Below, one piece after another: positions 1-64,000 of a stretch of DNA of 64,000 nt. Position 1 is the stretch's first letter; the number at the start of each line of letters is the position of its first letter. The stretch is from Thermodesulfobacteriota bacterium (GTDB lineage: Bacteria; Desulfobacterota; Desulfobacteria; Desulfobacterales; SURF-7), in the NCBI GenBank assembly GCA_049320885.1, contig JBMORA010000001.1, positions 306,622 through 370,621 of the forward strand. The letters run 5' to 3'. Made by a program: the position numbers and the translations under genes. Below the pieces are notes generated by a model. The model searched no databases, was not told the origin of the DNA, and saw nothing but the letters and a program-made list of their open reading frames with translations.

Positions 1-3000
1 CGCCGGTGGCCAGGATGACAGCGCCGTGCTTGACGGCCATGGAGGTCAGCCGCCCTTTCCCGGTGATCAGTTCAGTCTTGAAATTCCCCAGGATGCCGCT
101 GAAATCCACGGTTTCAGTGTGTAGGAAGAGACGCACCCGGGGATTCTTGTGGATCCGCCGGATCAGGTTCTCCACATAAAACCGGACTTCTTCCCCCTGC
201 CAGGTCCTGGACAACCCCAGCGCCACACCGCCCAATTCCCCCGATCGTTCCACCAGATAGGTCTGGTACCCCTGGTCGGCCACTCCCAGGGCCGCTTCCA
301 TACCGGCTACGCCGCCGCCGATCACCAGCACCGAAGGCTCCACGCCCAGGGTGACCTGGTGCAGGGGTTCGATATGGGCCGCCTTGGCCACCGCCATGCG
401 CACCAGATCCTTGGCCTTGGCCGTGGCCGTTTCCGGCTGGTGCATGTGCACCCAGGTGTTCTGGTCGCGGATATTGGCCATTTCGAACAAATACGGGTTC
501 AAGCCCGCTTCCCGAATGGTTTCCTGAAACAACGACTCATGGGTTCTGGGCGAACAGGAGGCCACCACCACCCGGTTGATGCCCTTTTCCACCAGCACCT
601 GTTTCATGCGGTCCTGGTTGTCCTGGGAACAGGTGAAGAGGTTGTCTTCCACATGCTCCACATGGGGCAGGTGGCGGGCATACTCCCGCACGGCGGGAAC
701 ATCGGCCACGCCGCCGATGTTGATGCCGCAATTGCAGACAAAAACGCCGATGCGCGGGGGCTCGTTGGAAAAATCTTTTTCCGGCGGCAGTTCCCGTACC
801 CGGGTCAGGGAATTCCGGACCGGCGCCAGCAACCGGGCCGCGTCGGCCGCCGCCGCCGAGGCTTCCATGACGGACTGGGGAATGTCCTTGGGTCCCTGGA
901 AAGCGCCGCAGACGAAGACTCCCTGCCGTGAGGCGCTCACCGGCGCCAGATCTCCCGTGCGAGCGAAACCGTGTTCATTGAGTTCGATGCCGAGGACCCC
1001 GGCCAGACGCACGGAGCCCGCAACGGGCGTAAGGCCGACGGATAACACCACCATATCGAAAATCTCTTCCACGATTTCTCCGGCCTCCGTCACATAACGC
1101 AAGCGCAGATTGCCGTCGGGCATGGGCTCCACCGTATGCACCCGGGAACGGATGAAGCGGATCCCGTGCTCTGCTTCCGCCCGCCGGCAGTAGCGGTCGA
1201 ATTCCTTGCCGAAGGTCCGCAGATCCATATAAAACACCGCTGCATCCAGCGGTTTGACGCTGTGTTCCTTGGCGATGACAGTCTGCTTGGCGGCGTACAT
1301 GCAACAGACCGAGGAGCAGTATTCGTGATCGCATTGGTTGATATCCCGGGAGCCCACGCACTGCAGCCAGGCGATTTTGTCCGGCTCCCGATGATCCGAC
1401 GGCCGGACCAGATGCCCCTGGAAGGGACCGGAAGCGGACAGCAACCGCTCGAATTCCAGGCTGGTGACCACATTGGGATGGGTCGCATAGCCGTACGGCG
1501 CATGGGGACCGGGATCGAAAGACACAAATCCCGGCGCCAGGATGATGGCGCCAACGGCAATGGTGGTCCGCAGGGGCCGCATGTCGTGATTCACGGCCTT
1601 GGCCAGGCAGGCGTCCACGCATTGGAGACATTCCGAGCAATATCCGCAATTCAGGCAACGCTCTGCTTCCATCCGCCCCTGATCCGGGGTGTAGCCGAGT
1701 TCCACCTCCCTGAAATTGCCGCGGCGCTCCGGGAGAGGCAGCTCCGGCATGGCTGCGCGGACCTTGACCGGCTCACCTTCCGGAACGGATCGGTGGACCG
1801 GATTGTCCGGAACCATTTTTTCCCTTCCCGCGGCCAGGTCCCGGCCGTCCAGATACCGGATAATGGATTCGGCGGCCTCCCGGCCGGCGGCAATGGCGCC
1901 GATGGCGATCCATGGTCCGGTCTGCAGATCGCCGCCAGCAAAAACGCCTTTTCTTGCGGTTGCGAAGGTCACGGGATCCGTCGCCACCGTGCCCCAACGG
2001 GACAAAGAGACTCCCGCAGCGTCCTCCAGGGCTGATATATCGGGGCGCTGGCCGATGGCCGGAATGAGCTGGTCGATCTCCATATCGTATTCGCTGCCTG
2101 GCACGGGCACCGGCCGGCGACGCCCGGATGAATCCGCATCGGTCAATTCCATGCGGATGCAGCGCAATCCGACGACCTCGCCGTCCTGAACCAACACCTC
2201 CTGGGGCGCCGTCAGGTATTCGATTCTTACGCCCTCGGACTCCGCGGCCCGGATTTCCTCCTCCCAGGCCGGCATTTCCGCCCGCGTCCTGCGATAAAGG
2301 ATGGTCACTGCCCCGGCTCCCAGGCGCACGGCGGAGCGGGATACATCGACGGCCACATTGCCGCCGCCGATGACGGCGAGCCGTCGGCCCGCCTTGATGG
2401 TGCCGGCGAGATTCAGCTCTCGCAAAAAATCCACACCCTGGATAACTCCGTGGGCCTTTTCGCCGGGAATTCCCAGTTGAATACCCTGGTGGGCGCCCAT
2501 GGCCAGATAAACCGCCTGATAGCCACTGGCGAACAGGTCGTCGATGGTCCGATCCGGTCCCAGGGGGGAATTACAATGAATTTCCACCCCTAAATTGGTG
2601 ATGACCTCGATTTCCCTGTCCAGAACCTCGGGGGGCAGGCGATGATCCGGAATCCCCACCCGCAGCATGCCGCCCGGTTTTGGAAGTGCTTCGTAAATCA
2701 CCGAACGGATCCCTTTTCGGGCCAGATGGTAGGCGGCGGACAGGCCAGCCGGACCGGAGCCGATAATGGCGACTTTTTCCGGTCGATCCTTCAACCGGGG
2801 AATGTCGATTTTGCGTGGATCGTATTGATCGGCCGCCAGACGCTTCAAGTCGCGGATGGCCAGGGGCTTGTCCACTTGGCAGCGGCGGCAAGCCTCTTCG
2901 CAACCATGCGGGCAGATCCGCCCGAGAACTCCCGGCAGGGGCAGTTCCTCCATGATGATGCGCAGGGCCTCGGCGTATTTACCCTGTTTCACCATCTGAA

Positions 3001-3538
3001 CGTAGCCCTGGACATTCAAACCGGCCGGGCAGGCCAGACGGCAGGGGGCCTTGTCCGCTTTCTCGATGGCATAGCCGCCCGGCATGCCCTGGGGATAGAG
3101 TTTATAGGCGGCCTTGCGGGTTTGCAATCCCTGGTCGAATTCGCTGGGCAGGGTCACCGGACAGACCTTGGCGCATTCGCCGCAGGCCGTGCATTTATCA
3201 AGCTCCACAAACCGCGGTTGAACTATCAGGGTAACCTGAAAATTTCCGGCCTCGCCGCTGACGGTTTCGACTTCCGCGAGGGTGTGGAGATCGATATTCA
3301 GGTGCCGGCCAGCCTCCACCAGTTTCGGTGAGACGATGCACATGGAGCAGTCGTTAGTGGGGAAGGTTTTGTCCAATTGGGCCATGACGCCGCCGATGGC
3401 CGACCGGCTCTCCACCAGATGCACCAGAAATCCGGCTTCCGCCAGATCCAGGGAGGCCTGGATCCCGGCGATGCCGCCGCCCACCACCATCACCGCTCCA
3501 ACCGCTTTCTGTTTGTCCAAATCGGGTACCTGCGTCAT
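1..3538 (-). CDS. hdrL: HdrL-type large heterodisulfide reductase A-like flavoprotein (HdrA with an inserted GltD/NfnB-like NAD(P)H oxidoreductase domain); 3' end outside the window
   Basis: Manual translation from ATG at 3538: MTQVPDLDKQKAVGAVMVVGGGIAGIQASLDLA...LDKTFPTNDCSMCIVSPKLVE...CTACGECAKVCP...APCRLACPAG...GSGPAGL...GGGNVAVD...CVGSRD...YCSSVCCM...HGAVILATG. The frame is open to position 2, so it is missing from the ORF track (no stop codon in the window). Confidence 0.9.
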   Translation of the reverse strand, partial: MTQVPDLDKQKAVGAVMVVGGGIAGIQASLDLAEAGFLVHLVESRSAIGGVMAQLDKTFPTNDCSMCIVSPKLVEAGRHLNIDLHTLAEVETVSGEAGNFQVTLIVQPRFVELDKCTACGECAKVCPVTLPSEFDQGLQTRKAAYKLYPQGMPGGYAIEKADKAPCRLACPAGLNVQGYVQMVKQGKYAEALRIIMEELPLPGVLGRICPHGCEEACRRCQVDKPLAIRDLKRLAADQYDPRKIDIPRLKDRPEKVAIIGSGPAGLSAAYHLARKGIRSVIYEALPKPGGMLRVGIPDHRLPPEVLDREIEVITNLGVEIHCNSPLGPDRTIDDLFASGYQAVYLAMGAHQGIQLGIPGEKAHGVIQGVDFLRELNLAGTIKAGRRLAVIGGGNVAVDVSRSAVRLGAGAVTILYRRTRAEMPAWEEEIRAAESEGVRIEYLTAPQEVLVQDGEVVGLRCIRMELTDADSSGRRRPVPVPGSEYDMEIDQLIPAIGQRPDISALEDAAGVSLSRWGTVATDPVTFATARKGVFAGGDLQTGPWIAIGAIAAGREAAESIIRYLDGRDLAAGREKMVPDNPVHRSVPEGEPVKVRAAMPELPLPERRGNFREVELGYTPDQGRMEAERCLNCGYCSECLQCVDACLAKAVNHDMRPLRTTIAVGAIILAPGFVSFDPGPHAPYGYATHPNVVTSLEFERLLSASGPFQGHLVRPSDHREPDKIAWLQCVGSRDINQCDHEYCSSVCCMYAAKQTVIAKEHSVKPLDAAVFYMDLRTFGKEFDRYCRRAEAEHGIRFIRSRVHTVEPMPDGNLRLRYVTEAGEIVEEIFDMVVLSVGLTPVAGSVRLAGVLGIELNEHGFARTGDLAPVSASRQGVFVCGAFQGPKDIPQSVMEASAAAADAARLLAPVRNSLTRVRELPPEKDFSNEPPRIGVFVCNCGINIGGVADVPAVREYARHLPHVEHVEDNLFTCSQDNQDRMKQVLVEKGINRVVVASCSPRTHESLFQETIREAGLNPYLFEMANIRDQNTWVHMHQPETATAKAKDLVRMAVAKAAHIEPLHQVTLGVEPSVLVIGGGVAGMEAALGVADQGYQTYLVERSGELGGVALGLSRTWQGEEVRFYVENLIRRIHKNPRVRLFLHTETVDFSGILGNFKTELITGKGRLTSMAVKHGAVILATG

Positions 3539-3584
3539 CGTCCCTCCTGCCAAGGCCAGATCGTGTCGTGCGTTTCTGGAATGT

Positions 3585-4022
3585 CTAACAGGCGGCCGCC
3601 GCTTCCTCCACCTTTCTCCTCTGGGTTGCCGGACCAAGAGTCTTCACCGCCGCGATCACCTGGTTGGCGACTTCGGCGAATTTGACCCCTTCGGCGGAAG
3701 AAATCCAGGAGAAATGCAGGCGTCCGGGCTCCACGCCGGTATGTTCCAACAAATTTTTCAGCAGGGCGAATTTACGGCGGGCATAGTAATTGCCAGTGAG
3801 ATAATGACAATCACCGGGGTGACACCCGGAAACCCAGACCCCGTCGGCGCCCTTGCGCAGGGCCGCAAGGATCAGTTTCGGACTGATCCGTCCGGAACAG
3901 GGCACCCGGATCACCCGCATGTTGGGCGGGTACTGAAACCGGCTCACCCCGGCCAGATCAGCGGCGCCGTAACTGCACCAGTTGCATAAAAACGTAATGA
4001 TCTTCGGTTCGAAATCGTTCAT
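3585..4022 (-). CDS. mvhD: MvhD/FlxD-like [2Fe-2S] hydrogenase iron-sulfur subunit (all-Cys form)
   Basis: FEPKIITFLCNWCSYGAADLAG, RVPCSGR and GCHPGDCHY motifs; lies between two hdrA-family genes. Confidence 0.93.
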   Translation of the reverse strand: MNDFEPKIITFLCNWCSYGAADLAGVSRFQYPPNMRVIRVPCSGRISPKLILAALRKGADGVWVSGCHPGDCHYLTGNYYARRKFALLKNLLEHTGVEPGRLHFSWISSAEGVKFAEVANQVIAAVKTLGPATQRRKVEEAAAAC

Positions 4023-4050
4023 TTAAGCACCTTCTTTTCCTTCAGGCATG

Positions 4051-7000
4051 TCACGCGCATTCGATCATCGCCATAATCTGAGATTCCTCGAAACCTTTTA
4101 ACCGCAATGCTCCGGAGCGGCAGGAAGCCACGCAGGCCCCGCAACCCTTGCAGAGCACCGGATTGATTTCCGCCCTGCCCGCAAAGGGGCCGTCCGTCCT
4201 CAGAGAGGGCGCGTTGTAGGGACAGACGGCCACACAAACCCCGCAGCCGCTGCAATCCATTGGCGCCGAATACGCCACGGTTCCGCTGGTGCGGATGGTT
4301 TTCTGGGCCAGCAACCGGGTGGCGCCGGAGGCGGCGGCCTGGGCCTGGGCGATGGATTCGTCAATGGGCTTGGGATAATGGGCCAGTCCGCACAGGAACA
4401 CGCCGTCGGTGGCGAAATTGGAGGGGGCCAGTTTGACGTGGGCTTCGGCGAAAAAACCGTCGGCGTTCATGGGTACCTTGAAGAAGCGGGCCAGTTGTTC
4501 GTCCCTGTACGGCAAAACCGCCGCGGCCAGGGTCAGCAGATCGGCCTCGATCCGCAGCGGTTTTTTCAGGATATGATCCAGGACTTCGATTTCCAGACCG
4601 TTTTCCGCAACCCGCACCCCGGGTTTGTTCTCAAGGCTGAAACGGATGAAAACAACGCCTATTTCCCGGGCCGTCTGATACAATTTCTCGCGCTCGCCGT
4701 AGGTGCGGATATCCCGGTACAACACGAAAACGTTCATCTCCGGATTCATTTCCTTCAGATGGATCGCCGCGGCCACGCTGTGGGTGCAACAGATCCGCGA
4801 GCAGTATGGTCTTTGCGGCTCCCGGGAACCCACGCATTGAATAAAGACCGCCGTCTTCACCTCCCGGAGGGCTGGATCGCGTCGGCGCAGCCTTTCATCC
4901 AATTCCAGGGCGGTGAGCACCCGCGGGTCGTCGCCATAGCCGTATTCCGCGGGAAGGCTTTCCGTGGCGCCGGTGGCGATGACGGCCACTCCGTGGCGAA
5001 TGGTTTCCGTCCTGCCCGCCTGGTCCACGGTGGTGTCGAAATTGCCCACGAATCCGTCCACCCGGGTCAATCGGGCTTTCAGCAGGACGCGGATGCCGGG
5101 ATGGTTGGTGACGGCGATGCGGATCGCATCCAGACCGTCCTGAACCGATTCCCCCCAGGCGGTCTGGTACAACCGGTTGGCCTGCCCCCCCAGTTGACCT
5201 TCCCGTTCGATCAAGTGAACCGGATACCCCTGATCCGCCAAGGCCAACGCGGCGCTCATGCCGGAGAGTCCACCGCCGATCACCAGCGCATTTGGGTCGA
5301 TTTCCAGCTGGGCCTCCTCCAACGCCTGGTATTGGGCGACCTTGGCCGCAGCCATGCGCACCAGGTCCTTGGCTTTTTCCGTGGCGGCCAGAGGATATTC
5401 CTTGTGCACCCAGGAGCCATGGTTGCGGATGTTGACCATTTCAAACAAGTATTTGTTCAGTCCGGCGTTCAGCAGGGTTTCCTGGAATAAGGGATCGTGT
5501 GTTCTGGGCGTACAGGCGGCCACCACGATACGGTTCAGGTTCTTTTCCTCGATCAGACGGCTGATGGCGTCCTGGGTGTCCTGGGAACAGGAATACATGT
5601 TGTCGCTGACGTATTCCACAAAGGGCAATCCGGCTGCGTAATCGCGCACCGCGGGCACGTCGATGACGCCGCCGATGTTGATGCCGCAATGACAGACAAA
5701 CACCCCGATGCGGGGCCGTTCACCGTAAATGGTACGCTCGGGCCGCGGGGTGCTGGCGCGGGTCAGGGCATAGCGGCTGCCGGAAAGCGAAATACCAGCC
5801 CGCATGGCGGCCGCTCCGGCCTCCACGACGGTCTGGGGGATGTCCTTTGGGCCCTGGAAAGCGCCGCACACATAAATCCCCGGCCGGGAAGTCGACACCG
5901 GATCGAAAGAAGTAGTCCGGCAAAATCCGGAATCCGTGAGGGATACCCCCAGCTTGCCCGCCAGGCCGCGGACATCTTCCTGAATTTCCATACCAACGGA
6001 CAGGACCACGATATCGAAAACCTCCCGGGTCCACTTGCCGGTTTGCTCATCCATGTAGTCCAACACCTGACCTTTTCCCTCGCCGGTTTCGGGAAAGACC
6101 GAATGGACCTTGCAGCGCACAAAGCGGATGCCGTATTTCTCCCGGGCCTCGTTGTAGCAACTTTCAAAACCCTTCCCGTGGGTACGCATGTCCATATAGA
6201 AAATGGCGCATTCCAGATCCGGTTCATGCTCCTTGGCGATGATGGCCTGTTTAATGGCGTACATGCAGCAGACCGAGGAGCAATGGCTGTTGTCGCAGGT
6301 ATTCAAATCGCGGGAACCCACGCATTGCAGCCAGGCGATACGTTTGGGCTCCGCATGGTCGGACAGGCGCACCACGTGGCCCTGGTTGGGCCCCGAAGCC
6401 GACAGCAGGCGTTCGAATTCGATGGAGGTGACCACATCCGGATTGTTGTCATAGGAATAGATCAGTTTCCCCGCGGGATCATAGGCCTTGAATCCGGGAG
6501 CCAGAATGATGGCCCCTACATTCAGGATGATATTCCGATCCTTGTCGTCATAGTTGATGGCTCCCGCCGGGCAGGCCTTTTCACAGTTGCCGCATTTCCC
6601 CTTAGTCATGCGGATGCAATACCGCTCATCGATCGCATATTTTAATGGAACAGCCTGGGGATACTGGACATAAACGGCCTTGCGTTTGATCAGGCCCCGG
6701 TTGTACTCGTCGACGACTTTTTTGGGGCATTTTTCGGCGCAGGCGCCGCAGGCGATGCATTTTTCCATGTCCACGTAGCGGGCCTTGCGGAAGACATCCA
6801 CCTGAAAATTTCCCTGCTCGCCGCTGACATCCTTGATTTCCGCCAGGGTGATCAGTTCGATGTTCATATGCCGGCCCACCTCCACCAGCTTGGGGGACAT
6901 GATGCACATGGAACAGTCATTGGTGGGGAAGGTTTTGTCCAACTGGGACATGACGCCGCCGATGGAAGCGTTCTTCTCGATCATGTAGACATAATAACCG

Positions 7001-7083
7001 GAATTGGCCAGATCCAGGGCTGCCTGGATACCGCCGATGCCGCCGCCGGCGATCAGGACTGCTCCCGTGGTTTGCTTTGACAT
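4051..7083 (-). CDS. hdrA: Heterodisulfide reductase subunit A family protein, 1010 aa (all-Cys form)
   Basis: GGGIGG FAD motif, LDKTFPTNDCSMC, CVGSRD, CSSVCCM, duplicated HdrA halves, C-terminal 2x[4Fe-4S] motifs. Confidence 0.93.
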   Translation of the reverse strand: MSKQTTGAVLIAGGGIGGIQAALDLANSGYYVYMIEKNASIGGVMSQLDKTFPTNDCSMCIMSPKLVEVGRHMNIELITLAEIKDVSGEQGNFQVDVFRKARYVDMEKCIACGACAEKCPKKVVDEYNRGLIKRKAVYVQYPQAVPLKYAIDERYCIRMTKGKCGNCEKACPAGAINYDDKDRNIILNVGAIILAPGFKAYDPAGKLIYSYDNNPDVVTSIEFERLLSASGPNQGHVVRLSDHAEPKRIAWLQCVGSRDLNTCDNSHCSSVCCMYAIKQAIIAKEHEPDLECAIFYMDMRTHGKGFESCYNEAREKYGIRFVRCKVHSVFPETGEGKGQVLDYMDEQTGKWTREVFDIVVLSVGMEIQEDVRGLAGKLGVSLTDSGFCRTTSFDPVSTSRPGIYVCGAFQGPKDIPQTVVEAGAAAMRAGISLSGSRYALTRASTPRPERTIYGERPRIGVFVCHCGINIGGVIDVPAVRDYAAGLPFVEYVSDNMYSCSQDTQDAISRLIEEKNLNRIVVAACTPRTHDPLFQETLLNAGLNKYLFEMVNIRNHGSWVHKEYPLAATEKAKDLVRMAAAKVAQYQALEEAQLEIDPNALVIGGGLSGMSAALALADQGYPVHLIEREGQLGGQANRLYQTAWGESVQDGLDAIRIAVTNHPGIRVLLKARLTRVDGFVGNFDTTVDQAGRTETIRHGVAVIATGATESLPAEYGYGDDPRVLTALELDERLRRRDPALREVKTAVFIQCVGSREPQRPYCSRICCTHSVAAAIHLKEMNPEMNVFVLYRDIRTYGEREKLYQTAREIGVVFIRFSLENKPGVRVAENGLEIEVLDHILKKPLRIEADLLTLAAAVLPYRDEQLARFFKVPMNADGFFAEAHVKLAPSNFATDGVFLCGLAHYPKPIDESIAQAQAAASGATRLLAQKTIRTSGTVAYSAPMDCSGCGVCVAVCPYNAPSLRTDGPFAGRAEINPVLCKGCGACVASCRSGALRLKGFEESQIMAMIECA

Positions 7084-7159
7084 CGTTATCTTCTCCTTGC
7101 CTTCCTTGCTTGATTTTTCGAAAAACAGTTTCCGCGATCATTTGATGGACCGCCAAAGA

Positions 7160-8467
7160 CTAGTATCCCGGCAGATTCACTTCCGCCAAATCCGGCCCAA
7201 GATAGGCGCGTTCGTTTTCACCCAGGATGCCCAGGGAAAGCGCGATGATCGTCCACAAATGCACCGTCCGATACGCTCCCTTGCCGAAATGATGCCCCAA
7301 CTCATCAATCTGGGCATGACAGTTATGGCACGGCGTAATGACATAGGGTACGCCGGTGCGGCTGATCTGCTCATGTTTCAGTCTCCCGTAATGCAGCCGG
7401 GCATCCTTGAAACCGGACTGAAGATAGCCGCCGCCACCGCCGCAACAGTAATTGTTGGATTTGTTCGGCCACATCTCGATGACATTCTCCGCCCCCACGC
7501 AGGCTGCCGTGACAAAGCGCAGTTCATCGGCCAGGGTGTCGCCGAAGCCCTTGCGCACCTGGTTGCAGGGATCCTGAACGGTGAATTTCACCTGCAGTTC
7601 CTTGTTCCAGGAAGCATCGACCTTGAGCTTTCCCTCCCGGATCCATTTGGCGTAGTAGGAAACCATGGGGGCGATCTCCAGGTCGGTTTCGATCTTGTGC
7701 CGCTTCTGCCCCATCCAGACCGAAAACGTGGAATGACCGCATTCGGTGTTCAGGTATACCTTGCACCCTAAATTCATGGCCTGTTTCAGGGTCTTTTCCG
7801 TGATGGTCTTCCAGCCCTCGTCATCGGCCAGGAACATGCAATAGTTCTCGCCGCCCCAGCCGGTGCAGCTGTAAGTCCAATCCGCGCCGGAAAGGTGCAG
7901 GATCTTCCAAAGGGGCGCCATTTCCTCGGGTTCGGTGACCGGTTCCCGAGAATTCTGACTCAAAAAGAAATGCGCTCCCTGCTTGTCGATGGGTGCTTCC
8001 AGGTTTTCCCAGCCCGGCTGGTTGGTCCGGACTTCCTCCAGCATATCCTCCACCACAAACCGGAAATCCTCCTCCGGGGTCCCCATGGCGCTGCAGCTGT
8101 CGTTCTTCAGGGCCATGTCGCAGGACCCCAGAATCCCCTTGGGCCGTTCTTCCCGGGGCCACAATTTGCGGCCCTCGAACACCATGGCGGCGATATCGAT
8201 GTTCATCGGACAGACATAACTGCAACGCTTGCACATGCTGCACAGCCAGACCCAGGGATGTTTGGTCAGTTCCCGGTCCATTCCCAACGCCACCATGCGG
8301 ACGAATTTGCGCGGGTCCATGTCTTCCAGACCGGAGGCTGGGCAGCCCGATGCGCAAGCGCCGCAGGTCAAACATAAATTCAGATTGGCGCCCTTGGGCA
8401 ATATGCTCAACAGCTTGTTTTTGAATTGCGGTTTCCAGTCTTTTTGAATCACGATCGGATCATTCAT
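7160..8467 (-). CDS. HdrC/HdrD-like Fe-S oxidoreductase (4Fe-4S dicluster plus CCG domain)
   Basis: CLTCGACASGCP, CSMCKRCSYVCP, NTECGH, QDPC, YCCGGGGG, TPCHNC; ATG at 8467 preceded by AAAGGAAAG. Confidence 0.88.
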   Translation of the reverse strand: MNDPIVIQKDWKPQFKNKLLSILPKGANLNLCLTCGACASGCPASGLEDMDPRKFVRMVALGMDRELTKHPWVWLCSMCKRCSYVCPMNIDIAAMVFEGRKLWPREERPKGILGSCDMALKNDSCSAMGTPEEDFRFVVEDMLEEVRTNQPGWENLEAPIDKQGAHFFLSQNSREPVTEPEEMAPLWKILHLSGADWTYSCTGWGGENYCMFLADDEGWKTITEKTLKQAMNLGCKVYLNTECGHSTFSVWMGQKRHKIETDLEIAPMVSYYAKWIREGKLKVDASWNKELQVKFTVQDPCNQVRKGFGDTLADELRFVTAACVGAENVIEMWPNKSNNYCCGGGGGYLQSGFKDARLHYGRLKHEQISRTGVPYVITPCHNCHAQIDELGHHFGKGAYRTVHLWTIIALSLGILGENERAYLGPDLAEVNLPGY

Positions 8468-8664
8468 CCTGCTTTCCTTTCCCATATCGAAATAAATCCT
8501 CACCGGTATCCTGGAGCATCCATGAAGGACATGTTCCGGAGACCGATCTCTTGGCGTAAACGACGGGCGCGGCAGCGCTGAAAAAATGCCGAATGGTAAC
8601 AGCCAGTCTGAATCACCGAATGAAAAAAAGGAAACGCAGGAAAACGGAATCGATCTTCAGGCCG

Positions 8665-8736
8665 CTACTTCACCACCTGCCGAACCCGGGCAGGCACGCT
8701 GCAACACGCTCAAGTAAAGCCTGTAAACCGATGCAT
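8665..8736 (-). CDS. Putative leader peptide with in-frame UGA: MHRFTGFT(U)ACCSVPARVRQVVK*
   Basis: RBS GGGAG (8746-8742), ATG at 8736, TGA at 8712-8710, hairpin CCTGCC/GGCAGG starting 15 nt after the TGA, TAG at 8667-8665; homologous to the + strand leader at 8969. Confidence 0.7.
8676..8694 (-). promoter_or_regulatory. SECIS-like hairpin of the left leader
   Basis: CCTGCC-CGGGTTC-GGCAGG; G-containing apical loop about 21 nt after the UGA. Confidence 0.7.
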
Positions 8737-8856
8737 GGAAACTCCCGAAAGGACTTGCCGTACCCACTCCATGCGGCAATGCGCCGCACAGGCAATGGAA
8801 CGGATGGATTCACGCAATAAATTCCGGGTCGTCATAGCATGAAATCCGGCGGCGTA

Positions 8857-8910
8857 TCAAATCGATAGTTTCAATGCATATGTTTTTCCGGATTGGAATT
8901 ATCAATTTGA
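8857..8910. promoter_or_regulatory. Imperfect inverted repeat (19-bp arms, 16-bp spacer) next to putative divergent -35 elements
   Basis: TCAAATCGATAGTTTCAAT (8857-8875) versus the reverse complement of 8892-8910, TCAAATTGATAATTCCAAT: 16/19 identical. The arms run into TTGATA (- strand) and TTGACC (+ strand). Confidence 0.6.
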
Positions 8911-8968
8911 CCATTTCCGGATATCCATAATAAGAAGCATGACCATCGAATCGAAGCAGGAGCTGTCC

Positions 8969-8995
8969 ATGCAGACATTTTTCGGCTTTACCTGA
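8969..8995 (+). CDS. Putative leader peptide MQTFFGFT-UGA (readthrough frame stays open to 9286)
   Basis: RBS AGGAG 8958-8962, ATG 8969, TGA 8993-8995, hairpin GCGCCG/CGGCGC starting 15 nt after the TGA. Confidence 0.7.
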   Translation: MQTFFGFT

Positions 8996-9010
8996 GGGTT
9001 GTTGGAAACT

Positions 9011-9027
9011 GCGCCGAGTTGCGGCGC
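9011..9027 (+). promoter_or_regulatory. SECIS-like hairpin of the right leader
   Basis: GCGCCG-AGTTG-CGGCGC; G at loop position 2; loop starts 21 nt after the UGA. Confidence 0.7.
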
Positions 9028-9108
9028 TGGGGTACGGCTGAAAATCACCATCGAATCGATTGTTCCCGGTTTTTTCCGGCGCCGGCGCCCCATGCAAGAA
9101 CAGATGAC

Positions 9109-9200
9109 AGGGGCAATGGTGCTGGGCACCCCGCGGTCTTCAAAACCGTCGGCCTCGCCTGAAAATCGAGGAGGAGGTTCGATTCCCCTTGCCCCTTCCA
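9109..9200 (+). tRNA. selC*: UCA-anticodon tRNA with modified 8/4 fold and U73: selC*-type tRNA-Cys(UCA), a tRNA-Sec mimic
   Basis: Acceptor stem AGGGGCAA/TTGCCCCT (8 bp, A1:U72); D-arm GGTGC/GCACC; anticodon arm GCGGT-CTTCAAA-ACCGT (TCA at 9140-9142); long variable arm CCTCG/CGAGG; T-stem GG(A bulge)GG/CCCC with TTCGATT loop; discriminator T9197; encoded CCA. Confidence 0.88.
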
Positions 9201-9225
9201 AACCAGGAAAACCGTTTCGAACGCT

Positions 9226-11151
9226 ATGGACAGATATTATACCATCGGTGTGGCCGGCCATGTGGACCACGGCAAGACTTCCCTGATTCGCTGCCTGACG
9301 GGTATCGATACGGACCGCCGGACGGATGAAAAACTCCGCGGCATCTCCATCGATGCGGGGATCGCGCCGCTGGATATGCCCGACGGACACCGTATCGCCC
9401 TGGTGGATGTGCCCGGGCATACGGATTACCTGAAAAACACCGTGCGCGGACTCCATGCCGTCGACAGCGCGGTTCTGGTGGTGGCCGCCGATGACGGCAT
9501 CATGCCCCAGACAGTGGAGCATCTGGAAATTTTACGCTTTTTCAAGGTCAGCAAGGGGTTCGTAGTATTGAGCAAGACCGATCTCGTGGATCCGGAAACC
9601 AGGGAAATAGCCATGCTGGAAATCGAGGATGCCGTGAAGGGGACTTTTCTAGAGGGCTGCCCCATCGTCCCCTTCTCTGCTGTCCAAGGCGCAGGCAGGG
9701 AGGAAGTCCTGCAGCAGATCATCCAAACCACCGATGACGAAAAACGAACCGTGACGAAAGATTTTTTCCGGATGTGGATCGATCAAGTGCGGATCCGCAA
9801 GGGATTCGGAACCGTAGTCAGCGGGACAATCCTGTCCGGCAGCCTTCGCAAGGACGACGCGGTTCAACTGTTGCCGGCCGGAACCGTCGTCCGGGCGCGG
9901 ACCATCGAATCCCACGGCCGCAGCATCGAACAGGCCTGTCCGGGACAGCGCGTGGGCGTTAATCTGCACAAAATACCGGCAACCGATGTCGTCAGGGGAA
10001 TGGCCCTGTCGCAACCGGACGCCATCATTCCAAGCTATCTGCTGAATGCGGATCTCCGACTTCTCGGCAACACCGGGAAAAATCTGAAAAGCCGACAACG
10101 GGTGAAACTGCACATCGGCGCTTCCGTCACCAGCGCCATGATCGTTCTCATGGATGCGAAGGAACTGACGCCGGGCGGACAATGCCTGGCCCAGTTGCGC
10201 CTGCTGAAACCGGCGGCCGCAAGGTCACGCGATCCTTTTGTAGTCACCCCGCTGAACCGCAATACCGTCATCGGCGGCGGAACCGTTCTGGAACCGACAC
10301 AGGAGAAATACCGTAGCGCCAAATCGGCCGGAATCGTTCCGATGCTGTCGGCTCTCCGGAGCGGCAATCTTGCCGGATATTTGGATTTGTTTTTCGGCCA
10401 TCAGCAAACCCACGCTTTCTCCGCCCGGGAACTCACGGAAAAGACCGGATGGCCTCTCCCGCAACTCGAAGCGGAAATCAACGCCCGGGTGCGGAAAGGG
10501 GACCTGATTTATATCAAGGGGCTGGGCGCCCTTGCAAAAACGGAGTTCCGCCGACTCAAGGACGAAGTCCTTTTCTCCGTCGAAAGGCTTTTCCAGAGCA
10601 ACGCCGCCAAAAAAATCATCCATGAAAAGGAGATCGCCCATGATTTGTCCGCTCTTCTGGAAGAAAAACTGCTGCAAGGCATCATCGAGGAATGGTGTCA
10701 TGATGAAAAACTGACAAAAACCGGGGGCGGATTCCTCAACCCGTATTACAATGAGGCTCCGGCCACGGTTCTTTCCCCTCAGATGGAACAAACGATCCGG
10801 CTGCTCCTGGAGCATGCCCGGTCCAGCGGAATGTCGCCTTTCAGCGCCGACAGTTTCTGGAAGGCTCACGAAAAAAAACTGAACAAGCCGAGAGTCCAGC
10901 AGGCCATGGAATACCTGGCCGAGCGGAAACAGTTGATCCGCCTGCGGGACAACCGTTTTCTCGATCCGGAATCCCTGGAAATCATCAAGGAACGGGTCAG
11001 AAGCGCCATCCAGGCCAAAGGCTTCATCACCTTATCAGACAGCAGGGAAATATTAGGATACGGCCGCTGGGGCGGGGCGCCGGTATTGGACCATCTGGAT
11101 AAAATCGGCTTCACCGTCCGGATCGGGGACAAACGCCTGATCCGGCAATGA
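9226..11151 (+). CDS. selB: SelB-family translation elongation factor, divergent (selB*-like)
   Basis: GHVDHGKT, DVPGH and SKTD GTPase motifs, GFGTVVSGT, C-terminal winged-helix region; starts 25 nt after the UCA tRNA. Confidence 0.92.
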   Translation: MDRYYTIGVAGHVDHGKTSLIRCLTGIDTDRRTDEKLRGISIDAGIAPLDMPDGHRIALVDVPGHTDYLKNTVRGLHAVDSAVLVVAADDGIMPQTVEHLEILRFFKVSKGFVVLSKTDLVDPETREIAMLEIEDAVKGTFLEGCPIVPFSAVQGAGREEVLQQIIQTTDDEKRTVTKDFFRMWIDQVRIRKGFGTVVSGTILSGSLRKDDAVQLLPAGTVVRARTIESHGRSIEQACPGQRVGVNLHKIPATDVVRGMALSQPDAIIPSYLLNADLRLLGNTGKNLKSRQRVKLHIGASVTSAMIVLMDAKELTPGGQCLAQLRLLKPAAARSRDPFVVTPLNRNTVIGGGTVLEPTQEKYRSAKSAGIVPMLSALRSGNLAGYLDLFFGHQQTHAFSARELTEKTGWPLPQLEAEINARVRKGDLIYIKGLGALAKTEFRRLKDEVLFSVERLFQSNAAKKIIHEKEIAHDLSALLEEKLLQGIIEEWCHDEKLTKTGGGFLNPYYNEAPATVLSPQMEQTIRLLLEHARSSGMSPFSADSFWKAHEKKLNKPRVQQAMEYLAERKQLIRLRDNRFLDPESLEIIKERVRSAIQAKGFITLSDSREILGYGRWGGAPVLDHLDKIGFTVRIGDKRLIRQ

Positions 11152-11202
11152 CGATAAACCGGCTCCGTTTTTCGATGGAGCCAATACGGAAAGGGAGACG
11201 AC

Positions 11203-12480
11203 ATGAGCGAAGAGTATACAAGCATGTGGCAATCGTTGGGACTCGACCTGGCTGCCCATGACGCCTTGCTGAATGTCCTGGGGCAGGCCTACCAGGACAT
11301 TTACCTGGCCCAGAAGAACCGGCCCGATGGAATGAAGTACTTCGACTTCGTGATGAGCGAAGTCCATGGCCTGCGCATCAAGGAACTGCTGGAGGAGAAA
11401 GCGGCTGGCAGAAAAATCGTCGGCAGTTATTGCGTCTTCGTTCCGGAGGAAATCGTGCTGGCGGCCAACGCCACCCTGGTGGGCCTGTGCGCCGGAGCCG
11501 ATTTCGCCCTGGAGGAGGCGGAAAAACTGCTGCCGCGCAATACCTGTTCCCTGATCAAATCCACCTTCGGCTTCAAACTGGGCAAGGTCTGCCCCTATCT
11601 GGAATCCGCCGACATGGTGGTGGGGGAGAACACCTGCGACGGCAAAAAGAAAGCCTACGAAATTTTGGACACCCTCATTTCCAACTTGTATGTCATGGAT
11701 CTGCCCCAGGTGAAATCCGTCGCCGGACGCGAACTCCTGAAAACCGAATACTACCGATTCAAGGCAGCCCTGGAAAAACTGACGGGCGTTACCGTGGATA
11801 AGCAGGCCCTGGAAAAAGGTATCAAAACCGTCAACGAAAAACGCAAGGCTGTTCACCGCCTGAACCGGCTGCGCGCCGCCGACCCGGCCCCCATATCCGG
11901 CCTGGACGCCCTGTTGGTCAATCAGGTGTTTTTCTATGACAACCCGGCCCGCTTCACTTCCTCCGTGAACATGATCTGTGACGAACTGGAGGGCCGCATC
12001 CGGGAGAAGTCCGGCATTTCCTCCGGAAAGCGTCCCAGAATCCTGGTATCCGGCTGTCCCATGGCCGTGCCCAACTGGAAACTTCCCTGGATTGTGGAAA
12101 CCTCCGGCGCGGTCATCGTGGGTGAGGAATCCTGCGTGGGCGAACGCGGCAGCAGAAACCTGGTGAACGGGGACGGCACTACCCTGGATGATCTGATGGA
12201 AGCCGTCATCGACCGGTACTTCGCCATCGACTGCGCCGTGTTCACGCCCAATCAAAGCCGGCTCGATCATATCGTTGAAATGGCCGCCGCCTACAAGGCG
12301 GACGGCGTCATTCACTATGGCCTGCAATTTTGCCAACCCTATTTGATGGAGTCCCTGCCCGTTGAAAAAGCCTTGAAGGATAAAGGGATTCCGGTCCTGC
12401 GGGTGGAAACCGACTACGGCCCGGAAGACGCCGGTCAGCTCAAGACCCGGGTGGAGGCCTTCCTGGAGATGCTCAAATAA
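11203..12480 (+). CDS. Double-cubane-cluster anaerobic reductase (2-hydroxyacyl-CoA dehydratase family, DCCP-like)
   Basis: N-terminal MWQSLGLDLAAHD...YFDFVMSEVHGLRIKEL, YCVFVPEE, ENTCDGKKK, EESCVG, DCAVFTPN, QFCQPY, ETDY...GQLKTRVEAF. Confidence 0.85.
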   Translation: MSEEYTSMWQSLGLDLAAHDALLNVLGQAYQDIYLAQKNRPDGMKYFDFVMSEVHGLRIKELLEEKAAGRKIVGSYCVFVPEEIVLAANATLVGLCAGADFALEEAEKLLPRNTCSLIKSTFGFKLGKVCPYLESADMVVGENTCDGKKKAYEILDTLISNLYVMDLPQVKSVAGRELLKTEYYRFKAALEKLTGVTVDKQALEKGIKTVNEKRKAVHRLNRLRAADPAPISGLDALLVNQVFFYDNPARFTSSVNMICDELEGRIREKSGISSGKRPRILVSGCPMAVPNWKLPWIVETSGAVIVGEESCVGERGSRNLVNGDGTTLDDLMEAVIDRYFAIDCAVFTPNQSRLDHIVEMAAAYKADGVIHYGLQFCQPYLMESLPVEKALKDKGIPVLRVETDYGPEDAGQLKTRVEAFLEMLK

Positions 12481-12490
12481 TTCGGGAACC

Positions 12491-12524
12491 AAAACTCCGG
12501 TTGTCTCGGGCGACAACCGGAGTT
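12491..12524. terminator. Intrinsic terminator between convergent genes
   Basis: 13-bp perfect stem AACTCCGGTTGTC/GACAACCGGAGTT; short T-run on the - strand. Confidence 0.7.
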
Positions 12525-13664
12525 CTACCCACGCAGTTCTTTCACCGCCCGGACGACCACCTCCGCTGCCCGGTCGATCTCGCCTACGGTGGTCATCCTC
12601 CCGGTGGTGAACCGCAGCGTCCCCTTGGCCCACGCCTCGGGGAGCTTCATGGCCGTCAGCACATGGGAGATTTCCACATGGTCCGAATGGCAGGCGGCCC
12701 CGGCGGATGCGGCGACCTCAAGACCGATCCGCTCCAGAATGCGGCTGGCCTCCAGCTGGAAGAAAGAAATGCTGGCGGTGTTGGGCAACCGCAGTTCCGG
12801 ATGGCCGTTGAACCGGATATCCGTGAGTTCCGTTCCTAGAATGCCCTCCAAACGATTCCGCATGGCTTGCATGTGGCCCGCGCCGCTTTCCATAGTGGCG
12901 GCGGCGAGTTCACAGGCCTTGCCGAGGCCCACGATGCCCATCACGTTTTCGGTCCCTGCCCGGCTTCCTCTTTCCTGTCCCGCTCCGTGACAGAAAACCT
13001 TCGGCTCCACCCCGTTACGGATATACAGGCCGCCGACTCCTTTGGGCGCATACAGTTTATGACCCGCGAAGGATAGCAGATCCACCCCCAACGCGTCTGC
13101 TTCCACCCGGATCTTTCCAAGGGATTGAGCCGCATCCGTATGCATCAGAACCCCGGCTTTGCGGGCCAGGGCGGCAATTTCCGCAACCGGCTGGATGGTT
13201 CCCACTTCGTTGTTGGCATGCATGATGGAAATCAGGATGGTGTCCGGAGTAATTGCCGCGGCCACATCGGATGGGGCTACCATTCCGGTTTCATCCACCG
13301 GCAGATAAGTGACCGAGAATCCAAGGCCTTCCATATACCTACAGGTTTCAAGCACCGCCGGATGCTCCACCAGACTGGTTATCAAATGCTTGCCGCGGGC
13401 GAAACGGTTGCCGGCGATGCTCTTGATGGCCTGATTAATGGATTCGGTGCCGCCGCTGGTGAAAATAATTTCTTCCGCGGTGCAATCGATCAAACCGGCC
13501 ACCTGCCGCCGGGCCGCCTCCACAGCCTGTTTGGGACGGATTCCATACCAATGGGAACTGGACGGGTTGCCGAATTCCGTTTCCAGATAAGGCCTCATGG
13601 CGGCGATGACTTCCGGCGCATGCGGCGTGGTCCCGTTGTAATCCAGATAAATGGGTTTGGTCAT
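12525..13664 (-). CDS. Cysteine desulfurase / selenocysteine lyase family (NifS/IscS group I)
   Basis: IYLDYNGTTP, FGNPSS, FTSGGTE, HTDAAQ, GHKLYAPKGVG, catalytic loop ASAGAACHS. Confidence 0.92.
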   Translation of the reverse strand: MTKPIYLDYNGTTPHAPEVIAAMRPYLETEFGNPSSSHWYGIRPKQAVEAARRQVAGLIDCTAEEIIFTSGGTESINQAIKSIAGNRFARGKHLITSLVEHPAVLETCRYMEGLGFSVTYLPVDETGMVAPSDVAAAITPDTILISIMHANNEVGTIQPVAEIAALARKAGVLMHTDAAQSLGKIRVEADALGVDLLSFAGHKLYAPKGVGGLYIRNGVEPKVFCHGAGQERGSRAGTENVMGIVGLGKACELAAATMESGAGHMQAMRNRLEGILGTELTDIRFNGHPELRLPNTASISFFQLEASRILERIGLEVAASAGAACHSDHVEISHVLTAMKLPEAWAKGTLRFTTGRMTTVGEIDRAAEVVVRAVKELRG

Positions 13665-13956
13665 GGGTTACCCTTTTCCAGCATGAAAACGCGGTCTACA
13701 AACTTGTAAATGTCCTCCACTTCTGCTTGCAGCGCCTCATCCGTCTTTCGTCAGGGAGATATCATAAAACATCGGCATTGTCTAATATCTCCAGAATGGT
13801 GGATGCCTATAGAATTCATGAATGAAGGTGCGATTTATAATTCATATTATCTATTTGTATATCCTTTCATTCCATGGTTTTATCTATTTTTCAGCCAAAT
13901 CGTCAAGCCGGCCGGGAGTTAGGAACGGATATCAACAATCAAGAAAAGGATTCGTC

Positions 13957-15969
13957 ATGAACAATTGCAGGGCAGAAGTTTTCAGGTTGTTTTTTCTAGT
14001 AGTAATCGCTGTATCGCTGATCACGGGATGCGGCAGTTCTTCGGACTCGACGGACGGTGGTAGTCCGGCGCCGGGGAACGACACGGGCAAGCCCACGGCA
14101 GCCCAGACCGGCGACCTGTCATTGTTTCCCAATGCCGATCTGCTGGCCTCGGCCACGGATCTGGTCACCGACGAAGGCGTGATGAAAAACATGGCTGAGT
14201 GGGTCATTGTCGATACTAGGTCCGCCGCCGACTATGCCGCGGGGCATATCCCGGGCGCCATCAACCTTCAATGGGATTCCTTTGCCGTCCGGGACGGCTC
14301 CACGCCCAAAGGCAGCCTGCTGCCCGTGGACAGCCTCGCGGCGGTCCTGGGAGCCGCGGGACTGACAGAGGACACCGCCGTGATTTTTTATGACGACACC
14401 CTGGCTTCCCGGGGTTCGGCCGGACGTTTATTCTGGATGCTGGAGTATCTCGGCAACACCCGTTGCAGAATCCTCAACGGCGGCTGGGACAAATGGGCCG
14501 CCGATGACCTCCCGACGGAAACCACCGTCAACACCCTTCCCGCCGCCGTATTCGTACCGGACGTCGATGCCTCCGTTCGGGCCGATAAAACCGGAATCGC
14601 CGCCAGACTCAATCATGACGATTTTGTCCTGGTGGACACCCGCACCGATGAGGAATTCACGGGCTGGCGCCTGTATGACGAAGCCCGCGAAGGGCATGTG
14701 AAAGGAGCGGTCCACCTGCCCTTCGCCTGGTGCTTCAACGCGGACAAATCGGTCCTGAGCCATGCGGCTCTGAAAACCCTGCTGGAATCGCGGGGTATCA
14801 CGGGCGACAAGGAAATCGCGGCCTATAGCACGGACGGTGTCCGCAGCGGGTTCCTGTATTTCCTGGGACGTCTGATGGGGTATGACGTCATCGCCAATTA
14901 CGACGCTTCCATCCGGGAATGGGCCGAAGGCGATGACACAACATACCCCATGGAAAAAATGGCAGGATATTCCGAGCTGGTCTATCCGGCGTGGGTCAAG
15001 GCCCTGATCGATTATCACGCCCCGGGCAGCGCCACCGAAGCACCGCCGGGATATCTCCATGATCGTGGTCATCGCCATATCATCTTCGAAACCCAGTGGG
15101 GCAGCTTCGAGGACATGGCCAACGGGTGGGCGGACGACGCTTATCTGAAAGGGCATATTCCCGGCGCCGTGCATTCCAATTCGGACACTTACGAAAACGG
15201 ATTCCCCCGCTGGTTTTTGCTGCCGGAAGACCAGTTGAAGCAGGCGCTGGGCAGCATGGGCGTCACCGCCGACGCCACGGTGGTGGTGTACAGCAACAAC
15301 CCCATTTTTGCCGCCCGCCTGTGGTGGATCTTGAAATACGCGGGGGTGCAGGACGTCCGATTGCTCAACGGCGGCTATGACGCCTGGGTTGCAGCCGGCT
15401 ACGAATCCGAAACCACCGTGAACGACTCCGCGGCGGTCACCTATGACGGTTCGGTTGTACCAGGTCTGATCGCCGCAACGGATTATGTTGCGGCCAATTA
15501 TAATACCGGCGGCGCCGTCCTGGCCGATGTGCGCACCTGGGCGGAATACATCGGTGAGACCAGCGGCTACAGCTATGTCGTCAACAAGGGCCGCATTCCG
15601 GGCGCTGTCTGGGCCTATAATGCGGACAATCCGGATCGGGAATACCTGGATGATGACGGCACCCTTCGCAGCTTCACCGAGGTAAGAGGCATGTGGGCAG
15701 GTCTGGGGATTACCGCCGCGGAGGGAAGTTCAACCTTTGACCGGGAGGTCATTTTCTACTGTGGGAGCGGTTACCGCTCCAGCCTGAGCTTTCTCCATGC
15801 CCATCTGATGGGATATCAAAATGTGCGGAACTATTCGGACGGCTGGGAGGGTTGGAGCACCACCTATACCGAATCCCCCGATTATGTCGCCGATCCGGCG
15901 GTTCCCGGCAGCACGGACGGCTGGCTCCAAGACCCCTCCGGAAGACCGGTTGCCAGCGGCGCTCCCTGA
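13957..15969 (+). CDS. Four-domain rhodanese (sulfurtransferase) lipoprotein
   Basis: Lipobox LITG-C; repeated GHIPGA/GHVKGA/GRIPGA motifs; last domain IFYCGSGYRS; second domain has YSTDGVRS (Ser in place of Cys). Confidence 0.88.
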   Translation: MNNCRAEVFRLFFLVVIAVSLITGCGSSSDSTDGGSPAPGNDTGKPTAAQTGDLSLFPNADLLASATDLVTDEGVMKNMAEWVIVDTRSAADYAAGHIPGAINLQWDSFAVRDGSTPKGSLLPVDSLAAVLGAAGLTEDTAVIFYDDTLASRGSAGRLFWMLEYLGNTRCRILNGGWDKWAADDLPTETTVNTLPAAVFVPDVDASVRADKTGIAARLNHDDFVLVDTRTDEEFTGWRLYDEAREGHVKGAVHLPFAWCFNADKSVLSHAALKTLLESRGITGDKEIAAYSTDGVRSGFLYFLGRLMGYDVIANYDASIREWAEGDDTTYPMEKMAGYSELVYPAWVKALIDYHAPGSATEAPPGYLHDRGHRHIIFETQWGSFEDMANGWADDAYLKGHIPGAVHSNSDTYENGFPRWFLLPEDQLKQALGSMGVTADATVVVYSNNPIFAARLWWILKYAGVQDVRLLNGGYDAWVAAGYESETTVNDSAAVTYDGSVVPGLIAATDYVAANYNTGGAVLADVRTWAEYIGETSGYSYVVNKGRIPGAVWAYNADNPDREYLDDDGTLRSFTEVRGMWAGLGITAAEGSSTFDREVIFYCGSGYRSSLSFLHAHLMGYQNVRNYSDGWEGWSTTYTESPDYVADPAVPGSTDGWLQDPSGRPVASGAP

Positions 15970-16011
15970 ACCGGGTTACTCATCCGGGGATATGGGAAAA
16001 CGATTGTGGGG

Positions 16012-16048
16012 AAAAAGGCCGCCCCGGTGGGAACCGGGGCGGCCTTTT
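16012..16048. terminator. Bidirectional intrinsic terminator
   Basis: AAAAA-GGCCGCCCCGGT-GGGA-ACCGGGGCGGCC-TTTT between convergent genes. Confidence 0.88.
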
Positions 16049-16050
16049 GA

Positions 16051-18693
16051 TCAGAGATGGTTGTACCGTGGCTGATCGGATACTTCGGACACCGGAACAC
16101 CCGTATCCAGCACTTCCGGCAGACGCCCCAGATTTCCGGCCGGCAACCGGGGAAAACCGCTCACCAGTGAAACGGTCACCGAAGCCACATAGGGCACGGC
16201 GAGCATCAACAGAACGATGATCCAGAGGTGCAAATCCAGCGTCATGGAATTGGATCGCAGGCTGACACCCACGGCCCCCGCCAGCAGGAGGATCAATATG
16301 GTCAGCTCCTGTCCCGCTGAAAACAGCGCCTGCATCAGGGCCGGCCGTCCGGTCAGTTTGGGTGTCCTGAAAAACGGCAGTTGGCTGCTGAAGAATCCCA
16401 AAAGAACGGCCTTGGCGATGGTATGGGCCAGCGCCAGACCGGCCAGTCCCCCCGCTATCGTCTGAACAAGAGACGCCTGCATCCGCTTGCGGTACAGATA
16501 GACCATCTTGACGGCCTTGAAGGAAAAGAGCGCAATGGGCAGCAGCGACAGTTCCATCAGGGGCGGATCCACTTTCTTGGGCGCAATGATCATGGCCAGG
16601 GACCAGACCAGCGCCGCCAGGGTAAAAATGAGATTGAAGCCGTCGGCGATCCAGGGCAGCCAGCCGGCGATGAAATGATAGCGCTGACCATTGCTCAAAT
16701 GGCTCGTATCCTTGCCGAAGAACTCCCGGGTGTGCCGTCTCAATATCTGGATGGCGCCATAGGCCCAACGGAAGCGCTGCTTCTTGTAATCCATGTAGGT
16801 GTCCGGCATCAAACCGCGGCCATAGCTTTTGGGAATATAGACCGAATCATAGCCGTGCTCGAAGATGCGCAGACCCAATTCCGCATCCTCGGTGATGCAC
16901 CACTCGCCCCAGCCGCCGGATTCTTCCAGAACCGAGCGCCGGACAAGGGTCATGGTGCCGTGCTGGATGATGGCGTTACGCTCGTTCCGGGTAACCATGC
17001 CGATGGAGAAAAAAGCCCGGTATTCCGCATAACACATGGCTTTGAAGGCATTCTGGTCGGCGTCACGGTAATCCTGGGGCGCCTGCACCAGGCCGATCTC
17101 CGGATTGGAAAACTGGGGAACCAGATCCCGCAACCAATCCGGCCGGACCAGATAGTCGCTGTCGATGACGGCGATGATTTCGGCCCGCTCGTCGGTCCGC
17201 TCCAGAGCGTAATTCAAGGCTCCGGCCTTGAATCCCGAAAGCGGCGCCACATGGAAAAAACGGAACCGCGAACCCAGTCCGGCGCAATGCGCCTCGACCG
17301 GCCGCCACACATCGGGATCCACGGTGTTGTTGTCAATGACAAGGACTTCGAAATTCGGATAATCCAGTCCGGCCAAGGCATTGAGCGTCTCCTTGAGCAT
17401 TTCCGGTGGTTCATTGTAGGCCGGCACATGGATGGAAACCATGGGTAGCCGCTCATCCGGCAGTTTCAAGGCGCTGAACGCCCGCCGGCGCTTCGTCACC
17501 CACAGGGCTTCCGCCCATTCATGGGCTTCGGTGAGCAGCACCATGATCACCCCCACCATCCCGACGAACATAAAGAATCCCACCATCACGGTGGCCAGGG
17601 TCAGATACTGATGGATGTATTCATACACAATCCATACGGCGCCGGTGGCGGCGCCGAAAGCGATCACCGCCAGGAAACTACGGCCGCGGCCGCGCAGGGT
17701 CTCACTGTCGATCAGCAGCAAGGCCAGGGTGACGGCTGCGATAACCACCGAAATGGCCGCCAGGAAATACCAGTGGGGAATGGGGACTATGGGCTTTTTG
17801 AACGGGAATTTGGGTTTTCGGTAAGCATCGTAGACCCCCCAGTAGGCACCCACCGCGCCTTCGGTGTCCTTTTTCCAGGGCTGGTCAAATGCTTCCATGA
17901 TATAATACAGGTAATTTTCCTGCTCCGCGCGGTGCAAAAACCGTCTGAGAAATATCGCCTGGTTGGCTTCGGAGGCCACCGCCGACCGGCGCGTCCGCCC
18001 GTTGCTGGGCCAGCCGACCTCGGTGATCACCAGCGGCTTGTCAGGGTATAGCTTCTTCAGCTTGTTCATATGGTCGACGATGTAATCGACAGCCAGGTCC
18101 ACATGAATTCCTTCCCAGTAGGGCAGCATGTGAATTGCTATAAAATCGACATGTTCTGCCAGTTCAGGGTGTTTTACCCAGACGTGCCATGGTTCGGCGG
18201 TGCTCACCGGCACCTGGACATTCCGGCGCACCCGCTCGATGTATTCGATCAACTGCTCGATGGGAACATCCGCCCGCAGGACCACTTCGTTGCCCACGAT
18301 GATCCGGACGACATTCGGGCAGCCGGGGGCGACCTGCAACAACCGTTCAATTTCCCTTTCGTTGTTGGCGAGCCGGGTGTCGATCCAGGCGCCCATGGTG
18401 ACATTGATGTTATGCTTTTGTGCCAGATACGGTATGTTGGCCAGCACGTCTTCCGTTGTGTAGGTTCGGACGGCATGGGTCTTGCCCTTCAGCAGAGCCA
18501 GATCGGCATCGATCTCGGCCTCGCTGGGGAAATTCTTGGTCAACGGACTTTGGGAGGCCTGGATGGGTGAAAAGGAAAAACCCGGAATGATCGCCGGCCA
18601 GGCGGGTTCCTGCTCCGGCCGGTTCATGTAGCCCCAGATGGAAAAAGTCAAAACGGCCACGGCAATACCGATCAATATGTTGGATCGCATCAT
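16051..18693 (-). CDS. GH17 plus GT2 fusion glucosyltransferase (NdvB-like beta-1,3-glucan synthesis)
   Basis: GH17 motifs IIVGNEVVLR and VITEVGWPS; GT2 motifs VPAYNEP, KAGALN, DSDY, ITEDAELG, QRFRW; several TM segments. Confidence 0.88.
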   Translation of the reverse strand: MMRSNILIGIAVAVLTFSIWGYMNRPEQEPAWPAIIPGFSFSPIQASQSPLTKNFPSEAEIDADLALLKGKTHAVRTYTTEDVLANIPYLAQKHNINVTMGAWIDTRLANNEREIERLLQVAPGCPNVVRIIVGNEVVLRADVPIEQLIEYIERVRRNVQVPVSTAEPWHVWVKHPELAEHVDFIAIHMLPYWEGIHVDLAVDYIVDHMNKLKKLYPDKPLVITEVGWPSNGRTRRSAVASEANQAIFLRRFLHRAEQENYLYYIMEAFDQPWKKDTEGAVGAYWGVYDAYRKPKFPFKKPIVPIPHWYFLAAISVVIAAVTLALLLIDSETLRGRGRSFLAVIAFGAATGAVWIVYEYIHQYLTLATVMVGFFMFVGMVGVIMVLLTEAHEWAEALWVTKRRRAFSALKLPDERLPMVSIHVPAYNEPPEMLKETLNALAGLDYPNFEVLVIDNNTVDPDVWRPVEAHCAGLGSRFRFFHVAPLSGFKAGALNYALERTDERAEIIAVIDSDYLVRPDWLRDLVPQFSNPEIGLVQAPQDYRDADQNAFKAMCYAEYRAFFSIGMVTRNERNAIIQHGTMTLVRRSVLEESGGWGEWCITEDAELGLRIFEHGYDSVYIPKSYGRGLMPDTYMDYKKQRFRWAYGAIQILRRHTREFFGKDTSHLSNGQRYHFIAGWLPWIADGFNLIFTLAALVWSLAMIIAPKKVDPPLMELSLLPIALFSFKAVKMVYLYRKRMQASLVQTIAGGLAGLALAHTIAKAVLLGFFSSQLPFFRTPKLTGRPALMQALFSAGQELTILILLLAGAVGVSLRSNSMTLDLHLWIIVLLMLAVPYVASVTVSLVSGFPRLPAGNLGRLPEVLDTGVPVSEVSDQPRYNHL

Positions 18694-19415
18694 AGCGGTA
18701 ACCTGCATTCTGTTGTTGGGATGGGGACAATTATGTCCGGTTGTTGATTTCTGCATCCGCCGCAACCGATTCCTGGACGCCTGGTTCGGCCGACCGCATC
18801 TGGAAGACATTCACGCCGCTCCGGTTCGCACCGGCGACGTGGCCTTCCCACGAGTGCCTTCCCCAGCGTCCATTCACCCGGTCAGCGGCGAATAAACGAT
18901 TGCACTGCTCTGGGATTTCATTTCAGTTGATTTAGGGATACGGCGAAAGCTGGAATTCGTTCGCCGCCAGGGAAATATGGAAGACGATGGCATACATCGG
19001 GGAGTTCCTATTCTCGGAAATACACGCAAACCGTTTCATGTTCATTTCAAGACATCGCACCCCTGTCTGATACGTACTGCAATATTCTGCATCAATCGCT
19101 GCTCCAAACGATCCGCATCTCTGTCAGGTCCTTCAACGGGCCGGTATTTAATCACCATAAATTGTTTTCTGCAAGAAAAAAATGATTGAAAAAAAAACAA
19201 TATCGGAATAGAAAGGAAAATTGTCATGATGGTCCGGGACTCACTCCCCCGCCGATGTTTCAGGAGTTTCGGACCGATACGGGAAAGGCTCGGCGCCCTG
19301 CATCCCCAGTTGGATTACCAGACCGGATAGCATTGATCGATATGCGGCAATCGAAAGCGATGAACGGTTTTTCCAGAGCATCCCGCTCGATACTTCATTG
19401 GACCTCTTGACTCCT

Positions 19416-22400
19416 ATGCGCGTACTCAAAATCTTTCTGTTAGTCCTGCTGGTGGTGCTATCGGTGGGTCTCGCCTACGTGGAGATGCGGACCTCCTTCT
19501 TTCAGGCAGCCTTTTTTTCGCGGATTTGCCGGGGCATATCCTTTTGGGTGGAACCGGGCCCGAGTCATTCCATCCGCTTTCCCCAGACCGGTCCGTATGA
19601 CTTGCGGCTGGGATACAGCCGGATCCCATTTTGGGCCGATCTACTTGACCAGAACGGCTACCGGATCGAACAGCAGGCGCGGGTTTCCGAAACTTTTTTA
19701 ACACTTGTGGATTGGGGCCTGTTCCCGATCTATCATGAAAAAACCCAGGCCGGACTCAGAATACTGGACAGTGGAGACCAGGAAATCTTCACAACCCAAT
19801 ATCCTCAGCGCCTCTATCCCTCCTTCGAAGACGTCCCGCCACTGATCGTTAACACCCTTTTATTTATTGAAAACAGGCATCTGCTGGATGACAAACAAAC
19901 CAAGCTCAACCCGGCCATCGAATGGGAGCGCCTGGCAAAAGCCTTTGTGGATCTCACCATCGGAACTTTCAAAACCGATCATTCGGTGGGCGGGGGGAGC
20001 ACCCTGGCCACTCAACTGGAAAAATACCAGCATTCTCCGGAAGGTTTCACGGCGTCCGTGAGCGAGAAACTCCGCCAGGTGGTGTCCGCCTCCCTGCGGT
20101 CGTATCTGGACGGGGAAAACACCTATGCAACCCGTAAAAAAATCTTTTTGAAATACATCAATTCCATCCCGCTTGCCGCGATTCCGAAATTCGGCGAGGT
20201 GAACGGTCTGGGCGACGGTCTCTGGGCCTGGTTTGATACCGATGTCAACCAGGTGAACCGGCTGCTCTTTTCCTACGGCAGCTCTGGTGACAGAAATGGA
20301 CTCCCGGAAGCGGCGGCGGCGTTCCGGAAAGTGCTGACCCTGTTTCTAGCCCATCGCCAGCCGTCCGCGCTGTTGCTCAAGGACCGCGCACGGCTTCACC
20401 AGTTGACGGAAAGCTATTTAAAGGCCCTTGCGGCAGCCGGCATCATCCCGACGGAATTCCGGGATGCAGCCATGCGGGCGAAACCGGAATTCCGCAAGGA
20501 GATGAATTTCAACTATTCCTTCTCCTTCGAAAAATGGAAGACCACCAATCTGTTGCGCACGCGCTTGCTGTCGAATCTGAAAACCGACCGTTTCTATGAC
20601 CTGGATCGCTACGATCTGACGGTTTACAGCACCCTGCACACCAATCTCCAGGAGGATTTCCTCAAATTCTTCAATGCCATCAAAGAGCCCTCCTACGCCA
20701 TGGGAGCCGGGTTCAATGCACCGAATTTATTGGCCCGCGGCAACCCTTCCGGGATCACCTACAGCGTCGCGCTCTACGAAACGACCCCCCAGGGTAACTA
20801 TATGCGCGTCCTCACGAACAGTTCCAGCAAACCTTTCAATATCGACGAGAGCGCGAAAGTGGACCTGGGATCCTCGGCCAAACTGCGCACCATCGTTCAT
20901 TATCTTGAGGTCATTGAGCAACTGCACACCCGGTATGGCAACCTTTCCCCGACGGAATTGAACGCCTGCCTGAAAACGAATCTGGATCCCCTGTCGCGCT
21001 GGGCGGTTCTCTACCTGGCAGGAACATATGATCGCAACCTGTCCGTCATGCTGGACGCCTCCCTGGAAAGGGTGTATTCCGCCAGCCCGTATGAACAGTT
21101 CTTCACCGGCGGCGGATTGCACCGGTTCGGCAATTTCAGCGACAAGGATGACGACCGCTTCCACACCCTCAAAACCGCCTTCTATAATTCCGTCAATCTG
21201 GTTTTCATCCGGCTGATGCGGGATATCGTCCGCTATCATATTTTCCAGAAAATCGGCTGCGCGCCTTCCCAGCTGGAGACAATGAATGATCAGGATATCA
21301 AGAAGTATCTGGCCAAGTTCGCCGATCAGGAAGGCTCCCTGTTTTTAGCGCGCTTCCATCGGAAATACCGGGACAAATCAGCCGAAGAAGGGCTGCAGGC
21401 CCTCCTGAAAAGCATCCGCAGAAGACCCGCCGGATTCGCGGCCGTTTTTCGATATCTGAAACCGGAAGCCGGACTCCAGGAGTTTTCCCAATGGATCATG
21501 AGCCAATTCCCCGATTCGTTGCTGACGGAAAAAACCCTGATAAAGTTTTATGAGACTTATGACGCGGAAAAGATGTCTCTGCAGGACCGGGGATATATCG
21601 CCCACATTCATCCACTGGAGCTCTGGCTTGTGGGGTATAAAAAACGATTCCCGGGCGCGACCTACGCCGATATGCTGAAAGCCAGTGAAGCCGAACGCCA
21701 GGCGGTCTATACCTGGCTGTTTCGGACACGGTATAAATCCGCAAAATTGAAGCGCATACGTGTCATTTTGGAGCTCGAGGCCTTTCAGGATATTCATCAG
21801 GCCTGGAAACGCGTGGGCTTCCCATTCGATTTCCTGGTTCCATCCTATGCATCCTCCATTGGCAGCTCCGGCGACAAACCCGCGGCCCTGGCGGAACTGA
21901 TGGGTATCATCGTCAACAACGGCATCCGCAAGCCGATTGTCCGCTTCCGGAAATATCACTTCGGCCAAGGCACCCCATATGACACCACCCTGAATATCGA
22001 ATCCCCGCACACAGAGCAGGTGTTGTCCAAAGAAGTCACCGACATAACAAAGCAATTGCTCATGGGGGTAGTCAACGAAGGCACGGCCCGCAGTATCAGC
22101 AATGATTTCGTCCTCGATGATGGAACCCCCCTCCAGGTGGGCGGCAAAACCGGAACCGGTGATCATCAGTACAAAACATTCGGAGCCGGCGGCCAGATGA
22201 TCGGCTCCAAGACCGTCAGCCGGGCGGCGACATTCGTCTTTTTTATCGGCGAACGCCATTTCGGGGTCGTAACCGCTTTCGTGGCCGGTGAAGAAGCCGC
22301 CAAATACAAGTTCACCAGCGGCTTGCCCGTATTGATTCTGAAAAATATGTGGCCTTCCATTAAACCGTTTATCGCTCAACAGAAGACAGAGCCGCCGCAA

Positions 22401-22439
22401 GCCACCGCCGAAGTGATGGAGCTCCCGGGCTCTCCGTGA
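19416..22439 (+). CDS. Large transglycosylase-domain protein (class A PBP-like)
   Basis: N-terminal TM anchor, LLFIENR, GGSTLATQL, GSSAK (SxxK), SVN (SxN), GKTGT. Confidence 0.8.
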   Translation: MRVLKIFLLVLLVVLSVGLAYVEMRTSFFQAAFFSRICRGISFWVEPGPSHSIRFPQTGPYDLRLGYSRIPFWADLLDQNGYRIEQQARVSETFLTLVDWGLFPIYHEKTQAGLRILDSGDQEIFTTQYPQRLYPSFEDVPPLIVNTLLFIENRHLLDDKQTKLNPAIEWERLAKAFVDLTIGTFKTDHSVGGGSTLATQLEKYQHSPEGFTASVSEKLRQVVSASLRSYLDGENTYATRKKIFLKYINSIPLAAIPKFGEVNGLGDGLWAWFDTDVNQVNRLLFSYGSSGDRNGLPEAAAAFRKVLTLFLAHRQPSALLLKDRARLHQLTESYLKALAAAGIIPTEFRDAAMRAKPEFRKEMNFNYSFSFEKWKTTNLLRTRLLSNLKTDRFYDLDRYDLTVYSTLHTNLQEDFLKFFNAIKEPSYAMGAGFNAPNLLARGNPSGITYSVALYETTPQGNYMRVLTNSSSKPFNIDESAKVDLGSSAKLRTIVHYLEVIEQLHTRYGNLSPTELNACLKTNLDPLSRWAVLYLAGTYDRNLSVMLDASLERVYSASPYEQFFTGGGLHRFGNFSDKDDDRFHTLKTAFYNSVNLVFIRLMRDIVRYHIFQKIGCAPSQLETMNDQDIKKYLAKFADQEGSLFLARFHRKYRDKSAEEGLQALLKSIRRRPAGFAAVFRYLKPEAGLQEFSQWIMSQFPDSLLTEKTLIKFYETYDAEKMSLQDRGYIAHIHPLELWLVGYKKRFPGATYADMLKASEAERQAVYTWLFRTRYKSAKLKRIRVILELEAFQDIHQAWKRVGFPFDFLVPSYASSIGSSGDKPAALAELMGIIVNNGIRKPIVRFRKYHFGQGTPYDTTLNIESPHTEQVLSKEVTDITKQLLMGVVNEGTARSISNDFVLDDGTPLQVGGKTGTGDHQYKTFGAGGQMIGSKTVSRAATFVFFIGERHFGVVTAFVAGEEAAKYKFTSGLPVLILKNMWPSIKPFIAQQKTEPPQATAEVMELPGSP

Positions 22440-22500
22440 CCGACTCCAGCGTCTGATGATTCAGGCCGCGACCGGATTTGGCACCCGCCGGACCGCGGTG

Positions 22501-23628
22501 TTAATCCGACAGATTGTTCCAGGTCAGTTTCACGAATTTCGGATAGTACAGATCGGCATTTTCATGGAGGTCCGCTTTTTCAAAGGTGTTGACGGCATAG
22601 GTCATGATCAGATCAGCGCCGGAAAGCTCGGGGTGAGCCTTTGCCGCATAAACGACCAGCCCTTTCCGGCCGCTTTCCGGTGGCTGGAAAAGGGACAAAG
22701 GCCGGGACCATGGTCCGGTCACCTCCCTGCCCCGGCGGACGACGATATCCGGATTCCAGAAGCTCATGGTCTGTACCTGGAGATATTGTTGCTGACGCGG
22801 ATCATAATGGACGCTGAATTCCATCTGGCCTCCATCGAAAACCGGTATCGGCCTCTTCATGAATTCCTTCTGCCCCACCCAAAGGCCGGTGTCACTTCGA
22901 AACCATTGGGGTGCCGACAGATCTCCCTGCCTGGCCGAGTCGGTCCTCCAGCGCACCAGGAACACCGGGTGAAGTTCGGCCGACCTGGCCCCGTATGCAA
23001 TCACATAATCGCCCTCTCGGACAACGGCGGCGGAACCGACGATAACACCGATTCGATTGGGCGAAACCGCCGGCCAGGACAGACGCCAATCAGACGGAGC
23101 TTCATGGGGGTTTTCCACCAGCACGGCTTTCCAGCCCACGGCCTCGAAAAATCCATCGTCCCTCAACCCGATCTTCATCAGAAACAGCAGCAATTTTTCT
23201 CCCAGACTGACACCATGTCCGGGCCAAAACCAATTCCCCTGTTCATCACTCCGGAAAAAATCGTCGGGACCGGCGTCACGGCGACCCCAGAAAAAATGAA
23301 GGCCCGCCCTGGTCGGATCATATCCCCGTTGAATGGCAATGCTGTTACGCACCATGGTGGCTTCATCTCTCCCACGACGCCCCAGGGGTTCGATCAGACT
23401 GTCTCCAAAAAGCCAGAGGATGCGCCCATTTCCAAGATCAATGGAGCCGGCACCGTCCCCTCCCAGCCAATGCGGATCCGTCCGAAACAATCCATCAGCC
23501 GCCGGCCATGATTCCGCAATAAAACGATTCTCCGCTTCCGGGAAAAGATATCGACAGGACGGACGGCAAACCAGAATCGCGGCTATGAGCAGACAAATCC
23601 GGAAACGGGAAACGAAATCCTTGGGCAT
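22501..23628 (-). CDS. Exported protein, DUF4185/DUF5005-like
   Basis: WLGGDGAGSIDLGNGRILWLFGDS and YAAKAHPEL motifs; start codon uncertain. Confidence 0.65.
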   Translation of the reverse strand: MPKDFVSRFRICLLIAAILVCRPSCRYLFPEAENRFIAESWPAADGLFRTDPHWLGGDGAGSIDLGNGRILWLFGDSLIEPLGRRGRDEATMVRNSIAIQRGYDPTRAGLHFFWGRRDAGPDDFFRSDEQGNWFWPGHGVSLGEKLLLFLMKIGLRDDGFFEAVGWKAVLVENPHEAPSDWRLSWPAVSPNRIGVIVGSAAVVREGDYVIAYGARSAELHPVFLVRWRTDSARQGDLSAPQWFRSDTGLWVGQKEFMKRPIPVFDGGQMEFSVHYDPRQQQYLQVQTMSFWNPDIVVRRGREVTGPWSRPLSLFQPPESGRKGLVVYAAKAHPELSGADLIMTYAVNTFEKADLHENADLYYPKFVKLTWNNLSD

Positions 23629-23740
23629 TTCACCTATCCTCCTGACCTCAGCTTGTTTTGCTTGACGGTTGACTGGTTTATGGAAGATAGTATCATGGAT
23701 GTCTGGACTCAACAACCCGTGATATGGAGAGGAAATTCCC

Positions 23741-24997
23741 ATGCGGCACATCGGTCAGGACACGAAGAAAAACATCATCGAACGTTTCCGAAAACATGTT
23801 TCCTCCGGAAAAGCGGATTTTTTTGAAAGCGTCGGCATCGATTTCGTGTTCGGCCGACGGGAAGGCCCGTATGTCTGGGATGCAATTTCCGGCAACCGCC
23901 TGATCAACTGCCATTGTAATGGCGGCGTATTCAACCTCGGCCACCGCAATCCGGTTGTAATTGAAACCCTCCGCCAGAGCCTGGAGGAGCTCGATATCGG
24001 CAACCATCATTTGATCAGCGAAAGCCGGGCCGCCCTCGGCAGTGCGCTGGCCGAACTGATGCCGGGAGATATCGCCTATACGGTTTTCGGCGTCGGCGGC
24101 GGGGAGGCCATCGACCTTGCGATCAAACTGGCCCGTGGCTTCACCCGCCGGCAGACCATCGTCTCGGCCGGAGGTGGCTATCACGGGCATACCGGTCTGG
24201 CGCTATCCACCGGTGACGAGCAATACCGATCACCCTTCGGACCCAACCCGCCGGGTTTCATACAGGTTCCCTTTAACGACCGGGAAGCCCTTGAAGGCCT
24301 CGTCAATTCGGACACCGCCGCCGTCATCTTCGAAACCGTGCCGGCCACTCTCGGGATTCCGATCCCCGGGACGGATTATTTTCCGTTTGTCCGCGATCTC
24401 TGCGATCAAACCGGTGCCCTTTTCATCATTGATGAAGTCCAAACCGGTCTCGGACGCACGGGGCGTCTGTGGGGCATCGAGCACTACAACGTGGTGCCGG
24501 ATATCATGGTGATCGGGAAAGGGCTTTCCGGCGGGATTTATCCCATGTCCGCCACTTGCTTTCGCCCCGAATTCGAATCCTTCTTTCACGATCATCCGTT
24601 TATCCATGTTTCCACCTTCGGCGGAGCGGAAGTCGGCTGTCCGGTTGCCTTGAAGGTCCTCCAGCTTTCTTCACAACCCCATTTCCTGGAACGGGTCAAT
24701 GAACTTTCCGAGGTGTTCCGTGGGAGGTTCGAGGAATTGCGGGAAAAGCACCCGGAGATCCTGGTGGGTCTGCGCCAGCTGGGACTGATGATGGGTATCG
24801 AAATGATCAATGAACATTGCGGCCCCATCTTATCCAAAACCCTCTTTGACAACGGGATTCTCAGTGTCTATGCCAACAACGACACCCGGATCAGCCAGCT
24901 GTTGCCGCCGCTGATCATCGACCGGGTGCTGGCGGAAGAAATCATCGAACGGGTGGACAACGGACTGAGCGCCGCCAAAAAACTGCTGGGGCTATGA
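23741..24997 (+). CDS. Class III PLP aminotransferase (putrescine/ornithine type)
   Basis: GGGEAID, GYHGHT, IIDEVQTGLGRTG, GKGLSGG, STFGG. Confidence 0.9.
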   Translation: MRHIGQDTKKNIIERFRKHVSSGKADFFESVGIDFVFGRREGPYVWDAISGNRLINCHCNGGVFNLGHRNPVVIETLRQSLEELDIGNHHLISESRAALGSALAELMPGDIAYTVFGVGGGEAIDLAIKLARGFTRRQTIVSAGGGYHGHTGLALSTGDEQYRSPFGPNPPGFIQVPFNDREALEGLVNSDTAAVIFETVPATLGIPIPGTDYFPFVRDLCDQTGALFIIDEVQTGLGRTGRLWGIEHYNVVPDIMVIGKGLSGGIYPMSATCFRPEFESFFHDHPFIHVSTFGGAEVGCPVALKVLQLSSQPHFLERVNELSEVFRGRFEELREKHPEILVGLRQLGLMMGIEMINEHCGPILSKTLFDNGILSVYANNDTRISQLLPPLIIDRVLAEEIIERVDNGLSAAKKLLGL

Positions 24998-25010
24998 ACA
25001 ACAAGGGAGG

Positions 25011-25928
25011 ATGACCGTCATGATCATCGATGAAGAGCGCTTGCAACGGTTCGAGGCCGGACTCGATCCCCAAAACCTGCAACAATCCGCCGTTCCGGGC
25101 CATATCGTCGGATATGGTGAGATATCCGCCATTTTTCAAATTGGAGATGACGATGAGTTGGTTTACAAACGCATGCCCCTGTTTGACAGCCGCGCCGCGG
25201 CCGAAACCTATGAAAACATGTACCGTGAATATTGCGGCCTGCTGGAAAAGGCCGGTGTAAAACTGCCCGCCAGCGAAACCCGGATTGTTGAAATCCCCCG
25301 AAGGCCGGTGGTGCTATATATTGCCCAACAAAAACTCCCCGGAGACCGCTTTTGCCATCAGTTGCTGCAGACATTCGATCCATCCCGATCCACCGCTCTT
25401 ATCGAAAAAGTAGTGACCGAAATCAACAAAATCTGGACCTTCAATCGCACCGCCGCCCCTTCTTTGCAGCTGGCCATCGACGGACAGCTTTCCAACTGGG
25501 TCCATGGGGCTGAACTCCTCTATATCGATACCAGCACCCCCCTGTTCCGTAAAAACGGAAGGGAGCAGCAGGATCCGGAACTGTTGCTGAAAAGTGCTCC
25601 CGGTTTCCTGCGCTGGATCATTCGCTGGTTTTTTCTATCGGATGTCATGAACCGGTATTATCATCCACGCCTTGTCTTTACCGACCTGGCGGCCAATCTT
25701 TACAAGGAGCAGCGGCCCGACCTGCTGCCGCAAACCATCTCCGTCATCAACCGCTTCCTGGATCAGGAAACGCCGCCCCTGACCATTGACGAGGTGCGGA
25801 AATATTACCGCGAAGACAAATGGATTTGGATGGTTTTTCTGGCCTTCAGGCGGGCTGACCGCCTGATCAAAACCAAGATGTTGGGCCGGCGGTATGAATT
25901 CATCCTTCCCGGCGTCATCAAACGATAG
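25011..25928 (+). CDS. Conserved hypothetical protein (DUF6206-like), operonic with the aminotransferase
   Basis: GYGEISAIF, DGQLSNW, YIDTSTP; RBS GGGAGG. Confidence 0.65.
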   Translation: MTVMIIDEERLQRFEAGLDPQNLQQSAVPGHIVGYGEISAIFQIGDDDELVYKRMPLFDSRAAAETYENMYREYCGLLEKAGVKLPASETRIVEIPRRPVVLYIAQQKLPGDRFCHQLLQTFDPSRSTALIEKVVTEINKIWTFNRTAAPSLQLAIDGQLSNWVHGAELLYIDTSTPLFRKNGREQQDPELLLKSAPGFLRWIIRWFFLSDVMNRYYHPRLVFTDLAANLYKEQRPDLLPQTISVINRFLDQETPPLTIDEVRKYYREDKWIWMVFLAFRRADRLIKTKMLGRRYEFILPGVIKR

Positions 25929-25949
25929 ACTTTTCCCGCCGCTCCGGGA

Positions 25950-28031
25950 TCACATATCGGATTTGAACAATTGGTCGGTTTCGGTGACGGTATTGGATGC
26001 CTGGCTGTATTCGGTCGGGACCGTCCCTTGCTTGAAACATTCAAAAATGGTGTTGGTGGATTCCGGGATGGGCAATTTGCCGGTATCGGCGTCGATCTGT
26101 GTGAACACCACGTCTTCCGGAACCTGGAACACCTCAATGGGCTGATCCGCGAGGACCCGCTTCATGAAACCGAGCCAGATGGGGCTTGCCGCCCTGGCGC
26201 CGGTTTCTCCGGCGCCAAGGGAACGCTCGCTGTCGAACCCCACCCAGGTCCCGGTGACGAGACCCGGTGTGTACCCGACGAACCAGGCGTCATGTAGTTT
26301 GTTGGTGGTGCCTGTTTTTCCCGCAACCGGGCGATTCAAGGCCAGGACACGCCTGCCGGTCCCGCGTTTTACCACCCCTTCCAGCAGATTGGTCATGATA
26401 TAGGCGGTGCTTTTTTCAATAACCCTTTCCCTTTCGGGAATGATCTCCTCCATCACGTTTCCGTCCCGGTCAACGATCTTGGTGACAAACACCGGCTCCA
26501 CCAGATATCCCTCATTGGCAAATACGGAATAGGCGGTTACCAGTTCCAGCAAGGACACCCCGGAAGAACCAAGGGCCATTGACAGGTCCCGGGTTAGGTT
26601 CGATTCAATCCCCAGCCGCCGGGCATACCGGATCGTGTAGTCGATGCCGATGTCCCTGAGGATCTTGATGGTGACGATATTCTTTGACTTTTCCAACGCG
26701 TCACGGAACAAGGTCGGGCCGAAAAATTTGCCTTCGTAGTTTTTCGGTTTCCAAGTGGTATCATGGGCCCTGTCGCGGAATACGATGGGGGTGTCCAGAA
26801 TCATGGTGGCCGGTGTATACCCCTTGTCCAGCGCGGCGGCATATATGATCGGCTTGAAAGCTGATCCAGGCTGACGGCGGGATTGCACCGCCCGATTGAA
26901 CTGGTTGTTCGTAAAATCATTGCCGCCCACCATGGCCTTCACATGTCCGGTCTCGGTCTCGAGACACAACAGCGCCGCCTGGGGCGCTGGTTGTTGTCCC
27001 GGTTCGGCCTCATATCCATGGCGCTTGGCAAGTTCCGCCAGGCCAAGGGCGATCTCATCCTGGGCTGCCTTTTGCATCTCGATATTGACCGCCGTATGGA
27101 TTGTCAAACCGGCGGTGTAGAGCATGTCCGCGCCGAATTTTTTTTCCACATACTGACGGACATGCTCCGTATAAAACGGCACGTTCTCGATATACAGATT
27201 GCGTCGCGGCTTGATGTCGAGATTCGTATTGATGGCCTCCGTGGCCTCGATGTTGGTAATGAAACCTTCCGCGAGCATGCGGTTGAGCACATAAATCTGC
27301 CTTTTTTTGGCCAGCTCCGGATTTCGCAGCGGTGAATATTTGCTGGGCGCCTGGGGCAAACCGGCCAGCAAGGCGCATTCCGCCAGGCCCAATTCCGCCA
27401 CGGACTTGCCGAAATAATTTTCCGCCGCTGCCTGTACGCCATAAGCGCCGTGTCCCAGGTAGATTTGGTTCAGATACAGATACAGGATTTCATCCTTGGA
27501 AAACAGCTTGTCGATCCGATACGAAAGGATCGCCTCCTTGATTTTCCGGGTATAGCTTCGCTCCGGGGTCAGCAGGAAAGACTTGGTGACCTGCTGGGTG
27601 ATGGTGCTTCCTCCCTGCACGATGGCGCCTGCCTCGATATTCTTGAACATGGCCCTGACGACACTGATCAGGTCAATTCCCTCATGTTGATAAAATCTGG
27701 CGTCCTCGGCCGCGACGAAGGCCTTGATCAATCGTTCCGGAATCTGGGATAACGGCACCACGATTCTGCGTTCCTTGAAAAACTCACCGATTTTTCTTCC
27801 ATCGTCCGAATACACCGTGGTGATCAATGAGGGACGATAGTCCTTCAAACTGGTAATCTGGGGCAGATCTTTCTGAATATGATGAAAAAAAACCGCAAAC
27901 GCGGCACCACCAATAAGAAGAGAAACAAAAAAGAGAAAAAGGGTGATCCGGAAAAGCCTTGTAAAAGAACCAGCCCTGGCTTTCTTTCCGCGCTTTTCCA
28001 GAATTTCCGTTGTTGTTTTTGGTTTATCCAT
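25950..28031 (-). CDS. mrcA: Penicillin-binding protein 1A family
   Basis: AAEDARFYQHEG, QGGSTITQQ, RKIKE, QPGSAFKP, SKN, GKTGT. Confidence 0.92.
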   Translation of the reverse strand: MDKPKTTTEILEKRGKKARAGSFTRLFRITLFLFFVSLLIGGAAFAVFFHHIQKDLPQITSLKDYRPSLITTVYSDDGRKIGEFFKERRIVVPLSQIPERLIKAFVAAEDARFYQHEGIDLISVVRAMFKNIEAGAIVQGGSTITQQVTKSFLLTPERSYTRKIKEAILSYRIDKLFSKDEILYLYLNQIYLGHGAYGVQAAAENYFGKSVAELGLAECALLAGLPQAPSKYSPLRNPELAKKRQIYVLNRMLAEGFITNIEATEAINTNLDIKPRRNLYIENVPFYTEHVRQYVEKKFGADMLYTAGLTIHTAVNIEMQKAAQDEIALGLAELAKRHGYEAEPGQQPAPQAALLCLETETGHVKAMVGGNDFTNNQFNRAVQSRRQPGSAFKPIIYAAALDKGYTPATMILDTPIVFRDRAHDTTWKPKNYEGKFFGPTLFRDALEKSKNIVTIKILRDIGIDYTIRYARRLGIESNLTRDLSMALGSSGVSLLELVTAYSVFANEGYLVEPVFVTKIVDRDGNVMEEIIPERERVIEKSTAYIMTNLLEGVVKRGTGRRVLALNRPVAGKTGTTNKLHDAWFVGYTPGLVTGTWVGFDSERSLGAGETGARAASPIWLGFMKRVLADQPIEVFQVPEDVVFTQIDADTGKLPIPESTNTIFECFKQGTVPTEYSQASNTVTETDQLFKSDM

Positions 28032-28164
28032 TTGAGAATCCCGCCTGCCGTTACCCGAACGCATAAATTGTTTCCAAAAAAAAAGCGACGTTGCGCATAA
28101 TCGGTTATTTTTATCAGATAACCGTTACCGAAGCAAGCAGCGACTGAACCAGAGCCGCCTTCCC

Positions 28165-28197
28165 GATATCGGTTTCGCACAGATATCGGTTTCGCAC
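28165..28197. repeat. Tandem duplication of a 16-mer
   Basis: GATATCGGTTTCGCAC at 28165-28180 and 28182-28197. Confidence 0.9.
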
Positions 28198-28306
28198 TTG
28201 TATTTTTCTTCCGGTTTATCCATAATCAGTCGCAATACATTGCACTGCGACGGATTATCCATCGCCATTCCCAGAATCCCCATTGCTGACACAAGGATCG
28301 GCCGCC

Positions 28307-29341
28307 ATGCAAAAACGCCAGAAAGACCACTTGCCCCAAAAGCCGCTGTTGATGAATCATTACCGACTTGCCGCGATCATTTCCCTGCTGATCCTGATCG
28401 TCGGTTGCGGAACAACCAAGATCAACCTGTTTCCCGACGATACGGAGCCTCTTCAGGAATTCACCCTCCAAGGCGAGGAGGAAGCCAAAATATTGCTGTT
28501 GCCGGTAAAAGGGGAAATCTCCGATGCCGAGCGGGAAGGCTATTTCCGGGCCGGCCCCAGTATGCTGCAGGAATTCATTTCCCAACTCCGGAAGGCGGAA
28601 AAGGATAAAAATATCAAGGCGGTTCTACTGAAAGTCGACTCTCCCGGAGGCTCCGTCACCGCCAGCGATATCATGTATAACGAACTGGTCCGCTACAAAC
28701 AAAAAACCGGTGCCAAAATTGTGGTGTCCATGATGGACCTGGCCGCTTCCGGTGGGTATTATATCTCCCTGCCGGCGGATTACATCATGGCCCATCCCAC
28801 CACGGTCACCGGTTCGGTGGGCGCCCTTTTCTTTCACTTCGAAATATACGGGTTGATGGATAAAATCGGTGTGGGAGCAGGGTTTTACAAATCCGGTAAG
28901 AACAAGGACATGAATTCTCCGCTGCGGGAGGCCACGGAAGAAGAAAAAATCCTGCTCAGCAATATCATCCACAATATGGCCGGACGATTTATCAGTCTGG
29001 TGAAAAAACACCGCAACCTGTCGCCCGCGGCCCTGGAAGAGGTGAAGACCGCGCGGTTATTTGTGGCGGATGATGCTCTGAAGCTGGGGCTGGTGGATGA
29101 GATCGGCTACCTGGACAAGGCCATCGAGCACGCCGGCCGCATCGCCGGCCTGGGGAAAGACCCCCAGCTCATCGTCTATCGCCGTTCAACCTATCCCAAC
29201 GACAACATTTACAACACTGCCATCAATGAGTTACCGGGCGGCCAACCGGCGTTGATCGATCTAGGCGCTCTCGGCGCCGCCGCCAAGACACGAGCCGGTT
29301 TTTATTATATCTGGCCTGGAGCGTTGGACCGCCTGCACTGA
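28307..29341 (+). CDS. sppA: Signal peptide peptidase SppA (S49), probable lipoprotein
   Basis: VDSPGGSV, AASGGYYI, TVTGSVG, KSGKNKD; lipobox IVG-C. Confidence 0.9.
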   Translation: MQKRQKDHLPQKPLLMNHYRLAAIISLLILIVGCGTTKINLFPDDTEPLQEFTLQGEEEAKILLLPVKGEISDAEREGYFRAGPSMLQEFISQLRKAEKDKNIKAVLLKVDSPGGSVTASDIMYNELVRYKQKTGAKIVVSMMDLAASGGYYISLPADYIMAHPTTVTGSVGALFFHFEIYGLMDKIGVGAGFYKSGKNKDMNSPLREATEEEKILLSNIIHNMAGRFISLVKKHRNLSPAALEEVKTARLFVADDALKLGLVDEIGYLDKAIEHAGRIAGLGKDPQLIVYRRSTYPNDNIYNTAINELPGGQPALIDLGALGAAAKTRAGFYYIWPGALDRLH

Positions 29342-29366
29342 CGCGGCATTCGGCGTTCCGCAGCCC

Positions 29367-30095
29367 TTACTTGAAAACGCTGCCGGCATCCTGTTTTTTC
29401 TGATACCCGGACTGCGCCGCTTCCTGCTGTAACAACTGCCGGAGGCGTTCGGCATAAACGATCATGATATGCTGCTCCGGTTTTCCGTAACGGCCGGCAA
29501 AACGGGTAATGACGAATACGTCCTGATGCTGACGCCAGCTCCTGGAAGTTCCCTCCCCTTCCGCCAGCAGGATCTCCTGCGGAGAGCCGAATTTTTCCGT
29601 GACGCTCTGGATCAAATCCGGCACCTCTTTTTTGGCGATCATTTTGATAACCAGGGGATGGCCGGAACGGTTGGCATAAATGAGTTCCACGTAGTCGAAT
29701 ATCGATTGACGCTGCTGGGGATAGCGGAAGGTCAGTTTGGTGGCCGGATACTCTTTCCGAACCACATCATTGATGTTCAATTCCTGCTCCAGTTCAGCCA
29801 GCTCCGGATAATAACGCTTTAAAAAACCTTTGTATTTTATTTCCAGGCTGATGGGAGTGCGCTTATCCACGGCCTCCGCCCCCAGCGCTTGATTCAATCG
29901 GGAAATGACCTCCGCGTCCACCACGGTGTTGACACCGATATCCATGAAAAGAAATGATTCCGGCAGCGCCTTCCCTCCCTCTCCCCGGGGACCGCGGTCG
30001 CACCCGCCCCCAAGGCAGACGACGAAGATGATGAAAATCAGGCCCGGGGTTCCGCGGAAAAATCGCCGGCTGTAAATCCTGTCATGTAAAATCAT
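29367..30095 (-). CDS. Hypothetical lipoprotein
   Basis: Hydrophobic stretch ending LGGG-C; long ORF directly after the PatB-type gene. Confidence 0.6.
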   Translation of the reverse strand: MILHDRIYSRRFFRGTPGLIFIIFVVCLGGGCDRGPRGEGGKALPESFLFMDIGVNTVVDAEVISRLNQALGAEAVDKRTPISLEIKYKGFLKRYYPELAELEQELNINDVVRKEYPATKLTFRYPQQRQSIFDYVELIYANRSGHPLVIKMIAKKEVPDLIQSVTEKFGSPQEILLAEGEGTSRSWRQHQDVFVITRFAGRYGKPEQHIMIVYAERLRQLLQQEAAQSGYQKKQDAGSVFK

Positions 30096-30112
30096 TTCCA
30101 CCCCTGACCTTT

Positions 30113-31282
30113 TCAAGCCTTTACCGTGGTTCCATGGCGTTGTGCCATGGCCCAATGCATTTTATTCAAACATTCTTCTAATTTGACACGCCGGCAGGCA
30201 AAATTCAAGCGCAGAAATCCGGGGGCGCCGAAATCGCTGCCATCGGACAACCCCACCCCGGCCTGTTCAAAAAATGTCGCCGGATTGTCCAGGCCGGCGT
30301 CTCGGCAGTCGATCCATGCAAGATAGGTTGCTTCCACATGCGCCATGGATAAGCCATCGATGTTCCTGATCTTTTGCTCCACGAGATCCCGGTTGCGCCG
30401 CAGATAAGGCAACAGCTCATCGAGCCAGCCTTTTCCGCCGCTGTAAGCCGCCATGGCCGCGACATACCCCAGTGTGTTCACGGCAGGCACAATTCCTTCC
30501 ATGGTTAGACGAAAGCGTTTCCGCAGTCCTTCGTCGGGAATGACGGCAAAGGAGACTCCCAACCCCGGAATATTGTAGGTCTTGCTGGGAGCCATCAGGG
30601 TGATCACCCGTCTCGCGATGACCGGATCGATGGCGGCCAAAGGGACATGCCGTCTGTCAGGTTCCAGCACCAGATCACAATGAATCTCATCCGAACAAAT
30701 GACGGTCCCGTATTTTTCACAGACCGACGCCAGCGCGATCAATTCCTGTTTGTCAAACATCCGGCCGGTGGGATTATGGGGATTGCATAACAATAGGAGC
30801 TTCACCTGTGGAGTTATTTTCCCGGCCAGTTCATCCAGATCCATGCCCCAGCGGCCGTCCGGATGGCGAATCATGGAAAAATCGATCCGTTTTTTATCCG
30901 CCAGACGCGGCGCACGTAAAAACGGCGGATAAATCGGCACCGAGGTAATGACGCCCGAGCCCTTTGCCCCCACTGCCCGGCAACTCAGGTTCAGACCCGT
31001 CACCAGTCCCGGAAGCCAGAGGATCCATTCCGGAGCCGCTTCCCAGCCGTATTGTCTCGTCAGATGGCGGCAGATCGTCTCCGTCAAGGCTGGAGGCGGA
31101 ACCGTATACCCGAAAATACCGTGCTCGATTCTTTTGCGCAGCGCCTCCACCACCACCGGAGGACTGCGGAAGTCCATGTCGGCCACCCAGAGGGGTTGGA
31201 TGTCGCGGTCTTTGTACTTTTCCCATTTCAGACTGTCGGTTCCGCGGCGATCGACGGGAGCGTCAAAATCGTGTTTGTTCAC
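30113..31282 (-). CDS. PatB/MalY-family C-S lyase
   Basis: DRRGTDSLKW, PLWVADMDF, LCNPHNPTG, SDEIH, APSKTYN; GTG start with RBS AAGGA. Confidence 0.9.
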   Translation of the reverse strand: MNKHDFDAPVDRRGTDSLKWEKYKDRDIQPLWVADMDFRSPPVVVEALRKRIEHGIFGYTVPPPALTETICRHLTRQYGWEAAPEWILWLPGLVTGLNLSCRAVGAKGSGVITSVPIYPPFLRAPRLADKKRIDFSMIRHPDGRWGMDLDELAGKITPQVKLLLLCNPHNPTGRMFDKQELIALASVCEKYGTVICSDEIHCDLVLEPDRRHVPLAAIDPVIARRVITLMAPSKTYNIPGLGVSFAVIPDEGLRKRFRLTMEGIVPAVNTLGYVAAMAAYSGGKGWLDELLPYLRRNRDLVEQKIRNIDGLSMAHVEATYLAWIDCRDAGLDNPATFFEQAGVGLSDGSDFGAPGFLRLNFACRRVKLEECLNKMHWAMAQRHGTTVKA

Positions 31283-31322
31283 CGGCGCGTCCTTCAAGAG
31301 GTGGAGGATGGGCACCCGGCTT

Positions 31323-31712
31323 TCACTTGGAAGCCACTTTGGCGGTTGAGACGCCGGTGCTGCCATGAATATTGCAACTTGCTTCCGCCTGGATCTCGAT
31401 GGGCTTCCGGAAGGCATATGGAAATGTCCGGGTAAAATTGTCGGACTCGGGCTTGCTAAAACCGCCGAAGGACCACCGGGCGACTTCTTCGCCGTCGATT
31501 TTAAGATAAACCCACTCGGTGTAATGCATAAAATTATTGCCGTCGTGGGAAACGTGCAGGGTAATGGTGATCTCACTGCCGGGGGCCGCGGATTCCGGCG
31601 CCTCGATGCGAACCGAGGATTTGTCCGCGTAGGCCGTGCTGAATGGGATTGTTATCAATACCAGACAGATTGCCATTGTTGCCGCCATGCCTTTGTTCAT
31701 TCTTGTCAGCAT
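31323..31712 (-). CDS. Exported small protein, desulfoferrodoxin/SOR-like Ig fold
   Basis: Signal peptide, HYTEWV, CNIHG; RBS AAAGGAG. Confidence 0.6.
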   Translation of the reverse strand: MLTRMNKGMAATMAICLVLITIPFSTAYADKSSVRIEAPESAAPGSEITITLHVSHDGNNFMHYTEWVYLKIDGEEVARWSFGGFSKPESDNFTRTFPYAFRKPIEIQAEASCNIHGSTGVSTAKVASK

Positions 31713-31769
31713 CGTCCGCTCCTTTCCATTACTGGTGATTGTTGGATATGCCCATCGCATTGGTTGGTT

Positions 31770-32033
31770 TCAGGAAGATCCGACTCCATCCTTTGTTTCT
31801 TCCGTATGACGTTCCGGATCACCGGGCTTGGCGGCTTCCCCTCTTGCGTCCCCGGTTTCCGGCTTTCCCCGGTACAACTCTATTGCGCCGTCCTGCCCAG
31901 AGAAGAGCCCCGGCCCCTTCTTCAATTCCCGGTCGCTTTCATAAAAAAACGGCTTTGGCGGGGCTCCGCAAGCCATGAACACGGGAATGGCCGCCAGCAA
32001 GACAAGAAAACTGCAGTGAATCGCCATTTTCAT
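31770..32033 (-). CDS. Small hypothetical lipoprotein
   Basis: Lipobox FMA-C; KKGPGLFSG motif; follows the porin gene. Confidence 0.65.
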   Translation of the reverse strand: MKMAIHCSFLVLLAAIPVFMACGAPPKPFFYESDRELKKGPGLFSGQDGAIELYRGKPETGDARGEAAKPGDPERHTEETKDGVGSS

Positions 32034-32042
32034 CGGGCCCCC

Positions 32043-33326
32043 CTAAAATTTCAATCGCACACCGCTCAGCACGGCAATAATACGGTTCAGTTCATCGTTG
32101 CGGCGGTCCAAATCGTAGTTGCGACATCCGATATAGAAATCGGTGGACCATCCATCGATTTGTTGAACCCCCAGCAAGCCGATGGATTTGGCCGTATCGC
32201 CGTTCCGGTCGACATCATAAAAACAGCCGATGTCAACCGCCAGGGCCGTCAACCCGGCCTGGAAAAAGTGCTTCTGATAGCCGCCTTTGAGATACGCATA
32301 TTTGCCGTCTTTCTTTCCGTCCGTGGTAAAACTAGTCCTTCCGGCTGCGAAAGTCCCGCTGAGGCCGCTGTCATGCAGCACCGAAAGCGAACTGTCGACC
32401 GCCTGATCGCAGGAACTGGAAGTATCGCCGAAATCGGCAAATGCGGCTGCCGATGCCAACCGAAATTCCCCAATCCGGGCGTTGTATCGTATGGCTGCGT
32501 CGCAAGCACCGCCGGAAACATTGGACCCGGACAGGACGATCCCATACACTTCCGGAGAATCATAGCGGATTCGATCATCCCTTCCCAGCCCGTCCATGTT
32601 GACAAATACGGTTCTGACAGTTGTATTCGTTAATCCTTCCGGCACCTTGTTGCTGTAAAAAAAATGGCCGCCAGCCATATCGCTGACGCTGGAATATCCG
32701 ATCACATCGGTTCCGGACAGATCGACTTCGGCGGTACTGTTGGAGGCGGTGTCGCCGTATCCGACGGACAGCCTGCCATACCGTTCCGTCTCCACGAAAA
32801 AATCCAGATGCCGTTTACGGAAATGGTTGTCCCCGGCCCCGTTTTTGTCAATCTGACTGACAAGGTTGCTGTCGTTGGACTGGAACTCGAATTCCAATTT
32901 AGCGCCGGCCCGGAACTCATGCCATTTCGGCAAATCGGCCGACAATCCGATCCGCGTGGAAGAATTGTCGTTGTCCACGTGATAAAAATTGCCGTCTTCA
33001 CCGTCGTCCGTATACAAAACACCGCGGTTGATCTGGCCGTAGAGTCGGACCCGGGCCTGTTCGTTCCCGCTTTCGACGAATAGCTTCCGCTGTTTATCCG
33101 CGGCGCTGTCTTTTCCGGTTGATGAGCGGGGATCTTTTTTTATGGCTGCCACTTCCCGCCGCAAGGACTCGATCATCCGGGCCTGCTCATCGATTTGCCG
33201 TTGCTGTTTCTCGATTTGCGCCGCCTGCCCCGATTCGGCCCCGTGAGCCGATGGCACATCATTCCACCGAAAACCGGCAATCAAGCCCAGTATTACGATT
33301 ATCGGGAAAACCCGCTCGGCTTTCAC
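32043..33326 (-). CDS. Outer-membrane porin
   Basis: Signal peptide, coiled coil, VRLYGQINRG, NSSTRIG, RIRYDSP, C-terminal Phe. Confidence 0.85.
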   Translation of the reverse strand: MKAERVFPIIVILGLIAGFRWNDVPSAHGAESGQAAQIEKQQRQIDEQARMIESLRREVAAIKKDPRSSTGKDSAADKQRKLFVESGNEQARVRLYGQINRGVLYTDDGEDGNFYHVDNDNSSTRIGLSADLPKWHEFRAGAKLEFEFQSNDSNLVSQIDKNGAGDNHFRKRHLDFFVETERYGRLSVGYGDTASNSTAEVDLSGTDVIGYSSVSDMAGGHFFYSNKVPEGLTNTTVRTVFVNMDGLGRDDRIRYDSPEVYGIVLSGSNVSGGACDAAIRYNARIGEFRLASAAAFADFGDTSSSCDQAVDSSLSVLHDSGLSGTFAAGRTSFTTDGKKDGKYAYLKGGYQKHFFQAGLTALAVDIGCFYDVDRNGDTAKSIGLLGVQQIDGWSTDFYIGCRNYDLDRRNDELNRIIAVLSGVRLKF

Positions 33327-33622
33327 ACATCCCCCCATTTGTCATGATTTCCATCGTCCATGGCCGGCCCGCATGGAACCCGACACAAACCGTCAGCCAG
33401 ACATCTATGCCGGTGAATCCACTTTACAAGCATTGCGCAAGTTGGTAAAAGAGGTTCTATCCGTTTACATCCGGCCGTTCCGCATCCGGTAACGAAAAGA
33501 CTCGCCGACACGAAAAAACGGACAGCTATCCGGCCGTTCATCCGTATTGGGTCTTCTCAACTAAATATGAATTCTTTATTTCTGTCAACCATTCAGCACC
33601 GACATTTCATGTAGAGGCCGCA

Positions 33623-35074
33623 ATGACCCTGTATTGTCACCAGCATCCGACCCGACCCGCCCACTGGCATTGTCCCAAATGCGACCAGAAATACTGCGCA
33701 TCCTGTGCCGTAAAAAGAGAAAAAAGCGCCTCCCATGGCGGTGACGTCATGCATCTATGCCCCAAGTGCATGGTGGCGACGGAATGGATTGCGGCCGTCA
33801 ATCTGATCGAGCCCTTCTGGAAACGGCTCCCGAAATTTTTCAGCTATCCTTTTTCGCTGCGGCCTGTTTCCCTGATCCTCGGGCTGAGTGTCATCAACCT
33901 GCTGTTTTCAGGCCAGGGGCTGATCAATTCAGTGATCCGCATGATTATTTGGGGCCTTCTGTTGAAATACGCTTACGCGGTCTTAAAAAAAACCGCCCAA
34001 GGTAATTTGATAGCGCCGGAAATCGACACAAAAACCCTGTCAGAGGATTTTACACAAGTTTTCAAGCAGCTGGGACTCTTTTTTGTACTAGCCTTCATCT
34101 TTTTCATGATCGTGCAAAAAGCCGGATTGTTGATGGGAGCCCTGTATCTGGTCTTTGCCGTCCTGTCCATTCCCGCCATGATTATCATTCTCGTGACCAC
34201 CGACAGTCTGCTGAACGCCATTAACCCTCTGCTCTTTATTCCCCTGGCCCTCCGTATCGGCTGGGGCTATCTGCTCATGTATTTTTTCCTGATTCTTCTG
34301 GCAAGCGCCCCGGCCGTGCTGGCCCAATACACCTTTTCCTTCTTGCCGGAAGCCTTGGCATTCTTTATTCTTACCCTGGCTGAAAATTATTATACGATCA
34401 TTTCCTACCACCTGATGGGATATGTAATCCTTCAATATCATCAGGAAATCGGCTATAAAGTGCACTTCGAGGACTTCCATTTCGACCAGGAGGAGTCGAA
34501 AAAGCAGCAGGAAGTGAAAAAGGAATCCCAGCTTCTGGATCAGGTCAATTTTCTATTGAAAGACGGCAATCACGATGAGGCGCTTTCCCTGATGAAACAG
34601 GAAAAAGACCGAAACGGTCTGGATGACCCATCCCTCTCGGAATACTACTACAAACTGCTCAAAATGAAAAAATTAAACGCTGAGCTGTTGGCGCACGCCA
34701 AGGATCATCTCGAACTGCTCATCCGGAAAAACCAAAGGGAACAGGCGTGCCAGGTATACGCGGAATCGTTGTCGATGGATGCGCAGTTCAATCCCGCGGC
34801 ATCGACATTGTTCAAACTGGGGGGCTGGTTGAATGACGGCGGTAAAAGCCGCGAAGCCATCGGGATCTTCAACCGCCTCTTGAAATCCTACCCCGATGAC
34901 CCCTTGATTCCCAAAGCCCTTTTTCGGGCGGCCCAGATTTACAACGACCGGTTGATGAACCCGGAAAAAGCCGAAAAAATTCTTCAAGGCCTTTTGAAAA
35001 AATATCCGGACCATGATTTCGCGCCGCAATTCGAAAAATACCTGAAACAAATGCGGCCCGCGGCATCTTTATAG
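33623..35074 (+). CDS. Membrane protein with N-terminal B-box-like Zn finger and C-terminal TPRs
   Basis: CHQHP..A.WHCPKC....CASC, several TM helices, TPR-like helices. Confidence 0.8.
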   Translation: MTLYCHQHPTRPAHWHCPKCDQKYCASCAVKREKSASHGGDVMHLCPKCMVATEWIAAVNLIEPFWKRLPKFFSYPFSLRPVSLILGLSVINLLFSGQGLINSVIRMIIWGLLLKYAYAVLKKTAQGNLIAPEIDTKTLSEDFTQVFKQLGLFFVLAFIFFMIVQKAGLLMGALYLVFAVLSIPAMIIILVTTDSLLNAINPLLFIPLALRIGWGYLLMYFFLILLASAPAVLAQYTFSFLPEALAFFILTLAENYYTIISYHLMGYVILQYHQEIGYKVHFEDFHFDQEESKKQQEVKKESQLLDQVNFLLKDGNHDEALSLMKQEKDRNGLDDPSLSEYYYKLLKMKKLNAELLAHAKDHLELLIRKNQREQACQVYAESLSMDAQFNPAASTLFKLGGWLNDGGKSREAIGIFNRLLKSYPDDPLIPKALFRAAQIYNDRLMNPEKAEKILQGLLKKYPDHDFAPQFEKYLKQMRPAASL

Positions 35075-36553
35075 AATTTCGATCTTTTGGATCTCGCTCT
35101 TCAGCATGTCGGCGGCGATGGCGCACTCGGGAGTATCCCGGTAATACTTGCATACAATCTGGAGATATCGCTTCCATTTATCCTGGTCGCCTCTCTTGCG
35201 GCTGGCTGTCGCCAGTTGTATCAGACCGGCCGACAAGCCTTGCAAATCGGGTTTCTTTTTCAGCAGCAATAACGCAATTTTCTCCGCGCTGTGAAGACGC
35301 CCGATACCGGCAAAAACCGAAATCAGCCGGACATAGATATCCGGGGTCAGTTTGGGAGGTTTGGCAATGCGGGTATACTCCTGATACACATCCCAGACCT
35401 TGCCATGGTCATTTCTATCCAAACACAGCCGGTTCAATAAGCGTTTGGCAGAATCATGGAACCGCTGTTTCTGGGGATCGATCTTTTCGATATTGAAGAG
35501 ATGCCAAAGCGCCTCGCTGTTTTTCGGATCTTTCCGCAGCACTTCCTCCAACAGCTTCCGCCCACCCTCCATGTCGAGAACTCCGATGCGCTGCAGGGCT
35601 TTTTCCATGATCGGCAGAATCTCATTTGCCGGTTCTTCCTCCTGAAATTGAACGGTTTTGACATTGAACAATTTCTTGTTGACAAGTCCGAACAATGCCC
35701 CGCTCAACAATCCACCGATGTGAGCCACATAGGCGACATTGCTTTCGGAATCCATCAACAACTGTACAACCTCGTTGCCGACCCAGAGGGGAAACAGCAT
35801 GACGGCCGGGAAACGGATATAGTTGAAATAAAATCCCAATGAATAAAAAAGCTTGATCCGGGTCTTTCCGAACATCACGGCAAAAGCGCCCATGAGACCG
35901 GCAATGGCGCCGGAAGCCCCCACCAGCGGCGCCATGTCGTCCATATATGCCAGCCAGAACAAAACCGCCGCCGCGATGCCGGTTATGACATATCCCGCCG
36001 CGCAAAACAGACGACCGCAGCCCATCTCCAGCAAACAACCGATCAACCAAAGGAAAATCATATTGCCGAACAGATGCCCGAAGCCGCCATGTAAAAACAT
36101 ATAGGTGAAAACCGTGAGAATGGAGTGATGCGCCGGGCGGAACCCGTAGGATCGCGCCACGATCCGCTCTACTATTTTTTCATATCGTCTGCGGAGTTCC
36201 CGCCACCTGGGGTAATCCGGATCATCTGGCGGAATCAGGGTCCTGCTTTCAATTCGCTCCTGAAACCTGGCGTCCGTTTCCATATCTCGGTAGACATTCA
36301 TCAGGGTTTCCCGATTCATGTCCTCCGCCTGCATTTCCCGGGGAACGGATTCAGGCCGGTTATGCTCCAGGTAGCGTGGAATCTCCAGGTCGGAAAGGCC
36401 GGAATCAAAATAGTAAGTGTAGGCCTCGAATTGGTTCCGATCATCGCCGATCTGGAAAAAAACAAACACAAGCACGTTGATCAATATCAGGGCGATGGTG
36501 ACAGCCGGTGGATTACGCCAGCTGATCTTTCCGGTGATGGGAATCAGGAGCAT
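35069..36553 (-). CDS. Rhomboid intramembrane serine protease with C-terminal TPR-like domain
   Basis: FLHGGFGHLFGNM, GASGAIAG, AHIGGL. Confidence 0.9.
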   Translation of the reverse strand: MLLIPITGKISWRNPPAVTIALILINVLVFVFFQIGDDRNQFEAYTYYFDSGLSDLEIPRYLEHNRPESVPREMQAEDMNRETLMNVYRDMETDARFQERIESRTLIPPDDPDYPRWRELRRRYEKIVERIVARSYGFRPAHHSILTVFTYMFLHGGFGHLFGNMIFLWLIGCLLEMGCGRLFCAAGYVITGIAAAVLFWLAYMDDMAPLVGASGAIAGLMGAFAVMFGKTRIKLFYSLGFYFNYIRFPAVMLFPLWVGNEVVQLLMDSESNVAYVAHIGGLLSGALFGLVNKKLFNVKTVQFQEEEPANEILPIMEKALQRIGVLDMEGGRKLLEEVLRKDPKNSEALWHLFNIEKIDPQKQRFHDSAKRLLNRLCLDRNDHGKVWDVYQEYTRIAKPPKLTPDIYVRLISVFAGIGRLHSAEKIALLLLKKKPDLQGLSAGLIQLATASRKRGDQDKWKRYLQIVCKYYRDTPECAIAADMLKSEIQKIEIL

Positions 36554-36587
36554 TTCGGAGGGCCCGTCTCTGTGCTGATGATTGGTT

Positions 36588-36626
36588 CAGGAGAAGTCCG
36601 GCGACCCAATCTCCGGACTTCTCCTG
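36588..36626. other. Perfect 14-bp hairpin directly after the gltA stop (RNA stability element or weak terminator)
   Basis: CAGGAGAAGTCCGG/CCGGACTTCTCCTG; no U-tract. Confidence 0.6.
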
Positions 36627-37925
36627 CTACCGATTGCCGGATGCTTTTCGTTCTTCCACAGGAATGTAATCCCGGATCAGGTTGCCCGTGTAAATCTGCC
36701 TAGGTCGGCTGATGCGCCAATGGGGATCGTCGATGCTTTCTTTCCATTGGGAAATCCATCCCGGAAGCCTGCCGATGGCAAACATGACCGTAAACATGCT
36801 GGTAGGAATGCCCATGGCCCGCAGGACGATGCCGCTGTAAAAATCCACATTGGGATACAGATGGTGATCGATAAAATATTCATCCATGAGAGCGACCTCT
36901 TCCAGCTTCCGGGCAATATCCAGCAGCGGATCCTTCAGCTTCAATTTTGACAGGACCAGGTCGCAGATTTTTTTCATGATCTTCGCCCGTGGATCATAGG
37001 TTTTATAGACCCGATGGCCGAAACCCATTAACCGGAAGGGGTCTTTCTTGTCCTTGGCCCGCTCCACCGCACGATTGACATCACCGCCGTTGTTGGCGAT
37101 TTCGGTCAGCATCTCGATGACTGCCTGATTGGCGCCGCCATGCAACGGTCCCCATAAGGCGGCAATCCCGGCGGAAATTGCAGCGTAGATATTGACTTTT
37201 CCGCTCCCCACCACCCGCACAGCGGCCGTCGAGCAATTCTGTTCGTGATCGGCATGCAGAATCCAGAAAATATTCAGGGCCCGCACCAAATCCTCATCAA
37301 TCTCGTATGGTTTTACCGGGCTGTCAAACATCATGTTGAGAAAGTTGGCGCAATACGTCAGATCCTGCCGTGGATAAACCACCCTGTGACCGCGGGAAAT
37401 CTTATACGACATGGCCGCCATTGTCCGAACCTTGGAGAGCAACCGCAAGAAGGTCGCGTTGATAGTCTCCTCCGTCGCCATTAATTCCGGATAGAAACTG
37501 CGCAGAGCCGTCACCATGGAAGATAATATCCCCATGGGATGAGATGCCCGCGGAAAGGATTTGAAAAAATCCTGCATATCCTCATGTACCAGGGAGAAGT
37601 CATTCAGCTGCACGCGGTTGTGATTCAATTCCCTGCGGGTCGGCAGTTCTCCGTTCATCAACAGAAAGGAAGTTTCCACAAAAGTGGATTGCTCGGCCAA
37701 TTGTTCAATGGGGTATCCCCGGTATCGCAGAACCCCTTTTTCCCCATCCATGAAGGTGATGGAACTCCGGCAGCTGCCGGTGCTGCCGAAACCGGGGTCA
37801 TATGTGATATATCCGGTCTCCTGGCGAAGTTTGCGGATGTCGATCGCCTTTTCCCCTTCACTGCCGATAATCACCGGTAATTCGTAAGTTTTGCCGTCTA
37901 CAATAAGTTTTGCGGTTTCTTGCAT
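36627..37925 (-). CDS. gltA: Citrate synthase
   Basis: LHADHEQNCST, GPLHGGAN, MGFGHRVYK, YPNVDFYSG. Confidence 0.96.
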   Translation of the reverse strand: MQETAKLIVDGKTYELPVIIGSEGEKAIDIRKLRQETGYITYDPGFGSTGSCRSSITFMDGEKGVLRYRGYPIEQLAEQSTFVETSFLLMNGELPTRRELNHNRVQLNDFSLVHEDMQDFFKSFPRASHPMGILSSMVTALRSFYPELMATEETINATFLRLLSKVRTMAAMSYKISRGHRVVYPRQDLTYCANFLNMMFDSPVKPYEIDEDLVRALNIFWILHADHEQNCSTAAVRVVGSGKVNIYAAISAGIAALWGPLHGGANQAVIEMLTEIANNGGDVNRAVERAKDKKDPFRLMGFGHRVYKTYDPRAKIMKKICDLVLSKLKLKDPLLDIARKLEEVALMDEYFIDHHLYPNVDFYSGIVLRAMGIPTSMFTVMFAIGRLPGWISQWKESIDDPHWRISRPRQIYTGNLIRDYIPVEERKASGNR

Positions 37926-38335
37926 GGGTTTTCCTTAATAATAATACCATCGATTTTCCTCGACACGCCGTTGCCGACGTCTCCAAGACGATTGACCAAA
38001 GGCGGGATTTGCATTCAATACGGATATGCCGCTACACCCCATCCTGAGTTCGGTGGCATACCGGCTCGTGCTGCCTTGCATGCTCATAAACGGATGAACG
38101 CAATCTGGATTTTATTACATGAATCCACCATACCGGTCAAGTATCCAGATAGCGGGATCCCATTTGTTGTATCTATCGAATATACTGTTCCCATAGATAG
38201 AATCATTTTGACTTTTCATGATAAAAAGCTGCAAATATACATACCATGCATCGGAACTGGTATGTCCCTTCGGACAAGCAGCCCCCCAAAAGCGTCATCA
38301 ATAATCAGAACAACATAAGAAATGGGAAAAATCGC

Positions 38336-39409
38336 TTGGAACAGAGACAAAATAAACAAACAACCGCCGATGGGAAACCGCGACTGACGACAACGGTCAC
38401 CGGCGCCGGTTGAGCTTCCAAATTGGCGCCAGGGGACCTGGACCGGGCACTGTGCGGGATCGAATTCCCCACGGATTCCAACGTGATCGTCGGATTGCGT
38501 CGAGCGGACGATGCGGGTGTCTACAAAATCAATGACAGCCTGGCCATTGTCCAAACCATCGACTTTTTTACGCCGATTGTCGATGACCCCTATTGGTTCG
38601 GCCAGATCGCTGCGGCCAATGCCTTGAGTGATGTGTACGCCATGGGTGGGGTTCCGAAAACGGCGCTGAACATGGTCTGCTTTCCGGTCAAAAAAATGGA
38701 TCTGGGAATACTGCGCGAAGTGATTCAAGGCGGCGCGGACAAGCTCAAGGAAGCGGATGTGGTCTTGATCGGCGGTCACAGCATCGAGGACCAGGAACTC
38801 AAATACGGCCTGTCCATCACCGGCTTTATTCACCCGGATAGAATTCTGACCAAAACCGATTTACAATCCGGTGACCGCTTGATTCTGACCAAGCCTCTCG
38901 GCACCGGTATCATTAACACGGCCATCAAGGCCGGACTGGCTCCGGCAGACCTGATCGAGAGGATCACCCGGCAGATGGCGGCCCTGAATAAAATCCCAGC
39001 AGAGGTAATGGCTGCTTTTCCGGTGCATGCCTGCACAGACGTTACTGGTTTCGGTCTTTTGGGACATCTGGCCGAAATGGTTGCCGGATCGGGCCTGGGT
39101 GTCCGCCTGTGGGCCAAATCAATACCCGTAATCCCGGAAACCCCCGCCTTCGCCGCCATGGGGCTGATTCCTGCCGGGGCCTACAAAAACAAGGAATTCA
39201 GGCAAAACATGGTGGGGTTCGCGCCGAATATTGCGGAACTCACCAAAGATATCCTTTTCGATCCACAGACGTCCGGAGGGTTGCTGATCTGCGTTGCCTC
39301 CCGGGAAGCCGAAAGCCTGTTGCACAAACTGAGGAAATGCGGCATCGACCAGGCCGCCATCATCGGAATGGTCATGGACGATCAGACATCGTCCATATCA
39401 ATTGAATAG
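38336..39409 (+). CDS. selD: Selenide, water dikinase with selenocysteine (TGA at 38411-38413)
   Basis: Upstream in-frame extension RLTTTVTGAG-U-ASKLAPGDL, then DDAGVY, DFFTPIVDDP, TDVTGFGLLGH, DPQTSGGLL; the TTG start at 38336 is tentative. Confidence 0.92.
38429..38441 (+). promoter_or_regulatory. SECIS element of selD
   Basis: CCAGG-GGA-CCTGG hairpin starting 15 nt after the Sec TGA. Confidence 0.75.
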
Positions 39410-39426
39410 AAACCAAGGAGCACCCT

Positions 39427-40023
39427 ATGAAAAAAATCGACGCCCGGGGGCTCAGTTGCCCGGCACCGGTTCTGCTCGCCAAGGAATTGATTGAAAAAGA
39501 AAATCCTGCTAGTCTGACCATCCTGGTCGACAACGCGGCCGCCCGACAGAATATTTGCCGGTTTCTGGAATCCCATCGATTTGAGGTGTCCGTTGAACCA
39601 CAAGGCAACGAATTCCAGGTAACCGGCAGGCGGATGGAGGCTGGTTCATCTGAAATTCCACGGACTGAAAATCCAGAACCGGCATGCTGCAAAATCATGG
39701 TGCTGGCAGCCACCGACCGGATGGGGTTCGGTGATGATGAACTTGGTGTCAGGCTGATGATCAACTTCATCAAAACATTGAAGGAAATGGGGCCGGAACT
39801 GTGGCGGCTTGTCTTTGTCAACAATGGCGTCAAGCTCACCACCGCCACCTCACCGGTACTGGACATCCTGCGGGATTATGAGAAAAACGGACTTCAAATT
39901 CTGGTGTGCGGCACCTGCCTGGACCATTTCAACCTGCTGGAACAAAAACAGGCAGGTCAGACAACCAACATGCTGGATATTGTATCGTCCATGCAACTGG
40001 CGGATAAGGTGATTACGCTCTAA
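39427..40023 (+). CDS. yedF: Sulfurtransferase-like selenium metabolism protein YedF (TusA plus DsrE-like domains)
   Basis: IDARGLSCPAPV, MGFGDDELG, CGTCLDHF; adjacent to selD. Confidence 0.88.
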   Translation: MKKIDARGLSCPAPVLLAKELIEKENPASLTILVDNAAARQNICRFLESHRFEVSVEPQGNEFQVTGRRMEAGSSEIPRTENPEPACCKIMVLAATDRMGFGDDELGVRLMINFIKTLKEMGPELWRLVFVNNGVKLTTATSPVLDILRDYEKNGLQILVCGTCLDHFNLLEQKQAGQTTNMLDIVSSMQLADKVITL

Positions 40024-40056
40024 CAGACCCCAGATGTTTGCCGGAGAACACCCGGA

Positions 40057-40596
40057 ATGGCGGAACTGGTCAATTTAAAAGCCTATCGGATTGCACAAAT
40101 CGAGAAAAAGGGGTTCGGCCCCTGGAGAAAACGGTTCAACGAACCGTTTCAAAAGGAAACCTGCCTGGCGGATTTATCCGATTTGACGCTGTACCGCCTC
40201 GCCGAGCCGGGTGAGAACGCCGCCCTGCCATATTATGAAATCATCATGGGGACACTGGACTGGGGTAATCCGGTAAAATTCTATTATCTGGATGACGCCG
40301 AACGGATGAGGGTCATCGACATTCACTTGTTCCTGGCGGATCAGGTCCGTTTCGAAATGATGAAACGGCTCGGGTGGATTGAAAAATTCGCCAATGAACA
40401 CTACGCCCTGATCAGTTATATCCTTTCATTTGATCACCTGCGGATGTTCTGCCAGAATCATCCCCCGCACCTGGCACCGACCCATCCCCGCTTTGCCGAA
40501 TACAACGCCATGGTGAATGCGGATAAGCAGGTGTTCATCCGCCGCCTGCTCCCCCAGGCGCTTGAAGTCTTCCAAACACGGATCGCCCCCGAATAA
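40057..40596 (+). CDS. Conserved hypothetical protein
   Basis: 179-aa ORF with RBS GGAG, operonic with selD-yedF. Confidence 0.7.
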   Translation: MAELVNLKAYRIAQIEKKGFGPWRKRFNEPFQKETCLADLSDLTLYRLAEPGENAALPYYEIIMGTLDWGNPVKFYYLDDAERMRVIDIHLFLADQVRFEMMKRLGWIEKFANEHYALISYILSFDHLRMFCQNHPPHLAPTHPRFAEYNAMVNADKQVFIRRLLPQALEVFQTRIAPE

Positions 40597-40705
40597 AAAA
40601 AAAGCATGACATGGGCAGCCAGGCGGTATCTTGCGTAATGAATTTGGATGGAACCGGGCTTTAGGAAAACCGCTGAAAGCCGGGGCATCAGCCATACACG
40701 CCAAT

Positions 40706-41050
40706 TCATATGCCGCAAAGCACCGCGACGCGATTCACATACTGTAAAATCGTTTCCCGTATTTGTTCAGGCGGATCAACAAACTGGACGCCGATACCGT
40801 TGTCCTTTTTCCCCCCGTGCGTATTGGCCCAAATGACTTTCGCATTTACTTCTATCGGATTATCGAGTCCCGTGACCGAGAAGGATAGTCTGGTGGAAGC
40901 CCCTATCGGAAGCGGGGTTCGCGTGTAGATAAACATTCCATCGACGGATATATCCCTGCTGAAAGAAATCAGATAATCTCCCTCGTGGATGTAGCTGATC
41001 TCGAAACTTGCATCCACGCGGCGCTTGACTCTCCGTTCCGGTGCGGCCAT
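40706..41050 (-). CDS. Stand-alone PilZ-domain protein
   Basis: ERRVKRR (RxxxR), DISVDG (DxSxxG), GIGVQF. Confidence 0.85.
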   Translation of the reverse strand: MAAPERRVKRRVDASFEISYIHEGDYLISFSRDISVDGMFIYTRTPLPIGASTRLSFSVTGLDNPIEVNAKVIWANTHGGKKDNGIGVQFVDPPEQIRETILQYVNRVAVLCGI

Positions 41051-41101
41051 GGGTTTGCTCCTTGTTCTTTGGGGGATGACCTCTTTTATTTTCAGCGGCT
41101 G

Positions 41102-41130
41102 AGTATATGCAAAGGGTTTTTCCCTGTCAA
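41102..41130 (-). promoter_or_regulatory. Sigma70-type promoter of the PilZ gene
   Basis: TTGACA-17 nt-TATACT on the - strand. Confidence 0.75.
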
Positions 41131-41405
41131 CTCCGCCGTTGACGATCATGCAAAACGGGTCGGGTTTCTTGCCTCGCTTCAATTCCGGCATGCATTCCGC
41201 ATCAACCGTCCGGATCATTTTTTCCTTGTTTATTATGTTCTTTTATGTTATCAATGTTCATAAGCAGAAACATCCTTTTTTCTTGTGTTGATCGCTGGAC
41301 TGAAAGCTCGTATTTCCCACATAGCCCGCTGACCGTCTGAATCCATCTCGCACTCAAATGATTCTGTTTCAATTTATCGTCCGATACGTATCAAAAGGTG
41401 TCGCC

Positions 41406-41606
41406 ATGAAAAAATGCCAACAAGCGGAAAGACGGTCAGGTGAAGATCGCAGGAAGTGCATTCTGAATCTGGAAGGAACCTATTTTTTGGAACGTCGACG
41501 GGAAGGATATAGCCGAAGGGAGACGGACCGAAAGGATGGCCATTCGGCGATGGAGCCCGTTCCTGTCTTGGAAGACCCATCCGGATGCATCATCTGGATC
41601 AAATAA
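41406..41606 (+). CDS. Arg-rich miniprotein (66 aa)
   Basis: ERRSGEDRRKCILNLEGTYFLERRREGYSRR; paralog at 49320; RBS AAAGGTG. Confidence 0.7.
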   Translation: MKKCQQAERRSGEDRRKCILNLEGTYFLERRREGYSRRETDRKDGHSAMEPVPVLEDPSGCIIWIK

Positions 41607-41783
41607 TGCGTATGTGAGCAGCATGAAACCGCGCCATAAAACATTCCTTACACCGCTGAACGTCGTATTTTATTAATTAAATCTGCCATATAAAAACTTG
41701 CTCTTGACAGCCCTGGCCAGCCTGGGATATGGGGAAGCATTATTCGGCCGATCGGCCGAATTCAGGATCGAAAATGCAACCCA

Positions 41784-42380
41784 GTGCCCCGAAAAGAAAA
41801 GAAAAAAAAAAAGCTCGCCATCATTCAGGCAGCCAGCCTTTTGTTTGTCAAACAGGGAATCGAGCAGACCAGCCTGGCTGGAATTGCCCGCGCCGTGGGA
41901 ATCAGCAAAGGGACGCTGTACTATTACTATTCGTCCAAAAACGATCTAATTTTCGACATTACCGCGCATCACATGAACCAGATCACAACCGATCTGTTTT
42001 CGTTGATCGAACAGGAAGGAGCCGGTGCAACCTCTCTTGAAACCGTATTGACCGCTCTGGTGGATACGATTTTGAACGCCAAAACCAGAAGCCGGTTGCA
42101 TTTGTACCTGATTCAGGAGGCCATGTCCGGCAATGAGGCGATTCGGCAGCGGTTTGAAAAAACATACCGGGAATGGTTTCTATCCACAACCGAGGGATTC
42201 CGGAAAATCATGGCGGGCGGCGATGATCTCGAAACAGTGGCACCGATCCTGGTTGCTGTATTGGACGGTTTCGTGATTCAGTCCATGCTGGGAGTGCAAC
42301 GCATTCCCGTCAACCGGATCGTCCATTATTTAATCAAAATGGTTGCCATCAAAACGATATCCGACAACTCAATAATATAG
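41784..42380 (+). CDS. TetR/AcrR-family regulator
   Basis: TSLAGIARAVGISKGTLYYYYSSKNDL helix-turn-helix. Confidence 0.92.
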   Translation: MPRKEKKKKKLAIIQAASLLFVKQGIEQTSLAGIARAVGISKGTLYYYYSSKNDLIFDITAHHMNQITTDLFSLIEQEGAGATSLETVLTALVDTILNAKTRSRLHLYLIQEAMSGNEAIRQRFEKTYREWFLSTTEGFRKIMAGGDDLETVAPILVAVLDGFVIQSMLGVQRIPVNRIVHYLIKMVAIKTISDNSII

Positions 42381-42394
42381 AAAGGAAGTTATCG

Positions 42395-42919
42395 ATGGGC
42401 AAGCAGTATCGACCAATCAAATCCGGGATAAAATGGTTCAAAACCCTGGTTGCGAAAATTGTGTTCATGGTGTTAGGCCGGGCTTTCCAATCCGCCACCC
42501 GCCATGATCCGGACGTCAAACGCGAGATTTCCGTCTGGCCGGAAGGATTTGTTCTTGTCATGAGGGTGCTGCCCAACGGTCCGCGGATGGTTTTGGAGAA
42601 GGTGAAGGGCATCTTGAAATATCGGGGTGCCAAATATGAAAATGGAGATTTGATCGTCAGCTTTAAGAACATTGAATGCGCTTTCCTGGTGCTGACACCT
42701 CAGGTGGGAGCGGCCCAGGCTTTTGCGGAACGTCGGATGATCATCACCGGAGATCTCGGAAACGCCATGATCTTTACCCGTTGCCTGACCATTCTGCTGG
42801 CCCATTTGTATCCTCAATTCATTTGCCGCCGCCTGGTCAAACGCGTGCCGCCCATGCCATTGAAAAAACAGCTCATTAAAATTGTGATAAACGTTGTCGG
42901 TATCCCATTCGGTCTATGA
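42395..42919 (+). CDS. SCP2 (sterol-carrier)-like domain protein
   Basis: AFAERRMIITGDLGNAM resembles the SCP2 C-terminal motif. Confidence 0.55.
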   Translation: MGKQYRPIKSGIKWFKTLVAKIVFMVLGRAFQSATRHDPDVKREISVWPEGFVLVMRVLPNGPRMVLEKVKGILKYRGAKYENGDLIVSFKNIECAFLVLTPQVGAAQAFAERRMIITGDLGNAMIFTRCLTILLAHLYPQFICRRLVKRVPPMPLKKQLIKIVINVVGIPFGL

Positions 42920-43040
42920 TGGATGGATTCATCCATGGTCGGCCATTGCCGTGAAAAGCACGGGACCCCGGGCCTTTCCGGTCGCGACGGAAATTACAGA
43001 AGGGGCATCGTGAAACCCAAGACTACAGGAGGACCAATCC

Positions 43041-44225
43041 ATGCTGCCAAGTTATTATGAATTTTTCAACCCGGTGAAAATCCTTTCAGGGCACAAAGCC
43101 CTTGACAATCTTCCCTATGAACTGGATCAACTGGGAGCCAAACGGCCGATCATTGTTACGGATGCCGGCGTAGTCAAGGCGGGCCTGATCAAATATGTCA
43201 AAAGTGCCTTCGACAGTTCCGGCATGACCATCGGCGCCATTTTCGATGGAGTGCCACCGGACTCTTCCAGCGAAGTGGTGAATCAGATCGTCGGCATCTA
43301 CCGGGAAAACGCCTGTGACGCCATTGTGGCGGTGGGTGGCGGATCCCCGATTGATACCGCGAAAGGCGTCAATATTGTTCTGTCCGAGAATTCGGACGAT
43401 CTGATGAAATTTGAAGGCGCCGACCGCCTGAAAGCCCCCATGAAACCGTTTATCGTAGTGCCGACAACCGCCGGCACCGGTTCCGAGGTGACTTTGGCGG
43501 CGGTGATCAAAAACACAGCCAAAAATGTAAAAATGGCTTTCGCCTCTCATCTCCTGTTTCCGAAGGTCGCCATTCTCGATCCGCGTATGACCGAAACCAT
43601 GCCCCCGCATATCACGGCCATGACGGGGATGGACGCCTTGGCCCACTCCATGGAGGCCTATACCTGTCTCCAGAAAAATCCGTTGAGCGATGCCCACGCC
43701 ATGGGCGCTGTCCGGTTGATCGCCAGATATCTGCCAAAGGCGGTTGAGAATGGAAAAGATATGGAGGCACGCATGGGCATGGCCAACGCCGCCACCATGG
43801 CAGGCGCGGCGTTCTCCAATTCCATGGTCGGAATGGTGCATTCCCTGGGCCACGCCACAGGCGCCATCTGCCATATCCCCCACGGCCTAGCCATGTCGAT
43901 CTTCCTGCCCTTTGGGTTGGAATATAACCTGGGAAAAGTCGAATCCATGGTGGCTGAACTGCTGCTCCCTTTAGGGGGAGAAGAAGAATTCGTCAAAGTC
44001 GCGGCACCCCAGCGGGCCGCTCGAACCATCGTTCTGGTCCGCAAGCTTCAACAGACGTTGTTCGATTTATGCGGTTTGCCGCGGACGCTGAAAGAAGCAG
44101 GCGTACCGAAAAACAAACTGGAGGATATCGCCAAAACAGCGGTAAATGACGGTTCCCTGACTTTCAACCCGGAAGAACTCGACGTCAACGATGCGCTGAA
44201 CGTATTAAACGAGGCATATAGCTAA
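43041..44225 (+). CDS. Iron-containing alcohol dehydrogenase
   Basis: GGGSPID, PTTAGTGSE, DALAHSME, VHSLGH, PHG. Confidence 0.93.
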   Translation: MLPSYYEFFNPVKILSGHKALDNLPYELDQLGAKRPIIVTDAGVVKAGLIKYVKSAFDSSGMTIGAIFDGVPPDSSSEVVNQIVGIYRENACDAIVAVGGGSPIDTAKGVNIVLSENSDDLMKFEGADRLKAPMKPFIVVPTTAGTGSEVTLAAVIKNTAKNVKMAFASHLLFPKVAILDPRMTETMPPHITAMTGMDALAHSMEAYTCLQKNPLSDAHAMGAVRLIARYLPKAVENGKDMEARMGMANAATMAGAAFSNSMVGMVHSLGHATGAICHIPHGLAMSIFLPFGLEYNLGKVESMVAELLLPLGGEEEFVKVAAPQRAARTIVLVRKLQQTLFDLCGLPRTLKEAGVPKNKLEDIAKTAVNDGSLTFNPEELDVNDALNVLNEAYS

Positions 44226-44235
44226 AGGAGTGCAT

Positions 44236-46212
44236 ATGGGACAGGCATATATGGGCAAAGTGCTGCTTGTGGACCTGAGCAGTGGAGAAATCCGGGAAGA
44301 AGTCATCCCGGATAAAGTCTATGAAGAATATTTATCGGGTCTTGGTCTTGGCGCCTACATGCTCTATCGGCATATACCCGCAAACGCGGACCCGCTCGGA
44401 CCCGATAATATGCTTGGATTTGTAACAGGCATCTTGACCGGCACCGGGAGTCTCTTTACCGGGAGGTGGATGGTGGTGGGAAAGTCGCCCCTCACCGGCG
44501 GCTGGGGGGACGCCAATTGCGGCGGAACATTTTCACCGGCCATCAAAAGATGCGGCTATGACGGTATCTTTTTTACCGGCATGAGTGAAAAGCCAGTGTA
44601 TCTTTCCGTTTCAAAAGGCAAGGCCGAATTGCGGGATGCCTCCCATTTATGGGGAAAGGATGCATTGGAAACGGAAGACCTGCTGATGGAACAAGTCGGA
44701 AGCGGGAAAAAGCCAAGGGTGGTATGTATCGGACCGGCCGGCGAAAAAATGTCTTTGATCGCCGGTGTTTGCAATGACAGAGGCCGGATGGCGGCCCGAT
44801 CCGGTCTAGGCGCTGTCATGGGCGCCAAACGCCTGAAAGCCGTCGTTCTTTCCGGCACAAAGACGATATCGCCCCATCATCGAGACGAAATGAAACGGCT
44901 GAGCAAAAAATGCAACAAATGGGTTCAATTCCAGCCCCCGTTCATCACCGGCCCCATGACCTCTTATCTGGGCGCATTGCTGCGGATTCTGCCCACCCAG
45001 ATGGTCCAGGACGGTTTGCTGTACAAAATCATGCTCCGGAAATGGGGTACGGTCAGTATGAACCAGGCCAGCATCGAAATGGGAGATGCACCGGTGAAAA
45101 ACTGGTCCGGCAGCAACAAGGATTTCGGCCCCAAAAAATCCCTGCCGGTCAATCCGGATGTATTTACCGGTTGTGAGATCGTGAAATATCATTGTTATTC
45201 GTGTCCTCTTGGCTGCGGTGGAATCTGCTCCATCCACGACAAGACCGGCGGTGCTTTCAATGAAAGTCACAAACCCGAATATGAAACGGTTCTGGCATTG
45301 GGCGGCCTGTGCATGAATGAAAACCCGGACAGTATTTTTTACATGAACGAATTGCTCAACCGGGCCGGAATGGATTCCATCTCCGCCGGCGGAACCATGG
45401 CGTTTGCGGTGGAGTGCTACCAGAAAGCCATCTTGACAAAGGAGGATACAGGCGGCCTCGAATTGAATTGGGGCAATACGGAAGCGCTCATCGCCCTGCT
45501 GAAAAAAATGATCGCCCGGGAAGGCATCGGTGATTTACTGGCGGACGGCACCAAGAAAGCGGCGGAAAAGCTCGGACTCAACGCCAAAAAACTTGCGATT
45601 CATGCCGGCGGTCAGGAACTGGGAATGCATGACGGCCGCAATGATCCGGGATTCAACCTGCACTACTCGGTGGAGCCCACACCGGGCCGTCATACCACCG
45701 GATCATGGCTGTACTATGAGATGTTCCAATTATGGAAAAAGGTGAAAACCGTTCCCAAATTCGGCCTGCTGGGGATGATCTATCATAAAAACAAAAAATA
45801 TGTCGCCGATGGGAAAAAAGCGGCCATGGGCGCCGCCTGCAGCAAATACATGAGTGTGCTGAACGGCGCCGGCGCCTGTATGTTCGCGGCCTTCATGGGA
45901 GCGACCAGATTCCCCGTATTTGAATGGTTGAACGCCGCCACTGGCTGGAACAAAACCCCGGAAGAGTATATGGAAATCGGACGCCGGATTCAAACGTTGC
46001 GCCAAGCCTTCAACGTCAAACATGGGATTAATCCTGTGGATGCAAAAGTCAACCCCAGAGCCCACGGCGCGCCGGCACTGAAAGAAGGGGCCAACAAAGG
46101 CCGTTCCATGGACATGGAAAAACTGATCAGGGATTATTGGGAAGAATTTGGTTGGGACAACCAGACCGGAAAACCGTCCGAAGCCGCCTTGCGGAGTCTG
46201 GGGATTCAATAA
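44236..46212 (+). CDS. aor: Aldehyde:ferredoxin oxidoreductase (tungsten AOR family)
   Basis: KSPLTGGWGDANCGG, IGPAGE, GLGAVMGAKRLKA, CYSCPLGC, PEYET, GMDSIS. Confidence 0.92.
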   Translation: MGQAYMGKVLLVDLSSGEIREEVIPDKVYEEYLSGLGLGAYMLYRHIPANADPLGPDNMLGFVTGILTGTGSLFTGRWMVVGKSPLTGGWGDANCGGTFSPAIKRCGYDGIFFTGMSEKPVYLSVSKGKAELRDASHLWGKDALETEDLLMEQVGSGKKPRVVCIGPAGEKMSLIAGVCNDRGRMAARSGLGAVMGAKRLKAVVLSGTKTISPHHRDEMKRLSKKCNKWVQFQPPFITGPMTSYLGALLRILPTQMVQDGLLYKIMLRKWGTVSMNQASIEMGDAPVKNWSGSNKDFGPKKSLPVNPDVFTGCEIVKYHCYSCPLGCGGICSIHDKTGGAFNESHKPEYETVLALGGLCMNENPDSIFYMNELLNRAGMDSISAGGTMAFAVECYQKAILTKEDTGGLELNWGNTEALIALLKKMIAREGIGDLLADGTKKAAEKLGLNAKKLAIHAGGQELGMHDGRNDPGFNLHYSVEPTPGRHTTGSWLYYEMFQLWKKVKTVPKFGLLGMIYHKNKKYVADGKKAAMGAACSKYMSVLNGAGACMFAAFMGATRFPVFEWLNAATGWNKTPEEYMEIGRRIQTLRQAFNVKHGINPVDAKVNPRAHGAPALKEGANKGRSMDMEKLIRDYWEEFGWDNQTGKPSEAALRSLGIQ

Positions 46213-46288
46213 AACGGAATCCTTCCATGCTGGAACCGGGTTTTCTGCCAAAAAGCAATCGGATATCCGGTAAACGGAGAAAGGTGTC

Positions 46289-46522
46289 ATGACAAAACAA
46301 TCAAAAAAAGAGATCCCCAGCATTCATATAAAAAAATGCAACTCATGCGTTGTCTGTATTGATTCATGTCCGGTGGACTGCCTTTTCCTGTCCCTGGCGA
46401 GCGACGGCATTCCAGGACATAAATATCCGCATTTATTGAATGAAAATATGTGCATCGGCTGCGGAACTTGCGCCATGGATTGTCCCGTGGATGCCATCAC
46501 CATGGTGGCCCGCGCCGCCTGA
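46289..46522 (+). CDS. 2x[4Fe-4S] ferredoxin
   Basis: CNSCVVCIDSCP and CIGCGTCAMDCP. Confidence 0.9.
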   Translation: MTKQSKKEIPSIHIKKCNSCVVCIDSCPVDCLFLSLASDGIPGHKYPHLLNENMCIGCGTCAMDCPVDAITMVARAA

Positions 46523-46535
46523 TGCCGGATACATC

Positions 46536-46781
46536 ATGGAGGTAAGGATAAAGCTGTTTGCAGGCCTGGAGGTGGATGCCGGAATGCGGGGGTATGACCC
46601 CCTTCACGGAATTGTGCTGGATGTGCCGGCGGGCGCTCGGTTAAAAGTGGTGACGAAGCGTCTGGGGCTTCCGGATGGTGGCCGGCTGATGTATTTCATC
46701 AACGGCGTCCGTGTCGGCCTGTGGCATCGCCTGAAGGATGGGGATGAAATCGCCTGCCTCCGGCCCTTGGCCGGAGGATGA
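46536..46781 (+). CDS. MoaD/ThiS-family sulfur carrier
   Basis: MEVRIKLFA...LKDGDEIACLRPLAGG with C-terminal GG. Confidence 0.85.
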   Translation: MEVRIKLFAGLEVDAGMRGYDPLHGIVLDVPAGARLKVVTKRLGLPDGGRLMYFINGVRVGLWHRLKDGDEIACLRPLAGG

Positions 46782-47000
46782 GTCCTTCGGGGCCCGTGAA
46801 GAATAACCAGCGGCAACGATTAAAACATGAAAATCACTGCAGCCGCCCCTGCGATGCTGTTTTCCCTTGCATTCTAAAAGGGTTGCTATTATTATTCCCG
46901 GGGTATGGGAATCGAAGGCGATGGCCTTTCAGTTCCCCCGTCAATGCCTGAATAGCAAATCGGAAGCGTTATCATGGAGCAGCAGAGAAGGGAAGAATAA

Positions 47001-47423
47001 ATGGGAAAAGTATTTCGCCCGAGCAACCGGGAATCGAAAATCCTGTCACAGATAGAATCTTCGAAGGAACGAGCACGCAGGATCGCCATCAGCGGAATCC
47101 AGGATTGTCTGGAACCACTCAGCAATGCCATCGCCTCCAAGCTGATCGAACATGAGCTGGTTGAAACCACCAACAAAAACGGTCTCGAAGACCAGATCTT
47201 GAAATGCCTTGACACCATGAGTCACGCGGATGATTTCGATATCGATTATCAGGTCGCCCCGTTCCGCAACATTGTTCCCCATCCCAATATTGTCAGCCTT
47301 TACACCACCGCTTTTGTCATTGAAAAAGTAATCCATTTGAAAGATACGGTAGACGTATACGGATCAGACGAAGAAATTTACTATTGCATCAATCAGCAGG
47401 TGATCAAGCATCTTCCCGAATAA
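47001..47423 (+). CDS. Conserved hypothetical protein
   Basis: 140-aa ORF with RBS; stop overlaps the next start (TAATG). Confidence 0.75.
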   Translation: MGKVFRPSNRESKILSQIESSKERARRIAISGIQDCLEPLSNAIASKLIEHELVETTNKNGLEDQILKCLDTMSHADDFDIDYQVAPFRNIVPHPNIVSLYTTAFVIEKVIHLKDTVDVYGSDEEIYYCINQQVIKHLPE

Positions 47424-48436
47424 TGCCCCTTACGTTTCATCCCAGGTTGGTCAACGGCCCTTCTGCTGATCCCGGTCTGTATGTTCCATTCTGTTTCGAT
47501 AACCGAGCGTTCATTTTCGATCTGGGAAGCCTTGGCGTTCTATCGAACCGGGATCTGCTGAAGATCGATGTGGGATTTATAACCCATACCCATATGGATC
47601 ACTTCATTGGATTTGATCCACTGCTCAGGCTCTTCCTGGGGCGGGACAAAACCCTGCATTTGTATGGACCGGAAGGTTTCTTGAAACATGTGGAAGGAAA
47701 ATTATCCGGATACGCCTGGAATCTGGTGGAAAACTACAGCAACCGGTTCGTGTTGCGGGTGACGGAAGTGTGCAGGGATTGCCGGATGACCCGCGAGTAT
47801 CATTGCAGCCAGGCCTTTTCCGCAACGAATCCCATTGAGACGGAAATGGGTGCCGGGTTGCTCCATCCGGAGCCCGGCCTGTCGGTTTCCGCCGTCATTT
47901 TGGATCATCAGATTCCCTGCCTTGGTTATGCCCTCCAGGAACGGTTTCATATCAATATCAAAAAATCGGCGCTTGAATCCCTGGAGCTGGAAGTGGGACC
48001 CTGGTTGCGGGAATTCAAAACCGCCCTGTTTGAAGGCGTTCCCGGGGATTCGGAATTCATTGTAAAAAGTCAACGAGGTGGACCGGAGCGGCATTTCAGC
48101 CTTGGGGAACTGGCCGGACAAATCGCCGTCATTACTCCGGGGCAGAAGATCGCTTACATCACCGATGCGGTATTTCACGAAGAAAACGCTGAAAAAATCG
48201 TCGCCATTGCAAAAGATGCGGACCAACTCTTTATTGAATCCGCATTTCTGGAATCAGACCGGCTCATCGCCGAACGCAAATTCCATCTCACCGCCCGCCA
48301 GGCGGGAGAATTGGCCGGCAGGGCCGGTGTACGAAGGTTTTTCCTGTTTCATTTTTCACCCCGGTACGGCAAGGATACGGAGGCGATGTGGCGGGAGGCC
48401 GACAAGGCCTACCACGCAGCCGCAGCTTACCGGTAG
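47423..48436 (+). CDS. Ribonuclease Z-like metallo-beta-lactamase
   Basis: THTHMDHF, LDHQIPCLGY, YITD, FIES, HLTARQAG, FHFSPRY. Confidence 0.85.
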   Translation: MPLTFHPRLVNGPSADPGLYVPFCFDNRAFIFDLGSLGVLSNRDLLKIDVGFITHTHMDHFIGFDPLLRLFLGRDKTLHLYGPEGFLKHVEGKLSGYAWNLVENYSNRFVLRVTEVCRDCRMTREYHCSQAFSATNPIETEMGAGLLHPEPGLSVSAVILDHQIPCLGYALQERFHINIKKSALESLELEVGPWLREFKTALFEGVPGDSEFIVKSQRGGPERHFSLGELAGQIAVITPGQKIAYITDAVFHEENAEKIVAIAKDADQLFIESAFLESDRLIAERKFHLTARQAGELAGRAGVRRFFLFHFSPRYGKDTEAMWREADKAYHAAAAYR

Positions 48437-48514
48437 CGACCGGGAAATCTCCATCGCATGGACCATTCTTGCAGCCGGGGGCGCGTTCATGTCAGGAACC
48501 GCTACAGATCATTC

Positions 48515-49084
48515 TCAAAACCGGTAGCCGTACCGTATGCCCAATGTATCCAACCCTTCGTTCGGGCTTGCCAGATAGCCGTTGGAAATATGATCAAAAG
48601 CGACGGAAACCCGATGGCACCGACTTATCGAAAAGCCGACCTCGCAGGGAACCCTGAAGCAAAAGCGCGTTCCAAGACTTTTCCTGTCCTGCTGATCCGT
48701 CTCCAGTTCACCGTTGTGCCAGGCCAAACCGATACCGATGTTATAAAACAGACCGAATGAATGTTCTCTTTCCCACAGAATGCCGGCGTATACTTTGCTC
48801 GTAAAACCGCTGTCATTTAAGCTGGCACCGATGGAGGGGAGAATTATCCCCTGGAAGGCGTCGACGGAGGGACGGAAGAAGGTGAGTTCGGCGTTGTAGT
48901 CGATCCCGTTTTCCCTGCGCAGATTGCTCCACATCCGGTCCACATCATGCCCCAATATCCCGAGGCGAATCTCCCGGATGAATCCGCTTTCCCCGTCCAT
49001 AGCAGGCGAATCTTTCCCCATGGCGGTCTGGACCACGCTGACGATACAGATCATGCAGAATAAAACAACTCGCTTCCTTTTCAT
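48515..49084 (-). CDS. PagL-like acyloxyacyl hydrolase (lipid A 3-O-deacylase family)
   Basis: Signal peptide, HISNG...PNEGLD, C-terminal YGYRF. Confidence 0.8.
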   Translation of the reverse strand: MKRKRVVLFCMICIVSVVQTAMGKDSPAMDGESGFIREIRLGILGHDVDRMWSNLRRENGIDYNAELTFFRPSVDAFQGIILPSIGASLNDSGFTSKVYAGILWEREHSFGLFYNIGIGLAWHNGELETDQQDRKSLGTRFCFRVPCEVGFSISRCHRVSVAFDHISNGYLASPNEGLDTLGIRYGYRF

Positions 49085-49319
49085 ATGGTTCCTTATTGTC
49101 TTGAGAGATACAGGGACGCCGGAAAAGCAATATCGGATTTTTCGTTTGATGGGAAGTGGAAATCCGCTTGCCGTTATCTCCCGTTCCGGCCCAAATTTTT
49201 TCACGGATGCCAGCCGGACGATTTCGCAGACGATACAAACCGCAATAGGTTGATATGAATTGACATTAAATTATATTTAATTTATATAAAAACGAAAATC
49301 AGGTGAGCAGGGGGAAGAT

Positions 49320-49511
49320 ATGCGCCAGCGAGAACAGGATGAAATGGAACGGAGGACCGGAGACGATCGTCGTCAATGCCATCTGCGGTTGGAAGGAACC
49401 TATTTTCTGGAACGCCGAAGACCTGGCTACGACCGGAGGAATTCCCATGAGAAAGCGAGAGCGCCCTTGTTCCCGGAGGTTTATGAGGCAGAGACGATGA
49501 AGTTTGAATAA
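49320..49511 (+). CDS. Arg-rich miniprotein (63 aa)
   Basis: ERRTGDDRRQCHLRLEGTYFLERRRPGYDRR; paralog of 41406; RBS AGGGGG. Confidence 0.7.
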   Translation: MRQREQDEMERRTGDDRRQCHLRLEGTYFLERRRPGYDRRNSHEKARAPLFPEVYEAETMKFE

Positions 49512-49785
49512 GCCGCCAAGCCCCATTCGGCTGGCCGGTCAATATATGGTTGTCAAGGCGGCATGACCCTTCCATTGTCATGATGACGGTTACAGTTCCT
49601 CCTTGCGCATTCGATCCCCGAGATCGATAACCGCTTTCCTTCCCGTTCCGTAAACCAATGAAATCGAATTGACGTTTGAGGTTTGTCTCTTGGAATGATA
49701 TGGGGGTTGGTGATGGAGCGCTTCTTCCGTCGGCATTCCGGCCGACGTTCACCGGTTGCCATTACATGCTGACTGGGATGACGCA

Positions 49786-50949
49786 ATGCGAATTTACCTG
49801 GTGGGTGGGGCTGTACGCGATGAATTGATGGGGCGGGACCGACACGACAGGGACTACACCGTGATCGGCACCGATGAAAATTCCTTCATGCAATTGTTCC
49901 CCTCCGCGAAAAAAATCGGGAACCGTCAAAATGTTTATCTCTACAAAGGCGATGAATACACGCTTTCGCATTTCGACAGCATCGAGGCAGACCTCTTGAG
50001 TCGGGACCTGACGGTCAATGCCTTTGCAAAGGACGCGGAAGGACGTATCTTCGGTCACCCCAGGGCTTTTGAGGATTTAAGGCACAAGCGGTTGTATCCC
50101 GTCGCCGAGAAAAATTTTTTTTCCGATCCCCTGCGGGTGCTCCGGGCAGCCAGATTCACCGCTCAGTTTCCTGAGTTTCAACCGGACCCCTCATTGCTTC
50201 GCGTCATGGGTAATGTGGCCCGGCAGGGATTGCTTGGCCATATCGCTGCGGAACGCGTGGGCAACGAAGTTCGAAAAATGTGCGACTCCCCCAGGCCAAG
50301 CCGGTTTTTCGAAATTCTGCGGGAGACGTTCGCCCTTTCCCCTTGGTTCGATGAGATCGCACAGGCAGTCGACGTCCCGGCCGGACCGCATCCCTTTCAC
50401 GAGGGCAGTGTTTTTGAACATCTGCTGGAAGTGGCGGATCTTCTCCAGGGGGAACCACTGGCGGTCTGGATGGCAATTTGTCATGACCTTGGCAAAACCG
50501 TTACACCGAAGGAGAAATGGCCGACCCATCATCGACATGAACTTCTGGGAGAGGTTGTCGCCCGCAACCTGGGCGCCCGGTTGCGTCTGCCCCTGCGCTT
50601 TATCCATGCCGGCGCCGCGGCTTCCAGATGGCATATGATGGCCGGGAGATATGATACCGCAAGGGAGGGAACAAAAGTGAACCTGCTGCTCAAGCTTCAC
50701 CGAATGAAACTGGTTCATGAAATGTTCCTTTTGGCGCAGGCGGATAACGGTACGGACTTCTCAAGTCAGGTAAAGAGGGATCTGAGGGCGCTGTTGGCTG
50801 TACACCTGCCGCGGCAATATATGGGACTTGGCCCGAAATCAGGAGAAGCGCTTCACCGGCTTCGTTGCCAGGAATTGGCGAAGATCAGCCGTGAAATGAT
50901 GGAAACGGAGGGATCAAACGAGGGCGACAGCCCAAGGGGAGGTTTCTGA
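49786..50949 (+). CDS. Class II tRNA nucleotidyltransferase with HD domain
   Basis: IYLVGGAVRD, DRD, RDLTVNA, DPLRVLRAARF, ERV..E, HDLGK. Confidence 0.88.
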   Translation: MRIYLVGGAVRDELMGRDRHDRDYTVIGTDENSFMQLFPSAKKIGNRQNVYLYKGDEYTLSHFDSIEADLLSRDLTVNAFAKDAEGRIFGHPRAFEDLRHKRLYPVAEKNFFSDPLRVLRAARFTAQFPEFQPDPSLLRVMGNVARQGLLGHIAAERVGNEVRKMCDSPRPSRFFEILRETFALSPWFDEIAQAVDVPAGPHPFHEGSVFEHLLEVADLLQGEPLAVWMAICHDLGKTVTPKEKWPTHHRHELLGEVVARNLGARLRLPLRFIHAGAAASRWHMMAGRYDTAREGTKVNLLLKLHRMKLVHEMFLLAQADNGTDFSSQVKRDLRALLAVHLPRQYMGLGPKSGEALHRLRCQELAKISREMMETEGSNEGDSPRGGF

Positions 50950-52259
50950 TGACAGAGACGAAAAAACAAGCCATTGAAACACAGGTATTGCATGCCGGCC
51001 ATATACCGGACTCGGACACGCTGTCCCGGGCGGTCCCGATCTATCAGACAACGAGTTATGTCTTTAAAAACACCCGCCATGCGTCTGATCTGTTTGCATT
51101 GAAAGAGCCCGGCTATATTTATTCCAGGATCATGAATCCGACCACGGATGTGCTGGAAAAACGCCTGGCGGCGATTCATGACGCCTCGGCGACCCTCGCA
51201 ACGGCATCCGGAATGGCGGCGATTTTTTATGCCGTGACCGTCATTGCCGGAACGGGACAAAATATCGTTTCCGGCAGTAATCTATATGGCGGCACACGCA
51301 TTCTATTTGAAAACACCTTGAAGCGTTTCGGCATTGAAGCACGTTTCGTGGATTCTTCCGATCCCCGAAACTTCGAGAACGCCATGGATGACCATACAAG
51401 GCTACTTTTCAGCGAGACCATCGGCAATCCCCGCTGCAATGTCGATGATCTCGCCCGCATCGCGGAGATCGCCCATCAGCATCGCATTCCATTCATCCTG
51501 GATAATACGGTGGCGCCGCCTCCGATTTTCAATCCGTTCCGCATCGGAGCGGATATTGTTTTATATTCACTGACAAAAATCATCGGCGGTCATGGAAACA
51601 GCATCGGCGGAGCCGTGGTGGAGGGCGGCCATTTCGACTGGGCGGGTTCCGGAAAGTTTCCCGAAATCACGGAGCCGGATCCGAGTTATCACGGCTTGAA
51701 CCTGTGGGCCCAGCTGTGCGAGCTGGAGGGGACGCCGTGCACCGCGTTCTGCACCAAGCTGAGAACAGGGTTGATGCGCGATATCGGAGCCGCTCTTGCA
51801 CCCATGAACGCCTTTCTGATTCTACAGGGTATGGAGACACTCCCCATGAGAGCGCAAGCCCATTGCCGAAACGCCGCCAAGGTCGCCGCATTTCTGGAAA
51901 CCCATGAAATGGTCAACTGGGTGAATTACGCCGGTCTTCCCAGCCATCCGGATTATTTGCGGGCCAGGGAGTATTTCCCCCTGGGGGCTGGCGCGGTATT
52001 CGGATTCGGCATCAAGGGCGGACTTGATGCGGGCCGCAGGTTCATTGAATCCGTCAAATTGTGTTCCCATCTGGCGAATATTCTGGATGCCAAAACCCTG
52101 GTGATTCATCCGGCAAGTACCACCCACTCGCAGCTTTCTGCAGAGGAACTGCTGGCCGCCGGAGTCAGTGAAGACATGATCCGGATTTCCGTAGGCATCG
52201 AACATGTGGATGATATCCTGGACGATTTAAATCAAGCCCTTCTGTCCGCCCGTGGCTGA
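50949..52259 (+). CDS. metY: O-acetylhomoserine sulfhydrylase
   Basis: PIYQTTSY, YSRIMNPT, ASGMAA, SLTK, HPASTTH. Confidence 0.9.
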   Translation: MTETKKQAIETQVLHAGHIPDSDTLSRAVPIYQTTSYVFKNTRHASDLFALKEPGYIYSRIMNPTTDVLEKRLAAIHDASATLATASGMAAIFYAVTVIAGTGQNIVSGSNLYGGTRILFENTLKRFGIEARFVDSSDPRNFENAMDDHTRLLFSETIGNPRCNVDDLARIAEIAHQHRIPFILDNTVAPPPIFNPFRIGADIVLYSLTKIIGGHGNSIGGAVVEGGHFDWAGSGKFPEITEPDPSYHGLNLWAQLCELEGTPCTAFCTKLRTGLMRDIGAALAPMNAFLILQGMETLPMRAQAHCRNAAKVAAFLETHEMVNWVNYAGLPSHPDYLRAREYFPLGAGAVFGFGIKGGLDAGRRFIESVKLCSHLANILDAKTLVIHPASTTHSQLSAEELLAAGVSEDMIRISVGIEHVDDILDDLNQALLSARG

Positions 52260-52316
52260 AGGCACCGATGAATACACCCGGGACGGCCGGCAAGCGGCAG
52301 AAAAAAGGAAAACAGC

Positions 52317-52913
52317 ATGACAAAAGGAATTCAGCGCGGCAGGAAAATGGAGCCCTACTATTGCGGCAAAATTTTAAACGGAAAATACAGCGCAGCTTTG
52401 AAAAAACGCGTCTCCGGATATCTGGAGAACCTCCAGATGCTGGATGAACTGAATTTACCGGTTATTGTATATCTGGCGGCCTGGAAAACGGATGAAGAAA
52501 CCATCTGGTATGAATTCACCTGTCGGCGCTTTCAGCAGATGATGGGCTGTGCACCGGATGAAATCGCCGGGGCATTCCGAAACAGCGTTCTGGACAGGCG
52601 GGTTTATGTGTACGCCAACATCCAGGACGATGTGGCCAAGGAAAGTCTGAACAAATCCGAATTAAGCACATCCCGCAGAAAACTGCGCCGCAAGACCGGT
52701 GAAGAGGGGCAGGTAGAGGCGGTATACAAGATTCTGCTGGAAAAGGGCAGGGCTTTCTGGCTAAAGGACCAAGCCGTGATTGAAACCCACCCGAAAGATG
52801 GGATCAGCCTTTCTCTTGGCTGTATGATGGTGGTATCCAAGGAAATGGAAGCCACCGAAGAAAAGGAACGACTGGTGGCCAAGCTGCAGAAAACCCTGAC
52901 GGATTTTCAATGA
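52317..52913 (+). CDS. Hypothetical protein with PAS/PAC-like fold
   Basis: AVYKILLEKGRAFWLKDQA resembles a PAC motif; C-terminal coiled coil. Confidence 0.6.
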   Translation: MTKGIQRGRKMEPYYCGKILNGKYSAALKKRVSGYLENLQMLDELNLPVIVYLAAWKTDEETIWYEFTCRRFQQMMGCAPDEIAGAFRNSVLDRRVYVYANIQDDVAKESLNKSELSTSRRKLRRKTGEEGQVEAVYKILLEKGRAFWLKDQAVIETHPKDGISLSLGCMMVVSKEMEATEEKERLVAKLQKTLTDFQ

Positions 52914-52953
52914 GGTGTCGAAGGAAAAGAAGAGGAAACGTTTAAGCAGCCTT

Positions 52954-53355
52954 TTACGGTTCTTCATTCCCCCTTAGAAATTCGACGCCGATCCCTTTGT
53001 GGGTGGTTCTCACCACATGGGCCGGGACCCGGATGGTTTTTTGGTTGTTGGTAAACGGAATACTGAGGATGATTGTCTGGCCGATGGAAACCGGCTCGTC
53101 CGTCTTGATGAAAATGCCGTTGCTGCTGATATTTTGACTGACTCCCATGCAGGCTCTGCCCTTGATGAAAAACTCAATGGAGTTGACATAGGGTTTGCGA
53201 ATGCTTTCTCTCTCGCCGGACTTGCTCGGGGAACTCTGGATTGCTTGCAGCTGGGACAGCAATGCCATGCGTTGCTCCTCGGTCATCCCCAAGATGATCC
53301 GCATCAGCCGTACCGTGACATCCTCTTCTTCCATCTGTTGATCCGTGTCCGTCAT
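52954..53355 (-). CDS. PilZ-domain protein
   Basis: ERESIRK, NISSNG, GIGVEF. Confidence 0.85.
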   Translation of the reverse strand: MTDTDQQMEEEDVTVRLMRIILGMTEEQRMALLSQLQAIQSSPSKSGERESIRKPYVNSIEFFIKGRACMGVSQNISSNGIFIKTDEPVSIGQTIILSIPFTNNQKTIRVPAHVVRTTHKGIGVEFLRGNEEP

Positions 53356-53411
53356 AACCGAATTCCTCAGCATGATACGGGCATGCTATCGCATAATCCT
53401 TTCGAAGTCAA

Positions 53412-53440
53412 TGAGGCCATGGCTTGAGGCCATGGCTTGA
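53412..53440. repeat. Tandem 13-mer duplication containing the palindrome GCCATGGC
   Basis: TGAGGCCATGGCT twice, then TGA. Confidence 0.85.
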
Positions 53441-53521
53441 AGGAATTCGCGGGAACCAAATTCTCCTCTGCTTCCTTCGCGATTACTTGTATGCGAACCA
53501 CAAAACCATAAGATTGAAAAC

Positions 53522-53555
53522 AAAAGGGGCGCTGTGATTCAACCAACGCCCCCTT
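53522..53555 (-). terminator. Intrinsic terminator of the PFOR gene
   Basis: GGGGCG..CGCCCC stem followed by TTTTGTTTT on the - strand. Confidence 0.7.
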
Positions 53556-53576
53556 GTTCAGCTGATGGCCGCGGGA

Positions 53577-57329
<3,753 letters not shown>

Positions 57330-57458
57330 TTACGGTAATACATAGTTCTCCGCCGTCACCATTCAGACAGCAGAATAGATACCTAAAACTGTAAGGCTAT
57401 AATTAATTGGAATTTTTGTAAAGAAAAAAATCAAGCTGCATACAAGCTGAACCCTCCC

Positions 57459-57488
57459 TTGACAATCCAGCACCGCATCAGTTATAGT
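57459..57488 (+). promoter_or_regulatory. Putative sigma70 promoter of the HDOD-STAS operon
   Basis: TTGACA-18 nt-TATAGT. Confidence 0.55.
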
Positions 57489-57628
57489 TTTTTTCGGTTG
57501 GGATACATTCCGTATGCCGTATATTGGGCGATATGCATGAATCCTCCGTAATTTCATTACGAGAATACCCGAAACCGCCATACATATAAATTCCGTCGCA
57601 ATCAAGAAACGAACAGAGCGAGCCGATC

Positions 57629-58669
57629 ATGCGCGTTGAATGCGCCAGCTGCAACAAGATTTACAATATTCCGGACGAGCGTTTGCCCAAGGGGAAAAAA
57701 ATCGTTTTCCCCTGCCCTTCCTGCCGGTCCGCCATCCACTTGGATCTCCGCATCAACTTGTCCCAAACTCGGGAGGAGGACACACCCTCCGGAACCGAGC
57801 AACCGGAAGACAAGGGAGATGCAATAAAGAAAAAAATACTTCGCGCCCTGAAAGACTTACCCCCCATGCCCCAAGTGGTGCTCAAGGCCCAGCAGGTAAT
57901 GGCGGATCCAGGCTCCAGTTTCAAGGAACTCGGCGCCATCATCGAAACGGATCAGGCGATTGCGGCCCGCGTTCTAAAATTGGCCAATTCGGCATATTAC
58001 GGATTACGTGGAATGGTCTCCTCCATTCATCAGGCGACGGTTGTCCTGGGGTATGAAGCCTTGGGCGAACTGATCACCGTTGTGGGAGCAGCGGGCCTCA
58101 TTGACAATATTCTCACAGGCTATCGGCTGGAATCCGGGTTTTTATGGCAGCATTCACTGGCGGTTGCCTTTGGTTCCAAGATCATTGCCCAGAAGCGTTA
58201 TCCCCGCCTGGAAAATGATGCTTTTTCAGCCGGTCTGTTGCATGACGCCGGCAAAATCGTTATGGACCCGTTTGTACAGGAAAAAGAGGCTGATTTTGAT
58301 AAAATCATGGAGGACGGGAAAACGACTTTTCTATCGGCCGAACAGAAAATCCTGGGATTTGATCATGCCGAGATCACCTATGAAATCTGCCAGAAATGGG
58401 GCATTCCCGATTCGCAAAGCCTTGCCATAAAATTCCATCACTATCCCTCCCGTTCGGAAGGTAACGAGTTGGCGTACATCCTTCATTTGGCCGACCTGAT
58501 CGCCATGCAGGGCGGAATCGGCACCGGTTTTGACGCCATGCTGTACCAGGCGGAAGCCGGAGCCCTGGAATTCCTGCGGCTTGACCAGTCGGATTGCGAT
58601 TCCATCTCGCAACAGGTCCATGAATCAGTTGATAAGATAACTTCTGATATCCATACGGAAAAAGGATGA
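57629..58669 (+). CDS. Zinc-ribbon plus HDOD domain protein
   Basis: CASC...CPSC; LPPMP, LKLANSAYY, LLHDAGK, HHYP. Confidence 0.88.
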   Translation: MRVECASCNKIYNIPDERLPKGKKIVFPCPSCRSAIHLDLRINLSQTREEDTPSGTEQPEDKGDAIKKKILRALKDLPPMPQVVLKAQQVMADPGSSFKELGAIIETDQAIAARVLKLANSAYYGLRGMVSSIHQATVVLGYEALGELITVVGAAGLIDNILTGYRLESGFLWQHSLAVAFGSKIIAQKRYPRLENDAFSAGLLHDAGKIVMDPFVQEKEADFDKIMEDGKTTFLSAEQKILGFDHAEITYEICQKWGIPDSQSLAIKFHHYPSRSEGNELAYILHLADLIAMQGGIGTGFDAMLYQAEAGALEFLRLDQSDCDSISQQVHESVDKITSDIHTEKG

Positions 58670-58977
58670 GTCGAATCACGGGAACCAGGGAAGAAGTCAT
58701 TGTGGCGCCGCAACGGGACGTAGTTGCCTCCATGGCGACCGGTTTTAAGGCGGAGCTTTACGAAATTGTACAATCCAGACCGGCCAGATTGACCATAGAC
58801 CTATCCGGGGTTGAAATGATCGATTCCGTGGGAATCGGGGTCATCATCGCAGCCTACAATTCCCTGCGGAATATCGGTTCATCCCTGGAAGTGGAAAACG
58901 CCTCCAGGGACATATACAACGCCCTTGTCGCCATGCGCCTCAACCACCATTTCAGCATACGCAAGGCGAAAAATTAA
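58666..58977 (+). CDS. STAS-domain anti-sigma-factor antagonist
   Basis: IDLSGVEMIDSVGIG. Confidence 0.88.
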   Translation: MSRITGTREEVIVAPQRDVVASMATGFKAELYEIVQSRPARLTIDLSGVEMIDSVGIGVIIAAYNSLRNIGSSLEVENASRDIYNALVAMRLNHHFSIRKAKN

Positions 58978-59195
58978 CCAATGACAATACCGAGGGGAAC
59001 ACTTTTCCACTGATTGAGCCTAGCCCAGCCTTTCCGGTACTCGCCTGGCATCCTTCGTTCAAAGACGTTTTTTCTTTTTTCGATCCCGGTACCCGCGATA
59101 TACTCCAATGCATCCGTTTGACGGCGATCCCGGCCGCTTCTTCGATCATTTCCCGACCGCGGGAAGAGGGCTTTCTTTTGTTGAAGCATCCGCAT
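58974..59195 (-). CDS. Arg-rich miniprotein (73 aa)
   Basis: RSGNDRRSGRDRR...ERRMPGEYRKGWARLNQWKSV. Confidence 0.65.
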   Translation of the reverse strand: MRMLQQKKALFPRSGNDRRSGRDRRQTDALEYIAGTGIEKRKNVFERRMPGEYRKGWARLNQWKSVPLGIVIG

Positions 59196-59240
59196 TTTCC
59201 CTGTTCATAAATAAAGCATCGCCCCTCCCGCCCAGCAATG

Positions 59241-59340
59241 AAAAGCAGAGGCAGCCTTACGGCCGCCTCTGCTGGGAAAAGGAGGTAATAATGAGAAGAG
59301 AGACCACAACAATCGTACTTTTTGTTTAAGCAAAACACAT
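59241..59340 (-). ncRNA. Candidate small RNA with an anti-Shine-Dalgarno seed and intrinsic terminator; 5' end uncertain
   Basis: On the - strand: AT-rich upstream region, CTCATTATTACCTCCTTTT, then GCAGAGGC-GGCCGTAAGGCT-GCCTCTGC-TTTT. Confidence 0.45.
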
Positions 59341-59451
59341 ACCATAAATATAATCAATCATTTATTTATTTTATTTCAAATGGTTATATTTAAAATCAAC
59401 AACCCTTCCAGCGGCTTTTATGTAAAAAGATACCTGCTTGTATGGTCAAGG

Positions 59452-60150
59452 CTACACAAATCCACCCCGTATTGGGAAATGGAAGGAATGAAGCCGTATC
59501 CGTTTCCCATCCGCCAACCCCTCTGCCGCTGTTAACAAGTATTTGTAAAAAAAGTAATATCTGCCGATCTTCTGAATATACCGCTTGGTTTGTTTGTAAG
59601 GCGGAACGCCACCGAATTCTATCACTTTCCGGCTGCCGGCATTATACGCGGCCAGTGCCAGGGTCTCATCCCCCTTGAATTTATCCAGCAGTTGCCTGAA
59701 GTATCGCACACCGCCATCGATATTTTGTTCCGGATCAAAAGGATTTTTCACCCCCAGGGATTTCGCCGTCAGCGGCATCAGCTGCAGTAACCCCCTGGCG
59801 CCCCTCTTTGATACCGCCTTGGAATTGAAATTGGACTCCGCCATGATCATTGCCTTGATCAGGTCGGGATCCACTTGATAACGATGGGCAGCTCTATATA
59901 TATAATCTTGATATGATAACATCTTGTTAATATCAAGCAGAAAAGGATGATTTTCGTTTTCCGACAGGGACGAAACGGAGGTGGAATGATCATGTAATGT
60001 ATCCAGGGTATTCCGTTCGGTTTTCTGCGCCGGTGCGATCTGGCCGCCACACAGGATCAACCCGTACAGGGTCAGCATCACGCTGATGAATGAAATCCAA
60101 CCGCTGAAACCTGGCTGCAGAGGAATTCGATGGGGCATATCACCATCCAT
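59452..60150 (-). CDS. Lytic transglycosylase (SLT domain)
   Basis: MIMAESNFN, GARGLLQLMP, LALAAYNAG. Confidence 0.9.
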   Translation of the reverse strand: MDGDMPHRIPLQPGFSGWISFISVMLTLYGLILCGGQIAPAQKTERNTLDTLHDHSTSVSSLSENENHPFLLDINKMLSYQDYIYRAAHRYQVDPDLIKAMIMAESNFNSKAVSKRGARGLLQLMPLTAKSLGVKNPFDPEQNIDGGVRYFRQLLDKFKGDETLALAAYNAGSRKVIEFGGVPPYKQTKRYIQKIGRYYFFYKYLLTAAEGLADGKRIRLHSFHFPIRGGFV

Positions 60151-60337
60151 ATGATTTTCTCCATGGTTGATTTTGGTAACACGAGCAACCATTCTTCCCA
60201 TTCGTACCATCCGGGTATGATCGGATTCAATCGGTCGATGGCATGATTTATTTCCTAGGATGGAAGAGCAAGGATAGTTCGAAAGTATGAGCGGGATAGG
60301 AAGGACCTGCTTGTTTGTTTCGAGCTAATGCGGGGAA

Positions 60338-61024
60338 TTATAAATATTGGCTTGCCCAGAGAGCCGCCTGAAGACGATTTGGAACCTTAATTTTTTTATA
60401 TATATTATAGATATGCGTTTTAACGGTATGCAGACTAATACCCAGGTTCTGGGCGATCTCCTTATTTCCGGAGCCGGAAGCGATGCCGATCAGAATTTCT
60501 CTCTCCCGCAGGGTGAGCGCGCTGACCGCTGTTGCAGACAGTTTGGCAAAAGATTGTTTTTCCATGAGAAATTTAGATAAGGTCTTCCGCGAGTACCACA
60601 ACTCGCCTTTCAGGATATCCTTGACACCCTTTACATGAATGCTGATGGGATCACTTGCATAGAAAATTCCATGGAGCCCTTGTTCCACGGCCATCCGTTC
60701 GAGCCCTTCTTCTGGCATGACATTGAAAAGGGCCACGAGACATTCCTCCGATTTGCCGGATGGTTGGGCCGGGATAAAGCCGGACCAGGATTTCAAATCG
60801 CGACTATAAAAACAATCTAATAATATAATATGCTTATGTGCAGGATAGGCATTTATGGCGCTTGCCAGGTCCACCTCATTGCGATACAGACAAGGGAGAC
60901 CCAGTTTTTTTTCCAGATAGCGGGACAGCAACTCATTTTGAAGCCGGTTGGGGCCGATGACGTGAACGATTGCCGCCGCCGGTTTATCCGGGGATTTGTT
61001 TTCCTGGTGCATATCGCCCATCAT
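60338..61024 (-). CDS. LuxR-family regulator, CsgD/VpsT-like
   Basis: Degenerate receiver domain, GELWYSRK, LTLREREIL...TVKTHIYNIYKKI..NRLQAALWA. Confidence 0.88.
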   Translation of the reverse strand: MMGDMHQENKSPDKPAAAIVHVIGPNRLQNELLSRYLEKKLGLPCLYRNEVDLASAINAYPAHKHIILLDCFYSRDLKSWSGFIPAQPSGKSEECLVALFNVMPEEGLERMAVEQGLHGIFYASDPISIHVKGVKDILKGELWYSRKTLSKFLMEKQSFAKLSATAVSALTLREREILIGIASGSGNKEIAQNLGISLHTVKTHIYNIYKKIKVPNRLQAALWASQYL

Positions 61025-61344
61025 GAATGAGGGGAAATCCGGTAACGCCCGTCAAACAACACGGCCATCCCATCCGTTTCCGTACGAAGAACTTTACCCG
61101 TAATTGCGATTTGCGACCGGCGTCCCTGCAAACCGGCGATATTGTCCAGGTGAAGCCATAAAACCAGATCAACACAGGCACCTGCCTTCAATGGAGGCCT
61201 CCCATGAAAAAAAGCACCCCCTGCGCAGACATTGACGGTCATCAAATCAATTTGTTGTTTAACCCCATTGTCGCCGGCAAAAACGACCCGGGCCGGCATT
61301 TTCAAGACGAACCTCTCCAGGTTTCGTCTTTCCGTAATCGCCAT
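61021..61344 (-). CDS. PilZ-domain protein
   Basis: ERRNLERF, NVCAGG, GMAVLF; stop overlaps the LuxR gene start. Confidence 0.8.
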   Translation of the reverse strand: MAITERRNLERFVLKMPARVVFAGDNGVKQQIDLMTVNVCAGGAFFHGRPPLKAGACVDLVLWLHLDNIAGLQGRRSQIAITGKVLRTETDGMAVLFDGRYRISPHS

Positions 61345-61580
61345 ATCTTCCTTCTCCAGGGAATAACCAATGTTATTGGATTGACAAACGGTTTGCAGCG
61401 GCCGATGGCTCCTTCGTCTTTATGACCCAAAACCACTTCATTTTCAACTGTTTTAAAAACCGTTTTTCTTTTTTTTGCTATTGAAAAAAGAAGTGCTTCA
61501 GCCTAACAATAACACCAATAGGGAAAAGTGCTGCGGAGACATGCCGGTTCCGCGCCCATCATCCGGAGAGCGGGATAACG

Positions 61581-62234
61581 ATGAACCATGAAACCGATCC
61601 GCTGCTGCAGTATTTCCGGCAGCAGGCGGAAAAATTGTTCGCAGGCGCCAGCGGCAGTCACGATTGGGAACACACCTTGAGGGTTTACAGACTTTGCGAG
61701 CGCCTCGGGAAAACAGAAAAAGCGGATATGCTCGTCTTGAAAACCGCGGCCCTGCTTCATGATATCGGCCGGTGCCATCAAGACCGAGCCAACGGCGAAC
61801 TCTGTCATGCTGAAAAAGGAGCTCAAATGGCAGCCGAGTTGATCGCCAATGCCGATCTGTCCCCTGAACAGAAGCAGAACATTCTGCATTGTATTCGCAG
61901 CCATCGATTCCGCGGGGGTGAAGAGCCCCGCACCATGGAAGCGAAGCTCCTTTTCGACGCCGACAAACTAGACTCCATTGGCGCCGTGGGCGTTGCCAGG
62001 GCCTATCTGTTCGCCGGCGAAGTCGGCGCCATGTTGCACAATCCCGGCCATGATGTGAGCAACACCAAGGCTTATTCGAGAGAAGACACCGGCTTCCGGG
62101 AATTCAAGGTCAAGCTCCGCCATATCAAGGACCGGGTCATGACCAGGGAAGGGCGCCGGCTTGCACAGGAACGCCATGAGTTCATGACGGCCTTTTTCAA
62201 CCGCTTCATCGAAGAATATGAAGGTCAACGATAA
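61581..62234 (+). CDS. HD-domain phosphohydrolase
   Basis: HDWEHT, LLHDIG, HRF, DADKLD. Confidence 0.88.
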   Translation: MNHETDPLLQYFRQQAEKLFAGASGSHDWEHTLRVYRLCERLGKTEKADMLVLKTAALLHDIGRCHQDRANGELCHAEKGAQMAAELIANADLSPEQKQNILHCIRSHRFRGGEEPRTMEAKLLFDADKLDSIGAVGVARAYLFAGEVGAMLHNPGHDVSNTKAYSREDTGFREFKVKLRHIKDRVMTREGRRLAQERHEFMTAFFNRFIEEYEGQR

Positions 62235-62390
62235 AAAAGCGGAACCTTCCGATCCTTGCTTTGAGAGCAGCATTGATATATGCTGAATTAAGCAGCGGTA
62301 TCTGCAAAAAACGATACGCACTTGTTTCGGGAATCGAAGTATTCGATTCAGCGGATTGGGACCATCCACATAACAGAAACAGTCAGGCGA

Positions 62391-63122
62391 ATGCCCGAAC
62401 AGAAAAATGCCAAGCGGAAAAGGTTTTCGGCGGCTCCACTTCAGCGGAACTCATGCGAGCGCTGCGGAGTTTGTTGTCGCAAGGGTGGGCCGGCGCTGCA
62501 CGCGGGAGACGCCGACGGAATTCGCGACGGCCGAATCCTGCTGAAGTTTCTCTTCACCATCCGCAAGGGCGAACCGGTTTATGATAATATCCGTGGTCAG
62601 GTCCGCCCCGCCATGGATGACATCATCAAAATCAAATCCCGCCCAAACTCCAGCATCTGTATTTTTTATAATCTGGCATCCACCGGTTGCGGCATTTATC
62701 CCCATCGCCCGCTGGAATGCCGGCTGCTTACATGTTGGGATACGGAGGCTATTACAGAATGGTATCAAAAAGAACGACTGACACGGAAAGAACTGGTGGC
62801 GGAAATTAACGGGCTTTGGGAGCTGATATCGGCCCACCAGGAACGCTGTTCCTATGATCGATTGGCCCGGACTCTCGAGTCGAAAAAGGGAGCCGATCCC
62901 GGTTTTGGTGCGCAGGAAATTCTTGAAATGGTACACTATGACGAATATCTGCGGGAAGAGATTCCCAAGAAAAGCGGCATTGACACGGAAATCCTGGAGT
63001 TTCTGCTTGGACGTCCGATGCGCCAAACAGTCCGGATGTTTGGAATTCACGCTGACAAGGCGAACAGCGGAACCGAAATTTTCCCAGCGCCGAAGATCCT
63101 CAGGGGCACAGAACAGGTCTGA
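62391..63122 (+). CDS. YkgJ-family cysteine-cluster protein
   Basis: CERCGVCC, CIFY, CGIYPHRPLECR. Confidence 0.82.
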   Translation: MPEQKNAKRKRFSAAPLQRNSCERCGVCCRKGGPALHAGDADGIRDGRILLKFLFTIRKGEPVYDNIRGQVRPAMDDIIKIKSRPNSSICIFYNLASTGCGIYPHRPLECRLLTCWDTEAITEWYQKERLTRKELVAEINGLWELISAHQERCSYDRLARTLESKKGADPGFGAQEILEMVHYDEYLREEIPKKSGIDTEILEFLLGRPMRQTVRMFGIHADKANSGTEIFPAPKILRGTEQV

Positions 63123-63153
63123 TGTGAGGGTCGCTGATACTCATATCCGGAAA

Positions 63154-63870
63154 ATGACGGTCACTTTCGCTCTTTCCATTTTGATCACTTCTTGTTTTGT
63201 CATGGGACCGGCCGCATCCCTGGCCGCCCAGGATCCATTTGATTTTCCGGTGGATTCGGAAAAACTGAAGACCGGTGAGCCGCAGCTGTTTCAACGGGCG
63301 TACCCCCCCCAGGGCCACAACAAAAAAAAGCAGATCGCCGGAATCATCCTGATAAACGCCGGTCCGGACGATGTCTGGGAAGTGGCAACAGAATGGGACG
63401 AACTGGGCCGGTTCGTCCCGGATGTCGAATATTACAAAACCATCCTGGTTCTGGAGCCGGCAGGAAACGGCCGAATCGGCAAATCCTTCATCGAGGGCAA
63501 ATTGGATGTGCCGTTGTTCAATATCCAATACACCCTGGATGTCATGTTTGATCAGTCAGGACTGCGGCAGGAATGGCGCTTGATGACCCCGGAAGAAATC
63601 AATATTTACAATCTGATCGGCATCCAGCTCAAACGCTCCAGCAGCGGCATCGAAAGCATTGAGGGCGCATCCTGGATCCGCCCGGCGGATGGCGGACGGA
63701 AAGTGGTTTACATCTATCTTTCCACGGTGGAATACTCCATGATACTACCTGAATTTCTTGAAGAATACCTATCACGCAATGCCTTGGCGGGTTATCTGGA
63801 GGGGATCAAAAAACGCGTGGAATCCCAGGGTGTATATGTAAAACAGCCTTTCAGTCTTTTTGCTCCTTGA
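63154..63870 (+). CDS. Exported SRPBCC/START-domain protein
   Basis: Signal peptide, INAGPDDVWEVATEWDELGRFVP, YLEGIKKRVE; start codon uncertain. Confidence 0.65.
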   Translation: MTVTFALSILITSCFVMGPAASLAAQDPFDFPVDSEKLKTGEPQLFQRAYPPQGHNKKKQIAGIILINAGPDDVWEVATEWDELGRFVPDVEYYKTILVLEPAGNGRIGKSFIEGKLDVPLFNIQYTLDVMFDQSGLRQEWRLMTPEEINIYNLIGIQLKRSSSGIESIEGASWIRPADGGRKVVYIYLSTVEYSMILPEFLEEYLSRNALAGYLEGIKKRVESQGVYVKQPFSLFAP

Positions 63871-64000
63871 TTTCTTTCATTGGATCGCGCCCCCTTTCAA
63901 ACAACTCCGGACGGCGGTTTGGTAAAAAATAGCGCATGCGATGCCCCCGGATGTTTCTGAGTTCGTCCATGGAAAGATCGACTATCATCATGGCCTCACG

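Follow-up and report, generated by a model that had tools for sequence, protein, structure and literature searches.

The window (the whole 64,000-nt stretch of DNA that was analysed) carries two divergent leaders, left on the minus strand and right on the plus strand, each with an 8-codon ORF of the form M-x4-GFT-UGA and a SECIS-like hairpin (table 1). From sequence comparison and predicted folding we lean, by a little, towards reading both as attenuators that sense selenocysteine: a ribosome stalled at the UGA would favour a long helix, and this helix would shield a C-rich tract from Rho. The leaders share an anatomy that is conserved among homologues, both alternative helices covary, the spacer is C-rich, and the genes downstream are linked to selenium.

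In the proposed mechanism, when selenium is present SelB would bring Sec-tRNA, and the ribosome would pass the UGA and then halt over segment 2, the switching strand, or depart. A ribosome halted on the SECIS 3' arm or on segment 2 would block pairing of segment 2 with the downstream segment 3 (helix 2:3) and later permit its pairing with segment 1, the codons of the leader ORF (helix 1:2). With helix 1:2 formed, the spacer would emerge unpaired and Rho would terminate transcription (OFF). When Sec-tRNA is absent, the ribosome would wait at the UGA with segment 1 covered, segments 2 and 3 would pair, sometimes zipping into the SECIS, the pyrimidine tract would be looped out, and transcription would reach Cys-version enzymes, selenium uptake genes or selC*/selB* (ON). 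We infer the ON/OFF polarity from the gene content downstream. Several facts count against the mechanism. According to the accessible text of PMC4513850, RF2 can terminate at a UGA-SECIS when Sec-tRNA is absent, most chains being released within about 2 min in vitro, so that the stall would be briefer. On the right, the frame past the UGA is open for 96 codons, to 9284-9286, crossing the tRNA and entering selB* out of frame, and such read-through across the tRNA should itself shield against Rho.

Table 1. Features of the two leaders and of the adjoining genes (positions within the window).
Feature	Position	Strand	Remarks
Left operon start	3585..8503	-	Cys where the genome's paralogues have UGA
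MvhD-like gene	3585-4022	-	
HdrA-like gene	4051-7083	-	
HdrC/CCG-type Fe-S protein gene	7160-8503	-	
Left far partner	8564..8582	-	predicted invader of SECIS loop and 3' arm (8688-8677 with 8575-8564)
Left segment 3	8596..8611	-	predicted alternative partner of segment 2 (8668-8660 with 8604-8596)
Left pyrimidine-rich spacer	8612..8654	-	candidate Rho-loading tract; 10 C, 7 G, U7; includes non-conserved CCTGC 8640-8636
Left segment 2	8655..8675	-	switching strand; includes the downstream stop codon
Left ORF past UGA	TAG 8667-8665	-	14 further codons to TAG
Left SECIS-like hairpin	8676..8694	-	stem CCTGCC/GGCAGG; UGA-hairpin spacer 15 nt
Left segment 1	8709..8731	-	leader ORF codons and UGA; predicted partner, segment 2 when ribosome absent; family covariation
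Left leader ORF	8665..8736	-	ATG 8736, MHRFTGFT, UGA 8712-8710
Left Shine-Dalgarno	~8745-8742	-	GGAG
Right leader ORF	8969..8995	+	ATG 8969, MQTFFGFT, UGA 8993-8995
Right segment 1	8975-8996	+	
Right SECIS-like hairpin	9011..9027	+	stem GCGCCG/CGGCGC; 15-nt spacer after UGA
Right segment 2	9028..9044	+	switching strand
Right spacer	9045..9078	+	10 C, 6 G, U6 at 9070-9075
Right segment 3	9079..9093	+	includes GCGCCG 9079-9084 and second GCGCC 9085-9089; predicted partner, segment 2
selC*-type tRNA	9109..9200	+	UCA anticodon, A1:U72, U73
Second selB (selB*)	9226..11151	+	31.6% identity to the other selB, on contig C27

The leaders and their homologues

Both leaders, and the family to which they belong, have a short leader ORF with a Shine-Dalgarno sequence and a sensing codon. 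The hairpins have a G-containing loop and stand past the in-frame UGA at the spacing used by the organism, the distance being the same as in the hdrA selenoprotein genes of the genome, features that suggest bacterial SECIS elements. The right spacer is shorter than is usual in the family and has more structure.

Homologous leaders were collected from SelB* loci and by searching 401 genomes of the order, and metagenomes, with a sequence pattern. The pattern was matched in 26 of the 401 genomes (0 matches with a reversed-pattern control) and at 120 metagenome loci, with 0 matches on viral contigs; the scan of genome contigs with SelB* yielded one useful locus out of 80. The 135 candidates were reduced to 127 full-length leaders (8 being short or having a stop in the ORF), to 118 with an anchored hairpin (among the 9 lost, L144, L214, L230 and L130 were scored later with a covariance model), to 106 after removal of 12 redundant at 85%, and to a working family of 94 after 12 more had failed the cut on pairing between leader ORF and segment 2 (z<-1.5), so that the family is selected on helix 1:2. 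The GFT-UGA codons are forced by the search pattern, which makes their conservation in the set circular, and related leaders are not independent.

The covariance model of the leader found matches in 9 of 151 genomes of the phylum and at further selB* loci. Eighteen model-found leaders that the pattern had missed form the held-out set, L015 being excluded for lack of an in-frame start codon. A start codon lies eight codons ahead of the UGA in 23 of the 24 leaders examined with the model, which had been trained on such a layout, and in 70 of the 94 leaders the first stop past the UGA lies within the SECIS 3' arm or segment 2. A third candidate in the genome of the window (C14:64371) was rejected, the sole matches of the model in that genome being the two leaders of the window.

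Some side observations concern the family. The leader L015 (1240-1440), at a selC* locus, keeps FGFT-UGA and the hairpin and has no start codon eight codons upstream; it is possibly decayed. Several leaders lie within about 10 kb of one contig (L120, L138 and L141 on G369 C40; L217 and L220), which suggests selenium-regulon islands. An CAATTTGAC-like motif is found at 8903-8913 (+), 5' of the right leader, and, with at most one mismatch, 5' of 56 of the 94 leaders; it may be merely a -35 box, or else a regulator site.

Alternative helices

Covariation indicates that segment 1 pairs with segment 2, just 3' of the SECIS, so that the SECIS is enclosed. For helix 1:2 together with the SECIS, 89.9% of the alignment cells are paired and 47 double changes are found versus 13.6 in shuffled alignments, a value that none of 500 shuffles attains (alignment of 58 of the 94 sequences); helix 1:2 also has z<-1.5 in 13 of the 18 held-out leaders, a count that is partly circular. 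The second partner of segment 2, segment 3, gives a peak 64-75 nt past the SECIS. Helix 2:3 is 67% paired, with 80 double changes versus 48 in shuffles (0/500 as high), in a register picked on the same alignment as was tested, and two of the five measures failed against shuffles (55 and 144 of 500). Segment 2 pairs better with its cognate segment-3 window than with non-cognate ones (residual, -2.84 kcal/mol, negative in 82% of 89), the corresponding values being -0.16 and 0.09 for two upstream control windows and +0.89 for the nearer pyrimidine spacer. Taken alone, the 2:3 duplex is weak in the 18 held-out leaders (mean z, -0.55; 3/18 below -1.5). When the long-range helix is scored as a whole, it outdoes pairing with shuffled downstream sequence in 16 of the 18 held-out leaders and in 38 of 47 training leaders, the latter being every second member of the 94. 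Long-range pairing amounts to 19-20 bp, versus 11.7 bp in composition-keeping shuffles.

The same values bear on the possibility that only helix 1:2 and the stalled ribosome matter, in a tnaC-like manner, and that downstream pairing is incidental, arising because segment 2 is G-rich and encounters a pyrimidine tract. The weak held-out scores of the 2:3 duplex and the modest share of paired cells in its columns would suit this reading. However, the cognate advantage is limited to the segment-3 window, being absent in the nearer pyrimidine spacer, and composition-keeping shuffles cut the long-range pairing, so that we regard it as distinctly unlikely.

With a ribosome footprint placed at the UGA, helix 1:2 is predicted to fall from 9.2 to 0 bp and pairing of segment 2 with downstream sequence to rise from 4.8 to 12.1 bp (family mean); in the left leader 2:3 rises from 3.6 to 13.1 bp. 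In the right leader, the 2:3 state is predicted to win with or without the ribosome once segment 3 has been transcribed. When the left transcript is grown from 8650 to 8600 with the ribosome off segment 1, helix 1:2 has about 14 expected bp while the pyrimidine tract emerges, and the long helix takes over only by 8560. Since the full-length long helix wins even without a ribosome, the choice between the folds must be kinetic, as would suit transcription termination. Prediction and covariation thus agree in pointing to mutually exclusive folds set by the ribosome, more weakly so in the held-out set and in the right leader.

The SECIS-like hairpin and its predicted invasion

The SECIS stem of the family is 95.8% paired, with double changes at four of its five pairs, and is weak in the predicted ensemble (1.2-1.5 of 5.7 bp); the anchored-hairpin test is one that 54% of shuffles pass. 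A further hairpin, in which the SECIS loop would pair with the beginning of segment 2, is 71% paired without covariation (187-433 of 500 shuffles as high) and was treated as incidental.

In the left leader, the long helix is predicted to run on into the SECIS by about 11 bp (z, -4.3), and the SECIS-invaded fold is better by 3.7 kcal/mol than the fold that keeps the hairpin. The lowest-energy folds invade the SECIS in three of four left and two of four right orthologues, with differing sequences. In the right leader itself, a fold invaded via the second GCGCC is less stable than the best one by 2.1 kcal/mol. Across the family, only a minority of leaders show invasion (z<-1.5 in 18/87 and in 5/18 held-out), with no cognate signal over the upstream control (residual -0.25 versus -0.40), so that it would be an extension of the segment-2 long helix in some leaders only.

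SECIS invasion is central to an alternative in which SelB-GTP-Sec-tRNA bound to the SECIS is itself the sensor, holding the hairpin and blocking the invading long helix, with the ribosome in a secondary role. The invaded folds of the orthologues and of several held-out leaders and the weakness of the bare SECIS stem would fit, and a precedent is available, as far as the accessible part of the report goes, in the SECIS-like element of the E. coli selAB 5' UTR, a translational repressor placed 3 nt from the Shine-Dalgarno sequence (bioRxiv 10.64898/2026.03.03.709296). Nevertheless, the small share of invading leaders, the missing cognate signal, the start codon placed eight codons 5' of the UGA in 23 of 24 leaders and the standing of segment 1 as the best-supported partner all argue against this alternative, which we consider unlikely. 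The leaders resemble the selAB element, as described in the text available, in that a SECIS, read there by SelB-GTP-Sec-tRNA, couples expression to the supply of Sec, and differ from it in having a UGA-containing leader ORF and an alternative long helix, neither of which that text describes. Nor is the SECIS placed beside the Shine-Dalgarno sequence of the first gene in either leader of the window, the first gene being a tRNA on the right and lying about 200 nt past the UGA on the left. Control of a ribosome-binding site is further argued against because in 42 of the 94 leaders a selC*-type tRNA follows within about 250 nt (28 with a UCA and 14 with a GCA anticodon, some partial). The latter is a motif count, since ARAGORN reported 11 tRNAs in 88 leaders and missed others seen by motif.

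The spacer and the type of termination

The reading of the leaders as ribosome-set attenuators acting through Rho draws on the composition of the spacer, which in the family is 30% C, 11% G and 69% pyrimidine, with C exceeding G in 93 of 94 leaders and in 18 of 18 held-out ones and a C/G ratio of 1.95 versus 1.12 upstream. A consistent C>G skew fits a Rho site, and a rho gene is present in the genome. The spacer, being C-rich, G-poor and poorly structured, is thus a candidate Rho-loading tract. In the two leaders of the window the skew is mild (C:G, 11:8 left and 16:12 right), and the unpaired fraction of the spacer shifts only modestly (0.64 versus 0.51). An intrinsic terminator of the trpL type, that is, a hairpin with a U-tract, was found in neither leader, and terminator-like hairpins in the family number 1 of 93 versus 1.6 expected. 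Of the two modes of termination put forward in the original prediction, the intrinsic one is thus rejected; as to the Rho-dependent one on a pyrimidine-rich tract, the tract is suited to Rho and the action of Rho itself is a proposal.

The same switch may have another output, the unpaired pyrimidine tract governing RNase cleavage, mRNA decay, pre-tRNA processing or downstream translation instead of Rho. That many spacers are U-rich as well as C-rich, that the tRNA begins about 20-40 nt past segment 3 in many leaders and that a ribosome reading through on the right would run over the tRNA and into selB* in the wrong frame are in keeping with such outputs, but the consistency of the C>G skew and, in the left leader, the position of the next start codon about 200 nt past the UGA, well beyond segment 3, are against them, and we find them improbable.

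The original prediction had started from short repeats, proposing that each SECIS has its own downstream pairing copy beside a U-tract, that the two copies reflect compensatory change, and that the SECIS 3' arm pairs in two mutually exclusive ways depending on ribosome position. The observation is partly confirmed. The SECIS 5' arms CCTGCC (left) and GCGCCG (right) are present in their stems, and the letters and positions are exact for CCTGC at 8640-8636 with U7 at 8629-8623 (minus strand) and for GCGCCG at 9079-9084 with U6 at 9070-9075. In 2000 dinucleotide shuffles of the downstream zone, chance yields the left 5-mer copy at a rate of 5.9% and the right 6-mer copy at 6.1% (any right 5-mer, 38%), with a joint value for both of 0.4% that is post hoc. 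The copies are not shown to exceed chance, nor are they enriched in homologous leaders, an exact 5-mer of the SECIS 5' arm being found in 10 of 106 versus 12.0 expected, with nearer-zone counts of 5 versus 6.6 and 1 versus 1.4 expected. In the zone of the copies, the SECIS loop and 3' arm beat shuffles (z<-1.5) in 6 of 94 leaders and in 0 of 18 held-out ones, and U6+ tracts occur in just 17 of 94. Compensatory change is contradicted on the left because four genus-level orthologues have CCTGC, CCTGT, CTTTT and a gap at the position of the copy. In constrained folding with the ribosome at the UGA, the pairings first proposed cost +7.8 (left) and +6.2 (right) kcal/mol, and in the ensembles with a stalled ribosome they account for 0.000 and 0.002 expected base pairs.

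The predicted left partner is instead 8575-8564, about 65 nt from the repeat; the right GCGCCG copy is part of the true downstream partner strand, 9079-9093, and corresponds in the alignment to a GCGCC which, in the orthologue L002, is the partner of the SECIS arm. The exact initial model, in which the 5-6-nt copies by U-tracts are the partners of the SECIS 3' arm, perhaps within an intrinsic terminator, could appeal to the existence of both copies, each at about 6% by chance, and to the alignment with L002. It is nevertheless highly improbable given the counts among homologues, the folding costs, the non-conserved left copy, the lack of a terminator in either leader and the placement of the right U6 upstream of the copy. 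The short repeats are mostly due to chance, yet they point to a conserved switch architecture with relocated partners. What is retained of the interpretation, which is partly supported, is the outline of ribosome-position-dependent, mutually exclusive pairings; the partners first proposed and the SECIS 3' arm as core switching strand are not, this role being taken by the segment 3' of the SECIS (8675-8655 and 9028-9044), which pairs either with the codons of the leader ORF or with a strand some 60-80 nt further on.

Comparison with known attenuators

In the trpL and hisL attenuators, the leader peptide contains the sensing codon, pairing 1:2 alternates with 2:3, and the stop codon overlaps segment 2. 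The leaders described here share these three features and differ in that there is no 3:4 intrinsic terminator and in that the sensing codon is a recoded stop (hisL is also covered in the accessible text of PMC12360218). From the same text, in the mgtA/mgtL and corA/corL leaders of Salmonella translation of an upstream ORF decides the leader fold and the masking of Rut, stalling leading to expression (PMC12360218). Here too, translation of a short upstream ORF would set the leader fold and the masking of the tract, with expression upon stalling. However, Sec-tRNA at a UGA-SECIS would take the place of magnesium as the signal, the helices share no sequence relationship, and Rho is only proposed. 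In tnaC, speFL and cruR, as summarized in that text, the ribosome directly covers the Rut site and the nascent peptide is the target of a small ligand (PMC12360218). Similarly, a ribosome held at a stop-type codon of the leader ORF would prevent Rho termination here, but the candidate tract starts about 55 nt past the UGA and would be masked by a helix.

Best E in Rfam was 0.34, far below the gathering score, and NCBIfam returned 0 families for both leader peptides. No description of the element was found in the literature searched, including the accessible text of PMC5389517, PMC8124441, PMC4513850, PMC7609411, PMC12360218 and PMC13188914, most subscription papers being outside this coverage. 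We hold it evenly balanced whether the leaders represent a widespread, undescribed class of attenuators that would use the recoding step (UGA, SECIS and SelB) as sensor, and whose three-strand switch, sometimes destroying its own SECIS, would gate Rho and run a selenium-starvation regulon along with the reading of UGA as Cys, by a tRNA that could feed back on the leader codon. In the papers found, as far as their text was available, selenium sensing and the swap from selenoenzymes to Cys versions are unexplained in these anaerobes. The leader, at about 150 nt and with named, mutable strands, offers a defined sensor and a route to selenium-regulated genes by sequence, and would also serve as a natural reporter of Sec-tRNA supply.

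Genes downstream and a proposed selenium-linked regulon

The genome contains selA and two selB genes, with the canonical tRNA-Sec on contig C12. Among the leader-bearing genomes searched, selA was found in 9 of 10, the miss (G111) being a genome 94% complete. A U73, a UCA or GCA anticodon and a second selB downstream are the marks of the selC*/SelB* system in the accessible text of PMC5389517, and the right locus of the window, with U73, a UCA anticodon and a second selB downstream, conforms to those of selC* tRNA-Cys. The ORF list shows no cysS* directly 3' of selB* in the window, and for this reason a 759-aa ORF outside it (L109:550-2829, G000 C1), a fusion with a CysRS catalytic domain that contains the second CysRS-like match, was considered as a possible charger of the selC* tRNA. 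Its front half we take, from its sequence, to resemble cysteine synthase.

The Cys-version HdrA/MvhD pair of the left operon has UGA-bearing paralogues at C1:376318-379260, about 65 kb away on the same contig and 63% and 71% identical. Because of these Cys-version genes on the left and the selC*/SelB* marks on the right, both operons appear to be fallbacks for times when selenium is scarce. In Methanococcus maripaludis, the Cys/Sec isoenzyme switch reportedly uses a DNA-binding regulator. The likeness to it lies in the Cys-version enzymes for selenium shortage (available text of PMC11097638), and that to the selC* tRNA-Cys/SelB* system in regulated genes that would provide a UGA-to-Cys backup for selenium shortage (PMC5389517, likewise). 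The words 'leader' and 'SECIS' are absent from the main text and one supplement of PMC5389517, figures not covered, and its text names no regulator of selC*/SelB*.

Other genes downstream of leaders, from 30 of 68 downstream ORFs scanned, are those for Hdr/Mvh, formate dehydrogenase, Sulf_transp (YedE type), SelD, Se_S_carrier, porin, binding-protein and HGD-D. With motifs partly drawn from general knowledge, the Hdr/Mvh/Fdh sites have Cys in 19 of 19 cases and the SelD sites have UGA in 3 of 3.

Degenerate or truncated remnants of selC*-like tRNAs were noted 114-140 nt past the UGA in L164, L187, L189 and L232, with leaders intact; those in L164 and L189 precede Se_S_carrier or selD genes. 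In the window, a 425-aa gene convergent on selB* (11203-12480, minus strand) resembles in its N-terminal part the HGD-D genes that follow leaders in L150, L156, L179, L196, L217 and L263, and has no leader by the covariance model. Finally, genes for a 715-aa multi-rhodanese protein (13822-15969, plus strand) and a NifS-like desulfurase (12525-13664) adjoin the selB* locus and are possibly concerned with sulfur or selenium handling.

What the first reader, a model, noticed from the sequence alone, without database searches (positions are those of the whole stretch)
8665..9090. Two homologous UGA+SECIS leader peptides: candidate selenocysteine-sensing attenuator on two divergent operons
Seen in sequence: both divergent transcripts begin with an RBS and an 8-codon ORF ending in TGA. 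Left (- strand, 8736-8710): GGGAG-5nt-MHRFTGFT-TGA. Right (+ strand, 8969-8995): AGGAG-6nt-MQTFFGFT-TGA. They share MxxFxGFT-UGA (DNA GGCTTTACYTGA). In both, a 6-bp GC hairpin with a G-containing loop starts exactly 15 nt after the TGA, the same spacing as the hairpin after the Sec codon of selD in this window. Similarity continues downstream (GTAGCGGCCTGAAGA vs GTACGGCTGAAAA; ATCGATT..TTTTCC). Established knowledge: bacterial SECIS elements lie just 3' of the UGA, and amino-acid leader peptides sense charged-tRNA supply. Inference: these leaders sense Sec-tRNA/SelB availability and switch on selenium-independent backup genes when Se is scarce. I know of no described Sec-codon leader-peptide attenuator of this kind, but I cannot verify novelty without a literature search.
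Basis: partly seen in the sequence, partly recalled or inferred. Interest (0 to 1): 0.95.

Follow-up and report, generated by a model that had tools for sequence, protein, structure and literature searches.

The report
Selenocysteine-codon leader controlling selenium-starvation genes
Two back-to-back copies of a tiny upstream reading frame that ends in the selenocysteine codon UGA, each followed by a selenocysteine-insertion hairpin, head operons for a cysteine-inserting back-up tRNA system and for selenium-free enzyme versions, and they most likely let the ribosome itself report whether the cell can still make selenocysteine.

Summary
Both divergent transcripts start with an SD, an 8-codon uORF (MHRFTGFT / MQTFFGFT) ending in TGA, and a 6-bp hairpin 15 nt later.

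It is not chance. A covariance model built from 12 copies finds the element in 42 of 151 genomes of the order and in 9 genomes of other orders of the phylum. All 62 distinct copies keep TGA. Gly, Phe and Thr codons vary at third positions.

The uORF pairs with a downstream strand (helix P1) that encloses the SECIS-like hairpin (P2). Both helices covary. The P1 3' strand also has a specific alternative partner about 30-50 nt downstream.

Downstream genes form a selenium regulon:
- selC*/selB*
- Cys-type hdrA/mvhD, whose paralogs in this genome carry in-frame TGA
- fdh
- yedE-type transport genes
- selD

Best reading: a leader that senses Sec-decoding capacity and turns these genes on when selenium is scarce. 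The read-out is probably not an intrinsic terminator; Rho is a candidate. Direction and mechanism are inferred, not shown.

I found no published description. This scan has noted the same kind of leader before, in other genomes.

The parts
8957..9053 (+). Right leader element as matched by covariance model R1 (SD, uORF, P2, P1)
   Evidence: 69.7 bits, full length 1-102
8958..8962 (+). Shine-Dalgarno AGGAG of the right uORF, 6 nt before ATG
   Evidence: read
8969..8995 (+). Right uORF ATG CAG ACA TTT TTC GGC TTT ACC TGA (MQTFFGFT-UGA). Codons 3-8 form the 5' strand of helix P1.
9011..9027 (+). P2, SECIS-like hairpin GCGCCG-AGTTG-CGGCGC, starting 15 nt after TGA
9029..9049 (+). 3' strand of P1 (segment 2), GGGGTACGGCTGAAAATCACC
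   Evidence: P1 appears in the minimum-energy fold. Covariation.
9067..9092 (+). Segment 3, predicted alternative partner of segment 2 (-21.3 kcal/mol), just upstream of the tRNA
9109..9200 (+). selC*-type tRNA (tRNASec-like, anticodon UCA, A1:U72, discriminator U73, encoded CCA)
   Evidence: ARAGORN; Rfam tRNA-Sec 52.3 bits; sequence; operational rule for tRNAReC read in PMC13582414
9226..11151 (+). selB* (second SelB paralog, 641 aa)
   Evidence: Pfam GTP_EFTU, SelB-wing_3, Beta-barrel_SelB. 31.5% identical to the other SelB on contig C27.
11203..12480 (+). HGD-D family gene following selB*, a recurrent member of the regulon
   Evidence: the same family lies downstream of leaders in 8 of 54 related loci
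8645..8748 (-). Left leader element as matched by covariance model R1
   Evidence: 92.8 bits, full length
8742..8746 (-). Shine-Dalgarno GGGAG of the left uORF, 5 nt before ATG
   Evidence: read
8710..8736 (-). Left uORF ATG CAT CGG TTT ACA GGC TTT ACT TGA (MHRFTGFT-UGA). It forms the 5' strand of P1.
8676..8694 (-). P2, SECIS-like hairpin CCTGCC-CGGGTTC-GGCAGG, starting 15 nt after TGA
8649..8675 (-). 3' strand of P1 (segment 2). It contains the TAG (8667-8665) that would end a Sec read-through product of 23 residues.
8621..8647 (-). C/U-rich, G-poor tract. In the single-sequence fold it pairs with the SD/ATG region of hdrD (8485-8463).
   Evidence: The single-sequence fold is not significant (z = -0.53).
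8586..8620 (-). Segment 3, predicted alternative partner of segment 2 (-24.4 kcal/mol)
7160..8467 (-). hdrD-like gene (4Fe-4S dicluster + CCG domain). The likely start is ATG 8467, which gives 435 aa as in relatives.
4051..7083 (-). hdrA-like gene, Cys type (Cys60 where paralogs have TGA)
3585..4022 (-). mvhD (FlpD), Cys type (Cys67 where paralogs have TGA)
2..3637 (-). Large hdrA/NAD(P)-oxidoreductase fusion (hdrL-like), Cys100 where a paralog has TGA. It runs off the window.

Best explanation
Each leader is a ribosome-read sensor of the cell's capacity to decode UGA as selenocysteine.

Shown here:
- A conserved SD and an 8-codon uORF, under coding-type constraint, ends in an invariant UGA.
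- A SECIS-type hairpin (P2) sits at SECIS distance from that UGA.
- The uORF itself is one strand of a long covarying helix (P1 = segments 1:2).
- Segment 2 has a second, lineage-specific complementary partner (segment 3) about 30-50 nt downstream.
- The controlled genes form a selenium regulon.

Inferred:
- When Sec-tRNA(Sec)-SelB is plentiful, the first ribosome inserts Sec at the UGA, moves on and leaves. P1 then closes, and the C-rich, G-poor RNA that includes segment 3 stays single-stranded. Transcription or expression of the operon is cut short, most plausibly by Rho, because no intrinsic terminator is present.
- When selenium is scarce, the ribosome lingers at the UGA. The conserved nascent peptide FFGFT, or SelB tethered on P2, may hinder RF2. 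The ribosome holds segment 1, so segment 2 pairs with segment 3 and the operon is expressed.
- In this window that would switch on, side by side, the Cys-inserting UGA decoder (selC*/selB*) and Cys isoforms of the HdrA/MvhD selenoproteins.
For: uORF and UGA:
- All 62 of 62 distinct copies have TGA in the same column, and 60 of 62 have an in-frame start; 47 are 8 codons long.
- Among the 60 with a start, the last three codons are Gly (GGC 43, GGT 13, GGA 3), Phe (TTT 46, TTC 12) and Thr (ACC 32, ACT 10, ACA 8, ACG 6), i.e. period-3 variation.
- The distance from UGA to P2 is 13-17 nt (15 nt in 40 of 62). The loop is CGGGTTY in 30 of 62. Real SECIS elements of this genome start 13-16 nt after TGA.

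Structure:
- On a plain MAFFT alignment of 12 copies, 80.4% of cells pair, against 33-51% when the partner is slid. 12 of 20 pairs change on both sides (0 of 500 shuffles reach this).
- On 62 model-aligned copies, 83.8% pair against 34-51% slid. 17 of 20 pairs change on both sides, and the covariation score is 0.424 against 0.213 (0 of 500).
- P1 appears in the minimum-energy fold of nearly all of the 12 copies.
- Alternative helix 2:3, tested on 36 representatives: cognate duplex -17.7 against -15.1 kcal/mol for non-cognate pairs, 0 of 5000 permutations. This holds after row/column centring and after GC matching.

Regulon, 54 assessable loci in the order:
- selC*-type tRNA in 12, SelB paralog in 8.
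- hdrD/hdrA/mvhD-type in 25, FDH-type in 7.
- Sulf_transp (YedE-like) in 6, SelD in 2, HGD-D in 8, DUF1573 in 7.
- The same families appear in other orders.

Cys against Sec:
- The window's HdrA, MvhD and HdrL-like proteins have Cys where own-genome paralogs have in-frame TGA.
- Five related leader-controlled hdrA/mvhD genes are also Cys-type.

Read-out:
- C exceeds G in 57 of 60 downstream 80-nt tracts, against 37 of 60 upstream.
- A rho gene is present.
- Intrinsic-terminator-like sites occur in 5 of 54 intervals, against 7.4 expected.
Against: - No expression, ribosome or binding data exist for any copy. No RNA holder was listed.
- The direction of control is inferred from gene content alone.
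- RF2 normally terminates at UGA, so a long pause is conjecture.
- The stop codon that would end a Sec read-through product is not conserved: 22 of 62 lie in the P2 3' arm and 21 of 62 copies have none within the element. What the reading-through ribosome does next is therefore undefined.
- The 2:3 helix is only moderately specific. The cognate partner is the best of 36 in 5 cases, and its median rank is 8.5.
- Forcing the uORF single-stranded did not produce 2:3 pairing in the own-left or own-right minimum-energy folds.
- It raised SD accessibility by more than 0.1 in only 11 of 36 loci, and not in the own-left copy.
- Single-sequence folds are no better than shuffles (z = 0.03 and -0.53).
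- The 62-copy alignment was fitted to the model, and the genomes are related, so shuffle counts overstate significance.
- Part of the conservation of FFGFT could be RNA pairing rather than peptide.
- SelB* loaded with Cys-tRNA might also read the leader UGA. The sensor would then report total UGA-recoding capacity rather than selenium.
Confidence: 0.68

Rival explanations
1. SelB-operator model. P2 is only a protein-binding site, as in the SECIS-like element of the E. coli selAB leader. SelB, free or loaded, binds the leader and changes its fate. The UGA is merely the stop of a small uORF and is never decoded as Sec.
For: P2 has SECIS features. The controlled genes include Sec-machinery genes. 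The E. coli precedent is recalled; I saw it only as a reference entry in PMC3892789.
Against: The stop is TGA in 62 of 62 copies, never TAA or TAG. It stays in frame with a start codon at SECIS distance from P2. The uORF shows coding-type third-position variation. An operator alone needs none of this.
Confidence: 0.12
2. Autoregulatory homeostat of the Cys-recoding system. The leader UGA is read mainly by SelB* carrying Cys-tRNA(selC*). The element then feeds back on selC*/selB* output rather than reporting selenium.
For: 12 of 58 related copies sit directly upstream of a selC*-type tRNA. In this genus the selC*-side P2 (GCGCCG-AGKTG-CGGCGC) differs from the hdr-side P2, as if it were tuned to another factor.
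Against: Most copies control genes other than selC*/selB*, namely yedE-type, selD, fdh and hdr genes. In other families the selC* leaders carry the same P2 type as the rest. Some genomes have matches near no selC* in the loci examined.
Confidence: 0.1
3. A tiny selenopeptide gene. The uORF with its read-through extension encodes a functional Sec-containing peptide.
For: In-frame UGA plus SECIS. Read-through products of 19-23 residues are possible in many copies.
Against: By my reading of the aligned copies, residues after U are conserved only where the hairpin dictates them. The next stop is absent within the element in 21 of 62 copies and scattered in the others. The element always sits in the 5' leader of selenium-related operons.
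Confidence: 0.03
4. A metabolite-binding riboswitch or protein-bound RNA, in which the uORF-like pattern is incidental.
For: Two covarying helices and conserved unpaired nucleotides.
Against: Period-3 codon variation, a conserved SD and start, and an invariant TGA. No Rfam family matches at E up to 10.
Confidence: 0.04

Closest known systems
Leader-peptide (ribosome-mediated) transcription attenuators of amino-acid operons (trpL, hisL; recalled textbook knowledge)
   Same: A short translated leader whose ribosome reports the supply of a charged tRNA. The leader ORF is segment 1 of mutually exclusive pairings 1:2 and 2:3.
   Different: The sensed codon is a single UGA that needs SelB and a SECIS hairpin and is also a stop codon. 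The hairpin is nested inside helix 1:2. No 3:4 intrinsic terminator is present. The targets include a tRNA gene.
SECIS-like element in the 5' leader of E. coli selAB (Thanbichler and Bock 2002, EMBO J; seen only as a reference entry in PMC3892789, content recalled)
   Same: A SECIS-type hairpin in a leader ties expression of Sec-machinery genes to SelB.
   Different: As I recall it, that element has no uORF and no UGA and acts on translation initiation of selA. Here the UGA is invariant and in frame, and the regulon is much wider.
Stop-codon arrest leaders that control Rho-dependent termination (tnaC, speFL) and uORF/alternative-helix Rho attenuators (mgtL/mgtA); recalled
   Same: A small uORF whose ribosome decides, at or near its stop codon, whether downstream C-rich RNA is open to Rho. 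Conserved nascent-peptide residues sit next to the stop.
   Different: The signal would be the presence or absence of a recoding aminoacyl-tRNA-factor complex, not a small molecule bound in the exit tunnel. Neither arrest nor Rho dependence has been tested here.
Selenium control of fdhF(Sec) transcription in Treponema primitia through translation of the in-gene UGA/SECIS (PMC3892789; passages read)
   Same: Decoding of UGA/SECIS couples selenium supply to transcript elongation.
   Different: There the UGA lies inside the selenoprotein gene, and selenium turns that gene on. Here a dedicated leader would turn selenium-free back-ups and uptake genes off. That paper's introduction says an attenuation system keyed to a rare amino acid had not been reported in nature.
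selC* tRNA(Cys) / tRNAReC with SelB* (PMC5389517, section 17 read; PMC13582414, passages; Vargas-Rodriguez 2018 not held)
   Same: The right-hand operon is such a pair: tRNASec-like, U73, UCA, followed by a second selB.
   Different: The text of PMC5389517 contains neither 'SECIS' nor 'leader'. PMC13582414 (2026) says the functional partitioning between the tRNASec and tRNAReC systems remains unclear. A leader that controls the pair is what is added here.
HrsM-dependent selenium regulon of Methanococcus maripaludis (PMC11097638; passages read)
   Same: Selenium starvation induces Cys isoforms of selenoproteins, yedE and a molybdate-type binding protein. This is the same functional logic and has overlapping gene content.
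   Different: That system is archaeal and uses a LysR-type repressor with an unknown signal, not an RNA leader.

Membership tests
Bacterial SECIS element (SelB-dependent UGA recoding) | In-frame UGA within a translated ORF | tested here: met
   TGA in 62 of 62 copies; in-frame start in 60 of 62; SD present; coding-type variation
Bacterial SECIS element (SelB-dependent UGA recoding) | Hairpin beginning a short, fixed distance 3' of the UGA, with G in the apical loop (criteria recalled from the bSECIS literature) | tested here: met
   13-17 nt, and 15 nt in both window copies; loops AGTTG and CGGGTTC. Real SECIS of the same genome start 13-16 nt after TGA, with loops AGGT/GGA/GGC.
Bacterial SECIS element (SelB-dependent UGA recoding) | Binding by SelB and insertion of Sec | not testable with these tools
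   needs EMSA, 75Se labelling or mass spectrometry
Bacterial SECIS element (SelB-dependent UGA recoding) | Match to a curated Rfam SECIS model | tested here: not met
   In 8300-9400 there was no SECIS-family match at E up to 10; the only match reaching its family's gathering score was tRNA-Sec. Whether Rfam's SECIS models cover this phylum was not checked.
Leader-peptide transcription attenuator (trpL type) | Short leader ORF with its own SD and start, carrying the codon(s) of the sensed aminoacyl-tRNA | tested here: met
   The sensing codon is a single terminal UGA.
Leader-peptide transcription attenuator (trpL type) | Leader ORF forms helix 1:2 | tested here: met
   P1: 12 of 14 pairs change on both sides and 80.7% of cells pair. 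Also supported on the unfitted alignment.
Leader-peptide transcription attenuator (trpL type) | Mutually exclusive alternative helix 2:3 | tested here: inconclusive
   Cognate duplexes are 2.5 kcal/mol better than non-cognate ones (0 of 5000 permutations). But the cognate is the best of 36 in only 5 cases, and 2:3 is not recovered in constrained folds of the window copies.
Leader-peptide transcription attenuator (trpL type) | Intrinsic terminator 3:4 (GC hairpin plus U run) before the structural genes | tested here: not met
   None on the relevant strands in 8350-9300. 5 of 54 related intervals have one, against 7.4 expected.
Rho-dependent uORF attenuators (tnaC, speFL, mgtL type) | rho gene present, and a C-rich, G-poor untranslated tract after the leader | tested here: met
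   Rho_RNA_bind 123.9 bits within a 415-aa frame. C exceeds G in 57 of 60 tracts, median C/G 1.68 against 1.12 upstream.
Rho-dependent uORF attenuators (tnaC, speFL, mgtL type) | Termination depends on Rho; the ribosome arrests at the stop codon | not testable with these tools
   needs bicyclomycin or rho mutants, toeprinting, Term-seq
selC*/tRNAReC with SelB* | tRNASec-like tRNA with UCA or GCA anticodon and discriminator U73 | tested here: met
   ARAGORN tRNA-SeC (tca). The sequence ends ...TTGCCCCT-T-CCA, with A1:U72. The rule was read in PMC13582414.
selC*/tRNAReC with SelB* | A second selB immediately downstream, with the canonical Sec machinery elsewhere | tested here: met
   SelB domains; second SelB on C27; canonical tRNA-Sec on C12 with G73; SelA on C34; Sec-type selD in the window
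selC*/tRNAReC with SelB* | Charged with Cys and delivered to UGA by SelB* | not testable with these tools
   biochemical

The most novel reading that the evidence does not exclude
A natural, ribosome-based selenium sensor. An 8-residue arrest-type leader peptide (..FFGFT) would hold the ribosome at a UGA that only SelB-Sec-tRNA can resolve. The outcome would govern a selenium-starvation regulon. Its centrepiece would be a conditional change of the genetic code: induction of selC*/selB* so that the cell's selenoprotein UGA codons are read as Cys until selenium returns. This would include the UGA of selD, which would solve the problem of restarting Sec synthesis from zero.
Probability: 0.4. Interest if true: 0.95.

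Novelty: new variant of a known kind. Interest (0 to 1): 0.86.

Why it matters
How microbes sense selenium is an open question. For Methanococcus the signal is stated to be unknown (PMC11097638), and I found no bacterial sensor described in six literature searches.

This leader would make the question directly testable:
- It offers a defined 100-nt element with clear mutational predictions.
- It offers an explanation for when the enigmatic tRNAReC/SelB* system is used. Its partitioning against tRNASec was still called unclear in 2026 (PMC13582414).
- By guilt by association it yields a selenium-starvation regulon. That regulon nominates uptake genes (porin, YedE-type, a molybdate-type binding protein, DUF1573) in a field where no dedicated selenium transporter is known (PMC11097638). 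It also nominates new players such as the HGD-D/BcrAD pair.
- It would be the first leader-peptide switch keyed to a recoded stop codon, and a ready-made Sec-responsive part for engineering.

Tried and rejected
- Rfam. Nothing but tRNA-Sec at gathering threshold in the window. In 8300-9400 at E up to 10 there were only weak chance-level hits: CRISPR-DR29 at 18.6 bits, sR44, mascRNA.
- RNAalifold on the MAFFT alignment found P2 but missed P1, because the 3' strand was misaligned. P1 came from single folds and hand pairing, then from counts.
- The third exact 13-mer in the own genome (C14, L003). I read it and dropped it as chance.
- RNA data. No RNA holder was listed for 7900-9700.
- Translational-attenuation test (mask the uORF, measure SD accessibility). 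The mean gain was 0.10. It exceeded 0.1 in 11 of 36 loci, fell below -0.1 in none, and did not change in the own-left copy. It had no matched control, so it is inconclusive.
- Constrained folds of the two window leaders did not show the 2:3 pairing.
- Intrinsic terminators. None relevant in the window, and no enrichment in relatives.
- Selenopeptide reading. Rejected on the non-conserved read-through stop.
- In one search my HdrD-like query was cut in the wrong frame. I ignore its rows. The HdrA, MvhD and HdrL rows are unaffected.
- Upper part of P1 (codons 7-8 with GGU/GUA). It is seen in single folds, but its columns differ by one between subfamilies, so I could not count it on an alignment.
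- Vargas-Rodriguez et al. 2018 (PMC6103700) is not held. Supplements of PMC5389517 were not opened. Either could mention the region upstream of selC*.
My narrow uORF pattern recovered structured copies almost only from Desulfobacterota-type records. I did not search other phyla with a relaxed model.
Full report
WHAT IS THERE

The 232-bp gap between two divergent operons holds two related leaders.

On the + strand:
- AGGAG (8958-8962), then 6 nt, then ATG CAG ACA TTT TTC GGC TTT ACC TGA (8969-8995).
- 15 nt, then the hairpin GCGCCG-AGTTG-CGGCGC (9011-9027).
- A tRNASec-like gene (9109-9200; ARAGORN; Rfam tRNA-Sec 52.3 bits).
- A SelB paralog (9226-11151).

On the - strand:
- GGGAG (8746-8742), then 5 nt, then ATG CAT CGG TTT ACA GGC TTT ACT TGA (8736-8710).
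- 15 nt, then the hairpin CCTGCC-CGGGTTC-GGCAGG (8694-8676).
- About 240 nt further, an hdrD-like gene, then hdrA-like, mvhD and a large hdrA-type fusion.

THE RIGHT OPERON IS selC*/selB*

- The genome has a second, canonical tRNA-Sec on contig C12, with its own promoter-like sequence, no leader and G73.
- It has a second SelB on C27, 31.5% identical to the window's.
- SelA lies on C34.
- A Sec-type selD lies in the window, with TGA at 38411-38413.
- The window tRNA has A1:U72, discriminator U73 and anticodon UCA.
- These are the marks of the selC* tRNA(Cys)/tRNAReC class followed by selB*, described by Mukai et al. (PMC5389517; section 17 read) and used operationally in PMC13582414.
- The main text of PMC5389517 contains neither 'SECIS' nor 'leader'.

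THE LEFT OPERON IS A CYS ISOFORM SET

By tblastn against the own genome:
- The window HdrA-like protein has Cys60 (TNDCSMC). Paralogs on C1 (63% identical, about 5 kb beyond the window), C14, C16 and C43 have an in-frame TGA at that residue.
- MvhD has Cys67 where two paralogs have TGA. One of them is 70.6% identical and lies next to the Sec-type hdrA.
- The hdrL-like protein has Cys100 where a paralog has TGA.
- The rows for my HdrD query in that call are void, because I cut it in the wrong frame.

THE ELEMENT IS CONSERVED AND WIDESPREAD

- BLAST with the right leader plus tRNA found the leader upstream of selC* in several genera. It also found the divergent second copy in all three other loci of the same genus.
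- I aligned 12 copies (A2, A3) and built covariance model R1.
- The own genome holds only the two copies.
- In the order, 42 of 151 genomes match at E up to 0.01, counting G000. That is 37 of 109 genera, 34 of 113 good-quality genomes, and 60 matches in all. All are full length, and there are up to 4 per genome.
- In a phylum-wide sample, 11 of 151 genomes match; 9 of them belong to other orders.
- Of the first 100 of these loci, 86 also match the structural model. The 14 that do not include all records titled as other phyla: Enterococcus, Arcanobacterium, Methanosarcinales, Peribacteria, Victivallales, Prolixibacteraceae, Hyphomicrobiales, Magnetococcales, Clostridiales and Oxydemutatoraceae.
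- Matching records include cultured strains of Desulfobacter and Dethiosulfatarculus.

THE uORF IS UNDER CODING-TYPE CONSTRAINT

Among 62 distinct copies:
- TGA occupies the same column in all 62.
- 60 have an in-frame start, and 47 are exactly 8 codons long.
- The final three codons are Gly (GGC 43, GGT 13, GGA 3; 1 other), Phe (TTT 46, TTC 12; 2 other) and Thr (ACC 32, ACT 10, ACA 8, ACG 6; 4 other).
- A second subfamily reads M-I-H-D-F-G-F-T.

The codons before real Sec codons in this genome are different: CAM-U, VSG-U and CNY-U. GFT is therefore a property of the leader, not of Sec decoding in general.

STRUCTURE

- Codons 2-8 form the 5' strand of a long helix, P1. Its 3' strand lies after P2, so the UGA and the SECIS-like hairpin sit inside P1.
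- P1 appears in the minimum-energy fold of nearly all of the 12 copies.
- The left copy's F-to-T change (TTC to ACA) is compensated in its 3' strand.
- On the plain MAFFT alignment, 80.4% of cells pair, against 33-51% in slid controls. 12 of 20 pairs change on both sides (0 of 500 shuffles).
- On the 62-copy alignment, 83.8% pair against 34-51%. 17 of 20 pairs change on both sides (4 of 500 shuffles reach this), and the covariation score is 0.424 against 0.213 (0 of 500).
- That second alignment was fitted to the model and the genomes are kin, so these figures flatter the structure somewhat.
- The distance from UGA to P2 is 13-17 nt (15 nt in 40 of 62). The P2 loop is CGGGTTY in 30 of 62. Both fit the real SECIS elements of this genome.

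A SECOND PARTNER FOR THE P1 3' STRAND

- Duplex prediction pairs segment 2 with a segment starting at a median of 34 nt downstream. The sequences are lineage-specific but complementary.
- One example is ACAGGGTTTGGCCGA with TCGATCAGACTCTGT.
- In the window, 8675-8649 pairs with 8620-8586 (-24.4 kcal/mol), and 9029-9049 pairs with 9067-9092 (-21.3 kcal/mol).
- Over all 60 copies the cognate energy averages -17.7 kcal/mol. Non-cognate partners give -15.4 and shuffled segment 2 gives -14.3.
- With 36 representatives whose segment 2 is under 70% identical to each other: -17.7 against -15.1, 0 of 5000 permutations. The cognate is best in 5 of 36 and in the top tenth in 11 of 36.
- The excess survives row/column centring (-2.5 kcal/mol, 0 of 5000) and GC-matched permutation (0 of 5000).
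- This gives the 1:2 / 2:3 architecture of an attenuator, with moderate rather than decisive support.

READ-OUT

- No intrinsic terminator lies on the relevant strands in the window.
- In relatives, terminator-like sites occur in 5 of 54 leader-to-gene intervals, against 7.4 expected.
- The 80 nt after the element are C-rich and G-poor in 57 of 60 copies (median C/G 1.68). The upstream control gives 37 of 60 (median 1.12).
- The genome encodes Rho.
- Masking the uORF raised predicted SD accessibility only weakly: by more than 0.1 in 11 of 36 loci, with no change in the own-left copy.
- In the left copy a C/U tract (8647-8621) pairs with the hdrD SD in the fold, but that fold is not significant.
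- I therefore favour Rho-dependent premature termination, relieved by the 2:3 pairing, and I mark it as inference.

REGULON

I examined up to three same-strand ORFs of at least 90 aa, plus tRNAs, downstream of the 58 non-own matches of the order. Four lie at contig ends with nothing to examine. Among the other 54, counting overlaps:
- A selC*-type tRNA directly follows in 12, and a SelB paralog in 8.
- hdrD-like, hdrA or mvhD genes follow in 25.
- FDH-type molybdopterin enzymes follow in 7, all as uninterrupted ORFs.
- Sulf_transp (YedE-like) follows in 6, with Se/S-carrier, TusA or porin partners.
- SelD follows in 2, HGD-D in 8, DUF1573 in 7.
- SBP_bac_11, MauE or rhodanese sets follow in 4.
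- One weak match, which lacks a start codon, precedes a class-V aminotransferase.

The other orders show the same families. Five further leader-controlled hdrA or mvhD genes carry Cys at the Sec positions. Both leader-controlled selD genes are Sec-type.

This is the gene content expected of a selenium-starvation response. It parallels the experimentally defined regulon of Methanococcus maripaludis, which includes Cys isoforms, yedE and a molybdate-type binding protein. The sensor there is unknown (PMC11097638; passages read).

MECHANISM PROPOSED

Shown:
- A translated-looking uORF with an invariant UGA.
- P2 at SECIS distance.
- Covarying P1.
- A specific alternative partner for segment 2.
- A selenium regulon, including Cys isoforms.

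Inferred:
- With ample Sec-tRNA-SelB the ribosome passes the UGA and leaves. P1 closes, the C-rich RNA that includes segment 3 stays open, and the transcript is ended early.
- Without Sec the ribosome dwells at the UGA and holds segment 1. Segment 2 then pairs with segment 3, and the operon is expressed.
- The conserved FFGFT may slow RF2, as arrest peptides do at other stop codons (recalled: tnaC, speFL), or SelB tethered on P2 may exclude RF2.

Weak points:
- RF2 competition is untested.
- The stop that would end a read-through product is not conserved.
- SelB* with Cys-tRNA might also read the leader.

LITERATURE

- Six full-text searches found no description of a UGA/SECIS leader.
- The nearest item is the in-gene UGA/SECIS coupling in Treponema primitia (PMC3892789; passages).
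- A 2026 selenoproteome review has no occurrence of 'leader', 'attenuat' or 'riboswitch' (PMC13188914).
- A 2026 preprint on intergenic features mentions only in-gene SECIS elements.
- A 2025 Rho review lists SelB only as a Rho-associated protein of unknown effect.
- Vargas-Rodriguez et al. 2018 was not available, and I did not open any supplements.
- This scan has noted the same kind of leader before, on other genomes. Those are AI notes. They agree with my reading but came after it, and they are not independent evidence.

VERDICT

The element is best filed as a new variant of ribosome-mediated attenuation, keyed to a recoded stop codon. Experiments are needed for the direction of control, for the arrest and for the read-out.

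Noticed in passing
window 11203-12480; also L053, L054, L061, L062, L079, L082, L098, L104, L112: An HGD-D (2-hydroxyacyl-CoA dehydratase D-component-like) gene, often with a BcrAD-type activator, recurs downstream of the leader. It lies either after selB* or directly after the leader. Its role in selenium metabolism is unknown.
   Followed up: partly
L050 about 570-660; L056 about 560-640 (oriented loci): Degenerate selC*-like pseudo-tRNA sequences lie between the leader and a porin/yedE operon or an hdrD operon. ARAGORN makes no call for them. This suggests the leaders spread by duplication of a leader+selC* module whose tRNA then decayed.
   Followed up: no
window 9011-9027 against 8676-8694; L008, L017, L009: In this genus the selC*-side hairpin (GCGCCG-AGKTG-CGGCGC) differs from the hdr-side hairpin (CCTGCC-CGGGTTY-GGCAGG). 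In other families the selC* leaders carry the CTGCC-CGGGTTY-GGTAG type. The two might be tuned to different SelB paralogs.
   Followed up: no
L084 and L097 (G081, G020): The selD genes downstream of the leader are Sec-type (GSG-U-ASK). Restarting Sec synthesis after total selenium loss would therefore need Cys insertion at that UGA, which the co-regulated selC*/selB* could provide.
   Followed up: partly
window 12525-13664 (-), 13822-15969 (+), 38411-39409 (+): The neighbourhood is rich in S/Se-trafficking genes: a class-V aminotransferase (cysteine desulfurase or Sec-lyase type), a protein with four rhodanese domains, and a Sec-type selD. I saw no obvious canonical start codon upstream of the selD Sec codon.
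   Followed up: no
G000 contig C1:375801-379338 (about 5 kb beyond the window's right end): This is the Sec-type hdrA/mvhD operon, the closest paralog of the leader-controlled Cys-type operon (63% and 70.6% identity). The genome-wide model search found only the window's two copies, so it has no leader match.
   Followed up: partly
window 8897-8912 (+); L008, L017, L009: ATTATCAATTTGACC, about 60 nt upstream of the right uORF, is conserved in the same-genus loci and looks like a -35 region. The tool's promoter scan did not list it, and its -10 spacing is unclear.
   Followed up: no
G002 contigs C57 and C83 (L008/L052/L062 and L017/L057/L065): One same-genus genome carries the whole divergent module (hdr leader plus selC*/selB* leader) twice, giving 4 leader copies.
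   Followed up: no
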